The position numbers were made by a program, and so were the translations under genes. DNA of 64,000 bases from Bacillota bacterium (GTDB lineage Bacteria; Armatimonadota; HRBIN16), in NCBI GenBank assembly GCA_023511455.1, contig JAIMBJ010000014.1, forward strand, positions 1,949-65,948. Direction: 5' to 3'. This document shows positions 1-64,000 of this stretch, piece by piece. How positions within the stretch are numbered: position 1 is the stretch's first letter; every line of letters starts with the position of its first letter. The notes under the pieces were generated by a model that saw only the letters and a list, made by a program, of their open reading frames with translations, did no database searches and was not told where the DNA came from.

Positions 1-450
1 GCGACGCTGCATCTCCACTGGCAGTTCGTAAAAATCGCCCAGATCAACGTGAGTCTCTGAAAGGCGTTGGTACTCCCGCGCCAGTTCTGCGTTCCACGGC
101 ACCTGCTTGAGCTGTTCTATCAACACCGAGTTGGCAATCCCGCGTGCTTCCTTCACAGTTAGGGCTCTTGTCAGCATCTCTTTCACCCGAGGATGCTGCA
201 CTGTGCGCAAGAGATCGATCAGCGTTGGAATGACCTCAGGGTACGAAAGCCCAGTATTGACCAGTGCGTCTAGCGGCGAGAGTGGTTCTGTTTGCCAGAG
301 AGCGCGTGCCTCTGTTTCATACTGGACAATCTCTCGCACTCTGGGAAACTGCTCCAGCACACGGTCGACCTTTTCGTACTCGCTTTGGCGCAGTTGTTCA
401 TCAAGCGCGAGTTCCAGCATCGGTTCATCTACAATCGGTTCCATCGCCAC
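1..450 (-). CDS. HEAT-repeat protein, putative immunity protein (copy 1; 3' end cut by window edge)
   Basis: Nucleotide-identical to 6480-6929; same N-terminus MAMEPIVDEP. See full copy at 6111-6929. Confidence 0.6.
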   Translation of the reverse strand, partial: MAMEPIVDEPMLELALDEQLRQSEYEKVDRVLEQFPRVREIVQYETEARALWQTEPLSPLDALVNTGLSYPEVIPTLIDLLRTVQHPRVKEMLTRALTVKEARGIANSVLIEQLKQVPWNAELAREYQRLSETHVDLGDFYELPVEMQRR

Positions 451-453
451 ACC

Positions 454-693
454 TCATAGTATGGGCTTGTGGATGCTTCTACCCTGTCGGATGAGGTCTT
501 GCAGTCGTTTATCCAAGACCGTATTGCGTCGTGTGATGAGTACAAAGGTGTGGTTATAATTCTTGCACCACTCTAAATAGTCTTGAAGTTGTTTGGTGTA
601 TCGCAGCTCGCGGACATTCTTTACTTCTTCAAGTGTGCACGCATTTTTATTAACCTCTTCAGGGAACGGGACCCCTTCGATTGAGCAGTGCAA
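454..693 (-). CDS. 79-aa ORF, possible truncated toxin-tip remnant coupled to the HEAT protein (copy 1)
   Basis: Identical to 6933-7172. TTG start without Shine-Dalgarno; its stop lies 3 nt before the HEAT ORF start. No family recognised. Confidence 0.3.
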   Translation of the reverse strand: MHCSIEGVPFPEEVNKNACTLEEVKNVRELRYTKQLQDYLEWCKNYNHTFVLITRRNTVLDKRLQDLIRQGRSIHKPIL

Positions 694-770
694 AACACAT
701 ACGCCGTTAGGAAAGTTAGAAACTACACATGGCTTATATACTCACCGCAGCACGGTTCAAACAGCCAAAT

Positions 771-1073
771 CTAACCGCTTTCGCTATCTGCAGATTCAAC
801 TTTCGCTATAGCTATCAGAATCTGTTGACAAACTTCCTCGTCTCCGAAAAATGAAGGACTCTCTCTACGCCACTCTTCGTTTGGTTCGTAGTAATCAAGG
901 TCGACTGCAAGATCGTTAAGAATGTCCCAGATCTGCTGCTCACCTGGTGCGATCTCATCCTCTCTGGTGTCCCACACCAGCTGCTGAAACCTGTTTATCC
1001 TTTCGGAGCGATTCTTCGGGTTCTCAATCGCTTCCTTGAGCAACCCGATCAGCATCTCCAACTTTGGACTCAT
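771..1073 (-). CDS. 100-aa acidic protein, putative immunity protein for the upstream RHS toxin tip (copy 1)
   Basis: Lies directly downstream of toxin tip 1106-1846. GGAGGGG Shine-Dalgarno 5 nt before the ATG. Identical to 7250-7552. Confidence 0.55.
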   Translation of the reverse strand: MSPKLEMLIGLLKEAIENPKNRSERINRFQQLVWDTREDEIAPGEQQIWDILNDLAVDLDYYEPNEEWRRESPSFFGDEEVCQQILIAIAKVESADSESG

Positions 1074-1105
1074 CCAGCCCCTCCAAGAGAATTTTACCCA
1101 CCAGG

Positions 1106-1846
1106 CTATCTACATCGTACAGGCTGATAGCGCGGACTTAGCTCGCGTGTCACAAAAGTAGTTGTGACCTTACCAGTTACAGGATTACGCGCTACTACAA
1201 GATGTTTTCCACTAGCCATTCCGTGTTCGAGAACGTGGATGATTGTTTTCGTTTTAGGATCCCAGAACTGCCTGCCACGTTCTGTGGCTTTTCGCACCAT
1301 CGCCGGAGTAATCCCGCGTTCGGACATACGTTGCAACGCATGCTTAGAAAAAACAAGACGCGGTGCCAAAGCTGTGGATGTACGCGCACCACCAACTGCT
1401 GTTGCTTGCCTAACAGCGCCCCGCACTCCTTGGGAAGCCGCTGCTTTTGCCGTAGCAGCACCCCCAAACACCATCTCATCCCCTGGAACCACAGAGGAAA
1501 ACCCTGCCAGCAGTAGGGCACCGCCCCACAAAGTCGCATCCCACGCCAGCTGCCATCCCGACGCCTGTCCGCAATCATAACGCCCTGCCGTCGTACCGAA
1601 CCGCTCTGTCAAACCGAACATCAAGTTCTGATCCACCCACTGGCTCAGCCCGCCCATTCCGCCCATATACCAGCGTTTGAGATCTTCCCAAAAGTCTAAG
1701 CCAGAGGGGTCTGCCAGGTTCACGGGGTCGTTGAGACAGTACCGATACAGGTTCGGGTCGCCGGAGGCGATGTCAATCGGGTCTCTCTGCAGCCATCTTG
1801 CGGTGCGCGGGTCGTACTCCCGTGCGCCCGCGTGGCACAGCCCCAC
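1106..1846 (-). CDS. Orphan RHS C-terminal toxin cassette, DUF4258-like tip (copy 1)
   Basis: Carries GAREYDPRTARWLQRDPIDIASGDPNLYRYCLNDPVNLADPSGL, the end of the RHS repeat-associated core. The tip contains FSKHALQRMSERGITPAMV, which resembles DUF4258. The frame is open back to 1879 and closed by TAA at 1880-1882. No ATG or SD. Confidence 0.75.
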   Translation of the reverse strand: MGLCHAGAREYDPRTARWLQRDPIDIASGDPNLYRYCLNDPVNLADPSGLDFWEDLKRWYMGGMGGLSQWVDQNLMFGLTERFGTTAGRYDCGQASGWQLAWDATLWGGALLLAGFSSVVPGDEMVFGGAATAKAAASQGVRGAVRQATAVGGARTSTALAPRLVFSKHALQRMSERGITPAMVRKATERGRQFWDPKTKTIIHVLEHGMASGKHLVVARNPVTGKVTTTFVTRELSPRYQPVRCR

Positions 1847-1983
1847 GGTGGGCAGCCACTCATACCCCGCGGCGGCGTTTTAGTGCTGTCAAGGAGCAGG
1901 CGGGTGTTGCCCCACCTTTACGAGCATTATAGCGGGTGCAGCCGAAGAAAGCAAGGTTGTTCCCTCTACGTCGGGCATCATCG

Positions 1984-2832
1984 TTACGGCAGGTTGGGTT
2001 GCGCTATCAGATATTGCAATGCCTCGCGGAAGGAGGTGAACTCGGCGCTTGGGGTTCCGTCCTCGTGATGGAAGTAGTAGACGCGCGGCTGTTCATCCCC
2101 TTCCCGCGCAACGATGAACCCACCGCCACGCCCTGCTAATACCCAGTAGATGGCTTCTCCAAAGTTAACCTCATACATGGAGGATATGCCGAAAACGTCA
2201 ACGTCGCCGGTTATAAAACCATCACACTGTTTCAAAAGTTCATGGTAGTCGTCTGGTAAAAGAAGCCGACGCCGATTTAGCCACCGCTCACGCTCGGGGG
2301 CATCCATGGGATAAGCCATCTCCAGCACCGGGTGCTGGGATATCCAATCCGCGAGCCATCCACTCATGACAGGAAACAAGCCGGGGGCGGAGACCACCTC
2401 AGGTGATACGGGCGCATCGGGACGCATGGGGTCAGAAAGTAGCTCTACCGAAAGCACCTTTACCTCAACGTCATGGCGTTTCCGAATGCGACGGACGTCT
2501 CTGCTGTATGTAATGCTAAAGAAACGACCATCGACCAGATGGATACGTGCCTGATAAACCGTGTTGCGGCACTCGAATCGCACCACCGCAAGACGTCTCT
2601 CCTCTTCGGGGTGGTGAGGGAAGCGGACAGTAGGCTCATCGGGCGAAGCAGGGTAATAATCCGCTTCGGTACCCAGAATTAGCTGACAGCGTCTGAGGAC
2701 ACGCAGCTGTTCATCCCATATCGCCTGCGCTTCCGGGGATAGATGCTTCCTCACCTCGTCCAGTATCTGTTTATCCAGAGGCGCGATGACTTCTCGCCTA
2801 AAAACGGTAGAAAGCCATGCCTTCAAGGACAT
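1984..2832 (-). CDS. SMI1/KNR4 (SUKH-1)-like immunity protein
   Basis: C-terminal LPDDYHELLKQCDGF...FGEAIYWVLAG...SFREALQYL resembles SUKH. ATG at 2832 (MSLKAW) overlaps the upstream toxin stop by 10 nt. Confidence 0.6.
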   Translation of the reverse strand: MSLKAWLSTVFRREVIAPLDKQILDEVRKHLSPEAQAIWDEQLRVLRRCQLILGTEADYYPASPDEPTVRFPHHPEEERRLAVVRFECRNTVYQARIHLVDGRFFSITYSRDVRRIRKRHDVEVKVLSVELLSDPMRPDAPVSPEVVSAPGLFPVMSGWLADWISQHPVLEMAYPMDAPERERWLNRRRLLLPDDYHELLKQCDGFITGDVDVFGISSMYEVNFGEAIYWVLAGRGGGFIVAREGDEQPRVYYFHHEDGTPSAEFTSFREALQYLIAQPNLP

Positions 2833-3446
2833 TTTCCGTCTCCCAGCACCAGTTTGTTCCACCAGCTGGAGAGCCACCCAGCTGCCATCCCTGCTACTCC
2901 CACCGTCACTGAACTGGGAACCCTGTGTAACTGTTGTCTCCATACGGGATACGCTGGGTTAGCCTCCTTCCAGCGACTCGGAAGGAACTGCCGACGAAAC
3001 GGGTCGTTCTTTGCATGTTCCGCTGCCCACATATACTTGGTATTCAAAGGAGAATCCATAAACCATTTGGGAACCCAGCGATATCGTTGCGGTATCCAGT
3101 GCGACACTTCCACCTTCTCCACGCCGCGCACCCTGCCATAAACGAACACCCGGGCAGGGTCAGGCCGAGACAAACTAGCCAGTCGTGCATTCCGCGCGTA
3201 ACCCAACCAGCCGCTGAGTGCGGTCGTGTGCAGAATACCAGTAACCTCGCCCGCGTTATACCAGCCACTACACCGGTTCACGACGCTATCTACCCCCATC
3301 CATTGACGGGCTTTAGCCGTTAAGCCAAAAGTAAGCGTATCGCCCCAACCGGCGAAAAAATTCGCGGCGTCATCTAGCCAATCCAGTCCCGAAGGGTCTA
3401 CTGTGTTAACAGGATAAAACCTTGCAGAACTTTGCAGCACGGGCAA
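2823..3446 (-). CDS. Orphan polymorphic-toxin tip keeping only the last ~15 aa of the RHS core; unassigned toxin domain
   Basis: Starts ..ARFYPVNTVDPSGLDW and continues into sequence I cannot assign. TTG start with no SD. Followed by the SUKH-like ORF. Confidence 0.5.
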   Translation of the reverse strand: MPVLQSSARFYPVNTVDPSGLDWLDDAANFFAGWGDTLTFGLTAKARQWMGVDSVVNRCSGWYNAGEVTGILHTTALSGWLGYARNARLASLSRPDPARVFVYGRVRGVEKVEVSHWIPQRYRWVPKWFMDSPLNTKYMWAAEHAKNDPFRRQFLPSRWKEANPAYPVWRQQLHRVPSSVTVGVAGMAAGWLSSWWNKLVLGDGKCP

Positions 3447-3459
3447 GATCAGGAAAAGG

Positions 3460-3828
3460 CTAAAACCGCTTTAACCACAGCAAAAAACGCTTCCAAAAAC
3501 CAGCTACACCCCGTGCCTCTGCAGCCTCTCGCCGCTTCCTTTCCCATTCCTGTCTGTTCAAAGCCGCTTTTTCCACTAGAGATAAAATCTCGTGATACTG
3601 CTGTTCTGAAGGATTATACAATCGGCAGCGTAAGACCTCCATTTGGCGCACTAGTAGGGAGACCGGACGCCCATATTTATCCAATACCACCATCTCCTCC
3701 CTGTCACTCGGATCATCACTGTCGTACCACTCGACATAGCTACCCAAACTGTCGAAACCGTGTTCTATAAAATATCCATCATGAATATCGATAAGTCGTA
3801 CTGGAAAGGCAACCTCATGTACAGGCAT
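3460..3828 (-). CDS. 122-aa putative immunity protein
   Basis: ATG lies 3 nt after the stop of toxin tip 3832-4536. Acidic N-terminal half. No family recognised. Confidence 0.5.
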   Translation of the reverse strand: MPVHEVAFPVRLIDIHDGYFIEHGFDSLGSYVEWYDSDDPSDREEMVVLDKYGRPVSLLVRQMEVLRCRLYNPSEQQYHEILSLVEKAALNRQEWERKRREAAEARGVAGFWKRFLLWLKRF

Positions 3829-3831
3829 CGC

Positions 3832-4536
3832 CTACCACCCCTGCCATGGTCTGTGTCTGCCTATGCCCGGTCGTCTATGGTAATGTAGCCATTTCCAGAA
3901 AGGCGCATACCTAGGTGGCGTGTCTTGCCACTTGTGCCAATCTAAGGCGAATATTCGCTTTCCGTCTCGGTAGACATTCATTCCTACGCCACCAGTATGT
4001 TGGTAATCTATCCACTGGAAATTATATCGTCCTATTCTAACACCGTTGGAGGTCGCTACCCCACCTAAGACTCCGCCCATCCCCCCAATCAACGCAGCTC
4101 CTATCGTCTCGCACGGGCGGTAGCAATTTTGCCAGGCAAAAGCCAGCGATACGCCCTGCACCGCAAGGTCACTGCTTGCCCCAGCTAAAGCACCACCAAG
4201 CACTGCACCAGCCGTGCCCCCAATACCAAACGTCCCTGCCAAGCTGGCTCCTGCCACGCCGCCCAGCACGCCCGCAGCGCCGATAACCGCCCCCCGCAAC
4301 CCGCCATGCCAGATGTTCTCGCCGGACACCCAGGCAGTTACTCCACCTACAATACCACCGAGCACCACTCCTGCACCCACACCTGCCAATAGGGGCACAA
4401 ACATGCCGTCGGGGTCAGCAATGTTGACAGGGTTATTCAGGCAGTAGAGGTAGAGGTTGGGATGCCCGCCGGCAACACCAATCGGGTCTCTCTGAAGCCA
4501 TCGTGTGGTGCGCGGGTCATATTCGCGGGCGCCCAC
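3832..4536 (-). CDS. Orphan RHS C-terminal toxin cassette with a glycine-zipper membrane segment and an unassigned W/H/R-rich tip
   Basis: Carries GAREYDPRTTRWLQRDPIGVAGGHPNLYLYCLNNPVNIADPDGM, then a long G/A/V/I-rich stretch, then YNFQWIDYQHTGG..WHKWQ..HYHRRPG. In-frame TAA at 4540-4542 sits just 5' of HVGAREYDP. Confidence 0.7.
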   Translation of the reverse strand: MGAREYDPRTTRWLQRDPIGVAGGHPNLYLYCLNNPVNIADPDGMFVPLLAGVGAGVVLGGIVGGVTAWVSGENIWHGGLRGAVIGAAGVLGGVAGASLAGTFGIGGTAGAVLGGALAGASSDLAVQGVSLAFAWQNCYRPCETIGAALIGGMGGVLGGVATSNGVRIGRYNFQWIDYQHTGGVGMNVYRDGKRIFALDWHKWQDTPPRYAPFWKWLHYHRRPGIGRHRPWQGW

Positions 4537-4620
4537 ATGTTATAAGCATATAGTCCTGTCCTACATAGGGTATGTTGGCTGAGGCATATGCTTGCCATCT
4601 CTATAGCCATTGCCCGCGCT

Positions 4621-5289
4621 TCAAATCTCCTTCTCCAGGCGTAGCTGGGTCAAAGTAAACTGGCGCCATTCATACAGTTGCTGCACTGCCGCCTCCGATG
4701 ACTGCTCCAGCAACGACATCATCCGATTGACACGCTCCGCTATCTCCCCCATCCACGGATAGTTCGGTTCATCTTGGCGCAACTCGGTATACAAGCGAGG
4801 CAAAATCCGCCGCGCAAGACGATAATCGCCAATCAAAATATAAGAATAGGCTTTTACTTCTTGATAGTGAACATCCTTAGGATTTCCACTCTTTTTGTCA
4901 ATCCACCATATCACCTCACTGGGGGTCCGCACCTTATCCAGAAATGGTAACCCGTACTTTTGCATATACCAGTAGATTTCCTGCATCACTTGCTTCTCCT
5001 GCTCGTTATCCTCTGGACGCCACCGCCACCAGATGTCTCTGTCATGTTGAAACCATCCCAATCGCCCACCAATATTCAACACAAAGTGATCACAGGGCAC
5101 ATAGAGTGGCTGAGCGAACACCCATACCGTGAAGGCTTCCCTGTCCAGATAAGAGGTTTGAAAGTAGAAGGCACGAAGAACCATCTCCACTGGGGTGGCG
5201 TATAGAATCGTCGTCGGTTTGTACCTGAAGTTGGGCAATAGAGGTAGGATGTGTTTTCTAAACGCCTTCATCAGAATGCTGGCTTTCAT
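4621..5289 (-). CDS. Putative immunity protein (possibly DUF4304-like)
   Basis: ATG at 5289 (MKASILMKAF) forms an ATGA overlap with the toxin stop at 5286-5288. The family call is from memory of the DUF4304 N-terminal pattern and has low certainty. Confidence 0.55.
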   Translation of the reverse strand: MKASILMKAFRKHILPLLPNFRYKPTTILYATPVEMVLRAFYFQTSYLDREAFTVWVFAQPLYVPCDHFVLNIGGRLGWFQHDRDIWWRWRPEDNEQEKQVMQEIYWYMQKYGLPFLDKVRTPSEVIWWIDKKSGNPKDVHYQEVKAYSYILIGDYRLARRILPRLYTELRQDEPNYPWMGEIAERVNRMMSLLEQSSEAAVQQLYEWRQFTLTQLRLEKEI

Positions 5290-6029
5290 CTGGGGCGTAC
5301 CTCCCGAATAGGAATATTTTCGCAACCTTTGGGGAGATGCCGACGTATCTGCTCAATCCGTTTCGGTGTCAACTGCGCACCTCCTGTCTTCAAATCCCAA
5401 ATCTCCTTCGGCTTATCAAGACGACCTCTAACCGCATCTACCCGTACTGAGCCCCGGGAACCTCTGGGTACTACCACACCGTTCCTATAGGATACCTCAG
5501 CGCGGATTCGTCCACGCGAGATTTGTTGCACCTGCTTTGCGAACTCCGTATGAACACGAGTCCCATGCGCAGCACCACGACCAGAACCTACGATACGCTG
5601 CGCATTATTCGCTGCCTGTTGAACCTGCCTCGCAGCGCGCGCAGAAAATATGAACTCTCCCACGCCCAGCGTAGCCGCTGTAATCAAACACTCACGACCC
5701 ACTCCAGCGAAGAAGTTGCTGGTATCAAAACCAACCTGATCTTTGTAAGCGCCTCCATCCCACAAGCCAAAAGTGAAGACACTGCCAACCGCCGCCAATC
5801 CCGTCTTGAGACCTTCTGACACAACCTCACTGTTGAAGAGGAAAGGTCCTATCCAGATTCCATCCTCTGTCTTCTTGAACCAGTCCTTTCCTCCGTCATC
5901 TGCCATGTTGATGGGGTCATTGCCCGCATACCGATACAGGTTCGGGTCGCCGGAGGCGATGTCAATCGGGTCGCGTTGGAGCCATCTTGCGGTGCGCGGG
6001 TCGTACTCGCGGGCGCCGACATGATACAA
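5286..6029 (-). CDS. Orphan RHS C-terminal toxin cassette, PD-(D/E)xK nuclease-like tip
   Basis: Carries LYHVGAREYDPRTARWLQRDPIDIASGDPNLYRYAGNDPINMAD. The tip has HGTRVHTEF...VRVDAV...IWDLKTGG, a D...D-x-K pattern. The frame is open back to 6110 (RWNGAYGYEYIPATG) and sits directly behind the TAG of the HEAT gene in the same frame. Confidence 0.7.
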   Translation of the reverse strand: MYHVGAREYDPRTARWLQRDPIDIASGDPNLYRYAGNDPINMADDGGKDWFKKTEDGIWIGPFLFNSEVVSEGLKTGLAAVGSVFTFGLWDGGAYKDQVGFDTSNFFAGVGRECLITAATLGVGEFIFSARAARQVQQAANNAQRIVGSGRGAAHGTRVHTEFAKQVQQISRGRIRAEVSYRNGVVVPRGSRGSVRVDAVRGRLDKPKEIWDLKTGGAQLTPKRIEQIRRHLPKGCENIPIREVRPR

Positions 6030-6110
6030 ACCTGTGGCTGGGATGTACTCATACCCGTACGCCCCGTTCCAGCGGGAGGGCTGGCGCGTGGTCTCCGCGT
6101 GAGCGTTCCG

Positions 6111-6929
6111 CTATTTCTTCAAACGCGCCACTACCTTCTCCACCATCTTGCGGAACTCGCCTTGACTACGCTTTGCCATCCGCTCCGCAAACCGTGCCAA
6201 TATCGCCTCCCGTGCCTCCCGCACCTTCAAACGCGCCAACCCACGCGCCGCCTCTAACGCGACGCCATCGTCAAAATCCTGCAACAACTCCAGCAACAAC
6301 TCGCGCAGCCCTTCAGGACGAAAGCGAACCATTGCGCGTAAGATTTGGGTGCGTGCCGAACCGTAGCGTGGGTCGCGCACAATCTCCAACAGGTGGGGCA
6401 GGTCTTCCCGCTGCGCCAGATACCCAATCGCATTCCCAAAAGCGAAAAGCAAACTCTCCCACGGAGCCAGCGTGCGGATGCGACGCTGCATCTCCACTGG
6501 CAGTTCGTAAAAATCGCCCAGATCAACGTGAGTCTCTGAAAGGCGTTGGTACTCCCGCGCCAGTTCTGCGTTCCACGGCACCTGCTTGAGCTGTTCTATC
6601 AACACCGAGTTGGCAATCCCGCGTGCTTCCTTCACAGTTAGGGCTCTTGTCAGCATCTCTTTCACCCGAGGATGCTGCACTGTGCGCAAGAGATCGATCA
6701 GCGTTGGAATGACCTCAGGGTACGAAAGCCCAGTATTGACCAGTGCGTCTAGCGGCGAGAGTGGTTCTGTTTGCCAGAGAGCGCGTGCCTCTGTTTCATA
6801 CTGGACAATCTCTCGCACTCTGGGAAACTGCTCCAGCACACGGTCGACCTTTTCGTACTCGCTTTGGCGCAGTTGTTCATCAAGCGCGAGTTCCAGCATC
6901 GGTTCATCTACAATCGGTTCCATCGCCAC
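6111..6929 (-). CDS. HEAT-repeat protein, putative immunity protein (copy 2, complete)
   Basis: Repeated HEAT/PBS-lyase-like units (LLEIVRDPRYGSARTQILRAM.., DDGVALEAARGLARLK). The more likely start is the ATG at 6923, preceded by GAGGTG. Confidence 0.65.
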   Translation of the reverse strand: MAMEPIVDEPMLELALDEQLRQSEYEKVDRVLEQFPRVREIVQYETEARALWQTEPLSPLDALVNTGLSYPEVIPTLIDLLRTVQHPRVKEMLTRALTVKEARGIANSVLIEQLKQVPWNAELAREYQRLSETHVDLGDFYELPVEMQRRIRTLAPWESLLFAFGNAIGYLAQREDLPHLLEIVRDPRYGSARTQILRAMVRFRPEGLRELLLELLQDFDDGVALEAARGLARLKVREAREAILARFAERMAKRSQGEFRKMVEKVVARLKK

Positions 6930-6932
6930 ACC

Positions 6933-7172
6933 TCATAGTATGGGCTTGTGGATGCTTCTACCCTGTCGGATGAGGTCTTGCAGTCGTTTATCCAAGACCG
7001 TATTGCGTCGTGTGATGAGTACAAAGGTGTGGTTATAATTCTTGCACCACTCTAAATAGTCTTGAAGTTGTTTGGTGTATCGCAGCTCGCGGACATTCTT
7101 TACTTCTTCAAGTGTGCACGCATTTTTATTAACCTCTTCAGGGAACGGGACCCCTTCGATTGAGCAGTGCAA
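6933..7172 (-). CDS. 79-aa ORF, possible truncated toxin-tip remnant (copy 2)
   Basis: Same evidence as 454-693. The open frame extends 5' to a TGA about 60 nt upstream and contains no ATG or GTG. Confidence 0.3.
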   Translation of the reverse strand: MHCSIEGVPFPEEVNKNACTLEEVKNVRELRYTKQLQDYLEWCKNYNHTFVLITRRNTVLDKRLQDLIRQGRSIHKPIL

Positions 7173-7249
7173 AACACATACGCCGTTAGGAAAGTTAGAA
7201 ACTACACATGGCTTATATACTCACCGCAGCACGGTTCAAACAGCCAAAT

Positions 7250-7552
7250 CTAACCGCTTTCGCTATCTGCAGATTCAACTTTCGCTATAGCTATCAGAAT
7301 CTGTTGACAAACTTCCTCGTCTCCGAAAAATGAAGGACTCTCTCTACGCCACTCTTCGTTTGGTTCGTAGTAATCAAGGTCGACTGCAAGATCGTTAAGA
7401 ATGTCCCAGATCTGCTGCTCACCTGGTGCGATCTCATCCTCTCTGGTGTCCCACACCAGCTGCTGAAACCTGTTTATCCTTTCGGAGCGATTCTTCGGGT
7501 TCTCAATCGCTTCCTTGAGCAACCCGATCAGCATCTCCAACTTTGGACTCAT
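7250..7552 (-). CDS. 100-aa putative immunity protein (copy 2)
   Basis: Identical to 771-1073. SD GGAGGGG. Confidence 0.55.
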   Translation of the reverse strand: MSPKLEMLIGLLKEAIENPKNRSERINRFQQLVWDTREDEIAPGEQQIWDILNDLAVDLDYYEPNEEWRRESPSFFGDEEVCQQILIAIAKVESADSESG

Positions 7553-7584
7553 CCAGCCCCTCCAAGAGAATTTTACCCACCAGG

Positions 7585-8459
7585 CTATCTACATCGTACA
7601 GGCTGATAGCGCGGACTTAGCTCGCGTGTCACAAAAGTAGTTGTGACCTTACCAGTTACAGGATTACGCGCTACTACAAGATGTTTTCCACTAGCCATTC
7701 CGTGTTCGAGAACGTGGATGATTGTTTTCGTTTTAGGATCCCAGAACTGCCTGCCACGTTCTGTGGCTTTTCGCACCATCGCCGGAGTAATCCCGCGTTC
7801 GGACATACGTTGCAACGCATGCTTAGAAAAAACAAGACGCGGTGCCAAAGCTGTGGATGTACGCGCACCACCAACTGCTGTTGCTTGCCTAACAGCGCCC
7901 CGCACTCCTTGGGAAGCCGCTGCTTTTGCCGTAGCAGCACCCCCAAACACCATCTCATCCCCTGGAACCACAGAGGAAAACCCTGCCAGCAGTAGGGCAC
8001 CGCCCCACAAAGTCGCATCCCACGCCAGCTGCCATCCCGACGCCTGTCCGCAATCATAACGCCCTGCCGTCGTACCGAACCGCTCTGTCAAACCGAACAT
8101 CAAGTTCTGATCCACCCACTGGCTCAGCCCGCCCATTCCGCCCATATACCAGCGTTTGAGATCTTCCCAAAAGTCTAAGCCAGAGGGGTCTGCCAGGTTC
8201 ACGGGGTCGTTGAGACAGTACCGATACAGGTTCGGGTCGCCGGAGGCGATGTCAATCGGGTCTCTCTGCAGCCATCTTGCGGTGCGCGGGTCATATTCCC
8301 GTGCGCCCACGTGGTACAAGCCGATGGCAGGCGTCCACTCATATCCATAGGCAGCGTTCCAGCGGAAGGGGTTGAAGGTGGTGCCGTGCCCCACGCATCG
8401 TAACTGTAACGGTCGGTGATGTTGCCTGAACTGTCAAGGAGCAAACGGGTGTTGCCGCG
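7585..8459 (-). pseudogene. RHS remnant: about two YD repeats, core end and DUF4258-like toxin tip, with a frameshift (copy 2)
   Basis: GNTRLLLDSSGNITDRYSYDAWG (8395-8459) lies one frame off from GHGTTFNPFRWNAAYGYEWTPAIGLYHVGAREYDP. The shift is at the C-run 8389-8392. An in-frame TGA at 8460-8462 closes the remnant. Confidence 0.75.
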
Positions 8460-8508
8460 TCATCGGGAGAATTATGGCGCGTCCGACCGAGAAAGGGAAG
8501 CTGCTCGC

Positions 8509-9873
8509 TTACCCGAACCGCTCCAGCAACAGCCGAGTAGCACTCTCCTTATCATCGGGGGCGAGTCTGCCCTCGATGACCTCGTTCAAAAGAAACTGCT
8601 TGCACTCGCCCACCTGTTTGCCTGGGGGGATTCCCAGAATCTGCATAATCTCGCGTCCAGTCAGGGGGCTGTCCAGCGACTGCACGTCCTCGCGGGCGGT
8701 CAGCAGTTCGATGCGGCGCTGCAGGGCGTCGATGTCCGCTTTGGGGAAGGCGGGGTTGCTTGCAGCGATGTCTGCCCGCACCAGCGTCAGCAGCTCCTGT
8801 AGCAAGCCGTCGGCATCGCGAATGAGCCGGCGCACCGCTGCATCGCTCCACGAATAGTCGTACTCGCCGGGGCGCATGTGCAGGCGCACCAGCTGCACCA
8901 CCTGCTCCACGATGTCGTTGCTGTAGCGCAGGCGTCGCAATACCTGCCCGGCAATCTGCGCACCTACGTTCTGGTGACCGTAAAAATGCACGCCGCGCTC
9001 GTCGACGGTGCGGGTGAGGGGTTTGCCCACATCGTGCAGTAGCGTCGCCAGACGCAGCACCAGCGAGGCATCCGGCGGCAGGTGCGAAAACGCCACCAGC
9101 GTATGCTCCCACACGTCGTAGAGGTGGTACTGGTTCTGCTCCACCCCGCGCATCCGCGCCAGCTCGGGCGCAAACTGCTCCAGCAAACCGGTCTCCAGCA
9201 GCAGCCACAAGCCCTTCACCGCCTCCGTCGCCTGCAGCAGGCGTGTGAACTCGTCGCGGATGCGCTCCTTGCTGATAATCTGCAGGCGATGCGCGGTCTT
9301 GCAGATGGCGTCGTAGGTGCCCGGCTCGATGTCGAAGCCGAGCTGCGCCGCGAAACGCACCGCCCGCATCGCGCGGAGGGGGTCTTCCTCGAAGGTGACC
9401 ATCGGCTCCAGCGGTGTGCGCAGCAGTCCCGCCTGAAGGTCACTCAATCCCATGCCCGTCAGGTCGAGCAGCTCGCCGGTGTGCAGGTTGCGCATCAGCG
9501 TGTTCACCGTGAGGTCGCGCCGGAAGGCGTCCTCGCGCAGGGTGGCGGGCTGTACCTGCACGGGCTTGCGGCTATCGGCGGAGTAGCTCTCGCGGCGGGC
9601 GGTGACCAGCTCTACCTGCACGCCCTCGATATGCACCATCGCCGTGCCGAAGCGGGGATAGGTGACCGGCAGATGGTCGGTGATGCCCTGTGTGTGCAGC
9701 CAGTGCGCGAGTTCGAGCGCGTCCGCCTCGGTCACGATGTCCACGTCAGGTGGCAGCGGACGACCGAGCAGTTCATCGCGCACGATACCGCCCACCAGGT
9801 ACAGGCGTCCTTCCCACTTCGTGCCGAGCGTGGTCTGACGCAACTTGTCGATAGCAATCAGCAGGTGGCTCAC
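8509..9873 (-). CDS. cca: CCA-adding tRNA nucleotidyltransferase / poly(A) polymerase family with HD domain
   Basis: LYLVGGIVRDELLGRPLPPDVDIVTE head-domain motif, RRD, and a C-terminal HD region (LLHDVGKP). Confidence 0.9.
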   Translation of the reverse strand: MSHLLIAIDKLRQTTLGTKWEGRLYLVGGIVRDELLGRPLPPDVDIVTEADALELAHWLHTQGITDHLPVTYPRFGTAMVHIEGVQVELVTARRESYSADSRKPVQVQPATLREDAFRRDLTVNTLMRNLHTGELLDLTGMGLSDLQAGLLRTPLEPMVTFEEDPLRAMRAVRFAAQLGFDIEPGTYDAICKTAHRLQIISKERIRDEFTRLLQATEAVKGLWLLLETGLLEQFAPELARMRGVEQNQYHLYDVWEHTLVAFSHLPPDASLVLRLATLLHDVGKPLTRTVDERGVHFYGHQNVGAQIAGQVLRRLRYSNDIVEQVVQLVRLHMRPGEYDYSWSDAAVRRLIRDADGLLQELLTLVRADIAASNPAFPKADIDALQRRIELLTAREDVQSLDSPLTGREIMQILGIPPGKQVGECKQFLLNEVIEGRLAPDDKESATRLLLERFG

Positions 9874-10192
9874 ACATCGAGTGTACCACGCTTTTGCGCG
9901 GGGCGAGTATTCATTCCGTGCCCGGTGCGCGTATCGATTCCCATTGCTGAGGCAGAGGGATACGCCAGAACAGCGAAAGTGCTTCTTCTCTTCGTCCCCC
10001 CTCTGGCAGATTCCTTATTTACAGGTTACAATAATCGGTGAGGTCGCAGCCCGTCGTGTGTGAGGATTACCACTGTAGCCGCGGGCTTCAGCCTGCGCTG
10101 GGCGGAACGCACCCTGAGAGGGGCGGCGCTATGGTGTTGGAGAGCAAGACCACAGGCAGGTTGACCTTGAGCCATCCAGAGGGTGAACCAAC

Positions 10193-11287
10193 ATGAAACG
10201 TGAGCGTGCGTTGAAAGCGTTTCAGAGGGAGATGACCGACCGCATCCCGCACTGGGAAATCATCTCCTGTCCGGATGCTATCGAGTACATTACCGGCATA
10301 GACCCCTGGCAGCATCCGCGCCAGGCGCAGAAGGCACTGGTGGAACGCTATGCCCTCGACCTGTACACGCTGCCTCTTGAGGATACCCCTGTGCCGCGCC
10401 CGCCAGACGGCGTGGTATACGAGGATGCCGAGGGACGCAGGACCGTGCGCTGGGGATGGGACCATACCTGGCACTGGGATTGGGGACATCGGTTTCGGTC
10501 GGTAGAAGAAGTGCTGCGCTATCAACCGCTGGAACACTGGGACTACCGCGAGATGGACCCCATCGGGATGGACCTTTCGCCGTCGGAAGACGAGCTGGCA
10601 AAACGTTTTCAGGAGCAGGTCAACCGCGACCGCGCCGCCAATGGTGACCTCTGTCTGGAAATCGGGCACTTTTATAACACCCTGTTCATGTGGCCCCTGC
10701 TCACTTTTGGCTGGGAGCTCTGGCTGGAGGTGGCGGCGTGCTACCCACAGGAGGCAAAGCGCCTGTTGCGTGACTTCGCCGAAATCTCGCGTAAAGTGTT
10801 TCGCGCGTGGGCACAGACGGATGTACAGGTTTTCTCCAGCCACGACGACATCTGCCATCGGCAGGGACCGGTCTTCTCGCCGAAGTGGCTACGCGAGAAT
10901 ATCTATCCCTACTACGAGGAGTTCTGGGGTTACCTGAAAGCGTCGGGCAAGAAGATATTCTTCGTCTCCGATGGCAATGTGGATATGGTGGCGGACGACG
11001 TGCTGGCGTGCGGGGCGGACGGCATCTTCTGCGAAACCTATACCGACTGGAAAGCCTTCGCCCGAAAGCACCCCGACAAGGTGTTGCTGGCAGGTGGCGA
11101 CAACCGCATCATCATGAGCAATGACCGCGAGGCGATCGAGGCGATGGTACGCGAGATGGCGGAGGTAGGGCGTCACATGCCCGGATACTTCTTCTGCGTG
11201 GGCAACCACCTGACGTGGGACCTGCCTCCCGAGGGCGTGAAGGCTTACTTCGACGCTGCCGAGAAATACGGGGTGCGCAGTGTATGA
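10193..11287 (+). CDS. Uroporphyrinogen-decarboxylase (URO-D)-like family protein
   Basis: Length and C-terminal pattern (FFVSDGNVDMV..GADGIF..GGDN) resemble URO-D/MtaA-like TIM-barrel proteins. GAGGGTG SD. Confidence 0.6.
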   Translation: MKRERALKAFQREMTDRIPHWEIISCPDAIEYITGIDPWQHPRQAQKALVERYALDLYTLPLEDTPVPRPPDGVVYEDAEGRRTVRWGWDHTWHWDWGHRFRSVEEVLRYQPLEHWDYREMDPIGMDLSPSEDELAKRFQEQVNRDRAANGDLCLEIGHFYNTLFMWPLLTFGWELWLEVAACYPQEAKRLLRDFAEISRKVFRAWAQTDVQVFSSHDDICHRQGPVFSPKWLRENIYPYYEEFWGYLKASGKKIFFVSDGNVDMVADDVLACGADGIFCETYTDWKAFARKHPDKVLLAGGDNRIIMSNDREAIEAMVREMAEVGRHMPGYFFCVGNHLTWDLPPEGVKAYFDAAEKYGVRSV

Positions 11288-12036
11288 CGAAGGCAGCGAT
11301 ATTCGACATCGACGGCGTGCTGGTAGATTCACCACACGAGCGTGCGTGGGGCGAGACGTTACAAAGACTCATGAACACCCGCTGGGCGGACATCGCTTCT
11401 GACACTCGCTATGCGCCGGGGCGTTATACCTCAGAGGTATATCAACACGTCGTGTCCGGCAAACCCAGGCAGGAGGGAGCGGCTGCGTTGCTGGAGTACT
11501 TCGGCATCCACGACCCCGACGGCAGGCGCACACAGGAGCTGTGCGACCTCAAACAGCAGATGATTGTGGAACTGATCGAACGCGCCGAGTTTACTGCCTT
11601 TGAGGACGGTTTGCGGTTTATCCTCGCGCTGAAGGCGAGAGGAGTGAAACTGGCTGCCGCCTCTTCGTCCAAGAACGCCAATCGGATGCTGGAGCGGGTG
11701 TTCCTGTATCCCTTCTGCGAGAGGCAATGCCTGCAACTGCCCTTTGTCACCGCGCAAACACGCCTGATTGACCTGTTCGACGCCAACGTTTGCGGGCGCG
11801 ACTTTGCGCGGGGTAAGCCGCACCCCGAGATATTCCTCACCGCCGCGGCTCTGCTGGACGTTCCCCCAAACCGGTGCGTTGTTATCGAAGACGCGCCATC
11901 GGGCGTGCAGGCGGCGAAGGCGGGAGGGATGCGCTGTATTGGCGTGGCGCGTAGGGACGATAGCGACTTGCTGCGTGCGGCAGGCGCAGACTGGGTGGTA
12001 ACGAGTCTGGACGAGGTCAATCTCGAGGAGCTGTGA
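11284..12036 (+). CDS. pgmB: Beta-phosphoglucomutase (HAD superfamily)
   Basis: MTKAAIFDIDGVLVDS (DxDG motif) and GKPHPEIFL..IEDAPSGVQAAKAGGM. ATGA overlap with the upstream gene. Paired with GH65. Confidence 0.85.
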   Translation: MTKAAIFDIDGVLVDSPHERAWGETLQRLMNTRWADIASDTRYAPGRYTSEVYQHVVSGKPRQEGAAALLEYFGIHDPDGRRTQELCDLKQQMIVELIERAEFTAFEDGLRFILALKARGVKLAAASSSKNANRMLERVFLYPFCERQCLQLPFVTAQTRLIDLFDANVCGRDFARGKPHPEIFLTAAALLDVPPNRCVVIEDAPSGVQAAKAGGMRCIGVARRDDSDLLRAAGADWVVTSLDEVNLEEL

Positions 12037-14369
12037 GGAGGATGGACGAATACGACTTTATCGACGGCTGGATTATTCGGGAGAAGCAGTACAAACCTGA
12101 AGAAGAGAGCGCAAAAGCCACCGTTTTCGCACTGGCAAACGGCTACATGGGTCTGCGTGGAGCAGGCGAAGAGCTTCCCCCCACCATCCCGGGCGTCAAA
12201 GGATGTTACATCAACGGTATCTATGATACTCCCCGTGGGAAACTCACCGAGCGCGAATTCCCCAACATGCCCGACTGGACGCTCATCCAGTTCTGGGCGG
12301 ACGAGGAGCCTTTCGACCCCGCCAACATGGGTGAGCTGCTGGAATACAGCCGCGAGCTGGACATGCGCGAGGGCGTGATGCGCCGCTCCATCCGCTGGCA
12401 AAGCCCCTCCGGTAAGGTAATCCGTATGGAGAGCGAACGCCTGCTCAGCATGACGCACCGGCATGTGGGGGTTATCCGCTACCGGCTGGTTGCCGAAGAC
12501 CCGGTGCACATCGAACTGCATTCCAGTATCGATGGGGCGGTGAACAACCGCTGGGCGTATCATTTCAAGCGGTTCTCTCGCCAGCAGGATGGCGAGGAGG
12601 ACTATCTGGAAGTGGAAACCTTCGAGCCGGGCTACCATATCGGCGTGATGGCAAGACATGAGGTGCGTACGCCCGCACAGGTGAGCGTGGAGCGGGACGA
12701 CCCCACCGACCGGTGCGTGCAGACGATTTTCAGCGTGCACCTGCAGCCGGGACAGGAGCTCGAGCTGACCAAATGGTGTGCCCTGTACGACAGCCGATTC
12801 AGCAACGGCGACCTGCGCGCGTTATGCCTTGCCGATATCGAGGCAGCGCGCACACTGGGCTACGAGGCGCTGAAAGCGCAGCATGTACGCCGCTGGGAAG
12901 AGCTATGGCAGGCATCCGACGTGCAGATTGAAGGCGACGAAGAGGCGCAGATGGGCATCCGGTTTGCGGTGTTTCACCTGCTCGCCGCCGCACCTTACCA
13001 TGATGACCGCATCAGCATCCCCGCAAGGGGTCTGCAGGGACAGGACTACTACGGTTCTATCTTCTGGGACTGCGAGATATTTGTGCTGCCTCTGTTCATC
13101 TACACCCAGCCAGAGGTCGCGCGAAACATCCTGCGCTATCGCTACCACACGCTGGAAGGCGCGAAGCGCAAGGCGAAGAAACTAGGATTTGAGGGAGCCT
13201 ATTACGCCTGGCAAAGTCAGGAAACCGGGGACGAGCAGTGCGACCTGTACGTGTTCACCAATCCACTCACCGGTGAGCCCATACGCAGCTACTTTGCCGA
13301 CGAGCAGATACATATCTCTGCCGACATCGCCTACGCGATGTGGCAGTATGTGCAGGCAACGGGCGATGAAGGCTTCTGGCTGGATGGCGGCGCGGAGATT
13401 CTGGTGGAAGTGGCACGCTTCTTCCTGTCGCGGGCGACGTGGAATGCCGAGCGCGAGCGCTATGAACTCCGTTCGGTACTCGGTCCCGACGAGTATCATG
13501 AGCGCGTGAACAACAACGCCTATACGAACGCGCTGGCGCAGTTCAGTGTGCAGAAGGCAATCGAGGTGCTGAACCTGTTGCGGGAGAAACATCCCGAGGC
13601 ATACGATGCAATCAAGGTGAAAACCGGTCTCACCGACGGCGAAGTGTCCCGATGGCAACACTTCGTGCAGAGGGTGTACGTGCCTGCCCCCGACCCGCAA
13701 ACGCGCTTGATACCGCAGTTTGACGGCTACTTCGGGTTGCGCGACGAGCCGGTGGAAGAGACCCGCAAGCGGCTGGCACATCCCGACCTGCACCCGGGCG
13801 GACCGCTGGGGCCCTATCAGGAGACGCAGAACATCAAACAGGCAGACGTGGTGATGTTGCTGTACCTGCTGCGCGACCGCTACGATACCGAAACCAAGCG
13901 GGCGAACTGGCGCTACTACGAACCCCGCACGGCACACGACTCCTCGCTCAGCCCGATGGCGTATTCGCTCGTGGCGGCGGATGTGGGCATGGTGGACTGG
14001 GCATACAAGTACTTCCTGTACACCGCGCACATCGACCTGGCGTCCTATGGACCGCACTGGAATCTGGGCATCCACGCGGCATCACTGGGCGGGGCATGGC
14101 AGGCTGTGGTCAACGGTTTCTGCCAGCTGGAGCTGACCGCAGACGGCATCCGGTTTCTCAAGCCGCCGGTCATACCTGCCCACTGGCAAAGTGTGAGGTT
14201 CCGCGTGATGTGGCATGGTCAGCCGGTGCAGGTGCGTGTGGACGGGCAGAGCGTGCAGCTGACCAACGAAGGCACAGGCGACGTTCCCGTGCTGACCCCT
14301 CTGGGCAGAGCAGTGGTCGCGCCCGGCGAAAGCTGGCGTTGGGATTACTCAGGAGGTAGTTCCGACTGA
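12033..14369 (+). CDS. GH65 glycoside phosphorylase (maltose/trehalose/kojibiose phosphorylase family)
   Basis: N-terminal FALANGYMGLRG and central (alpha/alpha)6 signature regions. Classic pairing with beta-PGM. Alternative start ATG at 12042. Confidence 0.9.
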   Translation: MRRMDEYDFIDGWIIREKQYKPEEESAKATVFALANGYMGLRGAGEELPPTIPGVKGCYINGIYDTPRGKLTEREFPNMPDWTLIQFWADEEPFDPANMGELLEYSRELDMREGVMRRSIRWQSPSGKVIRMESERLLSMTHRHVGVIRYRLVAEDPVHIELHSSIDGAVNNRWAYHFKRFSRQQDGEEDYLEVETFEPGYHIGVMARHEVRTPAQVSVERDDPTDRCVQTIFSVHLQPGQELELTKWCALYDSRFSNGDLRALCLADIEAARTLGYEALKAQHVRRWEELWQASDVQIEGDEEAQMGIRFAVFHLLAAAPYHDDRISIPARGLQGQDYYGSIFWDCEIFVLPLFIYTQPEVARNILRYRYHTLEGAKRKAKKLGFEGAYYAWQSQETGDEQCDLYVFTNPLTGEPIRSYFADEQIHISADIAYAMWQYVQATGDEGFWLDGGAEILVEVARFFLSRATWNAERERYELRSVLGPDEYHERVNNNAYTNALAQFSVQKAIEVLNLLREKHPEAYDAIKVKTGLTDGEVSRWQHFVQRVYVPAPDPQTRLIPQFDGYFGLRDEPVEETRKRLAHPDLHPGGPLGPYQETQNIKQADVVMLLYLLRDRYDTETKRANWRYYEPRTAHDSSLSPMAYSLVAADVGMVDWAYKYFLYTAHIDLASYGPHWNLGIHAASLGGAWQAVVNGFCQLELTADGIRFLKPPVIPAHWQSVRFRVMWHGQPVQVRVDGQSVQLTNEGTGDVPVLTPLGRAVVAPGESWRWDYSGGSSD

Positions 14370-14494
14370 CTGGAGGGCGCGCCTCCCGCCGAGCCGCAAA
14401 AACTCCTGCCCGCGCGCGTGGAGGTTGGGCATGTTTTCCGGCTCACGCGGGGGTTCGCCCTCCAGAGTAAACATCCGTTTTCACCGACCGTGAA

Positions 14495-15012
14495 CTACCC
14501 CGGTCTGTCCTCCTCGTTGACCGTGAGCCCATACAGTCGCGCCAGCTGCAACGCCTGCTTGCGCCAGTCGCCGTACACGGTCACGCGATGCCAGCCCATA
14601 TCCCATTCGTTCAGGATGTTCTCGGCATCGGTTTTCGCTGCCAGCTTGGTGCGACAGGCTTTCGGGTCATCGACGTTGGCGACGGTCTTGCCGGTATGTA
14701 TCACCATGCGCTTGCCGCCTACATCGATCTCTAGCGTGGTGACGGTCTCGCCGAGGGGCATCAATGACTGCACCGAAGCCCCTTTCTGGTCCTCGGCATG
14801 CGAACGGATGATGTAGGGGTTCGCCTTGCCCTGCGGACCGAACACGCGGTTGGTGGCGACGCAGTGCGCGTAGATAATCCAGCCGCGCGCGGTGCGGCGA
14901 ACGCTGTTTCGGCAAGTGGCAGAAGCATCCATGCGCCGATTGCTCCACCCGCGGCCCGCAGAAACTGCCGGCGACTTAACGCACACCTCTCGCAGGGGTT
15001 CATCAGATGCAC
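14495..15012 (-). pseudogene. Tat-exported small protein with an apparent 1-nt frameshift between signal peptide and mature domain
   Basis: Frame A (15012 downward) encodes MHLMNPCERCALSRRQFLRAAGGAIGAWMLLPLAETAFAAPRAAG, a twin-arginine signal. The long ORF 14495-14986 continues in another frame from ..GWIIYAHCVATNRVF. The junction lies in the GC run about 14882-14900. Confidence 0.5.
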
Positions 15013-15133
15013 CCTCCTTGTTCAGAGTTCAGGTCAAGCGAACAGGTTTCTCAGTGCCCTTCTTCGAAAAGGAAGAAGGATTTCCTGTTACTTAGCGTCA
15101 AAAACTTTCGCATCAGGGAGAGGAGAAACCATC

Positions 15134-16300
15134 ATGTCGGGGATACGACAGCATATGGCGCAGTTACAATCGGAGTGGGTAGCCCTGCGCCATGACCTGC
15201 ACGCACATCCCGAGCTGGCTTTCGAAGAGCATCGTACGGCAGGAGTGGTCGCCGAATGGTTGCGCAGATATGGTCTGGAAGTGCGCACCGGCGTGGCGGG
15301 TACAGGGGTGGTGGGCACATTGCATGGCGAAGCGGGCGAAGGAGCAGTGGTGGGTTTTCGTGCCGACATGGACGCCCTGCCCATCGAGGAGCAGAACGAG
15401 CTACCGTACCGCTCCCGACACCCCGGCAAGATGCACGCCTGTGGACATGATGGGCATACCGCCATCCTGCTGGGCACAGCAGCGGTGCTTTCTCACTTGC
15501 GGACACAACTGCGTGGCACGGTGCGCTTCTATTTCCAGCCTGCGGAAGAGAGCGTTTCGGGGGCGAAGGCAATGCTGGAAGCGGGCGTTTTGCAGGAGAT
15601 GCCTCCCCGCTGGGTGGTGGCATTGCACGGACGACCGGGGTTGCCGCTGGGTAGCGTGGGCATTCGCGCAGGCGCGATGATGGCGTCGGCAGATACGTTT
15701 GACATCCGTTTGAAGGGCCGGGGAGGACACGCCGCATTGCCCCACCTTACCGAAGACCCCATTGTGGCGGGGGTGCAGCTGGTGCAGGCAATGCAGACGC
15801 TGGTCAGCCGTGAGAGCGCACCTTCCGACCCTGTGGTGCTGAGCATCACGCAGTTCCATGCAGGCAACACCTATAACGTACTGCCGGAGGAGGCTCATCT
15901 GGCGGGAACCGTGCGCTGCCTGCGTGAGCAGACGCGCGGCAAGCTGCGCCATCGCATGGGGCAAATGCTGGAGGCAATGGCACAGGCGTGGCACATGGAA
16001 GGACGGTTCGACTGGCACGAGGGCGTGCCTGCCCTGTGGAACGACGAAAACGTTACTTCACGGATAGCGCAGGTAGCGGAGCGGGCATTCGGTAAGGAGA
16101 GGGTGATATGGCTGGAGCATCCGCTGATGGGCGCAGAGGATTTCGCCTTTTTTGCGCAGGCTGTTCCTTCGGCAATGTTCTTTCTGGGGCTGGGGGAAGT
16201 GGCGGACTGGCATACCGCCTGTTTCGATTTCCCGGACGAAGCGATTGCGCCCGGGGTGGAGATGTTCGTTCGGCTCGCGCTGGCAGAGTTCGCCACATAA
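15134..16300 (+). CDS. M20-family amidohydrolase (N-acyl-amino-acid amidohydrolase / hippurate hydrolase type)
   Basis: LRHDLHAHPELAFEEHRT, MHACGHDGH and FQPAEE motifs. GGGAGAGGAG SD before the ATG at 15134. Confidence 0.85.
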   Translation: MSGIRQHMAQLQSEWVALRHDLHAHPELAFEEHRTAGVVAEWLRRYGLEVRTGVAGTGVVGTLHGEAGEGAVVGFRADMDALPIEEQNELPYRSRHPGKMHACGHDGHTAILLGTAAVLSHLRTQLRGTVRFYFQPAEESVSGAKAMLEAGVLQEMPPRWVVALHGRPGLPLGSVGIRAGAMMASADTFDIRLKGRGGHAALPHLTEDPIVAGVQLVQAMQTLVSRESAPSDPVVLSITQFHAGNTYNVLPEEAHLAGTVRCLREQTRGKLRHRMGQMLEAMAQAWHMEGRFDWHEGVPALWNDENVTSRIAQVAERAFGKERVIWLEHPLMGAEDFAFFAQAVPSAMFFLGLGEVADWHTACFDFPDEAIAPGVEMFVRLALAEFAT

Positions 16301-16327
16301 AAAAACAGGGCGACAAAGCCGCCCTGT
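16299..16327 (-). terminator. Rho-independent terminator (minus strand), possibly bidirectional
   Basis: Stem CAGGGCG/CGCCCTG (16306-16312 / 16320-16326) with a 7-nt loop. The A7 run at 16299-16305 is a U7 tail on the minus strand. Confidence 0.6.
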
Positions 16328-16392
16328 CTGCGCAGATGAACCGCCTCGGCATCCCTCCTCTCCGAAGCCTCTGGTGTCCTTCGCCAGCCAAG

Positions 16393-16476
16393 TTAGAGAT
16401 ATGCACCCTCACGGATCATGAGTACCACCAGTGCGATTGCCGCGATGGCCACACATATCGCGATAACGGAAGACAT
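16393..16476 (-). CDS. 27-aa hydrophobic peptide (candidate small membrane protein)
   Basis: MSSVIAICVAIAAIALVVLMIREGAYL. GAGGTG SD 8 nt upstream of the ATG. The terminator follows about 65 nt downstream. Confidence 0.35.
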   Translation of the reverse strand: MSSVIAICVAIAAIALVVLMIREGAYL

Positions 16477-16667
16477 CCTGTGCACACCTCGCTTCCTTGC
16501 CTGCGTATGGTAACGGGAAGACTTCCCGCGTATTCGCTGTCTCGCTTCCACTGAGGTCTTTCCACCCGGAGTCGCAAAGTGTTCCTGCGTATCCTGCGAG
16601 GTGTGCCAAAAACCGAGAAGGATACTGACGGTAAATTGCGCAACCGCAAGAGTGTCAGAGAGGCGCT

Positions 16668-18140
16668 TTACCCCGGACGTTTCACCCTCTTTAACTGCTC
16701 CGCCAGCGGGGAGTTTCTGTAGAAGTCGTCCAGCGGGTAGCATCCTGAAGGCAATCCGTTACGCGGGGCGGTAGTGCAATCGCTGAAGGTGCGGCAGATG
16801 CGTTTGGTCTGCAGCGGTCTGCCTTCCAGTATGTCGCGCGGCAGTTCAGGGTATGCCAGCATTATCCGTCCCAGCCCCACCAGGTCCGTCCATCCCTCGC
16901 GCACGGCCGCCTGCGCCACATACGGAATGTAGTCCTGCAGGTAGGTATATGCTGTGCCCACGATGACCATGTCCGGGAACTGCTGTTTCAACGTGCGCAC
17001 AGCCCACATTTGCCGCGCCACGCCCACCAGCGGGTCTTCAGGGGGCTGATAGCCGTCAGAGGGCGGGTACAGGGCAGGACGCTGGATGTGCGGGTTATAA
17101 TAGGGACTGCCGGCGGTAAGGTTGACCAGCCGGATGTCCAGCTCGCGCAGCAGGGCGAGAAAGGCGGCAGGCTCGGTCAGGTCGGGTTCGGTCGGGTTCT
17201 GCGGGTTCACGCCGAAGCCCCACTGGTAGGGCAGCAGATGTTCGAACGGCTCCGGCATGCCGATGCCCGGCTTGCCCGGTCGCGATGTTGCCGGGTCGGG
17301 GCGGAAGGGCACCATGTCGAACGCCGACAGCCGAACGCCGATGCGCAAGTGGGGCGTCTCCGCACGGATGCCCTGCACCACCTCCCGCAGGAAGCGGGTG
17401 CGGTTCCCGAAGCTGCCGCCGTAGTCGCCTTCGCGCGTGTGCGCACTCAGAAACTCGTGTCCCAGATAGCCATGGCAGTGCTTGATGTCCACAAAGTCGA
17501 ACCCAATCTGCCACGCCAGTTTCGCCGCGCGGATGAACGAGTCGATAATGTGCCGAACGTCGCCATCGGTGAGCGAGGGATAGTCATCGGGCAGGTTCAG
17601 CCGCCTGTCCAGAATGGGATGGCGATACAGGATTCGCGGGGCAGGCTTGTCGTCGGGACGGCTGTAGCGACCGGAATGGGTGAGCTGCAAGCCGATGACG
17701 AGTCCGTCGGTGGAGCCGCAGGCTTTACGGTGCTCTTCGACCAGCGCGTCGCGCAATCTGGCGAGGTCGTCGCGCGTGTGTTCGTTTAATACGAGCTGGT
17801 TGGGGTTCGCCCTGCCATCGTGCTGTACGGCTATCGCCTCGCCGCCCCAGATGAGCTTGGCTCCGCTGCTTCCAAAGCGTCGCCATCGGCGGAAGGTCAT
17901 CTCCGAAGGTCTGCCGTCGCGCGTGCCGTCCCAGCCCTCCATCGGCTGCACGGCAAAACGGTTGCCGATAGTGAATCCATCTGCTGTTATCGGCTGGGCG
18001 AGGGGCGAGGCATCCCCCACCAGCACCTGCCGATCGCAGGGGATATGCAGATTCAGCTGCTGTATCGCAGCAAGGAACTCGTCGACGCTCTTTAATGATG
18101 CCAGCTTCACGTAGTCGCTCATGGTGGAAGGTTTCGACAT
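16668..18140 (-). CDS. Old Yellow Enzyme-family NADH:flavin oxidoreductase
   Basis: [19 protein letters not shown] and [29 protein letters not shown]. Alternative start at 18122. Confidence 0.85.
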
Positions 18141-18165
18141 GCAGGGCGCAAGTCCTGTGCGCACG

Positions 18166-18957
18166 TTACCTCTCTAAAAACATCACCAGGCACTTGCACG
18201 CGCCGCCGCTTTTGATAAACTCGCTCATCGGTATCGGTACCACCGAATAGCCCTTGCGCTCCAGCAGGCTTTTCAGTAGCCAGCAGCCATCGGGCATCCA
18301 TACGGTGTTGCCAATCACCACGCTGTTGCAGGCGAAGCGCAGAGCCTCTTCCTGCGTCACATACAGGGTGTGGTAGTGTTCCTCTATCACGCGGCGGGCA
18401 TAAGGGTCGAACGCGCCCGGATAGTACACCACCGTGTGCGCGTCCAGCACAAACAGCGCGGTGTCCAGATGATACCAGCGATCGTCTATCAGCTCCAGCG
18501 AAAGCACCTCCTGCTGAAGAATATCCGCTGCGATGCGATGGGCGCACATCTCCGTGCGTTTTCGGTAGCCCGCCAGGTAACGCTTGCCTGCCCACAGGAT
18601 GTCGCCCTCGCCCTCGAACGGGCAATCTTCGGGCATAGTGAGCACCGTGTAACCGTGCTCCTCGAACCAGCGGCGGAAGTGCGGTTCCTCGGGCTGGCGT
18701 TCGGGATGGCGGAAGCGACTGAGCAGCACCGTTTTTTCGCCCACCATCAACCCCGCGTTGGCGGTGAAGACCATATCGGGGCACTCGGGGGCAGGAGCGA
18801 CCAGCTCCACCTGTGCCAGCCTCTGAACCTGTTCGTACAGCATTCTCCACTGTCGGGCGGCAAGGGGCAGGTCGGGCTTGTTCTCCAGATGCATCCAGGC
18901 GTTAATCTCGTAGCGCAGGTCGTAGTGGTCGGGTGGACACATCAGTACCCGTGCCAT
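18166..18957 (-). CDS. Amidinotransferase / guanidino-group-modifying enzyme superfamily protein (DDAH / arginine dihydrolase-like)
   Basis: [21 protein letters not shown] and a C-terminal SGGACKC nucleophile-type motif. Confidence 0.8.
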
Positions 18958-18960
18958 GGC

Positions 18961-20184
18961 TCAATCCTCTCCGCACAGCTGCGTCGCCAGCTCTTTCAAG
19001 AAGAAAGCGCAGTCGGTAACGATGCCGAACGCCTGATGCGAGCCGCGGTCTGTCAATTTGATGACGGTATCGGCGTTGGCGTCGATGCAGAAGGTAGTGA
19101 CCGAAGCAGGAAGCAGGTTACCCGTGGCGATGGAGTGCAGGGTGGTGGCCACCATCAGCGCCAGCCCCACGTCGCGGATAGCTTCGCGCATGGCATCCTG
19201 TGCCTGCACCGTGTCGGTGATGACGTCGGGAAGCGGTCCGTCATCGCGGATACTGCCTGCCAGCACGTAGTGAACTCCCGCCACCACGCAGGCGTGCATG
19301 ATGCCGCCCTTCAGGATGCCTTTCTCCACTGCCTGACGGATGCCGCCTGCTGCGCGGATGGTGTTAATCGCCCGCAGATGGTGTTCGTGTCCGTGTGTTT
19401 CGGGCACGCCCGTCTCCAGGGCAACGCCCAGCGAGGTGCCGTATAGCACGCGCTCGATGTCGTGCGTCGCCAGCGCGTTGCCTGCGAAAAGCACGTCGAT
19501 CCAGCCGCTGCGAATCAGTCGCTCCAGATAGGGTGCCGCACCCGTATGCACAATCGCGGGTCCGCCCACGAACAGCACCTTTTGCCCTCGCATTTTGGTT
19601 TCGCGCACAGCGCGTGCCACCGCCTGCACGATGCGCGTCTTGGGCTTTTCGAGAGAGACCTCACTGCCCATGAAGTGGAACACGCTCTCCGCCTCGCGTC
19701 GGGGCATGGGGGTTACCCGAACGCCTGCGCTACCCACCACAAACAGGTCGCCCTTTCGCGCCCAGTGCAGGGGAACGCACTCCGCCCACCAACCCGATTC
19801 GGTGCGGGTAACACGGATGCCGCAGTCCATCTCAATGCGTTCCACGGGTATCCACGTGCCCTCCACGCGCACGAAGGTCTCGAGATTGGTGGTGGAGTAG
19901 AAGCCTTCGGGAAACACGCCGTCCTGCGGAGCGGGTTGCAGGCTGGCGTCGTCCTGAGAGATGAGCGCGCCGTGTTGCTGCACTTCGTGCAGGGCACGTT
20001 GCAGGCTCTCCTCACTGGGCGCGATGACCAGTATCTCCGCGTGACTGGGCTCGTCGTGCGATTTGCCGATGCGGAACTCGCGTATCTCGTAGTCCACACC
20101 CGCCGCCACCAGAATATCCAGCACCTTCGACAGCGTCAGCGAGTCGATGATGTGCCCGTCGAGCGTAATCAGTTCGGTGTACAT
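18961..20184 (-). CDS. LOR/SDH-domain protein (TIGR00300-type, archaeal-type ornithine cyclodeaminase-like)
   Basis: MYTELITLDGHIIDSLTLSKVLDILVAAGVDYEIREFRIGKSHDEPSHAEILV matches the PF04455-type N-terminus as I remember it. GGGGAGG SD. Confidence 0.75.
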   Translation of the reverse strand: MYTELITLDGHIIDSLTLSKVLDILVAAGVDYEIREFRIGKSHDEPSHAEILVIAPSEESLQRALHEVQQHGALISQDDASLQPAPQDGVFPEGFYSTTNLETFVRVEGTWIPVERIEMDCGIRVTRTESGWWAECVPLHWARKGDLFVVGSAGVRVTPMPRREAESVFHFMGSEVSLEKPKTRIVQAVARAVRETKMRGQKVLFVGGPAIVHTGAAPYLERLIRSGWIDVLFAGNALATHDIERVLYGTSLGVALETGVPETHGHEHHLRAINTIRAAGGIRQAVEKGILKGGIMHACVVAGVHYVLAGSIRDDGPLPDVITDTVQAQDAMREAIRDVGLALMVATTLHSIATGNLLPASVTTFCIDANADTVIKLTDRGSHQAFGIVTDCAFFLKELATQLCGED

Positions 20185-20197
20185 GGTCGCCTCCCCG

Positions 20198-21976
20198 TCA
20201 CGGTTGTGCCTGCAGCCACTCGTCCCAGTGGGTGGCTCGCGCGAAAGCCAGCAGGTTATAGCGCGTCTCGAACTCGCTGGGGCGAGGTACGTAGATGGAC
20301 AGCCCATGCGAACGGTTCACCCGTCGGTTGCTGTGCGCTTCGGCAATCACCGCCTGCGATAGGGCGTTCTGCACGCCGTTGATGGCGTCGGTCAACGCCG
20401 GTGAACTGGCCAGTCGGGTACGCAGTTGCTCGGTATAGTCCCACAGGTCTTTGAAGGTATATTCCGCGTATGCCTGCGCGTTCTCGCGGGCGGCGGCGAC
20501 GGCGGCGTGGTCAGTCGCCACGCGCAGCAGCACCTGTGCAAGCACATCTACCCTCTGCGCAACATCTTCGATCAAAGAAGCGTCCAGCGCGGACTGCGTG
20601 ATGTTATCGGTGCTGTCGGGGTTGTAGTAGTTGATGGTCTGCGTGACGATTTGCGCCGCGAAGTCGCGCACGGGGATGTTTGGGTTGGCAATGACCGGCG
20701 CCAGGATGCGATGGTAGGGGTAACCGGGTGCAGGCGGGCTTTCTTCGGAACCCACGATGTAATCGCCCAGATTGCGTATTTCGTATGCCACCTCCAGCAT
20801 CTGCATCAGCGAGGCATCAAAAGCGATAATGTTCCATCGGACGCCCACGCTCAGCGCCAGCGGCAGCTCCCAGATACGGATGTGATTACCCGTGTTATCG
20901 TCGTAGGAGACGCCGCGCGCGAGGATGTTCAACCTGTCGCGATACGCCCGCCAGCCTGCACCGTGATTCCATATCACCACCATGTATTTGCGCGCGGGGA
21001 AGCTGCGCACGCCCCACTGCAGGAACTCACGCAGGGTGTTGGGATTGCCCATGTCCACCCCCGTTCCCATGTCCACCAGCAGATTAGCGTTGACCGTTTC
21101 GGGGTCGTTGTCTTTGGTGACGTAGTAGCGTCTGGTGGTGCGCCAGTCGCCGTTACTGCTGTCATAGCCTGCGATGCGCTTCCACTGCACCACGATGTTT
21201 ACGTCCGCCGTGGAGCCGAGCTGTTCCATTTCGTTCATGTCGTCCACGCTGTCTGGCTCCAGATTGTTTGCGGCGTTCATGAACACCAGTATCGTCCACT
21301 CGCGGGTGACGGTTTGCACGCCCACGGAGGCGTTTGCGCTCAGCCCCAGACTGTCTACACTGGCGGTCACCGCGACACTGCCCGGAGCCAGCGCGCGGGC
21401 AACGCCGTCCGATTGCAGGTTCACCACATTGCTATCGCTCACACTCCATCGCACCACTGTACCGGCAGGCAGCAGCAGGTAGCGTCCCTGCGCGTCCACG
21501 CCCAGCACCGACAACGGCAGTATCTGTCCGGGTGTGAGCGTAACCACTTCCGGCAGGATAGCAAGGGCGACAGGGGTTCCACCGGTTGCCACGTTCAGCC
21601 GCTGCGGGGTATCCTGCACAATCTGCACGGTAATGTCCCCGCTGGCGACCGGCGTGCCGATGGCGTTCTGGTTGTTGTAGACGGCAAGCTGCAGGCGATA
21701 CGTACCGCTCTCGAGCTGGGCTGTCCATCCGGTAGAGGGAGTATCCGCCCGGCTCAGTACCACATCCTGAATCAGTTTGTCCGCACGGTACAGCGTGACG
21801 CGCACTGCATGGGGTGAAGAGGGGTCACCGCGGTTGCCCGTCCAGATAACGGTAAGCACCAGACTGCCGGAACCGTTGATGGGGGGATTGGTACCGCTAT
21901 GAAACATCCCGCAGCCCGAGAGGGGCAACACGAGTAGCAATAGCAGAGCAAAATCTCTCGAACGGGGTAAGGTCAA
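20198..21976 (-). CDS. Lipoprotein with Big_2-like Ig domain and clostripain-like (C11) peptidase domain, Cys-to-Ser at the nucleophile position
   Basis: Lipobox LPLSGC. VVRWSVSDSNVVNL..GSVAVTASV resembles Big_2. C11-like region: ILVFMNAANNL, VIWNHGAGW, IAFDASLMQMLEVAYE. Confidence 0.8.
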   Translation of the reverse strand: MTLPRSRDFALLLLLVLPLSGCGMFHSGTNPPINGSGSLVLTVIWTGNRGDPSSPHAVRVTLYRADKLIQDVVLSRADTPSTGWTAQLESGTYRLQLAVYNNQNAIGTPVASGDITVQIVQDTPQRLNVATGGTPVALAILPEVVTLTPGQILPLSVLGVDAQGRYLLLPAGTVVRWSVSDSNVVNLQSDGVARALAPGSVAVTASVDSLGLSANASVGVQTVTREWTILVFMNAANNLEPDSVDDMNEMEQLGSTADVNIVVQWKRIAGYDSSNGDWRTTRRYYVTKDNDPETVNANLLVDMGTGVDMGNPNTLREFLQWGVRSFPARKYMVVIWNHGAGWRAYRDRLNILARGVSYDDNTGNHIRIWELPLALSVGVRWNIIAFDASLMQMLEVAYEIRNLGDYIVGSEESPPAPGYPYHRILAPVIANPNIPVRDFAAQIVTQTINYYNPDSTDNITQSALDASLIEDVAQRVDVLAQVLLRVATDHAAVAAARENAQAYAEYTFKDLWDYTEQLRTRLASSPALTDAINGVQNALSQAVIAEAHSNRRVNRSHGLSIYVPRPSEFETRYNLLAFARATHWDEWLQAQP

Positions 21977-22803
21977 GGATCGAAAACCTCCTTCTCATCC
22001 AGTTTGAATATATCGACGAGTGCGACCGCCAGCCCGTTTTGCTCTATCGACGGGGCAATGCGGTGCGCCAGCGCTTTCACGGCGGGTTTGGCGTTGCCCA
22101 TCGCCACTGCATAGCCCGCCCAGCGTAGCATCGGGATATCGTTGTTGCCGTCGCCGATAGCCAGCACCCGCTCGCGCGGCACGCCCAGCTGATACGCCAG
22201 CCTTTGCAGGGTGCGCGCCTTGTTCGCTGCCGGATGCATAAACTCCAGATACTCATCGTTGCTCTTGATGATGTTCAGCCGCTCGCCGAAACGTTGCAGG
22301 AACTGTTCCCGCAATTTATCGGTCGTTTCGGGGGTGTCAATGAGGATGAGTTTGGTCGGCGACTGTCCCCGAAAGCGTGTGAGGCTACCTGCTGGTTCAA
22401 TGATTGAGCCTGTGCGCTGGTGGTACAGCTGCGACCACGGCGTCTCCTCTTTCACGTACAGGTGGTCGTTCAGGTAGTAGTTCAGGTGGTAGCCGTGCGT
22501 CTCGCAAAAATCCACGATGGCATCGGCGAAGGCGGCTGGCACGGTGAGGTGGAACCAGATGAAGCCATCTCGCGGGTGTTTGACCATCGCGCCGTTGTAA
22601 GAAAGGATGGGGGCGTTCAGAGCTGCCTCATGCCAGAAGCGTTCGGTGGCGGCGTGCATCCTGCCGGAGGCGATGACCACGTATGCCCCCCGCTGCGCCA
22701 CCGCGTGCATCGCCCGCAGGTCGATGGGGGAACAGCGGTTCTGCTCATCCGCCAGCGTGCCGTCTAAATCCACTGCGACCAGATTGAAAGGAAGAGATTT
22801 CAT
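21973..22803 (-). CDS. Cof-type HAD-IIB phosphatase
   Basis: VAVDLDGTL, SGR and AIGDGNNDIPML motifs. Confidence 0.85.
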   Translation of the reverse strand: MKSLPFNLVAVDLDGTLADEQNRCSPIDLRAMHAVAQRGAYVVIASGRMHAATERFWHEAALNAPILSYNGAMVKHPRDGFIWFHLTVPAAFADAIVDFCETHGYHLNYYLNDHLYVKEETPWSQLYHQRTGSIIEPAGSLTRFRGQSPTKLILIDTPETTDKLREQFLQRFGERLNIIKSNDEYLEFMHPAANKARTLQRLAYQLGVPRERVLAIGDGNNDIPMLRWAGYAVAMGNAKPAVKALAHRIAPSIEQNGLAVALVDIFKLDEKEVFDP

Positions 22804-22842
22804 CTTGACCCCTCGGGTCTCGTTCGGAAGTCGCCCGGTTCC

Positions 22843-24765
22843 CTAACGGGTCGGGGCGCGCCAACCGCTGTAGAGTGCCCAGCCAATCCAGCCCTGCTCC
22901 CGGTCGCTTTCCAGCGTTCGCACCTCGTTCCCTCGCTTTTCGCGCACCTTCACCGGGTAGCAGTTGCCCGCGAAGGCAATCTCACGCAGTCCCATAACGC
23001 ACAACGATGCATCCACGATGTCAAAAAGCGGACGACGGTCGCTCTCCTCCGTGCCGAAGCCGTAAACAAACATGCCCAGCACCTCCGTGCGTCCACCGTC
23101 GCTGGTAAGAATCCTTATACCCCGACCTTCGTTCTTCATTCCCAGCACCCACAGGTCGCCGCCCCGATTCTGTACCAGTCCGACATCGCTGTCGCCCTCC
23201 GGGTTCAGCTGACGCGCCCACGCTTTTTGCCCCCGCTTCCGAAGATCCAGAAACCCCGACACGTTGGTCGCGAAGATGTCTCCTCCGCCATTCCCCACCA
23301 GCAACACGCCACCGCTCTCCATCACCAGCGTGCGCGAAGTAGACCGGTTTTCCAGTGTGACGGGTGGACCACCAAACGCATCCAGGTTTTGAAACTTGAC
23401 CACCGGCGCCGAACGGTCATCTACCACGAAGCGCCCTTCCGGACCTCCCATGATTCGCCCAAAGCCCAATCCTATGATGTGTCGCACGCTGCCATGCACT
23501 CGCACCGGTCGTTCCAGATTATACCAGTTTGGGTCGGTTCCCCTGATGCCTCGCAGGTAGACGGTCGTCTTGCCCTGAGCCGCTGCGGTATCGATGGCTT
23601 TTTGTATCGCCTCGGAGTCGTCCTGATTGTGCCCTGCTTTGGCACCGAAATCGTTGGCGCAAACCCAGCGCGATGGGTTGGTCTCCCACGGCACGGCCGG
23701 CTCCCGCTTGATGGGCAACCGCAGGGCGCGCTCGGGCGAATCGTACAGCTTCTTGACCTCGTGCGAGATGTACTCCTCGATGAACGGTGTCTTCACATCG
23801 CCGCTCGGTGTCTCTCCCTTCAGCGCGAGGCGGTAGCCGCGGGTGCGCACGTTGCGCGCGTAAAGCACACTCCGATTGTGGATGGCATGGTCGCCCGGCG
23901 TTCGTGTGATGAATCGAGCGTTTACCAGTGCGACAACGCCCCCCCACCATGTCCAGTCGTTGGGAAAGTCGCAAAAAAGTCCGAGTGGTGTGTTCTCCAC
24001 CGTCAGGTCTTCGATGCCGACGGCGGTCCCGCTCACGTAGACGCCCAGCTTTTGGCAGTTGCGGATGGTGATTCGGGACAGCGTATGCCCCCAGTTCCAC
24101 TGACACACGATGCCCGTTTCGAAGCCGTCGATTTCCACGTCCTGATTCAGGTTGGGGCTGCTCTGGTCGATGAAGCCCGCGTTAATGCCCACCTTACCCC
24201 TGCCGATTACGCGCACGTTCTTAATGATACCGGTGTTGGTGGCGCACCAGCGGATGCCATCGGTTTCCGGATTGTTGCCCACGTCGACGGTGAAGTTGTA
24301 GAGGTTGCGCATGAACCAGTCCGCCGAGGTCGGAGCGCTTTCGCGCGGATGCGTGCGGATGACCGCATTGCAATCCTTCACTGCGTCGTCGAGACGGATG
24401 ACCACCCCGTCGCGCGTCTCGCCGTAAATCCACGGACCGATTGCCGCGTTCACGACCAGGGTGCGGGTTACCCGATACACACCGTTGGGCAGGTATAGCA
24501 CCCGCGTCGGTCCGCCGATGCCGCAACTGGCGTCAATCCCCTTCTGCAGCGCGTCGGTATCATCCGTCACGCCATCGCCCTTTGCGCCCAGGTCGCGCTT
24601 CGCGTCCAGCACCGACGGGTCCTTTGGAAAAACAATACGATCAGTGGCTACCTGCGGAACAGAAGGCGACTTCGCCCTCTGTTCCTGCGGCGCTGTGGTT
24701 GCGGAAGTCATCGTCAATGAGACCAGCGCCGCCCCGAGAAAGCGCAGATAAAAAGGTCTTATCAT
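22843..24765 (-). CDS. Secreted right-handed beta-helix protein (pectate-lyase-superfamily / GH55-like, two lobes)
   Basis: Two Pectate_lyase_3-type openers: DLGAKGDGVTDDTDALQKGID and NDFGAKAGHNQDDSEAIQKAID. Signal peptide after the ATG at 24765. Confidence 0.7.
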   Translation of the reverse strand: MIRPFYLRFLGAALVSLTMTSATTAPQEQRAKSPSVPQVATDRIVFPKDPSVLDAKRDLGAKGDGVTDDTDALQKGIDASCGIGGPTRVLYLPNGVYRVTRTLVVNAAIGPWIYGETRDGVVIRLDDAVKDCNAVIRTHPRESAPTSADWFMRNLYNFTVDVGNNPETDGIRWCATNTGIIKNVRVIGRGKVGINAGFIDQSSPNLNQDVEIDGFETGIVCQWNWGHTLSRITIRNCQKLGVYVSGTAVGIEDLTVENTPLGLFCDFPNDWTWWGGVVALVNARFITRTPGDHAIHNRSVLYARNVRTRGYRLALKGETPSGDVKTPFIEEYISHEVKKLYDSPERALRLPIKREPAVPWETNPSRWVCANDFGAKAGHNQDDSEAIQKAIDTAAAQGKTTVYLRGIRGTDPNWYNLERPVRVHGSVRHIIGLGFGRIMGGPEGRFVVDDRSAPVVKFQNLDAFGGPPVTLENRSTSRTLVMESGGVLLVGNGGGDIFATNVSGFLDLRKRGQKAWARQLNPEGDSDVGLVQNRGGDLWVLGMKNEGRGIRILTSDGGRTEVLGMFVYGFGTEESDRRPLFDIVDASLCVMGLREIAFAGNCYPVKVREKRGNEVRTLESDREQGWIGWALYSGWRAPTR

Positions 24766-25043
24766 GTCTACAGGATACACCGTTTGAGGGGCGGTGTCAA
24801 GATTCGCAGCGGATGTACGATAAATCCTCCAGACGCCTCTTGAAAGGCGAGGCTCCTGCCGAACCGTGAAACCAGTCCACACCTGCGACAATGTTGGGAT
24901 TGGGTACGGCTCACCAGGAGGTTCTGTCTCCAATGTCACAGGCTAAAGCCTGCGGCTACATTGTGTGTATTTTCGAACTCCCTCCCAACGACTTGACAGT
25001 GTTGAACGAAAGATGCAAAATAGTCTCGCCATACCGGGAGGTG

Positions 25044-25841
25044 ATGGTGGTGCGATACGCTGCGCGACTTTTTAACACGGCAGACTGGCTGGGCGTCGCC
25101 GCTGTGGTTGTTTCCTACTTCAACTGGTCAAACTACCAGATGGCACAGCGTCAGCGCGGCGAGGTGGAGGTGCATCTGGCGATGGCGCTTGCGCTGGTAG
25201 CGGGGCTGGTCTACCGCGTCTACTGGCAGCGTGTGCCTTCTCGTTATGCGGAAATTGGCGCACGGACAGCGTTTCTGGCTTCGGCGTTGCTGGTGTTTAC
25301 CGGGTGGGTGACGGAGGCGGTTACGCTGGCGGCGGGCGCGAATCTGCAATTCCTTCTGGATGGGGCGCGTTTCTCGGAGAGGGCGCGCTACGCCGTGGCA
25401 TGGGTCAGCCCACTGCTGTACCTGATACTTGTTTTCATCGGGCCCACCAACGAGGATTTCCTGTTCCGAGTGATTTTGGGTATCTATTTTCTCAACATAT
25501 TCGCTTTCGAGATAGAGGAGGAGGCGCACGATGGCAAAAACCCCTATGCGGATGTGCTTGGCGGCACCCTAGCTGTGATAGTTCTTCTATTTCTTCCGGC
25601 AGCGGCAATCTCGCTACTGGTCTATCCAAGGTCACCGACAGTGGAAGGGCAGCTGTTTGAGCGAGTCATGGCTGGCTTCGGCCTGGGTATCCTGCTTCTG
25701 GTGGCGGTCTGGTTGTTTTGGGAGATGCGCAGAGCGAACGGCGGACAGCGACCGCCTGATGCTGGTGTGCGCTCACCGGTGTCGCCGCGCCTGGTTCTCA
25801 CCTCGCAGAATATGCAGCACCCGCCCGAAGAGGGGCAGTAG
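25044..25841 (+). CDS. Polytopic membrane protein, unknown function
   Basis: Several hydrophobic segments. GGGAGG SD before the ATG at 25044. Confidence 0.5.
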   Translation: MVVRYAARLFNTADWLGVAAVVVSYFNWSNYQMAQRQRGEVEVHLAMALALVAGLVYRVYWQRVPSRYAEIGARTAFLASALLVFTGWVTEAVTLAAGANLQFLLDGARFSERARYAVAWVSPLLYLILVFIGPTNEDFLFRVILGIYFLNIFAFEIEEEAHDGKNPYADVLGGTLAVIVLLFLPAAAISLLVYPRSPTVEGQLFERVMAGFGLGILLLVAVWLFWEMRRANGGQRPPDAGVRSPVSPRLVLTSQNMQHPPEEGQ

Positions 25842-25884
25842 AGACGGACCTGTCCTCTGCGGGGTGTATGCCGCGGTTTTCACC

Positions 25885-28800
25885 CTAACGGTTTGCAACT
25901 ACCGCGACCGGTGGCGGCTGCAGCAGGCGCTGGCGCATCTGGCGGGCTTGCACATGGTAGCCCTCGTGCAGGTAGAGCCAGAGCCGCACACGCGCCGGAA
26001 GCACTGGCTGGGCCACCAGTTCGATAGTGGCGTAGCGGCGCGCCTCGGCGGGTTTGCCGCGCTCCTCGCCCCAGAAGCCCTGCCGTACCCGATTGCAGCC
26101 TACGTTTTCCATAAGCAACAGGGAAAGGCTCTCGCTCAGGTCGCCGGGATGGAAAAGCGTCAATACCGGCGGAACCCAGTCGCCCATGCGCCAGCCGAAA
26201 TGCACCTTCGGGCCGAATATCTCTGTCGGCTGGTCTCCCGTGCCCACGAAGTTCGGGAAGGTCTTCGTCCACCAGCGGGCGTTGAATCGCGCCTCCAGCG
26301 CAACGAGTTCCTCTGCTTCCGCCGCCAGCGGATGCACCTGCACGCTCATCTCTACCAGTGGTAGACCGGCAAACACGCGGTAGCGCTGCGTTGCCCGCAG
26401 GGGCAGGTTGCCCCCGCCAGCGGTGGCCTCCACCGTCACCCACACCGGATTGCGCTCTATCACCCGCACGGTTGCCCTGCCGTTGCGTTGCCACACGATG
26501 TCGTCTACCACGAACTGTGCGGTGTCCTGCGCAGGGCGTTTGGGGTCGCTCCTGCCGAATGTGCCCATCCCCGCGCCGCCGCTTTGCGCGGCGTAGTCCC
26601 TTCCGGTGCGTTTGGAACGCAGCCGGGTGATTGTGCCTCCGGCATCCTCGCGCCACTCCAGCTCCAGCACGCCGTTGTCTATCCGCACCACTCCGCTGCC
26701 GGTCTGTACCTGGATAGACGGTGAAGGCGCTTTCCGCGCTGGCGATACCCCCAGCAAGAGCAAGCCGCTTTCCTCTACTGGCTCCAGCGCTATCCAGTCC
26801 AGCGCAAGGTTGCACACCCGGCGGTCGTTGCCTGCACCCCTCTCCGCCGGACGATGCGCCTGCGCAAAGAGCAATCGTACCTCTGCAGGTTGAGGAGACG
26901 GGCTTTTGCGTGGCGGCAGGTTCACCGCCAGAGTTTGCCAGCCAGGGCGCATCTCGACCTCGTCTACCTTACGCCCGTCGACGAAGACAGCCAGTCTGTT
27001 CTGCCAGAGCACCTGCCCGTGCAGCAACAGGCGGTATGTGCCTCCGGCGGGAAGGGGCAAGCGCAGCACTGTCTCGCGTCCTTCTCCGGGTATCCAGCGT
27101 ATCGTATTACCCTGTGCCCATGCCTCGCGTTGAGCCATGCCGCGCACAAGCACCTGCTCGTCGCCGGGGGAGCCGATATCGATGCGCCAGCTTTGAGTGC
27201 GCGGGGGGACAATGAAATGCATCCTGCCGTTGGCGATATGTGTGGGCAGGGGAGTACCATCGGGCAGATGTACCTGCCACGCTCGCCTACGCAAACCCCC
27301 AGGCAGTGGAACAGACAGCGGCGTCCCTCGCGCTTCATCTGCGCTGGCGATCAGCAGGCAGGATGCCTGCCCCTGGCGGGACGCGGGTAGACGTCCCGGC
27401 GCAGAAGCAATTACAAGCGGCGCTGTGCGTTCGTGTATACCTGCGCTGTCGCGCCAGCGGAGGGTAACGTTTGCCCGGCGGGCTTGCGGCTGTGCGCTGA
27501 ACGGTATCGGTAAACGCACCTCTTTGCGCACGCCCTCGCGCAGTTCGCCAACGCGGATACGCGCCCCTGAAAAAACGACCTCCACGTCGCGGGCGGTCTC
27601 GCCGGGCACGTCCTGCGCAGGGTGCCACCATCGCATGTCGCCATACGGGGTGCGCGGCGCGTTGGTGACCACGACCGCAGGCGCGTGAGAGCTGGCAGAG
27701 GTGTGCAGCAGGCGTACATCCGCGTTGCGCCCCACCAACAGTGGACGCAGCAGATACGCCGTTTGCTCCCGCCCATCGGGCTCCTGCCACGAGACCTGTA
27801 CGTACACCGTCTTCATGCCCCAGTCGGCGAAGGGTTTGACCTCGCAGGGCAGTTGCACCTGCTTGCTCTCCGCAGGCGCAAGGCGCAGGGTGATTGGTTT
27901 GCCCTGCACGCTGGCGATTTTCGCGCCGATTTGCAGCGTCACGCTGACCGGCGCCGAGGTCAGGTTCTTGACCGTCACAGGCAGGTTCACGATGCTGCCG
28001 GGATAGGCAAGCCACTGACGGGTATTCACCTGCACCGGCGCGTAGACCAGCTGATAGGCAGAGACGTATTGCACCGTGTCTTCAAATGGAAGAGAGGCTA
28101 CCCGACGCGGGATAAAGTGCCTGCCGTCTATGGTCAGGGTGGTCACTTCCGCCAGCGGCAAGCCGTCCGCTTCCGGGGGATGCAGCCGGATGGTCTGCGG
28201 CTGCCAGGTGCGGTTTTCGACGAGCAGGAAGCGGGTGGTTCCTGCCTGCAGCACCGCGCCCATCAGGTCGGGGGTGTCGGGCAGGTTACCATCGGCGAGG
28301 CGGAGGCATTTCTCGCAGGGCAGGCCAGCCACTTCTTCCAGCGCTTTTGTCCACCAGCGTGGGTCGTCGGTGAAGATGCCGTTCACCGCGAGCAGACGGG
28401 AGCTACCGATCTCTGCCAGCACGTCGCGCGGCAAGCCGTCACTGTAACGGCTAAGTGCTTTGCCTTGCGGCAGGCGGCTGCGACGGCGCTGCAGGGGAGC
28501 ACGGAAGACCGTATCGCCCTCGGTGAAGCGAGCGGCGTCGATCGGCTCCCATTCCACGCTCTCTTTCTCGCCTGCGGGTGCGTCGGGAGTAGAGATTTGC
28601 ACCCAGTCCAGCGCGAGGTTGCAGGCTCGGCTCTCGTCTTTGAACCGCTGTGGCTCCTTTTCGCGCGGTATCATCGCCTCCGAGAACTTCCACTGTACCT
28701 CCGCCACCCGCGAGGCACCGATAGCGGAGGCAGGGATACGCACCTCGTACACTCGCCAGCCCGGTTCCAGCATGACCTCGCCAACCCGCTCATCGTGGAC

Positions 28801-30549
28801 TATCACGCGCACCTGGTGTTGCCACATCACGCTGCCGTGCCAGCGCAGGAGCAGGTCGGTATTCGGCAGGGCAGGAAGCAGAAGGGTGGTGATTGTGCCT
28901 GTGCCGGGCGTCCAACGAACGGTTGCCTGAGTGCCTGCGCCGTATGCCCCTGGTGGCAGGTTGCCCCAGTCCTCGCGCCCACTGAATCCGGTCTGTAATA
29001 CCCGCTCGTCGCCCGGCACGCCAATGTCTACCAGGAAATTGAACCGCCGGGCGGGTGTTCCGGATTGCACGGAGGGTGTCGCAGGCATCGTTTCGCCGGT
29101 CCAGTCCTCTGGTAACGCCGAGACGATCAGCGTGCGGTCGCCCTGTTGGAGCCATTCTCTCAGCACTTGCGCAATCCGTTCCCGCTTGCCGTTCAGTCCG
29201 AAGCCCGCTCCACCGGATGGCGCTATCAGCACACGATAGTTTCGCAGATGTTCCATGTCGGCCTCACTCTGCAGAAGCACCTCGAAGGGAGCCTGTATTG
29301 CCCGAAGAGCCTGCACGGCATGGTAAAGGTCGTTGGGGTCGCCTGTGCCGCTTTCGAAAATCCAGTCGTTGACCAGCAGGGCGACGGGGGCTTGCATTTG
29401 CGGACGGGGGTAGGTCAGCTGCCAGAGGGTGCTGTAGAGCAGGTTCGTCTCGCAGAAGCGTTTGCCACCTTCGAAGCTCGGCTCGAGATTAGAGCCTTCC
29501 CACCACTCGTTCCAGCTGAGATGCAACACGCCGTCCACGAATCGCATCAGGTTGCCCACCCAGAAGCGGTCGTAGTGGTGTGGTTCGGGGAGGTAGCCGG
29601 TACCCGGCACGCGGATGCCCCAGTCGAAGTAGCGGTGCTTGAGGTGGTCGAAGAACACGCCGCCGCACCTGCGAGTAACCGCCGCCTGCAGGAAGCGTTC
29701 TGCATCCTGCTCGTGAGGCACCCCGAAGATGCCAGCATACGAGTGCGCCCCGCCGAACACACGCGCAAACCGCTCGAAGCCGAAGCCCATGAAGGGCGCG
29801 TAGCCCACGTCGAAGGAGGCAGAGAGACCGGGCAAACCAAACTCCTGCTGTATCAAATCCTCCATCTTGCGCCAGTCGCGTTGCCATATCTCATACTGAT
29901 ATTCAATGCTCAGCGCACGCTGGAAGCCAGTGCTGTTGACGTCCATGCGGATATCTTCGAAGCGACGATACTGTGTGCCCCATTCTGCGTTGAGGCGATC
30001 GATGGTCTGGTACCTCTCCCGCAACCACTGCTGGAATCCCTGATGGTGCACGGTGAGTTGCGGCGCGCCGTTGCGCGAGTAAACCAGCTGGAACGGCTTC
30101 CCGCCCAGCCACGTCCACACGGGCGAGCGGGCATACTGGCGCATCCAGTAGACGGTGTCGCGTCGTTCGCTGACGTTGCGCCAGAACTCGCGCATGGCGA
30201 AGTTCTCGCCGTCCTGATACAACCCCATGAAGAGGCGATAGCCCAGCGCATGTACACGCTCAGTGGCTTTCAGCACGGTGGCTTCACGAGGCTCCCCCCC
30301 TTCGCCGCGCCAGTCGTGCCCCCAGTAGTCCATGTACAAGTGAGTCATTCCCCAGTCGGCGGCGAGCAATTGCGAGCGCACATTGTCGGCGAGCTTGCGG
30401 TTGTCGTAGTAGCCGTACAGGGGCGTATTGTGGACGCCGTTGATCCAGTTTCCCCACTCGCCCGCGTGCGTGTCCCATTCGTACCAGTAAAAGTATGCTG
30501 CACCCACCAGGGGCAGTTTTTCCGATACCTGGTGCATATCGGGCTGCAT
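25885..30549 (-). CDS. 1554-aa multidomain glycoside-hydrolase-like protein
   Basis: N-terminal TIM-barrel-like region with SWNEWWEGSNLEP (GH99/WbsX-like motif) and QQWLRERYQTIDRLNAEWGT (GH42-like motif). Two copies of an unassigned domain of about 135 aa. GGGAGGG SD before the ATG at 30549. No signal peptide seen. Confidence 0.7.
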   Translation of the reverse strand: MQPDMHQVSEKLPLVGAAYFYWYEWDTHAGEWGNWINGVHNTPLYGYYDNRKLADNVRSQLLAADWGMTHLYMDYWGHDWRGEGGEPREATVLKATERVHALGYRLFMGLYQDGENFAMREFWRNVSERRDTVYWMRQYARSPVWTWLGGKPFQLVYSRNGAPQLTVHHQGFQQWLRERYQTIDRLNAEWGTQYRRFEDIRMDVNSTGFQRALSIEYQYEIWQRDWRKMEDLIQQEFGLPGLSASFDVGYAPFMGFGFERFARVFGGAHSYAGIFGVPHEQDAERFLQAAVTRRCGGVFFDHLKHRYFDWGIRVPGTGYLPEPHHYDRFWVGNLMRFVDGVLHLSWNEWWEGSNLEPSFEGGKRFCETNLLYSTLWQLTYPRPQMQAPVALLVNDWIFESGTGDPNDLYHAVQALRAIQAPFEVLLQSEADMEHLRNYRVLIAPSGGAGFGLNGKRERIAQVLREWLQQGDRTLIVSALPEDWTGETMPATPSVQSGTPARRFNFLVDIGVPGDERVLQTGFSGREDWGNLPPGAYGAGTQATVRWTPGTGTITTLLLPALPNTDLLLRWHGSVMWQHQVRVIVHDERVGEVMLEPGWRVYEVRIPASAIGASRVAEVQWKFSEAMIPREKEPQRFKDESRACNLALDWVQISTPDAPAGEKESVEWEPIDAARFTEGDTVFRAPLQRRRSRLPQGKALSRYSDGLPRDVLAEIGSSRLLAVNGIFTDDPRWWTKALEEVAGLPCEKCLRLADGNLPDTPDLMGAVLQAGTTRFLLVENRTWQPQTIRLHPPEADGLPLAEVTTLTIDGRHFIPRRVASLPFEDTVQYVSAYQLVYAPVQVNTRQWLAYPGSIVNLPVTVKNLTSAPVSVTLQIGAKIASVQGKPITLRLAPAESKQVQLPCEVKPFADWGMKTVYVQVSWQEPDGREQTAYLLRPLLVGRNADVRLLHTSASSHAPAVVVTNAPRTPYGDMRWWHPAQDVPGETARDVEVVFSGARIRVGELREGVRKEVRLPIPFSAQPQARRANVTLRWRDSAGIHERTAPLVIASAPGRLPASRQGQASCLLIASADEARGTPLSVPLPGGLRRRAWQVHLPDGTPLPTHIANGRMHFIVPPRTQSWRIDIGSPGDEQVLVRGMAQREAWAQGNTIRWIPGEGRETVLRLPLPAGGTYRLLLHGQVLWQNRLAVFVDGRKVDEVEMRPGWQTLAVNLPPRKSPSPQPAEVRLLFAQAHRPAERGAGNDRRVCNLALDWIALEPVEESGLLLLGVSPARKAPSPSIQVQTGSGVVRIDNGVLELEWREDAGGTITRLRSKRTGRDYAAQSGGAGMGTFGRSDPKRPAQDTAQFVVDDIVWQRNGRATVRVIERNPVWVTVEATAGGGNLPLRATQRYRVFAGLPLVEMSVQVHPLAAEAEELVALEARFNARWWTKTFPNFVGTGDQPTEIFGPKVHFGWRMGDWVPPVLTLFHPGDLSESLSLLLMENVGCNRVRQGFWGEERGKPAEARRYATIELVAQPVLPARVRLWLYLHEGYHVQARQMRQRLLQPPPVAVVANR

Positions 30550-30700
30550 GATGAGGCACCCTCCCGCGTATGGTCTCGGAAGCCATCGTTCTTGATGGGG
30601 TAGAGAACTTCCTGTTCGGCGGTTGCGCCGACTCTTTCCTGCACTTCGGCGCTCGCACGAGGTTTTTTTCAAATTTTACGAAAAACCCGCAGGAAAACGC

Positions 30701-30729
30701 TTGACACCTCTGGCAGAGCGATATACAAT
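30701..30729 (+). promoter_or_regulatory. Sigma70-type promoter of the regulator gene
   Basis: TTGACA (30701-30706), 17-nt spacer, TACAAT (30724-30729). Confidence 0.55.
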
Positions 30730-30759
30730 ACCAGTGTTACAGTAAACTATAACACTGGT
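30730..30759. promoter_or_regulatory. Perfect 10-bp inverted repeat, candidate operator
   Basis: ACCAGTGTTA (30730-30739), 10-nt spacer, TAACACTGGT (30750-30759). It starts immediately after the -10 box. Confidence 0.5.
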
Positions 30760-30769
30760 TGTGAGAACG

Positions 30770-31876
30770 ATGAGCATTCAAGTTGTGGACAGGAACAATC
30801 CACTACCGCGCTACGTTCAGGCGATGCTGATTATCCAGCAGCGCATCCGTTCGGGCAAGTATCGCCCGGGCGAGCGCATCCCTGGCGAGCGCGACCTGGC
30901 AGTAGAGCTGCGCGTCAGCCAGATGACCATGAACCGGGCGCTCATGGAACTGGCGAAGGAAGGCTGGATACGGCGTGAGCACGGTAAAGGAACCTTTGTG
31001 CCGGAGAACTTCTGCCCACCGCCTCCCGAGGTATTACAAATCGGGGTGGTGGCGCACATCCCCGCCGAACACGCTCTGGAAGACTTTTATCTCGGCTCGC
31101 TCTTTCGGGGGATGCAACGCGCCATTGTCAACACTTCTGTCAGTCTGTCTATCCTCGAGGTGCCCGCGGACGAGATAGAAAAAATCGGTGAAGCGCTTCT
31201 GGACGGCTTGCTGGTGCTGGATATGCTGGAGCAGAACGTGGAAAAGGTCAACCAGCTTTATCGGGCAGGGTTGAAGATGGTGGTTCTCGGTGCTTCCTGG
31301 GAAGGGTTGGAGGTGCCCTTTGTGGATAGCGACAACGTCGCGGGTACCCGTGCGGCTCTGGAACATCTCATCAGCCTGGGGCACCGACGCATCGGAGGTG
31401 TGTTTGCTCTGCCCCGTACCTGCAACACTCAGGACCGTCTTCGAACTTTCCAGCAAACCCTGCAAGAACGAGGCACGCCGCCAGACGATACTTTCGTCCT
31501 GATGGAAGAAGAGGCGACCTCGATATCGCAGCCCGGGCGCGAAAAGATACGGCAGATACTTCGCTCTTCCGCTCGCCCGACCGCTTTCTTCTGCGGAGGC
31601 TATTATCTCGCATTGGAAGTCATGCGCATCGCGCGCGAGGAGGGCTTGGATATACCGGAAGACCTTTCGGTGGTGGGCTTCGATGACCCGGTATCTGCGG
31701 CTCTGTTAAGCCCACCTTTGACGACTGTGCGTCAGCCTCTGGATGAGATGGGGCGTGTGGCCACAGAGATGCTTCTCGAATGGCTGAAGAATACGGCACC
31801 ACCCCGCCATGGCGTCGTGTTGCCTGCGCAACTGATGGTGCGTCAGTCTACCACGTCGCCGGGCGGTAACACATAA
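30770..31876 (+). CDS. Chimeric regulator: GntR-type winged HTH plus LacI/PBP1-type sugar-binding domain (AraR-like architecture)
   Basis: N-terminal LPRYVQAMLIIQQRIRSGKYRPGERIPGERDLAVELRVSQMTMNRAL resembles a GntR HTH. C-terminal VVGFDD..LLSPPLTTVRQP resembles the LacI-family core. Confidence 0.85.
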   Translation: MSIQVVDRNNPLPRYVQAMLIIQQRIRSGKYRPGERIPGERDLAVELRVSQMTMNRALMELAKEGWIRREHGKGTFVPENFCPPPPEVLQIGVVAHIPAEHALEDFYLGSLFRGMQRAIVNTSVSLSILEVPADEIEKIGEALLDGLLVLDMLEQNVEKVNQLYRAGLKMVVLGASWEGLEVPFVDSDNVAGTRAALEHLISLGHRRIGGVFALPRTCNTQDRLRTFQQTLQERGTPPDDTFVLMEEEATSISQPGREKIRQILRSSARPTAFFCGGYYLALEVMRIAREEGLDIPEDLSVVGFDDPVSAALLSPPLTTVRQPLDEMGRVATEMLLEWLKNTAPPRHGVVLPAQLMVRQSTTSPGGNT

Positions 31877-31903
31877 CGAACACACTTAAGGAGGGTTCAA
31901 CGG

Positions 31904-32647
31904 ATGCATCGCAAAAAACAGAGTTTCGCCTTTACGCTGATTGAGCTGCTGGTAGTTATCGCGATTATCGCGATACTCGCAGCCATCCTATTCCCCGTGT
32001 TTGCCCAGGCACGGGCTAAAGCCCGGCAGACCGTGTGCCTGTCCAACCTCAAGCAGCTGGGAACCGCGACCATGATGTACGCCCAGGATTACGACGAGAC
32101 CCTGTGGTGGCAGGCATTCCCCGGTTGCTATACCGACCCGAACACGGGACAGACGGTCAACCAGCTGTATTTCCCGGACCAGCTGTACCCCTACGTGAAG
32201 AGCGCAGCCATTTTCAAGGAACCGGACTTTAGCGGTTATCCCTGGCTGGCGTACTGCTGCTTCGCTCCATCGCCTAACGTGACAAGCCTGGAGGACTACC
32301 GTCTGGGCTATGGCTACAACGAGTTGCTGATGGGAGGTAGCCTGCGATTCGGCGGCTGGCCGCTGGCAGCGATTAACGAACCCGCCGAAATCGGTGTGCT
32401 GGCAGATGGCTACATGCCCTGGAACAGCTACATCGGTTATTACCTGGATGCGGGCGACGGCATCAAGCGCACCTACTGGCTCAGCAGTGACCAGCAAACC
32501 TGGTTCTATGGTCCGCCCCGCCATAACAACGGTGCAAACTTCATGTTCGCGGACGGGCACGCGAAATGGGTGCGAGTCACGCTGACCAGAGAGAGTCCGG
32601 TATTCTGGGGCTACTACAAAGTACGTCTCCATCCCACCGAACCCTGA
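31904..32647 (+). CDS. Prepilin-type N-terminal methylation-motif protein with DUF1559 (H-x9-DG) domain
   Basis: [26 protein letters not shown] and C-terminal [12 protein letters not shown]. Confidence 0.85.
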
Positions 32648-32668
32648 CGCTAAAGGAGAACACAGCGG

Positions 32669-32887
32669 ATGAAGAAGGAGATTTCGCCGGCGGTTGCTGC
32701 GATAATCATCGTCGTGATTGTGGTGGTGATTGCGCTGGTCTACTGGCAGAGTACGCGCAACGAGCCGAAGCTGCCGCCTGCGCCACCGTCCGGTCCGATT
32801 GAATTGCCCCCCAGCCAGCAGGGGCGTCCTATGCCGGGAGGAATGCTGTCCAACCCCATCCAGAATCCGCCCTCCCCGGGACGGTAA
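32669..32887 (+). CDS. 72-aa single-pass membrane protein with proline-rich tail
   Basis: AVAAIIIVVIVVVIALVYW followed by a P-rich tail. Followed by a strong terminator. Confidence 0.5.
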   Translation: MKKEISPAVAAIIIVVIVVVIALVYWQSTRNEPKLPPAPPSGPIELPPSQQGRPMPGGMLSNPIQNPPSPGR

Positions 32888-32903
32888 GCCAACCAGCACG
32901 AGC

Positions 32904-32932
32904 CCCCTCTTGGAGACAAGAGGGGTTTTTTT
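32904..32932 (+). terminator. Rho-independent terminator
   Basis: CCCCTCTTG-GAGA-CAAGAGGGG followed by T7. Confidence 0.8.
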
Positions 32933-33106
32933 GTCACTCTCCTGAACCGGCAAAATCTTGCAAAACCGGCATATCCTCTGGTATAATGCTAACTGCTGCA
33001 ACCCGTCTGTGTTGTCCAGTATCTGCTTCCGGTCATCTTTCGGGTAACACGGACGACGCGAACGCTCCAGCGAGAGCGACTCATTACTTTGAAAGGAGGT
33101 GAGGTA

Positions 33107-34366
33107 ATGAGCCGTCTTGCGCAAGGACGTACCGTCGTGTTCGTGAGTACCTATCCACCTGTGCAGTGTGGGATAGCCACCTTCACCCGGGATTTAGCCA
33201 ATGCTGTAGAACTTCACGGATGGACACCGCTGGTGATTCCCGTAGATAGAGGCGATGTGGACTATGCCGACCAGCGGGTCATCTGGCGAATCCGCAAAGA
33301 GCGGGTGGAAGACTACGAGCAAGCGGCGCACTTTCTGAACCGCCTGCAACCCGCTGCGGTGAGTTTGCAGCACGAGTTTGGTTTGTTCGCGGGCGAGATG
33401 GGTGAGGAGGTCTTGCGCTTTGTGCGTGCGCTGCGCGTGCCGCTGTTTGTCACACTGCACACCATAGAGCCGCAGCCGCGCGACATCATGAAGCGCATCC
33501 TGCGGGAGCTCGTGACGCACGCACAGGGCGTGATGGTAATGTCGCATACTGCCATTCGGTTGTTGAAGCAGGTATACCATGTGCCCACGCACCATGTGCG
33601 TACGATCCCGCACGGCGCACCTGATGTGCCGTTTACCAGCACCGAAGTCGCCAAGAGCAAGCTGGGTCTGGAGGGCAGAAAAATCGTCTCTACTTTCGGA
33701 CTCATCAGCCGGGGGAAAGGCATCGAGGACGTGATTACTGCCCTGCAGGATGTGGTGCCGCATCATCCTGACGTGCTGTATCTGATACTCGGGCAGACCC
33801 ATCCGAACGTGCGTGCCTATGAGGGCGAGACCTATCGCGAGTCGCTGCTGGCGCTGGTAGAGCAGCTGGGTCTGCAGAACAATGTCCGGTTTGTCAACAG
33901 CTATCTGACGCAGGAAGCTCTGCTGCGTTACCTCGCCGCAACCGATATCTATATTACGCCCTATCCCAACCCGGGGCAGATTTCCAGCGGCACACTGACC
34001 TATGCCCTGGCGTGCGGGTGTGCCGTGGTGTCTACGCCGTACCTGTATGCGCAGGAACTGCTGGCAGATGGCAGAGGCGTACTGGTTCCATTCCGCAACC
34101 CGAAGGCTATCGCAGAAGCGTTGAATCGCCTGCTGAGCGATGATGCCTATCGCGAGGGGTTGCGCCGCAAAGCGTATCAATACAGCCGACACACCACGTG
34201 GACATCCGTGGGGGCGCAGTTCGGTCTGTGGCTGAGCCGGGCAACTCTGGCTTATTACGCCACAGCGATGCCATATCCGGGGCACTATCTGTCGCCAGCG
34301 TACGCGCCGGCTGGTGATACCGCTCAACCCGTTGCGACATCGGAGCGGTTGTCCGATGCGGTTTGA
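33107..34366 (+). CDS. GT4-family glycosyltransferase
   Basis: VFVSTYPPVQCGIATF N-terminus and C-terminal E-x7-E-type region (..SSGTLTYALACGCAVVST). AAAGGAGG SD. Confidence 0.85.
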   Translation: MSRLAQGRTVVFVSTYPPVQCGIATFTRDLANAVELHGWTPLVIPVDRGDVDYADQRVIWRIRKERVEDYEQAAHFLNRLQPAAVSLQHEFGLFAGEMGEEVLRFVRALRVPLFVTLHTIEPQPRDIMKRILRELVTHAQGVMVMSHTAIRLLKQVYHVPTHHVRTIPHGAPDVPFTSTEVAKSKLGLEGRKIVSTFGLISRGKGIEDVITALQDVVPHHPDVLYLILGQTHPNVRAYEGETYRESLLALVEQLGLQNNVRFVNSYLTQEALLRYLAATDIYITPYPNPGQISSGTLTYALACGCAVVSTPYLYAQELLADGRGVLVPFRNPKAIAEALNRLLSDDAYREGLRRKAYQYSRHTTWTSVGAQFGLWLSRATLAYYATAMPYPGHYLSPAYAPAGDTAQPVATSERLSDAV

Positions 34367-35339
34367 CTACCTGCATACCCTGCTCGGGCCTCTGGGGGTG
34401 TGGCAGCACGCCAACCTGCGCACCCCTGCCCCCGAGCACGGTTACTCGATAGATGACCAGGCGCGCGCGCTGATAGTGGCAACGCTGGCGAGAGAGCAGA
34501 TGCCCGCTGCCCTTCACGCCGCCCTGTGCGACCGTTGTATGCGCTACATCCGCAGCGCATTCCTGCCCAACGGAAGGGTGCGCAACTTCCGCTCGGCACA
34601 GGGCAAATGGCTGGAATCCGTCGGCAGCGACGATGCGCTGGGACGCACGCTGTGGGCGCTTTATATCTGGCTGAAACATCACCCGTCAGACCACTCCGTC
34701 CGGAATATGGTACGGCGCATGGAACGCGCCCTGATGGAGGTCCACTCGCCACGTGCGCTGGCATTTGCTGCGCTGGAGACCGATAACACCGACCTGTTGC
34801 ACCGGACGGTGGATAAACTGCTGACGGGCTATCACCATTACAGCGACCGCGAATGGCGGTGGTTCGAGCCGGTGGTGACCTACGAGAACGCACGTTTGCC
34901 ACACGCGCTGTTCGTTGCCGCCTATCGCCTGCATCATGCGGAGGGCATCGAAGTGGCGCATCAGGCGCTGCGGTGGTTGATTCAGCAAACCTTTGTGGCT
35001 GGGCATCATCGCCCTGTCGGCAACCACGGCTGGCTGGTGAAGGGCGGTGCGCCTGCGCAGTGGGACCAGCAGCCGGTGGACGCCGGCGCGATGGTGGAAG
35101 CCTGTACCGCCGCTTACCTGCTTTCGCACGAGCCGTTGTATCGGGAGAGGGCGGTGCTCGCTTACGAGTGGTACCTGGGCAAGAACGACCACAGGCTTCA
35201 AGTATACGAACCCGAAACCGGCTTCTGCCACGACGCGCTCACGCCGCACGGGTTGAACCTCAATGGCGGCGCGGAGTCCATCCTCTCATACCTGCTGGCG
35301 CACCTCACTCTGCAGAAGCACGGGCTTCTTCCACCATAG
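34356..35339 (+). CDS. Conserved hypothetical protein, possibly an (alpha/alpha)6 six-hairpin glycosidase-like fold
   Basis: Overlaps the GT4 stop by 11 nt. Helix-rich sequence with a GGAESILSYLLA-type C-terminus. The fold call is a guess. Confidence 0.45.
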   Translation: MRFDYLHTLLGPLGVWQHANLRTPAPEHGYSIDDQARALIVATLAREQMPAALHAALCDRCMRYIRSAFLPNGRVRNFRSAQGKWLESVGSDDALGRTLWALYIWLKHHPSDHSVRNMVRRMERALMEVHSPRALAFAALETDNTDLLHRTVDKLLTGYHHYSDREWRWFEPVVTYENARLPHALFVAAYRLHHAEGIEVAHQALRWLIQQTFVAGHHRPVGNHGWLVKGGAPAQWDQQPVDAGAMVEACTAAYLLSHEPLYRERAVLAYEWYLGKNDHRLQVYEPETGFCHDALTPHGLNLNGGAESILSYLLAHLTLQKHGLLPP

Positions 35340-35356
35340 CGGACTCCAGTGACGCG

Positions 35357-35382
35357 AACGGCTCGGCTCCCGCCGAGCCGTT
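35357..35382. repeat. REP-like extragenic palindrome (copy 1)
   Basis: AACGGCTCGGC-TCCC-GCCGAGCCGTT, an 11-bp perfect stem, 18 nt after a stop codon. The same element occurs inverted at 62638-62665. Confidence 0.6.
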
Positions 35383-35503
35383 TACAAGTCTTTGGTTGCA
35401 TTTGAAGGGTGAGCCTGCTGGTAAGCCGAACCCCCCACCAAACCTCTGTGCGACCGGGGAGGGGTTTGCCGCTGGGCAGGAACCTTGCCCTCCAATGGGC
35501 GCG

Positions 35504-36862
35504 TTAACCCTCGGAGGGACCAACAGGACGTCCTTCCCTCACAGCAGCACGCCACCAGACCGGCAGTGACAGCACCGCCGCCAGCATCAGGAAGCTGACC
35601 TCCACCACTCCACCCGAGCCCCAGCGTACGAACCAGTTGCGCTCGTCGGGCGTGAGCAGAACTGGCGGCAGGTACTTCACCCACGTCAGCCCCGTCTGCA
35701 CCCATACCGTCCACAGCCACCAAGTGGATGCCGGTGCCTGTCGGCGATACCAGAGTGCCGAGAGATAAGCCGCAATGAACAGCAACACTACCAACCCCAC
35801 AAAGCCCCAGACAAAGGCAAACAACGCCTTTTCATCGGTGAGATAGCGCACCGTGTCACTGGCGGACGCCAGCGTCACCGCCACGCCCACGCCGAACGGC
35901 GCCCATCCTCTGCCCAGCAGGCTACCCAGCAAGCCAAACACCATCCAGAACGCGGGCAGACTGCCCAGCGTCTCTGCCCACGACAGCCCCATGTCGGTCG
36001 CCAGCACAGGTAGCACCCAAAGCAGCATCGTCAGGTCGTCCAGACGGGGATGCCAGTGAACGATTCGCGGCGGTGCCTCTCGAGACAGTCCCGTCACTTT
36101 CCAGCCGATACTCAGTCCCGCGCCCGCCACGAAGCCGAAGGTCATCTCCATCACCTTCCACCAGTCCAACCACCGATGCACTGCCTCACCGAAGGGTATC
36201 TGGTGCGTGCCCCATGCCTGCAATACCTCTCCGAGACTGAACCCGATTGCACCCGCAAGAACGCCCCACAGCGCCATTGCCACACCCTGGCGGTGCTTTT
36301 TCACTGCGCCCATGTATACCATCAGCCCCAGCAACGCGAACCACAGTCCACCCCACCACTCCACGCGCGGCTTCGCCGAGCGGGGGTCGGAGAAGTAGAT
36401 GGGCGGCAGGGCGTCGGGTGGGTGATGAGGACGGTTGAGCAGGTAGACGCCCACGACGAACAGCCCCAGCAGTCCCAGCAGCAGGAAGACCACCTCGCGT
36501 GGGCGGTAGCGGTCGCTGGCGGCGATGGCGAGAAACGCGCTCGTGATGCCTATCCACACCCCGCCTTTGACGGCAAGTCCCAGTAGCCCCCACCAGTAGG
36601 TCGGGGGAGGATATTGCCCCTGCGCCGGGTTCTGCACCAGCCCGATGGTTTGCCCATAGGTCATCATCCCGCCGAGCGAGCAGGCGAAGGTCGCCACCGC
36701 CGCCAGACGCAGTGCGTCTTTCCCCCTCCAGCCCGACAGCAACGCCAGCGCGAGACCGACCAGCGCGCCCGGTACCATCGCACCCGTCTCCCCACCGAAC
36801 TGCCCGCGAATGCCCCAGCCGAGACACATCGCCAGCGCAGGCAATAGCACCAACTTAACCAT
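35504..36862 (-). CDS. Polytopic membrane protein (about 10 or more TM segments), unknown function
   Basis: AAAGGAGG SD before the ATG at 36862 (MVKLVLLPALAM). The longer ORF-track start would overlap the divergent promoter and gene. Confidence 0.6.
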   Translation of the reverse strand: MVKLVLLPALAMCLGWGIRGQFGGETGAMVPGALVGLALALLSGWRGKDALRLAAVATFACSLGGMMTYGQTIGLVQNPAQGQYPPPTYWWGLLGLAVKGGVWIGITSAFLAIAASDRYRPREVVFLLLGLLGLFVVGVYLLNRPHHPPDALPPIYFSDPRSAKPRVEWWGGLWFALLGLMVYMGAVKKHRQGVAMALWGVLAGAIGFSLGEVLQAWGTHQIPFGEAVHRWLDWWKVMEMTFGFVAGAGLSIGWKVTGLSREAPPRIVHWHPRLDDLTMLLWVLPVLATDMGLSWAETLGSLPAFWMVFGLLGSLLGRGWAPFGVGVAVTLASASDTVRYLTDEKALFAFVWGFVGLVVLLFIAAYLSALWYRRQAPASTWWLWTVWVQTGLTWVKYLPPVLLTPDERNWFVRWGSGGVVEVSFLMLAAVLSLPVWWRAAVREGRPVGPSEG

Positions 36863-36946
36863 CAAACCCGCCTCCTTTCGCGTGGACGCTTCCTTTTCAC
36901 TTCGCGAGCGCAGGAAAAGTTCCTGTGCTCGACGTGAAATACAGCG

Positions 36947-36975
36947 TTGCATCGAATCTGCAACCGTGCTATAAT
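36947..36975 (+). promoter_or_regulatory. Sigma70-type promoter with extended -10
   Basis: TTGCAT (36947-36952), 17-nt spacer, TGcTATAAT (-10 box at 36970-36975). Confidence 0.5.
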
Positions 36976-37000
36976 ATGACATCACGTTGTCTGAAAGGGG

Positions 37001-39499
37001 ATGCGCAGAGTGCCGCGCGCGTCTGTCGTGATGCACCGCCGCGTGCTGAAGAAAATCCGAAACAAGCAACTGCCCACGCGGGAAATCGCCCAATGCCTGG
37101 GTCAGCTGACGGACGGAAATTCGCGTGCGAAAGGGCTTGGGATGAAACGGCTGAAGGGGATTGACCTGCCGGTGTTCGAGGCGCGGGTCAATCGCGACAT
37201 TCGGCTCGTCTTCACCACACAGCCCGCAACGGTGTATCGGGAAAAGGGCGGCAGCGACCAGCCGCGCATGACACTGGTGGTGTGGGACGTCGACCACCAC
37301 GACGATGCCCTGAAACGCGCCCGCCGCATCGATTACGACGCCGTGCAGAAGCTCGACCACCTGTCGCTAACAGCTCTACTCCATGCAGATGCCGTGCAGG
37401 AAGAGGTGCATCTCTCCAAACTGCCAGAATACCCCTGGGTTCCCATCTCCATCGTCCAACAGGAGATCGCGCCCGGCAAGGGCGTGCTGAATCAGTATCG
37501 CCAGCTGCGGTATCGCGGCGAGGAGTGGTGGCTGGATCAGGCGGCGCGGACGGAGGTGGAAAGCCTGCGTGACGCGCACGAATTCTGTGAGGTGGACATC
37601 GAGCGCATCGATGAGGAGCTTGCCCGTATCGCGCAAAGCAGCGAGGATTTCCTGTTGCACCTGCTGCCAGAGCAGATGCAGTTCGTGCGCAAGGAGGGTC
37701 CTCTGCTGCTCAGCGGTACGGTGGGCAGCGGCAAAACCACCATCATGCTTTATCACCTGTACCGTCGCGCGAAAAGCAATCCTGCGGGCAGGTATCTGGT
37801 GGTGACCTACTCGCCCACGTTGACCGGGCTGTGTCGCTTGCTGTTCCAGCAGCTTCCCGGCGGAAGCGAACTTCTGCCTCGGGTGCACATCCTCAGTTAC
37901 GAACAGCTGCTGCGCCGCCGGTTTCCAGACGCACAGCTGGTTTCTTACGCGCAACGGCGTCAGGAGTTTCGGCAGGCATACCGAAACGCCGCGAAACGCT
38001 GGAAACTGCTGGAGACTGTGCCCAAGCCCTTACGGGAGTGGCGCAAAACACACCCCAACTTCTGGGACGAGGAGACCCCGTGGGCGGAGTACTGGGACGC
38101 GGTGAAGGGGCAGCTCAACTGGAACACGCGAGAGCCGCTGGATAGAGACGGGTACGTCTCCGCTGTAGAGCTCCCGGAGCAACAACAGGAGCACGATGCC
38201 ATCTACGAGTCCCTGCAGATGTGGTTCCATTTCGACGGCGAGGATGAACTGGACCTCTCGCGCAAGTGGTGGCGGGAGCGCAACACTATCCTTCCCGAGT
38301 ATGACGGCGTTTATGTGGACGAGGTGCAGGACCTGTGCGAGGTGCAGTGGATGATTCTGCTGCATCTGGTGCGCCATCCGTCTGGACTCTTTCTCACCGG
38401 CGACCCGTTTCAGGCGTTGCGCCCATCGGGGTTCCACTGGAACCGCCTGCGGGCGCGGCTCCGGCAAGCGGCAAACGTTGAGGACGGCTCACTGGGTATC
38501 AACCTGCGCAACAGAGGCCAGATTGCGTGCTTTTTGGAGACGGAGCTGCAGCGATTCAAGAAACTGTACGCACTGGAACACCAGCCCGACTACCATGTGG
38601 ACGCTCTGCTGGAGGGCTTGCCGCCGGTCGGCGTGGAAGCGGCATCTTGCCCGCCAGAACAGGTGGCGAGGTGGCTGGGCGATCAGGGCGCGCTCATCGT
38701 GTGGGACTAGGAAGACGAGCAGGATGACTTCGTGCGGCGATGTGTCAGCGAAGGCGCAAAGGTGGTTTCGGTGCAGGAGGCGAAGGGTCTGGAGTTCGAC
38801 CGCGCGGCGGTGTACGGTATCTACGGTCAGGTGAACTAACAGAAGCGCACCGGCTCTGTGGTGCAACGGCAATGGGCGTATTATCGCCTGTACGTTACGC
38901 TGACGCGGGCGCGGCGGGGACTGTGGATTATCGAGCCGAACAGCCAGTACCTGCCCCCGAACCTTTCCGACGACTGGCAACGCTGGCTGAACAGCTGGGC
39001 AGAATCCGAGACGGTACCGGTGCTGAGCCTGCAGGCGATTGAAGAGAAGCCGGAGCGGCTCGAGGCGGAAGGTGATTACCTGAAGGCATCTCAGCTGTAT
39101 GAGCAGGCAGGCATGACTGCCGATGCTGGGCGGTGCTATGAGAAGGCAGGGGATACGAAGTCAGCTACCCGTTGTCGGGCGAAGCAGGCAGAGCAGGTGG
39201 GGCAACCACTACAAGCCGCACAATACTATGAGCAGGCGACCATGTATAAAGATGCTGGGCGGTGCTATTACCAGGCGTCTAGATATGCGGATGCTGGGCG
39301 GTGTTATGAACAAGCTCGCAATTATCGAAAGGCAGCCGAGTGTTACAAGTTAGCAGGCATGTACGCCGAAGCAGCCCGCTGTGAAGCAATGGCAGCTCCA
39401 CCAACCCCTCCTCCCGGCTCTTCAGGGTGCGTGCTGGTGTTGCTAATGTGCGCCATTGGTTTGGTGTTGTGTTTCATTCTGTATGGATTCACCGTTTAG
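37001..39499 (+). pseudogene. RelE/ParE-like domain, SF1 (UvrD-like) helicase, SNAP/TPR-like repeats and C-terminal TM anchor, interrupted by two in-frame stops
   Basis: Walker A GTVGSGKTT (37712-37741), DEVQD, GDPFQ. TAG at 38708-38710. Then VSVQEAKGLEFD. TAA at 38837-38839. Then YVTLTRARRGLWII in the same frame. C-terminal repeats of AGRCYE-type and a hydrophobic tail. Confidence 0.75.
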
Positions 39500-39515
39500 A
39501 GTGGAAGGCAACCGC

Positions 39516-40001
39516 TCACACCTCCCACACTTTTGGCTCCATCTGTTCGGTGTCGAGGGTGACGAGGGTGCATTTAGCGGTGAGCCAGCCGCCCACCTCG
39601 CCGGGGTTGATGATGAGCGTTTGCCCTTCGCGGCGGATGTCCAGCCGATGCGTGTGCCCGTAGACCAGCAGGTCAAAGGCGTTGCCGGCGGCGATGGGCG
39701 CGACCAGCTCGTCCTGATGCACCATGCCGATGCGCTTGCCGTCCACCTCCGCCGTGGCGATGCGCGGATGCACCTCGCCGATGGCTTCAAACGCCTTCGC
39801 CAGCCCCACCCGCTCGCCGTCGTTATTGCCGAACACCGCCAGCACCCGGCAGGGCGCACCATGCATCGCCCGCACCGCAAACGGCGCGACAAAATCGCCT
39901 GCGTGCAGGATAAGCCCCACTCCCTCCCGCGCAAACAGCTCCATCGCCGCGCGGATTTTGGGCAGGTTGTCGTGGCTGTCCGCCATGATGCCTATCTTCA
40001 T
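39516..40001 (-). CDS. YfcE/MJ0936-family metallophosphoesterase
   Basis: MKIGIMADSHDN, HAGD, GNNDGE and GHTH motifs. Confidence 0.85.
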   Translation of the reverse strand: MKIGIMADSHDNLPKIRAAMELFAREGVGLILHAGDFVAPFAVRAMHGAPCRVLAVFGNNDGERVGLAKAFEAIGEVHPRIATAEVDGKRIGMVHQDELVAPIAAGNAFDLLVYGHTHRLDIRREGQTLIINPGEVGGWLTAKCTLVTLDTEQMEPKVWEV

Positions 40002-41542
40002 AGCACCATCTCCTTGCCAGCCTGTGGAATCACCACTTCACATATACCCGAAAACCGCTCCGAAAAGACAGCGGGTTCCTGTGTATGCACCGGGATGAGT
40101 TTGCGGGGGCGGATGGTCTCCACCACATGTGCCAGCTCCTCTCCCGAAGCGTGCCCGGAGACGTGCAGCGGCACGCTCTCGTCGTCGGCGTTGCCGTGCG
40201 TGGGGTAGCGGATGAGGCCGAACCGTTGCAGCCAGCGGTTCAGGCGGGCGTCGTCGATGCGCTGCTCTTCGGTCATTGGTTCGCTGAAGGATTGTATCCA
40301 CACGCCGTCGTTCACTTTCAGGTAGGGCAGCTCGTTGAGGTCGAAGTAGCCGAAGCACAGCAGGTAGTCCTGCGGCGAGCGGGCGAGCTCCTGCGCGGTG
40401 AGGCACAGGTTGCCGTAGTGCTGGTGCAGAGTTTTTTCCCATGCCTCGGAGGGCGGTTTGCCCACGCCCTGATACAGCCTCAGCGAGCCGTCCTCCAGAG
40501 GCATCTCGCGCCCGCTGATTCGCCACACATGGAGCAGGTACAGGCCTTTTGGGTTTACCACCAGCTGCCTGCCGCTGTCGCGGGCGCACTGCCACACGCG
40601 CAGCAGCCGTTCCAGATGGGTCATGGAGAAGTTCGCCACCACCAGACGGTCAGAGTGCTGCGACAGCAGCTCAGCAAGGCGCGCCTGCACATCGTCTTCC
40701 GTGTAGCCCGAGCCCGTTCGGCTGATGCGTGTGCCCTCTATCAGCAACGCCACAGGCTGCAGTTTCGCCGCCTCCTGCAGGAACTGTTCGGTGAGGTGGC
40801 GTCGCTCGCCTCGGAAGCGCAGGTCGCCGGTGTATACCACCCAACCCGCGTCGGTTTCGACCGCCCACGCCCCCGCGCCGGGGATGGAGTGGTCTACGGG
40901 AAAGAATCGCACGCGATGCCCGTTCACAGTCCCGCCCAGAGTCCACAATGGCAACACCTCGCATTTCTCCTGACGTCCTTCGGGCAACTGCGTCCAGAAA
41001 TCTTGCGCCCCCTCCGGTTCATTATCCACCGTGTATACCGACCGGAAAGTGGCGATGGGGGTCTCCTTGCGGTTCCATGCCAGCGTCTGGAACTCCCCGT
41101 TTTTCTGCTCGAAGCGACGCACAAGGATGGTGCCGCTGTCCTCTTTGCCCATATCCTGCAGGGCACGCAACAGCAACGCACTTTCGGCGGAGCAAATCAG
41201 GGGGATGTCCCCGCGCAGGTATTGCAGGTCGCCCGCATGGTCGAGATGAGCGTGGGAGAGCAGTACCCCATCCACCTGCTCCAGCTGGGCCTGCCACTCG
41301 TCGAAGCGATAATCCTCCAGAAAGCGTTCGTGGTAGATGCCGCGCACTGGCGGCAGCAAGCCCATCACGAACAGCTCGTACAGCCCACGCGATTTCTGTG
41401 GCTTGATGAACTCCTCGTAGTATTCCATCAGGCGGCTGAGGTTCTGCCCGAAGTCCAGCCACAGCGTCAGGTCGCGGTCTTGTAGCAGGATTTTATTGCC
41501 CCCCACGCAGTCCGCGCCGTCCCAGACGGTGATGCAGGTCAT
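39998..41542 (-). CDS. Metallo-beta-lactamase fold / beta-CASP RNA-metabolising hydrolase (RNase J-like)
   Basis: LLSHAHLDHAGD and C-terminal HVSGHASGEEL...LIPVHT. ATGA overlap with the downstream phosphoesterase. Confidence 0.8.
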   Translation of the reverse strand: MTCITVWDGADCVGGNKILLQDRDLTLWLDFGQNLSRLMEYYEEFIKPQKSRGLYELFVMGLLPPVRGIYHERFLEDYRFDEWQAQLEQVDGVLLSHAHLDHAGDLQYLRGDIPLICSAESALLLRALQDMGKEDSGTILVRRFEQKNGEFQTLAWNRKETPIATFRSVYTVDNEPEGAQDFWTQLPEGRQEKCEVLPLWTLGGTVNGHRVRFFPVDHSIPGAGAWAVETDAGWVVYTGDLRFRGERRHLTEQFLQEAAKLQPVALLIEGTRISRTGSGYTEDDVQARLAELLSQHSDRLVVANFSMTHLERLLRVWQCARDSGRQLVVNPKGLYLLHVWRISGREMPLEDGSLRLYQGVGKPPSEAWEKTLHQHYGNLCLTAQELARSPQDYLLCFGYFDLNELPYLKVNDGVWIQSFSEPMTEEQRIDDARLNRWLQRFGLIRYPTHGNADDESVPLHVSGHASGEELAHVVETIRPRKLIPVHTQEPAVFSERFSGICEVVIPQAGKEMVL

Positions 41543-41680
41543 TGTGTCACCCTCGCGACACCATTTCAGATTTGGCTCTGTTTTCGCACCCAAGCCCCAC
41601 GTCTCCTGCTGAGGGTCTTGCGTTTTATTTTTGACTAAGTATATAATCTTAGTAAACAATCAGTAAGGAGGTGGACTACC

Positions 41681-42568
41681 ATGTCTGCAGGTATCACCCA
41701 TCCAGATGTGCTGGTCAGCACCGACTGGGTGGCGCAGCATCTGGGTGACGAGAGCATTCGCCTCGTGGAAGTGGACGTCGACACCAGTGCCTACGATTCG
41801 GGACACATCCCGGGCGCCATCGGCTTCAACTGGCAGACCCAGCTGCAGCATCGCGTACGTCGTGACATTATCACACGCGAGGAGTTTGAGCAGCTGCTGA
41901 GCGAGTCAGGTATCGGTAACGACCATACGGTCGTCCTATATGGGGACAACAACAACTGGTTCGCCGCGTATGCCTTCTGGCTGTTCAGTATCTACGGACA
42001 CGAGAAGCTCTATCTGATGGATGGGGGACGCAAGAAGTGGGTGGCGGAGGGACGCCCGCTAACCACTGAAGTGCCCCACTATCCCCGTACCCAGTATCAC
42101 GCGAAGGAGCCGAACGTGGCTCTCCGAGCATATAGCGCACAGGTCATGCAGGCAATCAACAACCCGCAGGTAGCCTTAGTCGACGTGCGCTCACCGCAGG
42201 AGTTCACCGGGGAGGTTATCGCACCACCTGGCATGACCGAGACGGCACAACGCGGCGGTCACATTCCGGGCGCCGTGAACATCCCATGGGCGCAGGCAGT
42301 TAACGAAGACGGCACCTTCAAGAGCGTCGATGAGCTGCGCGCGCTGTATACCAGCAAAGGCGTCACGCCCGACAAGGAAGTCATTGCCTACTGCCGTATC
42401 GGGGAGCGGTCATCGCACACGTGGTTTGTGTTACGACACCTGCTCGGCTATCCGCACGTGCGCAATTACGACGGCAGCTGGACGGAATGGGGCAACCTCG
42501 TCGGGGCACCCATTGAACGCGAACAGCCTGCGTCACAAACGCTGGCGGACCCACCGTGTCCGGCGTGA
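41681..42568 (+). CDS. Two-domain rhodanese sulfurtransferase (thiosulfate / 3-mercaptopyruvate type)
   Basis: GHIPGA occurs twice. Active-site loop YCRIGERSSHTWF. Confidence 0.9.
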   Translation: MSAGITHPDVLVSTDWVAQHLGDESIRLVEVDVDTSAYDSGHIPGAIGFNWQTQLQHRVRRDIITREEFEQLLSESGIGNDHTVVLYGDNNNWFAAYAFWLFSIYGHEKLYLMDGGRKKWVAEGRPLTTEVPHYPRTQYHAKEPNVALRAYSAQVMQAINNPQVALVDVRSPQEFTGEVIAPPGMTETAQRGGHIPGAVNIPWAQAVNEDGTFKSVDELRALYTSKGVTPDKEVIAYCRIGERSSHTWFVLRHLLGYPHVRNYDGSWTEWGNLVGAPIEREQPASQTLADPPCPA

Positions 42569-43369
42569 GGACGTCCTGTGCGTCACCACCAGCAGCGCCG
42601 CGCCTGCCAGTAACGTCATCGCCGAAGCGGGTTCAGGTATAGGCACGGGCGGGTTGACCGATACGTCACCTCCCTGCGAAAGCCCCAGCCCTGCCACGAT
42701 GAACAGGGGTAGCAGGGGAAACGCTCTCGGTCGCCCGATGAGAGGCTCCAGCGCAGGCTCGCTCTGCGCAGCCAGAGGTTCCGCCTGCCACACCGACAGG
42801 CTGATTGGCACCAGCGGAGGAGGGTCTGGAGGGCTCGGCAGATCAAGAAGAGTGGTTGGCGCGGCAGGTTCCAGTAGAGGTGGCTCACGCGGCGGCGCGA
42901 CCGGGGGAGTGATGACCCTGGGCGGCACGACGGTCACCCTGCGCGGCGGAGGATAGCCGGGCAGTACCGATGTCAGGGGGTTGCCGCATGTGCCCAGCAG
43001 CACTGGTTGCCCGGACCGCAGATGCAGGAATACCCGCGTGCCCTTCGGTAGATAACGCGCCCGGCTTTCGACGTCGCCGTCGGCTCGGATGAAGAAAACG
43101 CGGAACACGCCGCCACGGGGTAGCCTGCGCAATCCGAGGTGAGTCTGTGCATACTGCGCAAACTCTGGAGCAGGTACCCCAAAATGCCGGGCATACCGGC
43201 TGGCAACCACCGGGTTCGCCCTGACCTGATTTGCCAGCTGTGCGGCACTGGTGGCAGGTTGAACCAGGAACGAACCTCGAGGCATCCGGGCAGCTTGCGC
43301 TTCGCTGGAGACAAGCAGCGTTGCCGTTAGCCATATTAGCCACAGGAGAATCGTAATCCACAGCCTCAT
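42533..43369 (-). CDS. PEP-CTERM protein with unassigned conserved N-terminal domain (paralog 2)
   Basis: Signal peptide, MPRGSFLVQP...CGNP domain, P-rich linker, C-terminal PIPEPASAMTLLAGAALLVV..RR. Confidence 0.7.
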   Translation of the reverse strand: MRLWITILLWLIWLTATLLVSSEAQAARMPRGSFLVQPATSAAQLANQVRANPVVASRYARHFGVPAPEFAQYAQTHLGLRRLPRGGVFRVFFIRADGDVESRARYLPKGTRVFLHLRSGQPVLLGTCGNPLTSVLPGYPPPRRVTVVPPRVITPPVAPPREPPLLEPAAPTTLLDLPSPPDPPPLVPISLSVWQAEPLAAQSEPALEPLIGRPRAFPLLPLFIVAGLGLSQGGDVSVNPPVPIPEPASAMTLLAGAALLVVTHRTSSRRTRWVRQRL

Positions 43370-43428
43370 TTTGCACCGAGCATCCCTCTGCACCAGTTTA
43401 CCATCAGAAGCCGGTTCTCGCAAGATGT

Positions 43429-44256
43429 CTATGGCTTCCCCCTGCTCCTCCCTTTTGCGAAAAGCATTCCTGCACCTGCCACTGCCCACAACACGAAAGA
43501 AGCAGGCTCAGGCACTGCAGGAGGTGGTGGTGAACCTCCACGCCCTGAGGCAGATCCCCCCAGCGAGAACAGTCCGCTTGCGCCCACCATCAACATCGGC
43601 GTCAGTGAGGCAGGAGGTGCAAAAGCTGTCACCGCGCCCTGTGGCAGAGTGAACTCGGGCGCAGATAGCATGGCATCCGCTGCCCACAAAGGCAGGTCTA
43701 CGTCTTGAATCTGCGATAGTAACTGCGCCTCGGTTGTGTCTGGCATAAGCGACGCCACCGGTGGCGGCAAAGGATTTTCGTGCACTGGCTCGGCTGGCAC
43801 AGGGTCAGCCGTTTCTGGTACGGCTCGGTTCCTGGTCTGCGATGGCGGTGCAGTATACCCCGGCAGGTTAGTGCCCATGGGGTTACCGCACTCCGCCAGC
43901 AACACCGGTTTGCCCGTGCGCACGTGCATGAAAACCGCCGTGCCTTTGCGCAGTTTGCGCACGCTGCTTCCGATGGTGCCATCGGTTTTGATAAAGTACA
44001 CTCTGTAGCTGCCGCCGCTCTTCAGCCGCTGAAATCTCAGCCGGCTTTGTGCATAGTCCGCGAATCGCGAAGCGGAAACCCGGTAGTGTCTCTCATAGCG
44101 CGCAGCGACCACAGGATTCGTTCTCACCTGTTGGGCAAGTTGCCATGTGCTTTGCACGGGTCGCGTCAGGAAAGAACCGCGTGGCATGGGCGCGCTCCAT
44201 GTCGGCACAGCGTAAAGCAAGAGAAGCCCAACGGCGAACAGGACGCGGATGTTCAT
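43429..44256 (-). CDS. PEP-CTERM protein with unassigned conserved N-terminal domain (paralog 1)
   Basis: Signal peptide, MPRGSFLTRP...CGNP domain, C-terminal VPEPASFVLWAVAGAGMLFAKGRSRGK. Confidence 0.7.
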   Translation of the reverse strand: MNIRVLFAVGLLLLYAVPTWSAPMPRGSFLTRPVQSTWQLAQQVRTNPVVAARYERHYRVSASRFADYAQSRLRFQRLKSGGSYRVYFIKTDGTIGSSVRKLRKGTAVFMHVRTGKPVLLAECGNPMGTNLPGYTAPPSQTRNRAVPETADPVPAEPVHENPLPPPVASLMPDTTEAQLLSQIQDVDLPLWAADAMLSAPEFTLPQGAVTAFAPPASLTPMLMVGASGLFSLGGSASGRGGSPPPPAVPEPASFVLWAVAGAGMLFAKGRSRGKP

Positions 44257-44380
44257 GCACACTCACTCCCTTTAAAGTAACTTCACTGAGATTAGACAGC
44301 AAGTCCCGCGCCGTAGGATGAGTATTCAGCCAGTATCATTACTGGTTTTTCCTAAAGAATGGCAGAAACAACAGGTTGAA

Positions 44381-44425
44381 AGAGGAAAACAGAAGGGAAC
44401 CCGATGGGGGTACGGTCGGATTCCC
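44381..44425 (-). terminator. Probable intrinsic terminator after the sigma gene
   Basis: 10-bp stem with one mismatch (44395-44404 / 44416-44425), then a U-rich tract on the minus strand. Confidence 0.5.
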
Positions 44426-44450
44426 TCTGGCTAGATGGGGGAAAAGGTGG

Positions 44451-45770
44451 TCAGGCAGCGAGGTCTTCCTGGTGCGCTTTGCCCCAGTAGGCTCGCAACC
44501 TGCATTGTGTCTGATGCACAAACTCCCTGACCTTCTCCCAACCCTCCGTATAGTTACATGCGCTCTCGATCCACAACCCGGAGTCGAGCAGGTTTTCTTC
44601 TCTGAGCATCTGTAAAGCCTCTTCACTCAATCGTTGCCGTACGACTTCCGCCTGCTCGCCGGTGTAGGGCAGGATGATTGCCAGGTCTGAAACGTCGATT
44701 CGTGCGGGGATGTCTGCCTTGCGGATTTTCGCCCGCAGGCGCGGTGCCAGACGCGCCATGATGCCTTCAAACAGGTTCAATCCATACTGTCGGATGAACA
44801 TCTGTGAACCACCAACGCGGATGATAACCAGCCCCAGCATATAGCCATATCGGCTGGCGCGGTTTATCTCTTCGTCCAGCCTGCTCTCGAAGTAGCGGCG
44901 ATTGTAACAGCTGGTAATGGGGTCGACAATGGATGGTTGCAGCAGTTCCTCCTCGGTAGCCGTCATCTTCTGCTGCATCCGCATCATCTGTGCCTGCGCG
45001 TCTTTGATTTCCTCGGTCACCAGTATCTTGCGCAGTTTCTTGGTGGAGTTGCGCAGGATATGGGACACGTAGTTGCAGGAGATGCCCAGCCGCTGGGCGA
45101 TTTCCGTTTGCGAGAGCTCCTCATAGAAGAAAGCGTACAACACCTGCCGTTCGATATCTTTCAGCCGCTCCATCGCGTGTTCCAGCACCACGCGCTCCTC
45201 GGTGGCAATCTGAAGGGTGAAGCTGTCCGGGTGTTCCAGCTTTTCGAGGTCCGCACCGGGGATGTGGTCGTCTTCCTCGCTTTCACCCGCATCCAGTGAG
45301 CTCACCCGAAACAGTTCGCTGGTGGAAAGCAGATATTCCACCTGTTTTTCGTCCATATTCATGACCGCGCCGATTTCAGCGGATGTCGGTTGTCTGCCCA
45401 GCTGTTGGGACAGCGAGTCCACAATACGGGTGAGTTTCTGATGCAGTTCCTGAACCCATGCGGGCACCTTGATCATCTTGCCCCGGTCACGCAGATAGTG
45501 CTTAATCTGTCCGATGATGAAGTGGGTGGCATATGTGGAAAACTTCGTGCCCTTATCGGGCTTGTACAGGTCGATGGCGTTGAGCAAACCGACGTAACCC
45601 TCTTGAATCAGGTCTTCAAGGGGCTCACCGGTGTTGATGAACCGCCGGGCAATGCTTTCCACCAGATTGGGAAACTGCTCCACAAGACGTTCACGGAGTT
45701 CGAGATTGCCTGTCCGGTGGTACTCGATGACGAGCTGCTGTACCTCATCGTCGTTATATCTCTTGGACAT
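44451..45770 (-). CDS. Group-3 (SigB/F/G-like) sigma-70 factor fused to a degenerate GGDEF domain
   Basis: Region 2 LIQEGYVGLLNAIDLYKPDKGTKFSTYATHFI. Region 4 LSQTEIAQRLGISCNYVSHIL. C-terminal DPITSCYNRRYFE...RKADIPARIDVSDLAIILPYT aligns to GGDEF domains. GAGGGAG SD. Confidence 0.85.
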   Translation of the reverse strand: MSKRYNDDEVQQLVIEYHRTGNLELRERLVEQFPNLVESIARRFINTGEPLEDLIQEGYVGLLNAIDLYKPDKGTKFSTYATHFIIGQIKHYLRDRGKMIKVPAWVQELHQKLTRIVDSLSQQLGRQPTSAEIGAVMNMDEKQVEYLLSTSELFRVSSLDAGESEEDDHIPGADLEKLEHPDSFTLQIATEERVVLEHAMERLKDIERQVLYAFFYEELSQTEIAQRLGISCNYVSHILRNSTKKLRKILVTEEIKDAQAQMMRMQQKMTATEEELLQPSIVDPITSCYNRRYFESRLDEEINRASRYGYMLGLVIIRVGGSQMFIRQYGLNLFEGIMARLAPRLRAKIRKADIPARIDVSDLAIILPYTGEQAEVVRQRLSEEALQMLREENLLDSGLWIESACNYTEGWEKVREFVHQTQCRLRAYWGKAHQEDLAA

Positions 45771-45882
45771 CCCTGTCGCTCCCTCTGGATTTGCTAGGAT
45801 ATTCCCGGAACGCATCCAGCGTTCCACAAAGGGGCTACACTGGTATTATCGGCACGCGAGAGGCGATTTTTACAGTACAGGC

Positions 45883-46914
45883 TTACTGAATCGTGCTAAT
45901 CGGCACAGGCGCGCTCACGGGATGAGCAGATGTATCGTGGAAGAGTTTGTCCACCAGCTCGCGAGCCTTCTCCTCGTCGGCATACACGTACACTCGCCCG
46001 GGACGGCATGGCAGGGTCACCATCTGGATATTGGTTGAGGGTACCGACTTGGCAAACCATGCCAGCGCAAGCATCTGCCCGTAACTGAGGGAGCTTTTCA
46101 GATTCTCATCCACCGCATCCAGCAGCTGAGGCAGTTTCAGGTAGGTGCTGGGGTGGCGAAAATGGTCTTTCACCGCCGCGAGGAACTTGTGTTGCCGTTC
46201 AATCCGCATCAGGTCGCTATCCTGACGGTAACGCACGTAGCCCAGCGCCTGCTGACCGTCCAGCCGATGCCAGCCGGGTTCCAAATGCACGTGCAGGTCG
46301 CCCCAGTTGTCATCGTAGTGCATGGGCTTGTCCACGTAGATAGTGATACCGCCGAGCAGGTCTACCACACGACGGAAGACACGGTAGTAAACCACCACGT
46401 AGTGGTCTACCGGCACGTCCAGCCATTCCTGTATTGTCTGGGAGGTGAGTTCCGGTCCGCCGAAAGCCATGGCGGCATTGATTTTGTGATAGCCGTGGTC
46501 AGGAATACGGACGCGCGTATCGCGCGGGATGGACAGCACACTGATGCGCCTGTTTACAAAGTCAAAATGCGCCAGCATGATGGTATCGCTGCGGGTGTGC
46601 TTGGTGTAGATGCGTTTCTTGTTGTCACGGTTCTCGTCGGAACCCAGCAACAGCACTGTCACCGACGATTGCCCCGGAAAGGCTTGCGCGACGTCCAGCC
46701 CCCGGTACTGCCACAGCGCGCCTACCGTTTTGCGAACCGCCTTGCTGGACGCATAAAAATAACCGCTGACCGTGCCGATAGACAGCGCACCCAGCATCAA
46801 CAGTACGAGTACGACTCGCCAGAAAAGACTGCGGCGTTTGCGCCGGTTGACTTCCTGTCGTGCCAAAACATCACCCCCCACGCCCAGTATACCAAAAAAA
46901 GCGGCACTCTGCAA
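45883..46914 (-). CDS. LytR-CpsA-Psr (LCP) family protein
   Basis: LLLGSDENRD...RSDTIMLAHF...SIPRDT...KINAA. N-terminal TM anchor. Start uncertain (TTG). Confidence 0.85.
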   Translation of the reverse strand: MQSAAFFGILGVGGDVLARQEVNRRKRRSLFWRVVLVLLMLGALSIGTVSGYFYASSKAVRKTVGALWQYRGLDVAQAFPGQSSVTVLLLGSDENRDNKKRIYTKHTRSDTIMLAHFDFVNRRISVLSIPRDTRVRIPDHGYHKINAAMAFGGPELTSQTIQEWLDVPVDHYVVVYYRVFRRVVDLLGGITIYVDKPMHYDDNWGDLHVHLEPGWHRLDGQQALGYVRYRQDSDLMRIERQHKFLAAVKDHFRHPSTYLKLPQLLDAVDENLKSSLSYGQMLALAWFAKSVPSTNIQMVTLPCRPGRVYVYADEEKARELVDKLFHDTSAHPVSAPVPISTIQ

Positions 46915-46924
46915 AAAAACGTGG

Positions 46925-47245
46925 TTACTCCACGACCACAGCCGTGCCGCTTACCGTCACCATCAGCATCGAGCCGCCCTGACCCAGCACCTCGTAGTCC
47001 AGGTCAATGCCTACAATGGCGTTTGCCCCCATCGCCTGCGCACGCGCTATCATCTCCTGCACGGCGATGTCCCTTGCACGCTGCAACTCCTCTTCGTAGG
47101 CTGCTGACCGCCCGCCCACGATGTCGCGAATGCTGGCGAACAGGTCCTTGAACACGTTCGCGCCCACGATGGCTTCCCCAACGACCAGCCCCAGATACTG
47201 GCGAATGCTCTTGCCTTCTAAGGTGGGAGTAGTGGTGATAATCAC
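46925..47245 (-). CDS. YbjQ/UPF0145 family protein
   Basis: The whole-length pattern [24 protein letters not shown]...M...A...GANAIVG is typical of the family. Confidence 0.9.
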
Positions 47246-47258
47246 TTTGCCTTCCTCC

Positions 47259-48131
47259 TTACCCTCTTAATGTCCAGAAAGCAAAGGCGATGATGCCCAC
47301 CACCAGCAGTGCCACCACCGCCATCGCGCGTTTCTCCTCGCGCGAGAAACGGAAATACTTGCGGTTCACAAGGAGCAACACTACCGCCATCGGCACCAGA
47401 CCGGGCAGCATGTCCACCGCATCCATAAAACGCGGCGTGAGCGACCCCACCACGTTCTGGAAGAACATATATCCAGCCAGCGCAATGACCATCCAGATGT
47501 AGGTGGCTCGCGCCGCCATGCCAAACCGCCACACACAGGCGAAGTAAAACGCCAGGAACACGAAGTCGGCGGGGCCGATGATACCTATGGGGCGCAGACC
47601 GGTGGGCGTGGGTTTGGCTCCTGCCTGCGGCACGTGTATCGCCACCGTGCTCAACGCCTGCGGTGCCACCTCCATGACTCGCGGAATCCACAGGCTTACC
47701 ACCGCAAAGTCTGCCAGCGCCGCGAAAAGGGCAGCGGGAGCAAGGATGTTTGGCTCACGGATGATGTGTGACACCGCCAAACCCAACATGCTCGCCGCCA
47801 AAACCATCAGCGTATCGCTGATGCCCAGCACCGTCTCCAGAGCCACTGGGCTCTGACGCAGCGCGGGCACGAAAGCCGGCGACAGGCGCACCACGACAAA
47901 CAATATCAGCAACACTGCCATCCAGGCCAGAGCTACCAGCGGACGCAGCGGAAGCGCAGCAGCCCGTAACACCACCCATGTCGCCAGCGCCATAAATACC
48001 AGCGTGGAGAGCGCCACCTGTAAGAAACCGTCACCCAGAAAGGTGACCAGCGGCGCTCCCACGCGGTAAAGCAGGTAGACCCCTACCGCCAGCCAGAAAA
48101 GGCGATAACGGTCGTGCAGTGTTTGTTCCAT
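47259..48131 (-). CDS. Polytopic membrane protein (possible presenilin/SPP-like aspartyl intramembrane protease; weak)
   Basis: Two membrane-embedded Asp ([19 protein letters not shown]), then MLPGLVP. Confidence 0.5.
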
Positions 48132-48134
48132 GCA

Positions 48135-48695
<561 letters not shown>

Positions 48696-48810
48696 TTATC
48701 GTGATTCGTCCTGTGATATATACGCTAAATACTTCGTCAAACCGCTGCAGGTGTCCTTTCGGCTCAGGAGAACCTGACCCCAACCCCCTCCTCATTCGGC
48801 TTGCGCATTT

Positions 48811-49968
48811 ATGGCGAAGACGGTACAATGTAGGCGAGACCGAGAGAACAGGCGGTATATCACGGTGGAGCGGTTTGCGTTTATTTTGCACCCGTTACGT
48901 CAGGAAGACTTTACCCGGAAATATCCCATCCTGAAGGCGGTTCCCTTCCGCTGGGTGGAAGAAACATTCAAACACATGCCCCCGCGTGTACTGTCCCACA
49001 TCACGGGCATCGAATCGCGCACTGGCGCACAGGCAGAGGGCTGGTTCATCGCCGTTCCCATGACGCCGCGCCTGCTGCTGGAGACCCCCTTTGAGAAGGT
49101 GTTGCCCCGAATCGTGCGGGCTGGACGCATGGCGGAAGAGCTGGGTGCGCAGATTATCGGGCTTGGCGCGTTCCTGAAGGTGGTGGGCGATCGCGGCGTG
49201 AGTGTGGCGCGCGCGTTGAACACTCCCGTGACCACCGGCAACTCCTACACGGCGGGCAGTGCATTGCAGGGCACTCTGCTGGCGGCGGCGCGTATGGGCA
49301 TCCGCGCGGAGGAGGCACAGGCGACCGTCATCGGTGCGACAGGGGCGATTGGCAGCGTGTGTGCGCGCATTCTGGCAAAGCATGTGGCGCAAATCACGCT
49401 GGTGGCGCGCAAGCGCGACCGGCTGGAAGCGTTGCAGGAGGAGATAGCCCGTTCCACACCCGCCGAGGTTCACATATCTACCGACTCGCGTAGCGCGGTG
49501 CGCGACGCCGACATGGTGATTGCCGTCAGCTCCGCCACCGATGTGCTGATAGAACCCGAAGACCTGCGTCCGGGCGCAGTGGTTTGCGATGTGGCGCGCC
49601 CCCGCAACGTGTCCGCTGCTGTGTATGAAAAGCGCAATGATGTGCTGGTGATCGACGGCGGAGTAATCCGGGTGCCCGGAGAGAATGTGGATTTCGGCTT
49701 TAACTTCGGCTTTCCCCCCAAACACGCGGAGGCGTGTATCGCCGAGACCATTATCCTGGCACTGGAACGCCGCTTCGAGTGCTTCACGCTGGGCGCGGAC
49801 ATCCGCGTGGACCAGGTGGAGGAGATTACCCGCCTGGCGCACAAGCACGGCTTCGAGGTGGCAGGTTTCCGTCGATTCGAACGCGCCATCCCCGACGAGG
49901 AGGTCGAACGCATCCGCCGCAACGCCGGACGTCCTCATGAGGTGGAACCGCCGATGCTCATCAAGTAA
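48811..49968 (+). CDS. Acyl-ACP-reductase-like / shikimate-DH-like NAD(P)-binding oxidoreductase
   Basis: FAFILHP, TTGNSYTA, VIGATGAIGSVCARIL and HAEACIAE, colinear with cyanobacterial AAR as I remember it. Start uncertain. Confidence 0.65.
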   Translation: MAKTVQCRRDRENRRYITVERFAFILHPLRQEDFTRKYPILKAVPFRWVEETFKHMPPRVLSHITGIESRTGAQAEGWFIAVPMTPRLLLETPFEKVLPRIVRAGRMAEELGAQIIGLGAFLKVVGDRGVSVARALNTPVTTGNSYTAGSALQGTLLAAARMGIRAEEAQATVIGATGAIGSVCARILAKHVAQITLVARKRDRLEALQEEIARSTPAEVHISTDSRSAVRDADMVIAVSSATDVLIEPEDLRPGAVVCDVARPRNVSAAVYEKRNDVLVIDGGVIRVPGENVDFGFNFGFPPKHAEACIAETIILALERRFECFTLGADIRVDQVEEITRLAHKHGFEVAGFRRFERAIPDEEVERIRRNAGRPHEVEPPMLIK

Positions 49969-50016
49969 CCTGTCCGTCCGGGCAGTTATCAAATCTTTTG
50001 CAACGGAGAGCCACCG

Positions 50017-53000
50017 ATGTCTGTGCATCTCTGGGAGGAGACAGTAACCATCCCCACCTGTCCAGTGGGTAAAGCGAACCCGCATCCGCCACTACAGCGC
50101 AGGGGCTACTGGGCGGTATATCCCTATCCTCTACTCGACCAGCTCAGCGATGAGGCAGAGCCTCGCCAGTATCATGCGGTCTTCGTAGAGAACCCGTACC
50201 TGCGCGTGATGGTGCTGCCCGAACTCGGCGGGCGGGTGTGGTCGCTGTATGATAAAATCAGCGAACGCGAGTGCCTGCACCAGCCGCCATCCATCAAACC
50301 GGCACTTATTGGGCTGACTGGCGCGTGGATTGCCGGAGGCATCGAGTTCAACTTCCCCATCGGTCACCGCTACACCACGCACCAGCCTGTCTGGTACACC
50401 CTTTCCTATCCCAAAGAGGAGGGGGAGAAAGCCACCATCTGGATTGGCGAAATCTGCCGACGCAGCCGCATGATGTGGATGGTCGGCATTAGCCTTTATC
50501 CTGACCGTGCGTTCATGGAGACCGATATCCGTCTGTTCAACCGCACCGAGCTGAAGAAACGCTTCTACTTCTGGACGAACTGCGCCGTGTCGGCGCACGA
50601 GGAATGGAAATGGATACTGCCCGCTTCTTCCGTGCGCAACTGGGAGGGCGACCTGAGCGAGGCACGCGCTACCTTGCCCTTCCCTGTCACCGACGACGGC
50701 GCCGACCTGAGCCTGTACCGCAGTTATGATAGAGCCTCCAGTGTGTTCGCGCACGACTTCCGGGGCGACTTCTTCGGCGGCTATGACCTGCGCGAAGACA
50801 CTGGGCTGTTGCACGTTGCCAATCCACGCGACGCCTGCGGCAGGAAGCTGTTCACCTGGGGCACGGCGGACGACGGCGCAGTGTGGGCGGAGCGGCTGGA
50901 CGACCGCGGTGTGCCCTATGTGGAGATTCAGACGGGACGCTTTGAAGACCAGAGCATCTGGCACTGGATACCCCCGCACTCTCTGGAATGCTGGCAGGAG
51001 GCGTGGTACCCCATTCGCGGACTGCAGGGGACGGTTTCGGCAGCCAGCCGGGATGGGGCGTTGAGTGTGCAAATGCAGGGACAACAGCTACAGGTGCGCT
51101 TCCACAGCACCGCTCCGCGCCCCGACCATCGCCTCATCCTGCAGTATGGCGACGATGTGGTGCATGAGCAAAGGGTAGACCTCTATCCGGAGCGCACGGG
51201 CAGCTGGCAATTCACGCTGCCGCAGCCCGCCCAACTGCCGTTGAAGGTTCTCATCGCCACCGGGGCGCGGGACACCTTACTGGAAGCGATTGCCAACCCT
51301 GTCATCGAGCGGGAGCGTATCACTATTCCCCCAGCTCCCTCTGGCGACGACGCGCAGACCTACTTCTTGCAGGCAGACGCGCTGGAGCGCGGCGCGCTTC
51401 TGGACGAGGCGGAAGCGAAATACCGACAGGCACTGGAGAAGCTGCCGGACTACCTGCCTGCGCTGAACGCTCTGGCGCGCATGTGTCTCGAAGACGCACG
51501 CTGGGACGAGTGCCTGCGGTATACGGAACGCGCCCTGCAGCGCGACCCGCAAAACCACGAGGCGATGTACCTGCGTGCGCTGTGCCTGGTCACGCAGGGC
51601 AGAGATACCGAAGCGGAAGAGTGGCTCTACCCGTTGCGACGGAGCGCGGAATACCGCGCACTGGCATTCTATCTTCTGGCGATGTGCGCGCTGCGACGAC
51701 GCGATTTGGCTCGGGCAGACGACCTGCTTGCCGAGTGCCTGTTGTATAACGCCGCGCACATCAAAGCTTGGATGATGCGGGCGGCGGTGCTTCGCCTGCG
51801 CGGAGAGGTGGAGGAAGCGGCACAGGTGCGCCTGCAGGTGCACCTGCTCGCACCGCTGGAGCCTCTGCTACGCACGGAAGCCTATCTGGGCACGCCCGAA
51901 TCGCCCGAAGCGGATGCGGTCAATCTGCTGAAACCGCTGACGATGCAGGCATGGGGCTTCGAGGAGGTCGCCTGTGACTACCTGAACGCCGGCTGCGCAA
52001 CCGACGCCATCCGCATTTTGGAGGCGTCTGCCCGGCTTGGTCTGCCCGAACAGGCTATCACCCATTACCTGCTCGCGCTGGCTTACAGCCAGAAGGGGCT
52101 ACTGGCGCAGGTGGCGGAACACGCCCTGCTCGCCGCCCGCAGTGAGCAACGCTACCTCTTCCCATGGCGGCTGGAGGATTATCATGCCCTCCAGAAAGTG
52201 CTGGCGGTCAAAGCAAATGACACGCTTGCCCGCTACGCGCTGGGCAACTGGCTGGCAGCGCACCGGCGATGGGAAGACGCACTGCGCGAATGGCTCATGG
52301 CACTGGATGCGTCTGTCCCTTCCAGCCTGGAGAACCTGCAAACGCTTGCGGAGCGTTGCCTGCGGGCGACACCGCCCGAACTGCCCATCGCCCCGACCCT
52401 GTACCGCAACATCGGTCTCGCGCTGTCGGAGGCGAAGGGCTGGCACGACCTTGCGCTGCGCTACTATGAGCGCGCCCTATCGTTATCTCCGGACGACCAT
52501 TACCTGTGGGTGGAGCGAGACGCTGTGGCGCGGCGCGCTGGTATCGAGGCGACTGTACGCCTGCAGTGGCTGGAGCAGGCAAGCCAGCAGGTTCTGCAAG
52601 AAAACCGCATGGCGCAGTTGCACGCGCACCTGCTGGTGCAGGCGCAGCGCTACGACGACGCTATCCGCGTGCTACACTCGCGTACCTTCCATGTGGCAGA
52701 AGGAGAGACATCCACTCGCCCTGTGTGGGTAGGGGCGCATCTCGGCAAGGGCAAGCAAATGGCGCAGCGGAGCGACTGGCAGGGTGCGCTGGAGCACTTC
52801 CAGCACGCACTGGAGTATCCCCATCATCTGGCAGTGGGTAAGCCGGTGCATCCGGCGGACGCAATCCCCTTCTTCTGGGCAGGGCTGGCGGCACAACGTC
52901 TGGGACAGGACGAACTGGCGCAACAGTACTGGCAGGAAGCGACACGGTGCGCGGCATATTCCGAGAAAGACAAAGCGCATCAGGCGGTGGCGCTGGATCT

Positions 53001-53136
53001 GCTGGGACGCCAAGAGGAAGCGCAGCAACTTGCTCAGGTGGAGGGGATCGCGCGCGAGATGCAGCAACTGAGAGAGGAGATAGCCGCCACCAGAGCCGAA
53101 ACAACATCATTCGAAGGCATGGCGTTCCATCCGTAA
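50017..53136 (+). CDS. DUF5107-domain protein with C-terminal TPR repeats
   Basis: N-terminal LWEETVTIPTCPVGKANPHP...VYPYP is typical of DUF5107. The C-terminal half is TPR-like. Confidence 0.75.
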   Translation: MSVHLWEETVTIPTCPVGKANPHPPLQRRGYWAVYPYPLLDQLSDEAEPRQYHAVFVENPYLRVMVLPELGGRVWSLYDKISERECLHQPPSIKPALIGLTGAWIAGGIEFNFPIGHRYTTHQPVWYTLSYPKEEGEKATIWIGEICRRSRMMWMVGISLYPDRAFMETDIRLFNRTELKKRFYFWTNCAVSAHEEWKWILPASSVRNWEGDLSEARATLPFPVTDDGADLSLYRSYDRASSVFAHDFRGDFFGGYDLREDTGLLHVANPRDACGRKLFTWGTADDGAVWAERLDDRGVPYVEIQTGRFEDQSIWHWIPPHSLECWQEAWYPIRGLQGTVSAASRDGALSVQMQGQQLQVRFHSTAPRPDHRLILQYGDDVVHEQRVDLYPERTGSWQFTLPQPAQLPLKVLIATGARDTLLEAIANPVIERERITIPPAPSGDDAQTYFLQADALERGALLDEAEAKYRQALEKLPDYLPALNALARMCLEDARWDECLRYTERALQRDPQNHEAMYLRALCLVTQGRDTEAEEWLYPLRRSAEYRALAFYLLAMCALRRRDLARADDLLAECLLYNAAHIKAWMMRAAVLRLRGEVEEAAQVRLQVHLLAPLEPLLRTEAYLGTPESPEADAVNLLKPLTMQAWGFEEVACDYLNAGCATDAIRILEASARLGLPEQAITHYLLALAYSQKGLLAQVAEHALLAARSEQRYLFPWRLEDYHALQKVLAVKANDTLARYALGNWLAAHRRWEDALREWLMALDASVPSSLENLQTLAERCLRATPPELPIAPTLYRNIGLALSEAKGWHDLALRYYERALSLSPDDHYLWVERDAVARRAGIEATVRLQWLEQASQQVLQENRMAQLHAHLLVQAQRYDDAIRVLHSRTFHVAEGETSTRPVWVGAHLGKGKQMAQRSDWQGALEHFQHALEYPHHLAVGKPVHPADAIPFFWAGLAAQRLGQDELAQQYWQEATRCAAYSEKDKAHQAVALDLLGRQEEAQQLAQVEGIAREMQQLREEIAATRAETTSFEGMAFHP

Positions 53137-53163
53137 CAGCCAATCCTGTGCAGGAGGGCACTC

Positions 53164-54549
53164 ATGAATCAGGCGATAGTCCTGTGCGCTGGGGCAGGTA
53201 GCCGCTTCTGGCCGTATAACGAGGTGCGCAACAAATGCGCCACACCGGTGGTGAACGAACCTGCAGTGCGCCGGCTGGTGCGGCAGATTCGCGAAGCGGG
53301 CATCCGTCGGGCAGTGGTGGTGCTGGGTGTGCACCCAGGTTCCGTCCGTTCGGCGTTGCATGGCGTAGATGGGCTGGAAATCGCCTTTGTCGGCGTGCAG
53401 GGGGTTCCAGGCACGGCGGCATGCGTTCACGCGGCTCTGCCCCTGCTGGACAACTCTCAGCGTTTTGCGGTGTTTTACGGAGATGTGGTGACCACACAGG
53501 CGACGGTGAACCGATTCCTGCAAACCGCTGCGCATAGCGACGCAGCGGCGGTCGCGCTGGTGCAGCCGGTTATCCCGCCCGAGCGGACGATTGACTGGCT
53601 GGGCGCGCACGTGCAGCAGGAGCGCATCGAATATGTGGAGGGACACAGCCGCGACTGCGAACACCGGCTATGTGGCATCTATGCCTTCACGCCATCTGCC
53701 CTTCCTGCCATCCAGAACAATCCGGGCATCATGACCCAGGTGCCCGTTGGCGGGATGCCGCCACTGGAAGCGGAGCTGGCGCAGAGCCTGCAAACGCTGA
53801 TAGACGACGGGAAAGAGGTGCTGGCGGTGGAGGTGGAGGGCTACCTCGTGGACATGGACAAGCCCTGGCATATTCTAGAGGCAAACCGGCGTGTGCTGGA
53901 CGAGATGAGCCGAAACCTGCAGGAAAGCGTCATCCACCCCACTGCCCGCATCCATGACGGGGCAGAGATAAAGGGGTTTGTCCTGCTTGGGGAAGGAAGC
54001 AAGGTTGGCAACCGGGTGGTGCTGGAAGGCAACGTGTTCATCGGCAAGCACACGCGTGTGGTGAACGGGGCGATTGTGGGCAGGGCGGTGGCGATTGGCA
54101 ACCACACGCGCGTTAGCGACTACTGCCTGATTGGCGCGTATAGCGTGGTGGGCAACCGGTGCATCGTGGGGCATGGCGCGGAGCTGGACGGCGTGATGTT
54201 CGACGGGGCTTACCTGTATCACTATTGCGAGATTGCGGGTGTGGTGGGGCAATCGGTGGACATCGGCGCGGCGACGGTGTGCGGCACACTGCGCTTCGAC
54301 GACGCCGAGACCATCCATCGCATTAAGGGCAGGCGCGAGTTTCCCGTCCACGGCGCGGACTCCACCTACTTCGGTGATTTCAGCCGCACGGGGGTGAATG
54401 TCATCACACAGCCGGGCGTCAAGATTGGCGCATACACGTGCATCGGCCCGGGTGTTGTCGTCTACGAGGACGTACCCAGTCGGAAGCTGATTCTGCTCAA
54501 GCAGGAGCTGGTAGAGAGAGAGTGGGGACCGGAGCGATACGGATGGTAA
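53164..54549 (+). CDS. Sugar-phosphate nucleotidyltransferase with C-terminal left-handed beta-helix
   Basis: AIVLCAGAGSRFWP N-terminus. Hexapeptide-repeat C-terminal half. Confidence 0.8.
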   Translation: MNQAIVLCAGAGSRFWPYNEVRNKCATPVVNEPAVRRLVRQIREAGIRRAVVVLGVHPGSVRSALHGVDGLEIAFVGVQGVPGTAACVHAALPLLDNSQRFAVFYGDVVTTQATVNRFLQTAAHSDAAAVALVQPVIPPERTIDWLGAHVQQERIEYVEGHSRDCEHRLCGIYAFTPSALPAIQNNPGIMTQVPVGGMPPLEAELAQSLQTLIDDGKEVLAVEVEGYLVDMDKPWHILEANRRVLDEMSRNLQESVIHPTARIHDGAEIKGFVLLGEGSKVGNRVVLEGNVFIGKHTRVVNGAIVGRAVAIGNHTRVSDYCLIGAYSVVGNRCIVGHGAELDGVMFDGAYLYHYCEIAGVVGQSVDIGAATVCGTLRFDDAETIHRIKGRREFPVHGADSTYFGDFSRTGVNVITQPGVKIGAYTCIGPGVVVYEDVPSRKLILLKQELVEREWGPERYGW

Positions 54550-54575
54550 TCCTCACTCCGGGCGCCGAGGTGTTT

Positions 54576-55415
54576 TTATTTCTTTGCCTTACACAGCGGC
54601 AAGAGGCTCATCTTTCTCCTCTCGAACACCGCGACCTCGCGAAAGCCGACGTCCCACGCCATGCGCACCGCATCCGGCAAGCAATGCGCTAACTCGTCGG
54701 GGTGGTGAGCGTCCGAGCCAAAGGTGATGAGCCTGCCGCCGCGTTCATAGTACCATTGCAGGGTCTGTCGGCAGGGGTAGAAATCGCGGGCATCTTGCCG
54801 AAGACCGGCGGTGTTTATCTCCAGCACCGTGCCTTTCTCCACCATCAGGTCAAACAACGTGAACAAGTGTTCGCGGTAGGGCTGGGGGTCAAATGCGCCA
54901 AATCGGGGCACACCGCGCCGTTTGGCATACTCCAGATGCCCCACGATGTCAATCAACCCGCTTTCCACCGAATGCAGCACTTCCTCGTAGTAGCGTTGGT
55001 ACGCCTCGCGAGCCGTGGGGAAACGCTGCACGTAGTCATCGGTCATCAGCATCAGTGCGTCCACATAATGCACGCAACCCAGTACATAGTCAAAAGGATA
55101 CTGGCTGAGCCACACACGCACATCCGGTTCGAACCACTGCTGGTAATCTATCTCCACGCCTGCACGGATTCGCAATCGCCCCCGGAACAGGTCGCGCACA
55201 TAGGTGATGTCGTCCATGAACAGGTCGTAATCGAAGTATTCCACCACGGGATCGTTAGGGTCAAAATCCTTATGTTCGCTGAAGCCGATTTCGTCCAGCC
55301 CCAGAGCCATTGCACGGGCGCAGTGTTCCAGCATGGTCGCGCGTCCGTCGTGCGACAGGAAGGTATGCACCTGATAATCCACCCGCGTATATTCCACTCT
55401 GCTATTCCAGCCCAT
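54576..55415 (-). CDS. PHP-family histidinol-phosphatase-like protein
   Basis: VDYQVHTFLSHDG...GFSEHKD...GHLEY...GSDAHH. Confidence 0.85.
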   Translation of the reverse strand: MGWNSRVEYTRVDYQVHTFLSHDGRATMLEHCARAMALGLDEIGFSEHKDFDPNDPVVEYFDYDLFMDDITYVRDLFRGRLRIRAGVEIDYQQWFEPDVRVWLSQYPFDYVLGCVHYVDALMLMTDDYVQRFPTAREAYQRYYEEVLHSVESGLIDIVGHLEYAKRRGVPRFGAFDPQPYREHLFTLFDLMVEKGTVLEINTAGLRQDARDFYPCRQTLQWYYERGGRLITFGSDAHHPDELAHCLPDAVRMAWDVGFREVAVFERRKMSLLPLCKAKK

Positions 55416-55890
55416 CGGTGCCTATTCCCTCTACATCCACCACGCGCCACTTTTCGGTGGGAAACACCAGCCATTGGCGAGCCGGCTCCTTGCGCAGCTT
55501 GAGCTGGATATCGGTAGGCTCATGGCGGCTGAGCAGCCCCTGGTCTTCCCACCAGACTTCCACGCGCATATTCACCGTCGCCTCTTTGCCGATAATATTG
55601 ATGACCGGCGTGGTGTAGCGAAGATGCGGTCGGACACCGCGGCGAAACGCCGACGCTATCTCGATGCGCAGTCGGTCGCGCGAGTAGCCAAACGCATTAA
55701 ATTCGCTGGAGATAGCGTCCATGATGGCGTTCACATCGCGCCCTTCGATCGCCAGACGGATATCCTCCAGTCGGTTGCGTAATACCTGCTCTTCTGGCGT
55801 GACAGGAGTCGCCGCGATGCGCCACATCACCAGCAACGCCGCGAGCAACACCATCGCGCCGAGAAGAGCGAGCTTGGTGGATGTCTTCAT
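55402..55890 (-). CDS. Membrane-anchored hypothetical protein (NTF2/SnoaL-like fold guess)
   Basis: N-terminal TM helix, then a domain of about 130 aa. Overlaps the downstream PHP gene start by 14 nt. Confidence 0.45.
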   Translation of the reverse strand: MKTSTKLALLGAMVLLAALLVMWRIAATPVTPEEQVLRNRLEDIRLAIEGRDVNAIMDAISSEFNAFGYSRDRLRIEIASAFRRGVRPHLRYTTPVINIIGKEATVNMRVEVWWEDQGLLSRHEPTDIQLKLRKEPARQWLVFPTEKWRVVDVEGIGTDGLE

Positions 55891-56043
55891 TCCGCTCTGC
55901 CTCGCCGGTCAATGCTGCTGAGATTATACCGGAAACAACCGGCTGTATCCAACGTGGTATATTGCATTGGGGGAGATTAAGCGGTTAATATATAGTAGAC
56001 CCGTGAGCGTTGCAGGGCACGCCCTGATGTTATCAAGCAGATA

Positions 56044-57123
56044 ATGATGGACGAAACGCAAAAGCAAAACCCTGAATGGGAGCAGGCGCTGCAGGCGCTG
56101 GCAACACAGAAAGCGCGCGTGATGGTGCTGGGCGCACGCGATGTCGGGAAAACGACTTTTGCCACGCTGCTGGCGAACCGTCAGCTCGCGCACGGCATCC
56201 GCACGGCGATAGTGGATGCCGATGTCGGGCAGTCGGAAATTGGTCCGCCCACCACCATCGGCATGGGGCTGGTGGAAATGCCTGTGCCGACGTTACACGC
56301 AGTGGTGCCCCGCGCCATCTATTTTGTCGGTTCCAACACCCCCAGGGGGCGGATGCTGGAGACGGTGAACGGCGTGCGTGCAATGGTAACCAAAGCTCAG
56401 GAAGCGGGTGCAGAGTCGGTGATCGTGGATACCACCGGTTTCGTGACGGGGGCGGCGGCACGCCGTTTGAAGTGTGCGAAAGTGGAAGCGGTACGTCCCC
56501 AGTTTGTGGTTGCCATCCAGCGCAAGGATGAGCTGGAGCACATCCTGCGATCGATAGAACGGCGCAACCTGAGGCTCATTCGCCTGCCCGTGCCTGAGAC
56601 CGTGATGGTCAAGTCGCCCGAAATGCGTCAGCAGCGGCGGGTGATGCGCTTCTTCCGATACTTTCAGGATGCACGTCTGCATACTTTCGCCCTGTCCGAT
56701 ATCGCTTGCGAAGGCACATGGTTCAATACGGGCCATTTACTCGAGTGGAACGAAATCCACTTCCTGCAAGAGACCCTGCGCTCGCGGGTGTTCTGGGCAG
56801 AGCGCACCACAGAGCACCTTTTCGTCATCACCGACAAGGTGGTGGATGAGCGTGCGCTGGTGATTGTGGAAGAAACTTTCCGGGTGGCGCATGTTACGAC
56901 GGCGGGTGTCCATCGCTTCGTCAAACTGTTACTGGGGCTACTGAATGCGGAGGGCGATTGCCTGGCGATAGGTATTCTGGAGCGGATAGATTTTGTGAAT
57001 CGCACCATCACGGTGCGCACGCCCTTGCGGGATGCGTCCCACGTTGTCATTCTGCGCTTTGGTGGCTTAAACGTACGCCCTGACGGCAAGGAAATCGGCG
57101 TGGTGAAGCCGGGTGAGATTTAG
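56044..57123 (+). CDS. Clp1/Grc3-type polynucleotide 5'-hydroxyl-kinase-like P-loop protein
   Basis: VMVLGARDVGKTTFATLLAN...AIVDADVGQSEIGPP...VIVDTTG matches the CLP1_P pattern. Confidence 0.7.
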   Translation: MMDETQKQNPEWEQALQALATQKARVMVLGARDVGKTTFATLLANRQLAHGIRTAIVDADVGQSEIGPPTTIGMGLVEMPVPTLHAVVPRAIYFVGSNTPRGRMLETVNGVRAMVTKAQEAGAESVIVDTTGFVTGAAARRLKCAKVEAVRPQFVVAIQRKDELEHILRSIERRNLRLIRLPVPETVMVKSPEMRQQRRVMRFFRYFQDARLHTFALSDIACEGTWFNTGHLLEWNEIHFLQETLRSRVFWAERTTEHLFVITDKVVDERALVIVEETFRVAHVTTAGVHRFVKLLLGLLNAEGDCLAIGILERIDFVNRTITVRTPLRDASHVVILRFGGLNVRPDGKEIGVVKPGEI

Positions 57124-57133
57124 GAGGAAGAGC

Positions 57134-58198
57134 ATGGGCAAGAAGGTCTGTTCCGGCTGTTTACGAGACCCCGCCTGCACCATGCTCTGCGAGATGATAG
57201 GTCGGTGGTGCCGGGGTGAGCCATTGCACTGGAAGACGCTGGATGAAGCAGTATGGCAATCGCTCGCCGAGCAGAGCATCGCACGGGGGGTAGCCGGATT
57301 GCTCTACACGCTCCTGCCGGACAGCGTCCCCGTTCACATTCGGGAGAGGCTTCGTGCCGAATACAACTCCCAGCTCGCCGCCAACGTGATGTACATACAG
57401 CAGCTGGCGCAGGTGGCACCCGCTCTGAGAGATGCCGGAGTGCGCTTCGTCGCGGTTAAGGGTTCCGCCCTGCTGGCAACGGTCTACCCCGACCTGGGCA
57501 TTCGCTCCATGAAGGACATCGACCTGCTGGTGCACCCCGAGGACGTCAACATCCTGAAGCCCGTGATGCAACAGCTGGGCTGGCAGGAGGAGGACGAGGA
57601 CATCGCAGGTAAGCACTTTGGTGAACGCTATCGTGCCGAGACCTCCTTCACCCGCCGTGAGGGCTCATGGATGCTTCGGCTGGAGGCACATCTGGACGTG
57701 CCCGGTTTCTATCCGCCTGCCCGTCGCCGTATCTGGGATAAGACAACCACGGTTTGCGGTGCGGGCATCGATGAACTGCCCGTACTCAATCTCCCTGCCC
57801 ATCTGAGCTACCTGTGCGCGCACTATTATTACCACCATTGCGGTTCGGGATTGAAATGGCTGGTGGATGTCGCTCGTCTCGTCTCGCAGATAAGTTCCTG
57901 GCGTGAGGTGGTGGTGGACGCCTATCAGTTTGGCACCACGCGCCCGGTACATCTGGCGCTGCACGAGGTGGCGAAGTATCTGCAAATACCCGTACCCCAG
58001 CACATCGTGGAGACCCTGCGCTTTTTGCCCATGCCGCTCAGTTTGCGCCTGCTGTTCGAAATGTGCAAGCGTCCTTACCTGCACTACCTGGGTATCCGTT
58101 TACTGGACCTTTACCGTGCACCGAACTGGTCCACCCGCCTCGGTTACATCTGGCGCAAGCTCACCGCCCCCCGCTGGCAGCGTTACTCCCGTTGCTAA
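57134..58198 (+). CDS. NTP_transf_5-type (uncharacterised) nucleotidyltransferase
   Basis: VAVKGSALLATVYPDLGIRSMKDIDLLVHPED. AGGAGG SD. Starts 10 nt after the Clp1-like stop. Confidence 0.7.
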   Translation: MGKKVCSGCLRDPACTMLCEMIGRWCRGEPLHWKTLDEAVWQSLAEQSIARGVAGLLYTLLPDSVPVHIRERLRAEYNSQLAANVMYIQQLAQVAPALRDAGVRFVAVKGSALLATVYPDLGIRSMKDIDLLVHPEDVNILKPVMQQLGWQEEDEDIAGKHFGERYRAETSFTRREGSWMLRLEAHLDVPGFYPPARRRIWDKTTTVCGAGIDELPVLNLPAHLSYLCAHYYYHHCGSGLKWLVDVARLVSQISSWREVVVDAYQFGTTRPVHLALHEVAKYLQIPVPQHIVETLRFLPMPLSLRLLFEMCKRPYLHYLGIRLLDLYRAPNWSTRLGYIWRKLTAPRWQRYSRC

Positions 58199-58228
58199 TG
58201 GCGAGGCGACGTGTTATACTCTTAATAA

Positions 58229-58582
58229 ATGGATAACGGAAGAGGACAAAGCGGCGTGGACCTGCAGACATTCAAGGAACTGGTTTACCGTGAGTTCGGT
58301 GACCACCTGGAGCACGCTACCCCTGCCAACGTGCGGGAGTTTCTGGACAGATTGCAGATGCAAGAGGTGGCGCGCCGGTTGCCGGGCGAGCGGTTCGAAA
58401 TTCATGAGACCGGCACCACTTACGAGGAGATTATCAAGGACTTCTTCGCCCGCGTGCTGGAGATGCCCCGTGATGATGCCATCATCCTGCTGTGGACGCT
58501 GGCGATAGACCTCGCCTTTGCCGCCGTAGAGCATCAGTATGCGGAATACTTCGCCTCCCTGTTCAAGGACCTGGACCAGTAA
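58229..58582 (+). CDS. 117-aa hypothetical protein
   Basis: ORF only. Same strand, 30 nt after the nucleotidyltransferase. Confidence 0.4.
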   Translation: MDNGRGQSGVDLQTFKELVYREFGDHLEHATPANVREFLDRLQMQEVARRLPGERFEIHETGTTYEEIIKDFFARVLEMPRDDAIILLWTLAIDLAFAAVEHQYAEYFASLFKDLDQ

Positions 58583-58714
58583 AAACCGGCAAAAAAGGTC
58601 CTAGCAGAAGGCTTTTTCTTTCCTGCATCTCTTGCACTGCGCAGACACCGCAGGGTACACTCTATGCGTGATAAACACCAGGTACAGGCAATATATCACT
58701 CGGAGAGTTTTTAC

Positions 58715-59401
58715 ATGGAACCGCTGGTAACGCTACCGCTGTTTCCGTTGCATGCTGTCTTGTTTCCGGGGATGCCTTTGCCCCTGTACGTCTTTGAAGA
58801 GCGCTATCGCCAGATGATGCACATGGTGCTCGAACAGGACAAGCAGTTTGGAGTCGTGCTTATCCGCGAAGGCAAGGAGGTAGGCGGTCCGGCGGTTCCC
58901 TACCGCTGGGGAACCGTTGCCCGTATCACCGCCCTGCAGAATCTGCCCGATGGCACTATGAATCTGTGGACAGTGGGCGAGCAACGTTTCCGCATTGTGA
59001 AGATAGTGCAACATGAGCCTTTTATGCTAGCACAAGTGATGCTTCTGCCCGATGTCTGTGACAGCTGTGAACATCGTGTTTTGCCCATTGTGCACCACGC
59101 GACCGACCGTCTGGAACAGTATGTGCGTCTGCTCTTCAGCCCTGAAGGTGGTAAACACTTTGTGGTGGAGCTCCCCAACAATCCTCGCGTGCTGGCGAAC
59201 ACCATCGGCGCCGTCCTTCAGGTTCCTCTGGTACAAAAACAGAAGCTCCTCGAGATAGATGATGTGGTTCAGCGTCTGGAGGCGGCGCTGGCTTTGCTGG
59301 AGCAAGAGATTGAAAACCTGTTGCTGAAGGCAGCAGAACAGTCTGCCCGTCGTGCCGTGCATCCCTTTCGCCCCGAAGAGAAGGTGGTTTCACGCAATTA
59401 G
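58715..59401 (+). CDS. LON N-terminal (substrate-binding) domain protein
   Basis: LPLFPLHAVLFPGMPLPLYVFEERYRQM. Confidence 0.8.
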   Translation: MEPLVTLPLFPLHAVLFPGMPLPLYVFEERYRQMMHMVLEQDKQFGVVLIREGKEVGGPAVPYRWGTVARITALQNLPDGTMNLWTVGEQRFRIVKIVQHEPFMLAQVMLLPDVCDSCEHRVLPIVHHATDRLEQYVRLLFSPEGGKHFVVELPNNPRVLANTIGAVLQVPLVQKQKLLEIDDVVQRLEAALALLEQEIENLLLKAAEQSARRAVHPFRPEEKVVSRN

Positions 59402-59425
59402 CACGCATCGGGAGGTTTCCCAACG

Positions 59426-60430
59426 ATGTCTACCGTGACGCTTATCCCCGGCGATGGCATCGGCCCGGAGGTGGTCGATGCCGCCGTCCGGGTGGTAGAG
59501 GCTACCCACGTGCCCGTCCGCTGGGAGCGATTCGAGGCGGGCACGGAGGTCATGAACAAATACGGCACGCCCCTGCCCGATGAAGTGTTCAACTCGGTGT
59601 TGAAGAACCGCATCGCGCTGAAGGGGCCCATCACCACTCCCGTCGGCACGGGCTACAGCAGCCCAAACGTGGCTTTACGCAAACGGCTGAATCTGTTCGC
59701 GAACGTACGCCCTGCCAAAAACCTGCCTGGCGTGAAAACACGTTACGAAGGCGTGGACCTGGTCGTCATCCGCGAGAACAGTGAGGACCTCTACTCGGGG
59801 CTGGAACATATCGTCGTGCCTGGGGTGGTGGAGAGCCTCAAAATCATCACCGAGCGCGCCAGCCTGCGCATCGCCCGATTTGCCTTTGAGTATGCCGTCA
59901 GACATGGGCGGAAAAGGGTAACCGCAGTCCACAAAGCAAACATCATGAAGCTCAGCGACGGGCTGTTTCTGGAGTGCTGCCGGCGTGTGGCGCGCGATTA
60001 TCCACAGATTGAATACGAAGAGCTGATTGTGGACAACACCTGTATGCAGCTGGTCACCCGTCCCGAAAGGTTTGATGTGATGGTGATGGAGAACCTGTAT
60101 GGCGACATCATCTCCGACCTTTGCGCAGGGCTGGTGGGCGGACTGGGGTTGACTCCAAGCGCAAATGTGGGAGAAGACGGGATTGTGGTGTATGAAGCAG
60201 TGCATGGCTCCGCGCCAGATATCGCAGGACAGAACCTTGCCAACCCGATTGCGCTGATTCTCTGTGCGGCGATGATGCTGGAGGACCTCGGTGAGACCTC
60301 TGCTGCCGAGCGGGTGCGCCAGGCGGTCTACCGCGTGCTCAGCGAAGGCAAGGTGCGAACCCGCGACCTGGGGGGAACCGCCACCACCTCCGAGTTAACC
60401 GATGCCATCATCGCTGCGATGCAGGCTTAA
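59426..60430 (+). CDS. Isocitrate dehydrogenase (NAD-type; isocitrate/isopropylmalate dehydrogenase family)
   Basis: LIPGDGIGPEV, SPNVALRKRLNLFANVRP, NLYGDIISDL and GSAPDIAG. Confidence 0.85.
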   Translation: MSTVTLIPGDGIGPEVVDAAVRVVEATHVPVRWERFEAGTEVMNKYGTPLPDEVFNSVLKNRIALKGPITTPVGTGYSSPNVALRKRLNLFANVRPAKNLPGVKTRYEGVDLVVIRENSEDLYSGLEHIVVPGVVESLKIITERASLRIARFAFEYAVRHGRKRVTAVHKANIMKLSDGLFLECCRRVARDYPQIEYEELIVDNTCMQLVTRPERFDVMVMENLYGDIISDLCAGLVGGLGLTPSANVGEDGIVVYEAVHGSAPDIAGQNLANPIALILCAAMMLEDLGETSAAERVRQAVYRVLSEGKVRTRDLGGTATTSELTDAIIAAMQA

Positions 60431-61461
60431 TCGGGGCGAAGTATCACCTTGGCGCACGTGCCGGTATCGATCAGCTCCATCGCCCTGCCGATTTCTGAAA
60501 AGCCCATCGTGTGGGTAATCACCGGGCGCACGTCCAGCCTGCCGGACACCAGCAGGTCCTGCATCTGCTCCCACGTCTGATACAGCCGCCGCCCGACGAT
60601 ACCCTGCACCTCCGGTCCCTTGAATATCACGTCCTCCGCAAAGTCCACCTCTATCGGGTCGCTGGGGATACCCATCAGTGTCACCCTGCCCCCCGGACGA
60701 GCAATCCGGAAGCCCGTTTTCACTGCTATCGGCGCGCCGGACATCTCCAGCACCACGTCCACACCCTCTCCCGCAGTGTGCGTCATCACCGCCTTTTCCA
60801 CATCGTCCCCCATCGGGTCCAACAGCACATCCGCTCCCATCTGCTCCGCCAGCTGCAGCCGATAGGGATGTTTCTCCACCGCGAAAACCGTACTGGAATG
60901 GCACGCTTTGGCAATGCCGATGCTGAACAGTCCGAGCGGTCCGCACCCCATCACCGCTACCGTGCGCCCCTCCAGCGGACCCGCCAGCGCGGCGTGGACG
61001 GCGTTGCCCAGCGGGTCCTGAATGGCTGCTATCTCCACAGGGATTTGCGGTGGAGTAGGGCGGGCATTCGCCTCGGGGATGAGCACCAGCTCCGCCCACA
61101 CCCCGTCGGTGTCTATTCCCAGGATGCGGGTGTTGCGACACACGTGCGCCTGTCCGTGACGGCATTGATAGCACACACCACACACGATGTGCGACTCGCT
61201 GGCGACTACATCGCCCACCCGGCGTTCAGTGACCCCCTCGCCAACGGCGATGACTTCACCTGCGAACTCATGACCCAGAATACGGGGCAGACGGATGCGA
61301 TGCGCCGCCCAGTGGTCCCAGTGCCAGATGTGTACATCGGTGCCGCAGATCGACCAGGCAAGGGGCTTGACGAGGACGTAGTCTGGGGGAATAGTGGATG
61401 GGTCGGCAATATCTACCACCTCGCCCCCGGGTTCAGGGCGGGTCTTCATGATCGCACGCAT
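60427..61461 (-). CDS. tdh: L-threonine 3-dehydrogenase (Zn-dependent MDR family)
   Basis: ICGTDVHIWHWDHWA, GHEFAGEV, C-x2-C-x2-C-x7-C, and colinear with E. coli Tdh to the C-terminus (GKVIL). Confidence 0.9.
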   Translation of the reverse strand: MRAIMKTRPEPGGEVVDIADPSTIPPDYVLVKPLAWSICGTDVHIWHWDHWAAHRIRLPRILGHEFAGEVIAVGEGVTERRVGDVVASESHIVCGVCYQCRHGQAHVCRNTRILGIDTDGVWAELVLIPEANARPTPPQIPVEIAAIQDPLGNAVHAALAGPLEGRTVAVMGCGPLGLFSIGIAKACHSSTVFAVEKHPYRLQLAEQMGADVLLDPMGDDVEKAVMTHTAGEGVDVVLEMSGAPIAVKTGFRIARPGGRVTLMGIPSDPIEVDFAEDVIFKGPEVQGIVGRRLYQTWEQMQDLLVSGRLDVRPVITHTMGFSEIGRAMELIDTGTCAKVILRPD

Positions 61462-61592
61462 AGGATCTTACTCCTTTCTACCGTTCTGACAGTTTCATTA
61501 TATGCCTGAATCTGCTGCTCCCGCAAGCCCAATTGAACTTCTCCCTTTGCAGGACGTCTGGATAAATGAGTATGCAGAGGGAGGTGCCCTGA

Positions 61593-62630
61593 ATGTACCG
61601 ACGGAGATTGTGGATAACGGGGATGCTTTTGCTGCTGTCTGCGCTGATACTCGCAGCATGGCAAACGCCAGGCAAGCAGGTGCGGAACGTCATCCTCATT
61701 GGCTGGGATGGGGCGCAGCGCGAGCATGTGCGCGAGTGCCTGCAGCGTGGGGAGCTGCCGAACCTCGCGAGGCTGGCTTCTGAGGGCAAACTGGTGGCTA
61801 TCGACATCCTGCGCACTACCGATACCAAAGCGGGATGGACGCAGATACTCACCGGCTACGAGCCGGAAAAGACCGGCGTTTTCAGTAACGGGCGATACCA
61901 GCCCATTCCGAAGGGATACACCGTTTTCGAGCGGCTGGAACAGCATTTTGGCGCAGACAACATCGCGACGGTAGCGGTCATCGGTAAGAAGGGCAACGTG
62001 GATGCCGACCCACCGACAAAGATACCAGCGGCTGCCATCGAACAGCGGGCACGCGCAGGACGTCCCCAGGCGCAACAGCGATTGCGACAGGGGCGGATTG
62101 TGGTGGAAAACGGTGTGCGCTATCTGGTGGAGCCCGGCAAGCCCTTCTACCACGCCGCGCAGAACATGGACGTGTTCATCAACGGGCTAATGCGCGACGA
62201 CCTGGTGGGTGCGAAGACGCTGGAGATGCTGGAACGCTACAAGGACAAGCGCTTCTTCTTCTTTGTGCATTTCGCAGAAGTGGACCACAGCGGGCATCAG
62301 CACGGCGAGAACTCCAAAGAGTACAACGATGCGCTCATCTCCGGCGACCGATGGTTGGGCAGAATCGTGCAGAAACTGAAAGATCTGAAGCTGTACGATA
62401 AGACGCTCATCTACGTGACCGCCGACCATGGCTTTGACGAGGGGCTCAAGAGCCACAGCGACGCTCCCTACGTCTTCCTCGCGACCAACGACAAAGGCAT
62501 TATGCGCCGCGGTACCCGCGCCGACATCGCCCCCACCATTCTGGAACGGTTTGGCGTGAACCTGAAGCGCATCGACCCACCTCTGGACGGTCACCCACTG
62601 ACAAAGCCTTACAATCCGCCGATATGGTAG
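61593..62630 (+). CDS. Alkaline-phosphatase-superfamily phosphodiesterase/pyrophosphatase (type I phosphodiesterase family)
   Basis: Signal anchor, ILIGWDG, DHSGHQHG and VTADHGF. Confidence 0.8.
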   Translation: MYRRRLWITGMLLLLSALILAAWQTPGKQVRNVILIGWDGAQREHVRECLQRGELPNLARLASEGKLVAIDILRTTDTKAGWTQILTGYEPEKTGVFSNGRYQPIPKGYTVFERLEQHFGADNIATVAVIGKKGNVDADPPTKIPAAAIEQRARAGRPQAQQRLRQGRIVVENGVRYLVEPGKPFYHAAQNMDVFINGLMRDDLVGAKTLEMLERYKDKRFFFFVHFAEVDHSGHQHGENSKEYNDALISGDRWLGRIVQKLKDLKLYDKTLIYVTADHGFDEGLKSHSDAPYVFLATNDKGIMRRGTRADIAPTILERFGVNLKRIDPPLDGHPLTKPYNPPIW

Positions 62631-62637
62631 TTGCGCG

Positions 62638-62665
62638 AAACGGCTCGGCGGGAGCCGAGCCGTTT
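62638..62665. repeat. REP-like extragenic palindrome (copy 2, inverted orientation)
   Basis: AAACGGCTCGGC-GGGA-GCCGAGCCGTTT, the reverse complement of the 35357-35382 element including the loop. Lies 8 nt after a stop codon. Confidence 0.6.
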
Positions 62666-62721
62666 GGAAAGTTCTCCGCTCACCAGAAGGTTTGCGCGCC
62701 AGCACCATGCGAATTACTCAG

Positions 62722-62958
62722 CTAAGTCGTCGCGGGTTTCTCGCCGGTAGAGCCACCTTCCTGCTTCAACGTGCAGATGCCCAGCACCTTATACAACCCG
62801 CAATAGCCCACCGCGCTCGTGCCCAGCAGGACGAGCGCGAGGATGCCCAGCACCCAAGCCAGCGCGCCCTTCACCGTGCCCAGCGCAATCAGCACAGCGA
62901 ATATCACGGCGACGATAAGGCGAATGACCCGGTCGGCGACGCCCATGTTCTTCTGCAT
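62722..62958 (-). CDS. DUF2892 (YgaP-like) small membrane protein
   Basis: MGVADRVIRLIVAVIF...GYCGLYKVLGI. AAGGAGGGAGG SD before the ATG at 62958. Confidence 0.7.
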   Translation of the reverse strand: MQKNMGVADRVIRLIVAVIFAVLIALGTVKGALAWVLGILALVLLGTSAVGYCGLYKVLGICTLKQEGGSTGEKPATT

Positions 62959-63016
62959 GGTGCCTCCCTCCTTTACAGGATAGTGATTTACCCCACTATC
63001 CATATACGCACAAACG

Positions 63017-63835
63017 TTACACTGGTGTGCCTGCTTCCAGTTGCTCCGGCACCAGCGCACCCTTGCCGAAGATGATGGGGAAGGTCGAGCCATCGCTGAG
63101 GCGTCGCGTGCGCCCGTCCATGTAACAGACGCTGAAAGCGCGTCGGGGGATGTCTATGGTGTTCACCCCGGAGCCGTGCAGCAGCCAGTTGTGCAGCAGG
63201 ATGGCTTCGCCCGCCTCCGCTTCCAGATACACCACTTTGTCTTCGGGGCAGTACATCGCCTCCTGCTCAGGGGTGATGGTGTGTCCCCACTCGCTGAGCA
63301 GCCCCAACCGATGCGTGCCCGGCACCACGCGCACACAACCGTTCTCCTTCGTCGCAGGGTCCAGCGCTGTCCAGACAGTCACCACCGGGTCGCGGTCCAG
63401 CCCCCACTGCAAACCGGCATCCTGATGCCACGGCAGTATCGTGCCCTTCTGGGCGGGCTTGTTCATAAACATGGCACGGTAGCAGGCGATTGGTACGTGC
63501 GCCCCGTAGACGGTCGCGCAAATCTCGCGGAAAAGGGGTTTCTGCATGTAGCGCAGGAACACGGGGTCGTACTCCAGATTCTGGATTTTGCGGTAGTTGA
63601 GTGTTGCTCCCTTGAACCCAAGCGTCTGTTCAGGAGCGTCTTCATAACGTCCGGTGTCGCTGTCCAGCTGCATCAGCAGGCGGTCGTAATCGATGTTGGC
63701 TTTGCCCAGCATGATGTCGTCGATGCGCTGGCGCATCTGCTCCAGCTCCTCGTCACTCATCACCTTGCCCAGCCGTAGATAGCCGTTCTTGAAATACTCG
63801 CACCACTGTTCGTCGCTGATGAATTGAGTCGTCAT
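63017..63835 (-). CDS. Phytanoyl-CoA dioxygenase (PhyH) family Fe(II)/2-oxoglutarate oxygenase
   Basis: FKNGYLRL, PWHQDAG and VRVVPGTH. Confidence 0.85.
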   Translation of the reverse strand: MTTQFISDEQWCEYFKNGYLRLGKVMSDEELEQMRQRIDDIMLGKANIDYDRLLMQLDSDTGRYEDAPEQTLGFKGATLNYRKIQNLEYDPVFLRYMQKPLFREICATVYGAHVPIACYRAMFMNKPAQKGTILPWHQDAGLQWGLDRDPVVTVWTALDPATKENGCVRVVPGTHRLGLLSEWGHTITPEQEAMYCPEDKVVYLEAEAGEAILLHNWLLHGSGVNTIDIPRRAFSVCYMDGRTRRLSDGSTFPIIFGKGALVPEQLEAGTPV

Positions 63836-64000
63836 GGCGTCCCTCCCGCTTGAATGTTTAGCTCTGCTACATCATCTTAACTGGAATCCTCAGTGAGTGT
63901 CAAGGAGGTGAAGGGCGGGCAGGAGGATAGTGTGTCGTGCGGTGGAATATATAATTCGGAGGTACGCAGTTGCGCTGAACACTTACGGGCTCGTGCTTGT

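What the first reader, a model, noticed from the sequence alone, without database searches (positions are those of the whole stretch)
1..8459. Stand-alone island of orphan RHS toxin tips and immunity genes with no Rhs shell gene
**Cassette layout.** Minus-strand ORFs at 1106-1846, 2823-3446, 3832-4536, 5286-6029 and 7585-8394 all open inside the terminal motif of the RHS repeat-associated core (..GLYHVGAREYDPRTARWLQRDPI..NLYRY..NDPVN.ADPSGL). The 2823-3446 copy keeps only ..YPVNTVDPSGL. Each then diverges into an unrelated C-terminus.

Each is followed within about 0-35 nt by an unrelated small ORF. There is an ATGA overlap at 5286-5289, a 10-nt overlap at 2823-2832 and a 3-nt gap at 3829-3831. 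This is the toxin-tip/immunity layout.

**What is unusual.** No YD-repeat shell exists.
- Upstream of the first cassette only about two YD repeats survive (8395-8459, frameshifted), and the next gene is cca.
- Every toxin frame is closed by an in-frame stop just 5' of the core motif (TAA 1880-1882, TAA 4540-4542, TAG 6111-6113, TGA 8460-8462).
- The toxin frames have only GTG/TTG starts and no SD.
- The immunity ORFs that I checked carry good SD sequences.

The locus therefore reads as a silent toxin-tip library with expressible immunity genes, not as an active Rhs weapon.
Basis: partly seen in the sequence, partly recalled or inferred. Interest (0 to 1): 0.7.

Follow-up and report, generated by a model that had tools for sequence, protein, structure and literature searches.

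The report
Headless array of orphan Rhs toxin–immunity cassettes
Next to the cca gene this bacterium (phylum Armatimonadota) carries a string of left-over Rhs toxin tips, each paired with an immunity gene, but the large delivery-shell gene that normally heads such a string has been deleted; this is a known kind of locus in an unusual, decapitated state.

Summary
Minus-strand ORFs at 7585-8394, 5286-6029 and 3832-4536 open inside the RHS-associated core (TIGR03696, E 7e-18 to 3e-13). ORF 2823-3446 keeps only PVNTVDPSGL. Each is followed by a small ORF with ATG and a Shine-Dalgarno-like site; the toxin frames have neither.

Corrections:
- The "fifth" tip (1106-1846) is an exact copy. Window 1-1813 is 100% identical to 6480-8292, and the repeat runs off the window edge.
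- A further degraded cassette was missed: a Tox-REase-7 fragment (6933-7172) plus a HEAT-repeat immunity gene (6111-6923).

The head is a decayed Rhs remnant (8395-8500) with a 16-nt deletion, directly after cca.

Near-identical metagenome contigs show the same modules in other orders and at a second headless array behind gyrB. All junctions lie in the core, which indicates core-mediated recombination.

No intact shell gene with this core was found in this population. Long rhs genes in related species exist, but every one inspected is broken.

"Silent" is untested. T2 shows dN/dS 0.09, as low as its immunity gene, which argues against long silence.

This is the orphan rhs-CT/rhsI arrangement of Poole et al. 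2011: a new member of a known kind, made unusual by repeated head loss.

The parts
8395..8500 (-). Decayed remnant of the Rhs shell directly after the cca stop codon. It reads ..RGNTRLLLDSSGNITDRYSYDAWG. It carries in-frame stops (TGA 8460-8462) and a 16-nt deletion at about 8390 that shifts the frame into T1.
   Evidence: The junction is 98.7% conserved in contigs L022-L025.
7585..8394 (-). T1: RHS core fragment, then a linker shared with other tips, then a DUF4258 (BECR/RelE-like) toxin domain.
   Evidence: TIGR03696 E 7e-18. DUF4258 E 7e-5, 23.5 bits, just under its 25-bit cut-off. The linker is shared with P0037 and P0152.
7250..7552 (-). I1: candidate immunity gene for T1, 100 aa, with GGAGG 6 nt before its ATG. 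It matches no known family.
6933..7172 (-). X1: left-over C-terminal ~55 aa of a Tox-REase-7 toxin, displaced when the DUF4258+I1 module entered the tip.
   Evidence: Tox-REase-7 E 1.7e-15, profile positions 31-83 of 84. 81% identical to the C-terminus of P0037, which carries the same core and linker as T1.
6111..6923 (-). H1: HEAT-repeat protein, the probable immunity gene of the lost REase-7 toxin. GAGG precedes its ATG at 6923.
   Evidence: HEAT_2 E 4e-8. SD. dN/dS 0.24 against L052.
5286..6110 (-). T2: short Rhs remnant (6030-6110, open from H1's stop codon), then the core, then a tip of unknown family. First start codon is TTG 6029.
   Evidence: TIGR03696 E 3e-13. Tip dN/dS 0.086 against L052. 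No Pfam or PDB match.
4621..5289 (-). I2: candidate immunity gene, 222 aa, with an ATGA overlap with T2. GGGAGG lies 10 nt upstream. Weak DUF4304 match.
   Evidence: dN/dS 0.079.
3832..4536 (-). T3: core fragment cut at ..HVGAREYDP, then a glycine-zipper-rich hydrophobic region and a basic C-terminus. Its family is unknown.
   Evidence: TIGR03696 E 6e-15. In L001 and L021 the same tip heads the array behind gyrB.
3460..3828 (-). I3: candidate immunity gene, 122 aa, 3 nt after T3.
2823..3446 (-). T4: tip whose core is almost wholly deleted; only ..YPVNTVDPSGL remains. A linker (LDWLDDAANFFAGWGDTLTFGLT) shared with many tips is followed by an unknown C-terminal domain.
1984..2832 (-). I4: SUKH/SMI1-like candidate immunity gene, 282 aa, overlapping the end of T4 by 10 nt.
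   Evidence: SMI1_KNR4 E 1e-4 and SUKH_6 E 1.4e-4, both just under their cut-offs.
1847..1955 (-). Second decayed Rhs remnant (..WGNTRLLLDS.. with stops and deletions) ahead of the duplicated T1.
   Evidence: Repeat family D4, 73% identical to 8431-8500..
1..1846 (-). Exact second copy of T1 (1106-1846), I1 (771-1073), X1 (454-693) and the start of H1 (1-444, cut by the window edge).
   Evidence: Window 1-1813 is 100% identical to 6480-8292.

Best explanation
This is an array of displaced ("orphan") rhs C-terminal toxin / immunity modules whose head gene has been eroded away.

**How it arose.** Incoming tip+immunity modules carry about 60-140 nt of the conserved Rhs core. They enter by homologous recombination in that core and push earlier tips downstream. 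The same repeats then shuffle, duplicate and delete modules. Deletions have since removed the YD-repeat shell, leaving about 100 nt of broken remnant next to cca.

**How it works now (inferred).** The immunity genes have their own ATG and Shine-Dalgarno sites and are made. They would protect the cell against Rhs toxins fired by relatives. The tips lack normal initiation signals and any delivery part, so they are not deployed from this locus. They stay intact either because they are young or because they are occasionally used: recombined behind a working shell, or expressed at a trickle.

**Shown:** the anatomy, the recombination junctions, the asymmetry in translation signals and the head erosion.

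**Inferred:** expression state, toxicity and neutralisation.
For: - **Core matches.** TIGR03696 core fragments open three distinct tips, and a fourth keeps the PxxxxDPxGL end.
- **Known toxin and immunity families.** DUF4258, Tox-REase-7, SUKH and HEAT.
- **Signal asymmetry.** 0 of 5 toxin frames have ATG or an SD, against 4 of 5 immunity ORFs. The species background is 14 of 18 genes with an SD and 17 of 18 with ATG.
- **Recombination at the core.** Near-identical contigs (about 99%) carry the same modules in other orders. The cca|remnant junction is followed by a different tip in L022-L025. The I2|core junction is followed by T2, T6, T1 or T3 depending on the contig. L007 joins H1 directly to T3. 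Window 1-4539 is the array behind gyrB in L001.
- **Displacement inside a tip.** X1 is the tail of a REase-7 tip that shares T1's core and linker.
- **Head erosion.** There is a 16-nt deletion plus stops at 8395-8500. The window's species (L001) and another species (L021) have different deletion end points behind gyrB.
- **A toxin lost while its immunity gene is kept.** The REase-7 tip is destroyed in two different ways, in the window and in L052, while H1 stays intact at dN/dS 0.24.
- **Composition.** The island has lower G+C (0.46-0.55) than its flank (0.60-0.66).
Against: - T2's tip is as constrained as its immunity gene (dN/dS 0.086 against 0.079). A tip that was never expressed should show relaxed constraint.
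- No RNA or protein data exist.
- A simple sigma-70 scan found no promoter on the minus strand for any gene, immunity genes included.
- A shell gene elsewhere in the genome could not be excluded.
- The 1.8-kb perfect repeat and the cca-T1 join could not be checked against reads.
Confidence: 0.62

Rival explanations
1. Working reserve. The genome has an intact rhs gene elsewhere with the same core. These cassettes are a live stock of tips that are swapped onto it by core recombination or duplication, as shown for the Salmonella orphan.
For: - The tips are intact and under purifying selection.
- The cores are kept about 90% identical at the protein level across hundreds of tips.
- Modules demonstrably move between loci.
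- Long Rhs proteins with 79-81% identical cores exist in relatives.
- A 1.8-kb direct repeat, the kind of duplication that precedes orphan activation, is present.
Against: - A 23-nt core scan of JGI metagenomes and GTDB species genomes found no open shell frame in this population. The only one (L043) belongs to another species.
- Both arrays seen in this species are headless.
- Every long rhs of this clade that I could inspect is broken.
Confidence: 0.25
2. Addiction modules. The tips are translated at low level from internal non-ATG starts and act with their immunity proteins as type II toxin-antitoxin-like pairs. That stabilises the island, as reported for Salmonella Rhs-CT (PMC7043789).
For: - Purifying selection on tips without a shell.
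- In-frame GTG/TTG codons lie at or just before the core.
- T1 carries DUF4258, a RelE/ParE-superfamily domain also found in TA systems.
- Precedent for CTG-initiated internal expression.
Against: - No SD before any tip, in a species that uses SD in about 78% of genes.
- No promoter-like site on the minus strand.
- Truncation points upstream of the core vary from 5 to 193 aa among homologues, with no conserved N-terminus.
- Degraded tips are common (X1, T4, P0013, P0014).
Confidence: 0.15
3. Partly an assembly product. The perfect 1813-nt repeat and the cca-T1 join come from collapsing or mis-joining two arrays (behind cca and behind gyrB) at their shared cores.
For: - Window 1-4539 matches the gyrB-adjacent array of L001 at 99.8%.
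- No fetched contig shows cca-remnant followed by T1, or I2 followed by T3.
- Several contigs break exactly at these repeats (L026, L029, L021).
Against: - Every junction type in the window has a counterpart in independent contigs. Only the downstream tip differs, which is the expected outcome of real core recombination.
- L023 places T1 in the cca array.
- The orphan nature of each cassette does not depend on their order.
Confidence: 0.12

Closest known systems
Orphan rhs-CT/rhsI modules downstream of rhs genes (Jackson et al. 2009, C-terminal displacement model, cited from my own knowledge; Poole et al. 2011, PMC3150448)
   Same: - Each ORF begins inside the core ending in PxxxxDPxGL, then diverges.
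- A small immunity ORF follows each tip.
- The tips lack initiation signals while the immunity genes have them.
- The same modules occur at other positions in related strains.
   Different: - No full-length rhs heads the array. The head is reduced to about 100 nt of broken remnant next to a housekeeping gene.
- A second array in the same species is likewise headless.
- The phylum is Armatimonadota, not Proteobacteria.
Salmonella Typhimurium rhs orphan (activation by duplication and recombination, Koskiniemi et al. 2014, from my own knowledge; internal expression as a TA module, PMC7043789)
   Same: - An intact orphan tip and immunity pair sharing core homology.
- A direct repeat able to drive duplication or recombination.
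   Different: - Salmonella keeps an intact main rhs next to the orphan.
- Internal promoters and start codons were mapped there; nothing comparable is shown here.
Immunity-gene arrays left by serial effector displacement (Vibrio cholerae T6SS, PMC5361080) and acquired interbacterial defence islands of Bacteroidales (Ross et al. 2019, from my own knowledge)
   Same: - Immunity genes are retained after their toxin is lost: H1 with only the X1 fragment here, and with a different wreck in L052.
- The island is variable between strains.
   Different: - Most cassettes here still carry intact toxin tips.
- None of the ten island ORFs scanned matches a recombinase family.
- The shuffling repeat is the Rhs core itself.

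Membership tests
Orphan rhs-CT/rhsI module array | The ORF opens inside the RHS-associated core (TIGR03696) and carries the PxxxxDPxGL boundary motif. | tested here: met
   T1 64.9 bits, T3 55.5 bits and T2 50.2 bits, against a 32.5-bit cut-off. T4 keeps only PVNTVDPSGL. T2's motif is the variant PINMADDGG.
Orphan rhs-CT/rhsI module array | Unrelated, polymorphic C-terminal toxin domains follow the motif. | tested here: met
   DUF4258 in T1 and a Tox-REase-7 fragment in X1. T2, T3 and T4 are mutually unrelated and match no family. Toxicity itself was not tested.
Orphan rhs-CT/rhsI module array | A small cognate immunity ORF with its own initiation signals lies immediately downstream. | tested here: met
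   Spacing runs from a 10-nt overlap to a 32-nt gap. ATG plus an SD-like site precede I1, H1, I2 and I4. The SUKH and HEAT matches are weak. Neutralisation cannot be tested with these tools.
Orphan rhs-CT/rhsI module array | The toxin fragment lacks translation initiation signals. | tested here: met
   0 of 5 toxin frames have ATG or an SD. The species background is 17 of 18 genes with ATG and 14 of 18 with an SD.
Orphan rhs-CT/rhsI module array | The array lies downstream of a full-length rhs gene. | tested here: not met
   Only a broken remnant (8395-8500) lies between cca and T1. The gyrB array of the same species is in the same state.
Full-length Rhs / YD-repeat toxin | A YD-repeat shell of roughly 1000 aa or more, with an N-terminal delivery or secretion part, in one reading frame with the core. 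| tested here: not met
   No such ORF lies in 1-12000. The only ORF over 1100 aa in the window (25885-30672) has no RHS match.
Internally expressed Rhs-CT toxin-antitoxin module (PMC7043789) | A promoter and a usable start codon inside the core region that drive tip translation. | tested here: inconclusive
   In-frame GTG/TTG codons exist, but without an SD. No sigma-70-like site lies on the minus strand, and the scan covers only that promoter type. Transcript data are needed.
Poly-immunity / acquired interbacterial defence island | Immunity genes kept without their toxins, together with a dedicated recombinase. | tested here: not met
   Only H1 lacks an intact toxin. The other cassettes keep full tips. 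None of the ten island ORFs scanned matches a recombinase family.

The most novel reading that the evidence does not exclude
In this clade of thermophilic Armatimonadota the Rhs shell genes have been lost or pseudogenised again and again. Examples are a deletion next to cca, different deletions next to gyrB in two species, truncation next to mreC, a TGG-to-TAG nonsense codon, an IS-like insertion and a frameshift. Meanwhile the core-plus-tip and immunity cassettes stay intact, stay under purifying selection and keep being reshuffled at fixed chromosomal sites.

If no intact shell exists in these genomes, the cassettes must have a function that does not need the shell. One possibility is self-maintaining toxin-immunity addiction pairs that also confer broad immunity. 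A less likely one is loading in trans into a separately encoded shell.
Probability: 0.12. Interest if true: 0.7.

Novelty: new member of a known kind. Interest (0 to 1): 0.33.

Why it matters
Orphan toxin/immunity arrays are usually discussed as appendages of a working weapon. Here two arrays in one species, and several loci in relatives, have lost the weapon but kept and reshuffled the cassettes.

That makes a natural test of what maintains orphan modules: immunity alone, occasional re-arming, or addiction. The many near-identical metagenome contigs already display recombinants, so population-level rates of module exchange could be measured.

The finding also documents Rhs polymorphic-toxin biology in Armatimonadota. 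A full-text literature search for "Fervidibacter" together with "Rhs" returned no paper.

Tried and rejected
- **Whole-genome search for a shell.** The window's own genome is not in the GTDB species set. The 23-mer scan hit only one related MAG.
- **Exact-protein look-ups.** The sequence left of position 1 could not be recovered.
- **Tip identities.** PDB sequence searches for T2, T3 and T4 found nothing. Pfam at E up to 10 added nothing. AlphaFold2 models were too poor to search with: T2 tip pLDDT 41 and T4 tip pLDDT 61, so no fold search was run. hhalign of the T2 C-terminus against Tox-REase-7 was negative (probability 0.4%). My impression that T2 carries a PD-(D/E)xK-like motif (VRVDAV..IWDLK) therefore remains unsupported.
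- **A promoter upstream of T1/T1'.** A TATAAT-like word lies in the 70-nt repeat ahead of T1/T1'. I rejected it as a promoter because the repeat aligns with decayed Rhs coding sequence (..YYxxDxLGxTRLLLD..), and the scan found no minus-strand promoter.
- **Short core+tip proteins as a family with a defined N-terminus.** Rejected. The length upstream of the YDP motif ranges from 5 to 193 aa among 108 homologues.
- **Read-through from H1 into T2.** They share a frame, separated only by H1's TAG, in both the window and L052. I considered this and left it as probable coincidence, because no test was possible.
- **tRNA and Rfam scans of the window.** Both were empty.
Full report
**1. What is in the sequence**

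Read on the minus strand, the order of features is as follows.

| Coordinates | Feature | Evidence |
|---|---|---|
| 8509-9873 | cca | PolyA_pol, RNA-binding and HD domains |
| 8395-8500 | broken Rhs remnant | see section 3 |
| 7585-8394 | T1 | TIGR03696 E 7e-18; DUF4258 E 7e-5 |
| 7250-7552 | I1 | no family |
| 6933-7172 | X1 | Tox-REase-7, E 1.7e-15, profile positions 31-83 of 84 only |
| 6111-6923 | H1 | HEAT_2 E 4e-8 |
| 5286-6029 | T2 | core E 3e-13 |
| 4621-5289 | I2 | weak DUF4304 |
| 3832-4536 | T3 | core E 6e-15 |
| 3460-3828 | I3 | no family |
| 2823-3446 | T4 | only ..PVNTVDPSGL of the core is left |
| 1984-2832 | I4 | SUKH-like, E 1e-4 |

After I4 comes an exact repeat of T1-I1-X1-H1, which runs off the left edge of the window.

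Window 1-1813 is 100% identical to 6480-8292.

A 23-nt core word occurs four times in the window, against none in 100 shuffles. The island has lower G+C (0.46-0.55) than the flank (0.60-0.66).

**2. Translation signals**

- I1 has GGAGG 6 nt before its ATG.
- H1 has GAGG before ATG 6923.
- I2 has GGGAGG 10 nt before ATG 5289.
- I4 has GGGAG before ATG 2832.
- I3 has only GGGTGG.
- T1-T4 and X1 have no SD-like word and only GTG or TTG as the first in-frame start.

As a background I took 18 ordinary genes of the same species from contigs L001 and L022. Of these, 14 have GGAG/GAGG/AGGA upstream and 17 start with ATG. The asymmetry is therefore real.

A simple sigma-70 scan found nothing on the minus strand. 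That says little in this phylum.

**3. The head**

The 106 nt between cca and T1 read ..RGNTRLLLDSSGNITDRYSYDAWG.., which is the last YD repeat before the core. This stretch carries stops. A second, more decayed copy of the same remnant lies ahead of the duplicated T1 (1847-1955).

**4. Relatives**

Exact-protein look-ups brought in about 30 metagenome contigs that are roughly 99% identical to the window.

- **A second headless array.** Window 1-4539 is the array that sits directly after gyrB in L001 (99.8% identical). It is headed by a longer but also broken Rhs remnant: YD repeats, then a frameshift, then ..YYVLDGLGHTRLLLD...
- **A different tip after the same junction.** In those strains cca has the same remnant junction (98.7% identical), but a different tip follows it (275 aa, DUF3238). 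After that come two T2-I2 copies, a T6 tip and a Tox-REase-9 tip.
- **Variable partners at the I2|core junction.** This junction is conserved, yet it is followed by T2, T6, T1 or, in the window, T3.
- **A direct H1-T3 join.** L007 joins H1 straight to T3.

Every rearrangement break lies in the core. This is direct evidence for core-mediated homologous recombination. It also means that the window's particular order could be either a genuine recombinant or a mis-join. I could not check it against reads.

The closest named genome is an Armatimonadota MAG (L021). It has the same gyrB-remnant-T3 arrangement, cut off by the contig end.

**5. Displacement inside a tip**

P0037 (Armatimonadetes bacterium JP3_11) has T1's core and linker, followed by a complete Tox-REase-7 domain. 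Its last 70 residues are 81% identical to X1. The DUF4258+I1 module therefore entered an older REase-7/H1 cassette through the shared linker.

In L052 the same REase-7 tip is wrecked by a different internal deletion, while H1 is intact. This is a clean case of a toxin being lost while its immunity gene is kept.

**6. Is there a shell anywhere?**

- **Word-indexed search with the remnant plus core.** The best 120 hits were all 85-266 aa long.
- **Exhaustive search with the core alone.** It found 1728 cluster representatives at E ≤ 1e-10. Only 11 of the best 150 exceed 700 aa. The closest are 808 aa (81% identical) and 1162 aa (79% identical). Clustering at 50% identity inflates the count of distinct tips, so this ratio is only indicative.
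- **The 23-mer DNA scan.** It found 13 metagenome loci and one genome locus. All had 140 aa or fewer open upstream of the core, except L043.
- **L043-type genes belong to other species.** They share no DNA with the window other than the cores.
- **Every L043-type gene that I inspected is damaged:**
  - L045 is split into 790 + 430 aa, with about 170 aa missing.
  - L047 carries an IS-like insertion plus a frameshift.
  - L049 and L050 have TGG changed to TAG at codon 579, in two separate samples.
  - L051 has a frameshift.
  - L046 is cut down to 377 aa next to mreC.

- **The head has been eroded independently.** L001 and L021 (gyrB dS 0.69) have different deletion end points behind gyrB.

An intact shell elsewhere in the window's own genome remains possible. 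I could not search that genome.

**7. Selection**

| Comparison | Region | dN/dS | Note |
|---|---|---|---|
| Window vs L052 (same H1-T2-I2 order) | H1 | 0.24 | |
| Window vs L052 | T2 tip | 0.086 | dS 1.24 |
| Window vs L052 | I2 | 0.079 | |
| L001 vs L021 | remnant | 0.115 | |
| L001 vs L021 | core | 0.058 | |
| Window vs L052 | X1 fragment (dead) | 0.089 | 30 codons |

The tips are not drifting freely. However, the obviously dead X1 fragment also shows a low value. Low dN/dS therefore shows that these sequences were constrained until recently. It does not show that they work in their present place. Because tips are swapped at the cores, how long any tip has sat as an orphan is unknown.

Among 108 homologues the length upstream of the YDP motif ranges from 5 to 193 aa. 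This fits random truncation and not a defined protein start.

**8. Comparison with what is known**

The layout, the missing initiation signals on the toxin fragments, the expressible immunity genes and the "repertoire of immunity / reservoir of toxins" reading are all described for orphan cdiA-CT and rhs-CT modules in PMC3150448. Internal expression of Salmonella Rhs-CT as toxin-antitoxin pairs is described in PMC7043789. DUF4258 is listed among BECR-fold RelE/ParE-superfamily toxin families, with target unknown (PMC11980606).

What differs here is the absence of the head gene at two loci of one species, and the repeated breakage of shells in related species.

**9. Verdict**

The finding is a genuine orphan Rhs tip/immunity array in a decapitated state. 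I file it as a new member of a known kind.

The claims "silent" and "stand-alone in the genome" are unproven.

Interest is moderate to low. It would rise if a complete genome showed no intact shell while the cassettes stayed under selection.

Noticed in passing
window 1-1813 and 6480-8292: A perfect direct repeat of at least 1813 nt at 6479-nt spacing, running off the left edge of the window. It could drive deletion or amplification of the T2-I2-T3-I3-T4-I4 block. It could also be an assembly effect.
   Followed up: partly
window 6030-6113; L052 1425-1520: T2's reading frame is the same frame as H1 and is separated from it only by H1's own stop codon. This holds in both the window and the diverged relative L052, despite a 19-codon length difference between them. 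It is probably coincidence; read-through was not testable.
   Followed up: partly
L001 6214-7242; L021 5865-6455: A second headless Rhs array sits directly behind gyrB in the same species and in another Armatimonadota species. The two have different deletion end points in the shell remnant.
   Followed up: yes
L046 9727-11134; L049 2038-4867: A third Rhs site lies behind mreB-mreC in related species. One strain has an rhs with a TGG-to-TAG nonsense codon at position 579. Another has only a 377-aa truncated gene.
   Followed up: partly
L047 11381-12316 (minus strand): A 311-aa ORF, probably the transposase of an insertion sequence, interrupts the rhs gene between ..RQNPPTVP and SSVQLGSH... I did not run it against any family library.
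   Followed up: no
L022 2836-5767: Two tandem copies of the T2-I2 cassette lie in the cca array of a metagenome strain.
   Followed up: no
window 7900-8178 and 3320-3386; P0037, P0152, P0078-P0080: Two linker segments recur between the core and quite different toxin domains (DUF4258, Tox-REase-7, Tox-REase-9, HNH). They are ..WYMGGMGGLSQWVDQNLMFGLTERFG.. and ..LDDAANFFAGWGDTLTFGLT... They seem to act as second recombination handles inside the tips. Neither matched a Pfam pre-toxin family.
   Followed up: partly
window 10193-14369, 22843-24939, 25885-30672, 50017-53136: The flank is rich in carbohydrate-active genes: GH65 phosphorylase, a pectate-lyase-like protein, DUF5107+TPR, and a 1595-aa ORF with only a marginal Glyco_hydro_42 match. 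There are no secretion-system, VgrG or PAAR hits among the ORFs I scanned.
   Followed up: no

Follow-up and report, generated by a model that had tools for sequence, protein, structure and literature searches.

A candidate c-di-GMP-gated group 3 sigma factor with a degenerate GGDEF domain in Armatimonadota

A sigma-GGDEF gene and its flanking signals

The window, by which we mean the whole 64-kb stretch of DNA that was analyzed, carries on its (-) strand a gene (44451..45770; 439 aa plus a stop codon in the list of open reading frames) that encodes a sigma factor fused to a GGDEF-like domain. The frame is uninterrupted over 44451..45827; the ATG at 45770 is preceded by a Shine-Dalgarno sequence, AGAGGGAG, and translation from it yields a protein of the same length as most homologues (438-440 aa). 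Upstream on the same strand lies a gene for a LytR-CpsA-Psr (LCP) glycopolymer transferase (45883..46914; Pfam PF03816, 147 bits). Downstream, again on the (-) strand, a pair of paralogues is encoded (43429-44262 and 42533-43489), each with a weak PEP-CTERM tail; their scores of 14.7 and 15.1 bits fall under the Pfam cut-off of 20.7.

A sigma-28-type promoter motif, TAAA-N15-GCCGATAA, was identified upstream of the fusion gene (45846..45872, (-)). It is an exact match, at 12 of 12 positions, to the sigma-28 consensus, and it is the sole match in the 64 kb, against 0.1 expected. A search of the window for a second strong site gave none that was convincing, the best matches lying inside coding regions. 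Gene context could be assessed at 77 loci. L001-L008 denote the loci of the window's own clade; the motif is kept in L001-L005, L007 and L008, and L006 keeps the -10 element. Furthermore, a related motif, CCCTAAAG-N15-GGCAATAAT, is present in 37 of 48 stand-alone loci whose flanking genes otherwise differ. The gene is probably transcribed from its own predicted sigma-28-like promoter and, because the motif is kept beside it in otherwise non-syntenic loci, probably positively autoregulated. SigB and SigF are the nearest matches of the sigma moiety (see below), whereas the promoter looks like one of FliA type, and therefore another sigma factor might read it.

The conserved 5′ leader (45771..45842, (-)) has a fold energy of -28.1 kcal/mol (z -2.7). 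It contains a hairpin, GGAACGCUGGAUGCGUUCC, at 45807-45825, with compensatory changes at two of the hairpin pairs in 9 sequences, and a CCCCUUU segment that is able to pair with the Shine-Dalgarno sequence. A scan of the window against Rfam matched no family. Immediately 3′ of the stop codon, a terminator-like hairpin followed by a T-run (44384..44425, (-); fold energy -20.3 kcal/mol, z -3.5) is kept in L001-L007. An 8-mer enriched upstream of some homologues, CGTACGATGGGAACGAAG, was also considered; it most likely represents the true start and N-terminal codons (ATG GGA ACG AAG) and not a regulatory element.

Sigma moiety, stalk and degenerate GGDEF domain

The original prediction for this locus had described a complete group 3 sigma factor, and all three of its regions were indeed recognized above the Pfam gathering scores: sigma region 2 (residues 29-97, 45480..45686, (-); PF04542, 66.2 bits against a cut-off of 24), which we take to serve core binding and -10 recognition; sigma region 3 (residues 109-168, 45267..45446, (-); PF04539, 44.4 bits against 25.3); and sigma region 4 (residues 199-248, 45027..45176, (-); PF04545, 46.2 bits against 24.1), presumably the helix-turn-helix that recognizes the -35 element. 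The general sigma-70 family model TIGR02937 likewise scored 100.8 bits, against a cut-off of 42.9. In the homologue alignment, T82, H83, G87, I89, H91, L93, R94 and D95 of region 2 are invariant, as are S231-H237, L239 and R240 of the region 4 segment SCNYVSH-LR (residues 231-240), in which I238 is found in 112 of 114 sequences.

Among the subfamily models, the SigB/SigF/SigG model TIGR02980 matched best, with 194.8 bits, a score below its NCBIfam cut-off of 234.35; the FliA/WhiG model TIGR02479 (123.6 bits, cut-off 189.6) and the NCBIfam SigF model PRK07408 (167 bits, cut-off 261) also scored below their cut-offs. The segment KFSTYATHFIIGQIKHYLRD in region 2 is SigB/SigF-like. When the sigma moiety was compared with the sequences in the PDB, the closest solved structures were S. 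aureus SigB (E 3e-32) and SigF (E 2e-30), with weaker matches to FliA (6pmi, E 9e-18) and WhiG (6pfv, E 2e-17). By its sequence, the window protein is a SigB/SigF-like group 3 sigma factor and a member of a conserved Armatimonadota family.

Region 4 is connected to the GGDEF domain by a helical stalk (residues 249-282, 44925..45026, (-)), assigned from an AlphaFold2 model and a heptad pattern. In the model, residues 232-277 form a single unbroken helix; hydrophobic residues occupy the a/d heptad positions 255, 258, 262, 265, 269, 276 and 279, and the length of the stalk is constant, at 34 aa in 99 of 114 sequences. The model has a pTM of 0.42, and the arrangement of the domains and the docking of the GGDEF domain on the sigma domains are not readable from it. 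The fixed-length stalk, the sigma-28-like promoter of the gene and the C-terminal Ala-Ala described below are all features absent from the original prediction.

The same four domains, in a protein of about 440 aa, are found in 120 of 120 listed homologues drawn from NCBI, JGI, ENA and Logan assemblies. A search of species-representative genomes located relatives at 349 places, nearly all of the named ones being Armatimonadota, and the best 80 of these 349 all extend beyond the I-site. An orthologue is present in the cultured species Chthonomonas calidirosea (MAG locus L027) and in thermophilic relatives. A query with the C-terminal 164 aa alone returned 23,790 matches in the representative library, a number that confirms the GGDEF homology and does not resolve the distribution of the fusion. 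The original prediction had proposed a survey across genomes and had named an assembly error as a concern. The fusion proves to be conserved across the phylum Armatimonadota, and because the reading frame is unbroken, the architecture is shared by independent assemblies (120 database clusters and the best 80 of 349 genome loci) and the linker has a constant length, an assembly or gene-calling artefact that joined two genes is ruled out as vanishingly improbable. Full-text searches of the literature turned up no description of a sigma-GGDEF fusion; the original prediction had been aware of none either.

The C-terminal part of the protein had been read as colinear with GGDEF domains, subject to a profile search. 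That search is significant, with Pfam PF00990 matching residues 281-389 at 58.9 bits against a cut-off of 23.8 (E 6.7e-16), and together with structure matches and the AlphaFold2 model it delimits a degenerate GGDEF domain at residues 283-430 (44481..44924, (-)). The model has a pLDDT of 94-98 over residues 290-410 and 90-92 over 410-430, and its alpha/beta elements run in the GGDEF order; Foldseek matched the model to SiaD (7e6g), a cyclase built of a stalk plus GGDEF, and sequence matches in the PDB were to DgcR, PleD, TpbB and FimX. At the A-site, GG(D/E)EF is replaced by DVSDL (residues 359-363, 44682..44696, (-)), exactly at the coordinates first proposed, and the corresponding columns are variable: GG[DE]EF occurs in 0 of 199 family sequences. 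The metal-binding segment is lost, as had also been predicted. The equivalents of PleD D327, K332, N335 and D344 are R, Q, I and E; the metal-/guanine-binding columns D327, K332 and N335 are unconserved, while the D344 position keeps an acidic residue, and the equivalents of PleD G368, G369, E370 and E371 are not conserved. As judged from these residues, the losses show that the domain is incapable of c-di-GMP synthesis. The protein does belong to the GGDEF family, but with the motif in no member and the metal- and base-binding residues gone, the idea of a diguanylate cyclase, active or acting locally, that is tethered to RNA polymerase is refuted at the sequence level and hardly credible.

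In contrast to the A-site, the primary I-site is kept, as R350-K-A-D353 (RxxD; 44712..44723, (-)). The arginine and the aspartate, the equivalents of PleD R359 and D362, are invariant in 121 of 121 sequences, and position 351 is K or R in every sequence. Five residues separate RKAD from DVSDL, as in the canonical RxxD-x5-GGDEF arrangement, in exact agreement with the original prediction. In a PDB sequence search, RKAD aligned with RKSD, the I-site of DgcR (6zxm, E 3.5e-11), which is a Rec-GGDEF cyclase; its depositors mutated this I-site to AKSA in the entries 6zxb and 6zxc. Furthermore, R380 (44631..44633, (-)), invariant in 121 of 121 sequences, is the equivalent of PleD R390, the second arginine of the primary I-site. 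By alignment mapping, R304 and R307 of helix alpha-1 (44850..44861, (-)) occupy the positions of PleD R313 and DgcR R163, respectively; R304 is again invariant in 121 of 121 sequences, and R307 is invariant too. PleD R390, PleD R313 and DgcR R163 have primary or in-trans secondary I-site roles in the cross-linking of one GGDEF domain to another by c-di-GMP (PMC8041772). These five I-site positions fall within only 11 invariant positions among the 148 residues of the domain (chance 8e-7). The aligned residues show that the domain keeps the full set which in diguanylate cyclases binds an intercalated c-di-GMP dimer and cross-links a pair of GGDEF domains in a back-to-back arrangement. Not every degenerate GGDEF domain binds c-di-GMP. 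Those with an RxxD are an accepted type of receptor, PopA being an example (PMC12564702).

The C-terminal Ala-Ala and the genomic partners of the gene

The protein ends in Ala-Ala (44454..44459, (-)), a candidate degron of ClpX type as judged from its conservation and from the tail, which is disordered in the AlphaFold2 model (residues 436-439, pLDDT <50). Ala-Ala closes 195 of 198 complete sequences, comprising 121 of 121 in the homologue alignment and 74 of 77 complete ORFs at the loci; the three exceptions end in VA, VA and KA. As background, 10 of 705 other ORFs (1.4%) end in this way. A C-terminal Ala-Ala is needed for recognition by ClpX and is not sufficient for it. In the case of the orphan factor sigma-AntA, which has a C-terminal Ala-Ala in 67 of 71 orthologues, ClpXP degrades the sigma factor directly and replacement of AA with DD stabilizes it (PMC7142297). 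A tRNA and tmRNA search, aimed at a local ssrA tag ending, found none in the window or the loci.

The window contains neither an RsbW nor a STAS gene. Similarly, no recurrent anti-sigma family appeared among the top 25 families listed from 127 small neighbouring ORFs in at least 70 loci. The recurrent, family-wide partner of the sigma-GGDEF gene is instead the type IV pilus operon pilB-pilT-pilC: in 29 of the 77 assessable loci, belonging to two deep clades, the gene lies directly 3′ of pilC and closes the operon. The element G[GC]C[AG]ATAA, which is the -10 element of the promoter motif described above, is present upstream of 6 of 20 pilB genes compared with 11 of 609 other genes (p = 4.6e-6), and is missing upstream of the remaining 14 of 20 pilB genes. 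The regulon of the family most likely includes type IV pilus genes. The cyanobacterial group 3 factor SigF autoregulates and drives pilA1 (PMC2532724), and in Fimbriimonas, which is non-motile, there are numerous pilus genes and just one sigma gene with the annotation fliA (PMC4072686). The supplementary tables of the Fimbriimonas genome paper gave no identification of this 'fliA' gene.

The immediate neighbours in the window suggest another output. The one-strand order LCP, sigma, PEP-CTERM, PEP-CTERM is shared by the window and L001-L007 (on the short contig L008, only LCP is kept), conserved blocks lie upstream of the PEP-CTERM gene, and pil genes are absent from the window. All of this would fit an output here in which the neighbouring LCP transferase and PEP-CTERM proteins remodel the envelope or biofilm, rather than an output through pili, an envelope or biofilm role being what the original prediction had read from these neighbours. 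However, the synteny with LCP is confined to L001-L008 and that with PEP-CTERM to L001-L007, all within the window's own shallow clade (>83% identity), and it was rejected as a trait of the family on that ground. The sigma gene has its own predicted promoter and terminator, its promoter motif is absent upstream of the PEP-CTERM gene, and the PEP-CTERM matches themselves score below the Pfam cut-off. We therefore find the proposed output unsupported as a family property, and consider it unlikely as an explanation here. A SigB-like reading of the conserved blocks upstream of the PEP-CTERM gene, GTTT-N-GGGTAT, was dropped, as its spacing does not fit.

A model for gating in cis, and its known relatives

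On balance we favor, as slightly more probable than not, the view that the protein would be an orphan, autoregulated and proteolysis-prone group 3 sigma factor that c-di-GMP gates in cis and that has a link to type IV pili. The original interpretation, of a sigma factor carrying its own c-di-GMP sensor, is thus supported in part, with nucleotide binding being what we infer from the conserved residues. In this model the protein would act as a one-component c-di-GMP-responsive sigma factor. Binding of c-di-GMP at R350, D353 and R380 of one chain and at R304 and R307 of a second would lock a stalk-linked dimer. The lock would alter how well sigma region 4 (and region 2) engages core RNA polymerase or, alternatively or additionally, how accessible the Ala-Ala tail is to ClpXP, and therefore the messenger would determine how active or how long-lived the sigma factor is; the effect of c-di-GMP might be either activation or inhibition. 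The GGDEF domain in cis, together with proteolysis, would take the place of an adjacent anti-sigma factor.

We also put forward, tentatively and as possible rather than probable, a more specific proposal: that this is the first sigma factor to be itself a second-messenger receptor. A c-di-GMP dimer would cross-link the dead GGDEF domains of two chains via both I-sites, and the rigid stalk would switch the protein between a polymerase-competent state and a sequestered or ClpXP-sensitive one, so that a phylum lacking flagella would couple c-di-GMP to type IV pilus and surface promoters in the absence of an anti-sigma factor.

Two other readings of the GGDEF-like domain were weighed. It might be a ligand-independent dimerization or scaffold module, or a docking site for a protein, with c-di-GMP irrelevant. 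Degenerate GGDEF domains that work without c-di-GMP are generally known to exist, the stalk heptads could yield constitutive dimers, and no c-di-GMP cyclase, phosphodiesterase or other GGDEF protein was found in the 64-kb window or the locus flanks. We nevertheless regard this reading as somewhat unlikely, for it leaves unexplained the invariance of exactly the five I-site positions amid a drift of the rest of the domain to ~30-40% identity. Alternatively, the I-site pocket might bind another nucleotide (cGAMP, pGpG, GTP or (p)ppGpp), such that the sigma factor would be gated by a different messenger. The conserved Arg and Asp residues point to a guanine-nucleotide site, which does not in itself prove specificity, and a literature search found nothing on nucleotide signalling in Armatimonadota. 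However, a primary RxxD combined with an extra arginine and a secondary arginine is a site for intercalated c-di-GMP dimers in every known solved case (PMC8041772), and another nucleotide appears quite improbable.

The favored reading, gating in cis by c-di-GMP, can be set beside several known systems. c-di-GMP is known to act on transcription by way of repressors, activators or riboswitches, and once by way of an anti-sigma factor. For Streptomyces sigma-WhiG, c-di-GMP is bound by the separate anti-sigma factor RsiG via two E(X)3S(X)2R(X)3Q(X)3D motifs (PMC7005675). The present system resembles sigma-WhiG/RsiG in bringing together a group 3 sigma factor, a coiled coil and a c-di-GMP dimer, the last of these being a prediction here. 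It differs in having as its putative sensor the I-site of a cis-fused GGDEF domain, with no anti-sigma gene nearby, and in a sigma moiety that, unlike WhiG, is nearer SigB and SigF. The RsiG-type motif was found neither in the window protein, stalk included, nor in any of 120 homologues.

A dead A-site with a kept RxxD is shared with PopA, PelD and SgmT. Those proteins are response regulators, membrane proteins and kinases, none of them a sigma factor, and in contrast to them the secondary I-site arginines are also conserved here. PopA ties c-di-GMP to ClpXP proteolysis (PMC12564702). The closest relatives of the C-terminal half in sequence or fold are the cyclases with coiled-coil stalks, namely the product-inhibited Rec-GGDEF proteins DgcR (6zxm), PleD and WspR, and also SiaD (7e6g); these are enzymes with Rec or other N-terminal input, whereas here the N-terminal part is a sigma factor and catalysis is lost. 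The protein has in common with sigma-AntA the lack of an anti-sigma partner and the conserved C-terminal Ala-Ala, but sigma-AntA is an ECF (group 4) factor without a sensor domain or a link to a second messenger. The group 4 sigma factors of ECF41 and ECF42 carry SnoaL-like or TPR extensions at the C-terminus, and no extension of this type is known to bind a nucleotide messenger. As in these factors, a C-terminal domain in cis is proposed here to substitute for an anti-sigma factor. Finally, cyanobacterial SigF is likewise a group 3 sigma factor of bacteria without flagella and with a link to type IV pili, but it lacks a GGDEF domain and has different promoter elements, TAGGC and GGTAA (PMC2532724).

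If the model is true, this would be the first sigma factor to sense c-di-GMP directly, providing a new, shorter route from the messenger to promoter choice. The protein is small, candidate promoters are defined, and orthologues occur in cultured and thermophilic organisms, which should make the family well suited to biochemical and structural work. It would offer a compact one-polypeptide, one-ligand system in which a C-terminal extension on sigma region 4 may gate holoenzyme formation. The family also bears on how ligand binding may be coupled to a ClpXP degron, and on the regulation of pili in the poorly studied Armatimonadota.

Domain architecture and conservation of the fusion

The sigma-GGDEF gene (44451-45770) lies within an open minus-strand reading frame (44451..45827); its ATG at 45770, with AGAGGGAG just upstream, gives a 439-aa product, as long as most homologues. 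Pfam calls all three domains of a complete sigma part, as originally predicted, namely Sigma70_r2 (residues 29-97), Sigma70_r3 (109-168) and Sigma70_r4 (199-248), and the GGDEF-like C-terminus is recognized as a GGDEF domain (281-389; 58.9 bits vs a gathering score of 23.8). The top NCBIfam model is SigB/SigF/SigG, at 194.8 bits below its cut-off of 234, and the FliA/WhiG model gives 123.6 bits; among solved sigma factors, S. aureus SigB (E 3e-32) and SigF (E 2e-30) come nearest by sequence, with FliA and WhiG far weaker. A PDB sequence search with the C-terminal 164 aa finds solved GGDEF cyclases, with DgcR at the top (6zxm, E 3.5e-11), and RKAD aligns onto the DgcR RKSD I-site, the motif that the depositors of 6zxb and 6zxc changed to AKSA. 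An AlphaFold2 model built from a 114-sequence alignment has pLDDT values of 94-98 over residues 290-410 and 90-92 to residue 430, and Foldseek matches it to sigma factors and to the stalk-plus-GGDEF cyclase SiaD. Residues 232-277 form one helix running from the final helix of region 4 toward the GGDEF domain, and disorder is modelled for the linker between regions 3 and 4 (153-189) and for the final four residues; because the pTM is 0.42, the way the domains are placed relative to one another is unreliable.

All 120 homologues listed have the four domains at about 440 aa, and the architecture can be considered established. Their source annotations read 'sigma-70 family' or 'sigma-B factor' and never name the GGDEF part. 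A genome scan taking one genome per species found relatives encoded at 349 places, the best 80 of which all reach beyond the I-site; together with the 120 homologues, these rule out the assembly artefact that the original prediction had raised as a possible source of the fusion. Named relatives are nearly all Armatimonadota (Chthonomonadales, Fimbriimonadales), including a Chthonomonas calidirosea genome. The two copies in MAG JBBRJW01 (L045 and L051) indicate paralogues in some lineages.

Residues of the GGDEF domain, stalk and C-terminus

The positions first assigned to RKAD (44712-44723) and to DVSDL at the A-site (44682-44696) are exact, and the five-residue gap between them is the canonical spacing. 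In our alignment to the GGDEF domain of PleD, which covered the window protein plus 120 homologues, free variation is seen at the A-site, at the metal-binding aspartate and at N335 (PleD numbering), and GG[DE]EF occurs in none of 199 family sequences; the proposed loss of catalytic and metal-binding residues is thus established at the sequence level, which excludes diguanylate cyclase activity. The proposed retention of the inhibitory RxxD also holds, as the positions of PleD R359 and D362, and likewise R390 and R313, are invariant (121/121), and the R366 equivalent is retained in 120 of 121. As described for DgcR and PleD, a c-di-GMP dimer bridges two GGDEF domains, joining the primary I-site (RxxD, plus R390 in PleD) of one to a secondary-site arginine of the other, which is R313 in PleD and R163 in DgcR, at positions that are not homologous (PMC8041772). 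The window protein has both, R304 at the PleD R313 position and R307 at the DgcR R163 position (by the PDB sequence alignment), and both columns are invariant. Only 11 of the 148 GGDEF-domain residues are invariant and five of them are exactly the I-site residues (chance 8e-7), which is the strongest argument for a c-di-GMP receptor acting as a cross-linkable pair. The domain could alternatively be a ligand-independent scaffold or bind a different nucleotide ligand; we infer from the conserved residues that it is a putative c-di-GMP receptor working as such a pair.

The stalk (residues 249-282) has hydrophobic residues at a/d spacing (255, 258, 262, 265, 269, 276 and 279) and is 34 aa long in 99 of 114 sequences, an evidently fixed heptad stalk that resembles the coiled-coil stalks setting GGDEF geometry in cyclases. 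Recognition of the ssrA tag by ClpX depends on Ala-Ala-COOH. All 121 aligned sequences end in Ala-Ala, as do 74 of the 77 complete ORFs among 79 recovered from genome loci (2 were cut by contig ends), vs 10 of 705 neighbouring ORFs; the tail is clearly conserved. The other three end in VA, VA and KA, the last being L051. The same tail is conserved in sigma-AntA, an orphan ECF factor that ClpXP degrades in vitro and that an AA-to-DD change stabilizes (PMC7142297). We propose that c-di-GMP dimers would join two chains via their GGDEF domains and that the stalk would relay this cross-link to sigma region 4, changing holoenzyme formation, the exposure of the Ala-Ala tail to ClpXP, or both, to activating or inhibiting effect.

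Expression signals and genomic neighbourhood

Between the LCP stop codon and the sigma-GGDEF start codon, TAAAAATCGCCTCTCGCGTGCCGATAA (45846-45872) exactly matches the sigma-28 consensus TAAA-N15-GCCGATAA, which has no other match in the 64 kb (0.1 expected). The full motif is kept in L001-L005, L007 and L008 of the window's own clade, and L006 retains the -10 element. Of the 48 loci in which the gene does not follow pilC, 37 have a related two-block motif, CCCTAAAG-N15-GGCAATAAT, 60-190 nt 5' of it, and the 8-mer GGCAATAA is present in 20 of 41 loci (0.1 expected). The gene has its own conserved predicted promoter. A separate FliA-like sigma factor may read it; flanking genes differ among the stand-alone loci, leaving the sigma gene as the promoter's sole constant neighbour, so that positive autoregulation is the simplest reading. 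The conserved 5' leader (45771-45842, minus strand), for which Rfam has no family, contains a hairpin, GGAACGCUGGAUGCGUUCC, in which two base pairs have changed in a compensatory way across 9 relatives, and a CCCCUUU segment able to pair with the Shine-Dalgarno AGAGGGAG, which hints at translational control. A terminator-like hairpin lies 3' of the stop codon.

In 29 of 77 assessable loci, which belong to two clades that split deep in a neighbour-joining tree, the sigma gene lies directly 3' of pilC on the same strand, in the order secretin, pilB (MshEN plus T2SSE), pilT, pilC (T2SSF), sigma. We regard this recurrent linkage to pilus genes as established. The -10 element G[GC]C[AG]ATAA occurs within 250 nt 5' of pilB in 6 of 20 cases vs 11 of 609 other genes (p = 4.6e-6), and at the top site (L078) the -35 block is present as well. 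Two precedents would fit a pilus regulon for the family: SigF of cyanobacteria controls its own expression and drives pilA1 (PMC2532724), and the non-motile Fimbriimonas ginsengisoli is rich in pilus genes, with just one sigma gene annotated fliA (PMC4072686). In the Fimbriimonadales-type loci L068, L069, L073, L079 and L080, a variant GTAAAG-N15-CTGCCCAAAATA, which may be a diverged form of the same promoter type, lies about 35 nt 5' of the called pilT start or overlaps it. PilB ATPases 5' of the sigma gene (L009:1673-3397 and equivalents) carry MshEN (PF05157), a domain type known from some MshE and PilB proteins to bind c-di-GMP; in the L009 protein, the motif at the N-terminus agrees only in part with the published binding motif.

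The 64-kb window contains no pil genes and no second strong promoter site of the sigma-gene type. An envelope output through the LCP and PEP-CTERM neighbours is the competing reading for the window's clade: an LCP gene and two PEP-CTERM-like genes do accompany the sigma gene, as first noted, and within the family they do so only in L001-L008 (>83% identity). The two PEP-CTERM-like genes (42533-43489 and 43429-44262, minus strand) are paralogues sharing an N-terminal domain of ~130 aa without a Pfam family (MPRGSFL...NPVVA.RY..H....FA.YAQ...GG.YRV.FI..DG...CGNP); the PEP-CTERM-like tails of both fall short of the cut-off, and we recognized no exosortase in the window. Upstream of the first, 44263-44380 (minus strand) has three blocks conserved in L001-L007, CCTGTT..CTACCGTTTTTC, CCnGTAAnAATAC and CTTGCTGTCTAA (44291-44303), matching neither the sigma-gene promoter motif nor the sigma-70 consensus. 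In a set of 127 small ORFs no more than two genes away from homologues, no family occurs in more than 6 and none of those listed is an anti-sigma or STAS family; a neighbouring anti-sigma gene is absent.

Other window genes are housekeeping or miscellaneous (rhodanese, metallo-beta-lactamase-fold RNA hydrolase, YbjQ, a GlmU-like protein and others). A low-GC block at 771-8394 (minus strand; 53% vs about 60%) contains an array of Rhs/YD-type core-end and C-terminal toxin cassettes, with YHVGAREYDPRTARWLQRDPI...DPSG repeated at the N-termini of ORFs 1106-1846, 3832-4536, 5286-6029 and 7585-8394, interleaved with small, immunity-gene-like ORFs without Pfam matches; ORFs 771-1073 and 7250-7552 encode identical proteins, the mark of a direct duplication. 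The ORF at 25885-30672 (minus strand) encodes 1595 aa.

Relation to known systems

The closest functional analogue is RsiG/sigma-WhiG, in which RsiG, a separate anti-sigma factor, binds c-di-GMP via ExxxSxxRxxxQxxxD motifs (PMC7005675), in line with the original statement that known c-di-GMP control of sigma activity goes through a separate protein; a motif search found no such motifs in the window protein or its 120 homologues. For the sensor half, the closest structural relatives are the product-inhibited cyclases DgcR, PleD and SiaD, the closest receptors PopA and PelD, the closest proteolytic analogue sigma-AntA, and the closest cis-extension analogues ECF41 and ECF42; none unites all features of the sigma-GGDEF protein. 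Full-text literature searches found no description of the fusion, consistent with the initial remark that no such architecture was known to be described. The family is noteworthy for being conserved, coherent and open to direct testing; its parts are known, and their new combination, with c-di-GMP as the putative ligand, implies a new regulatory route.
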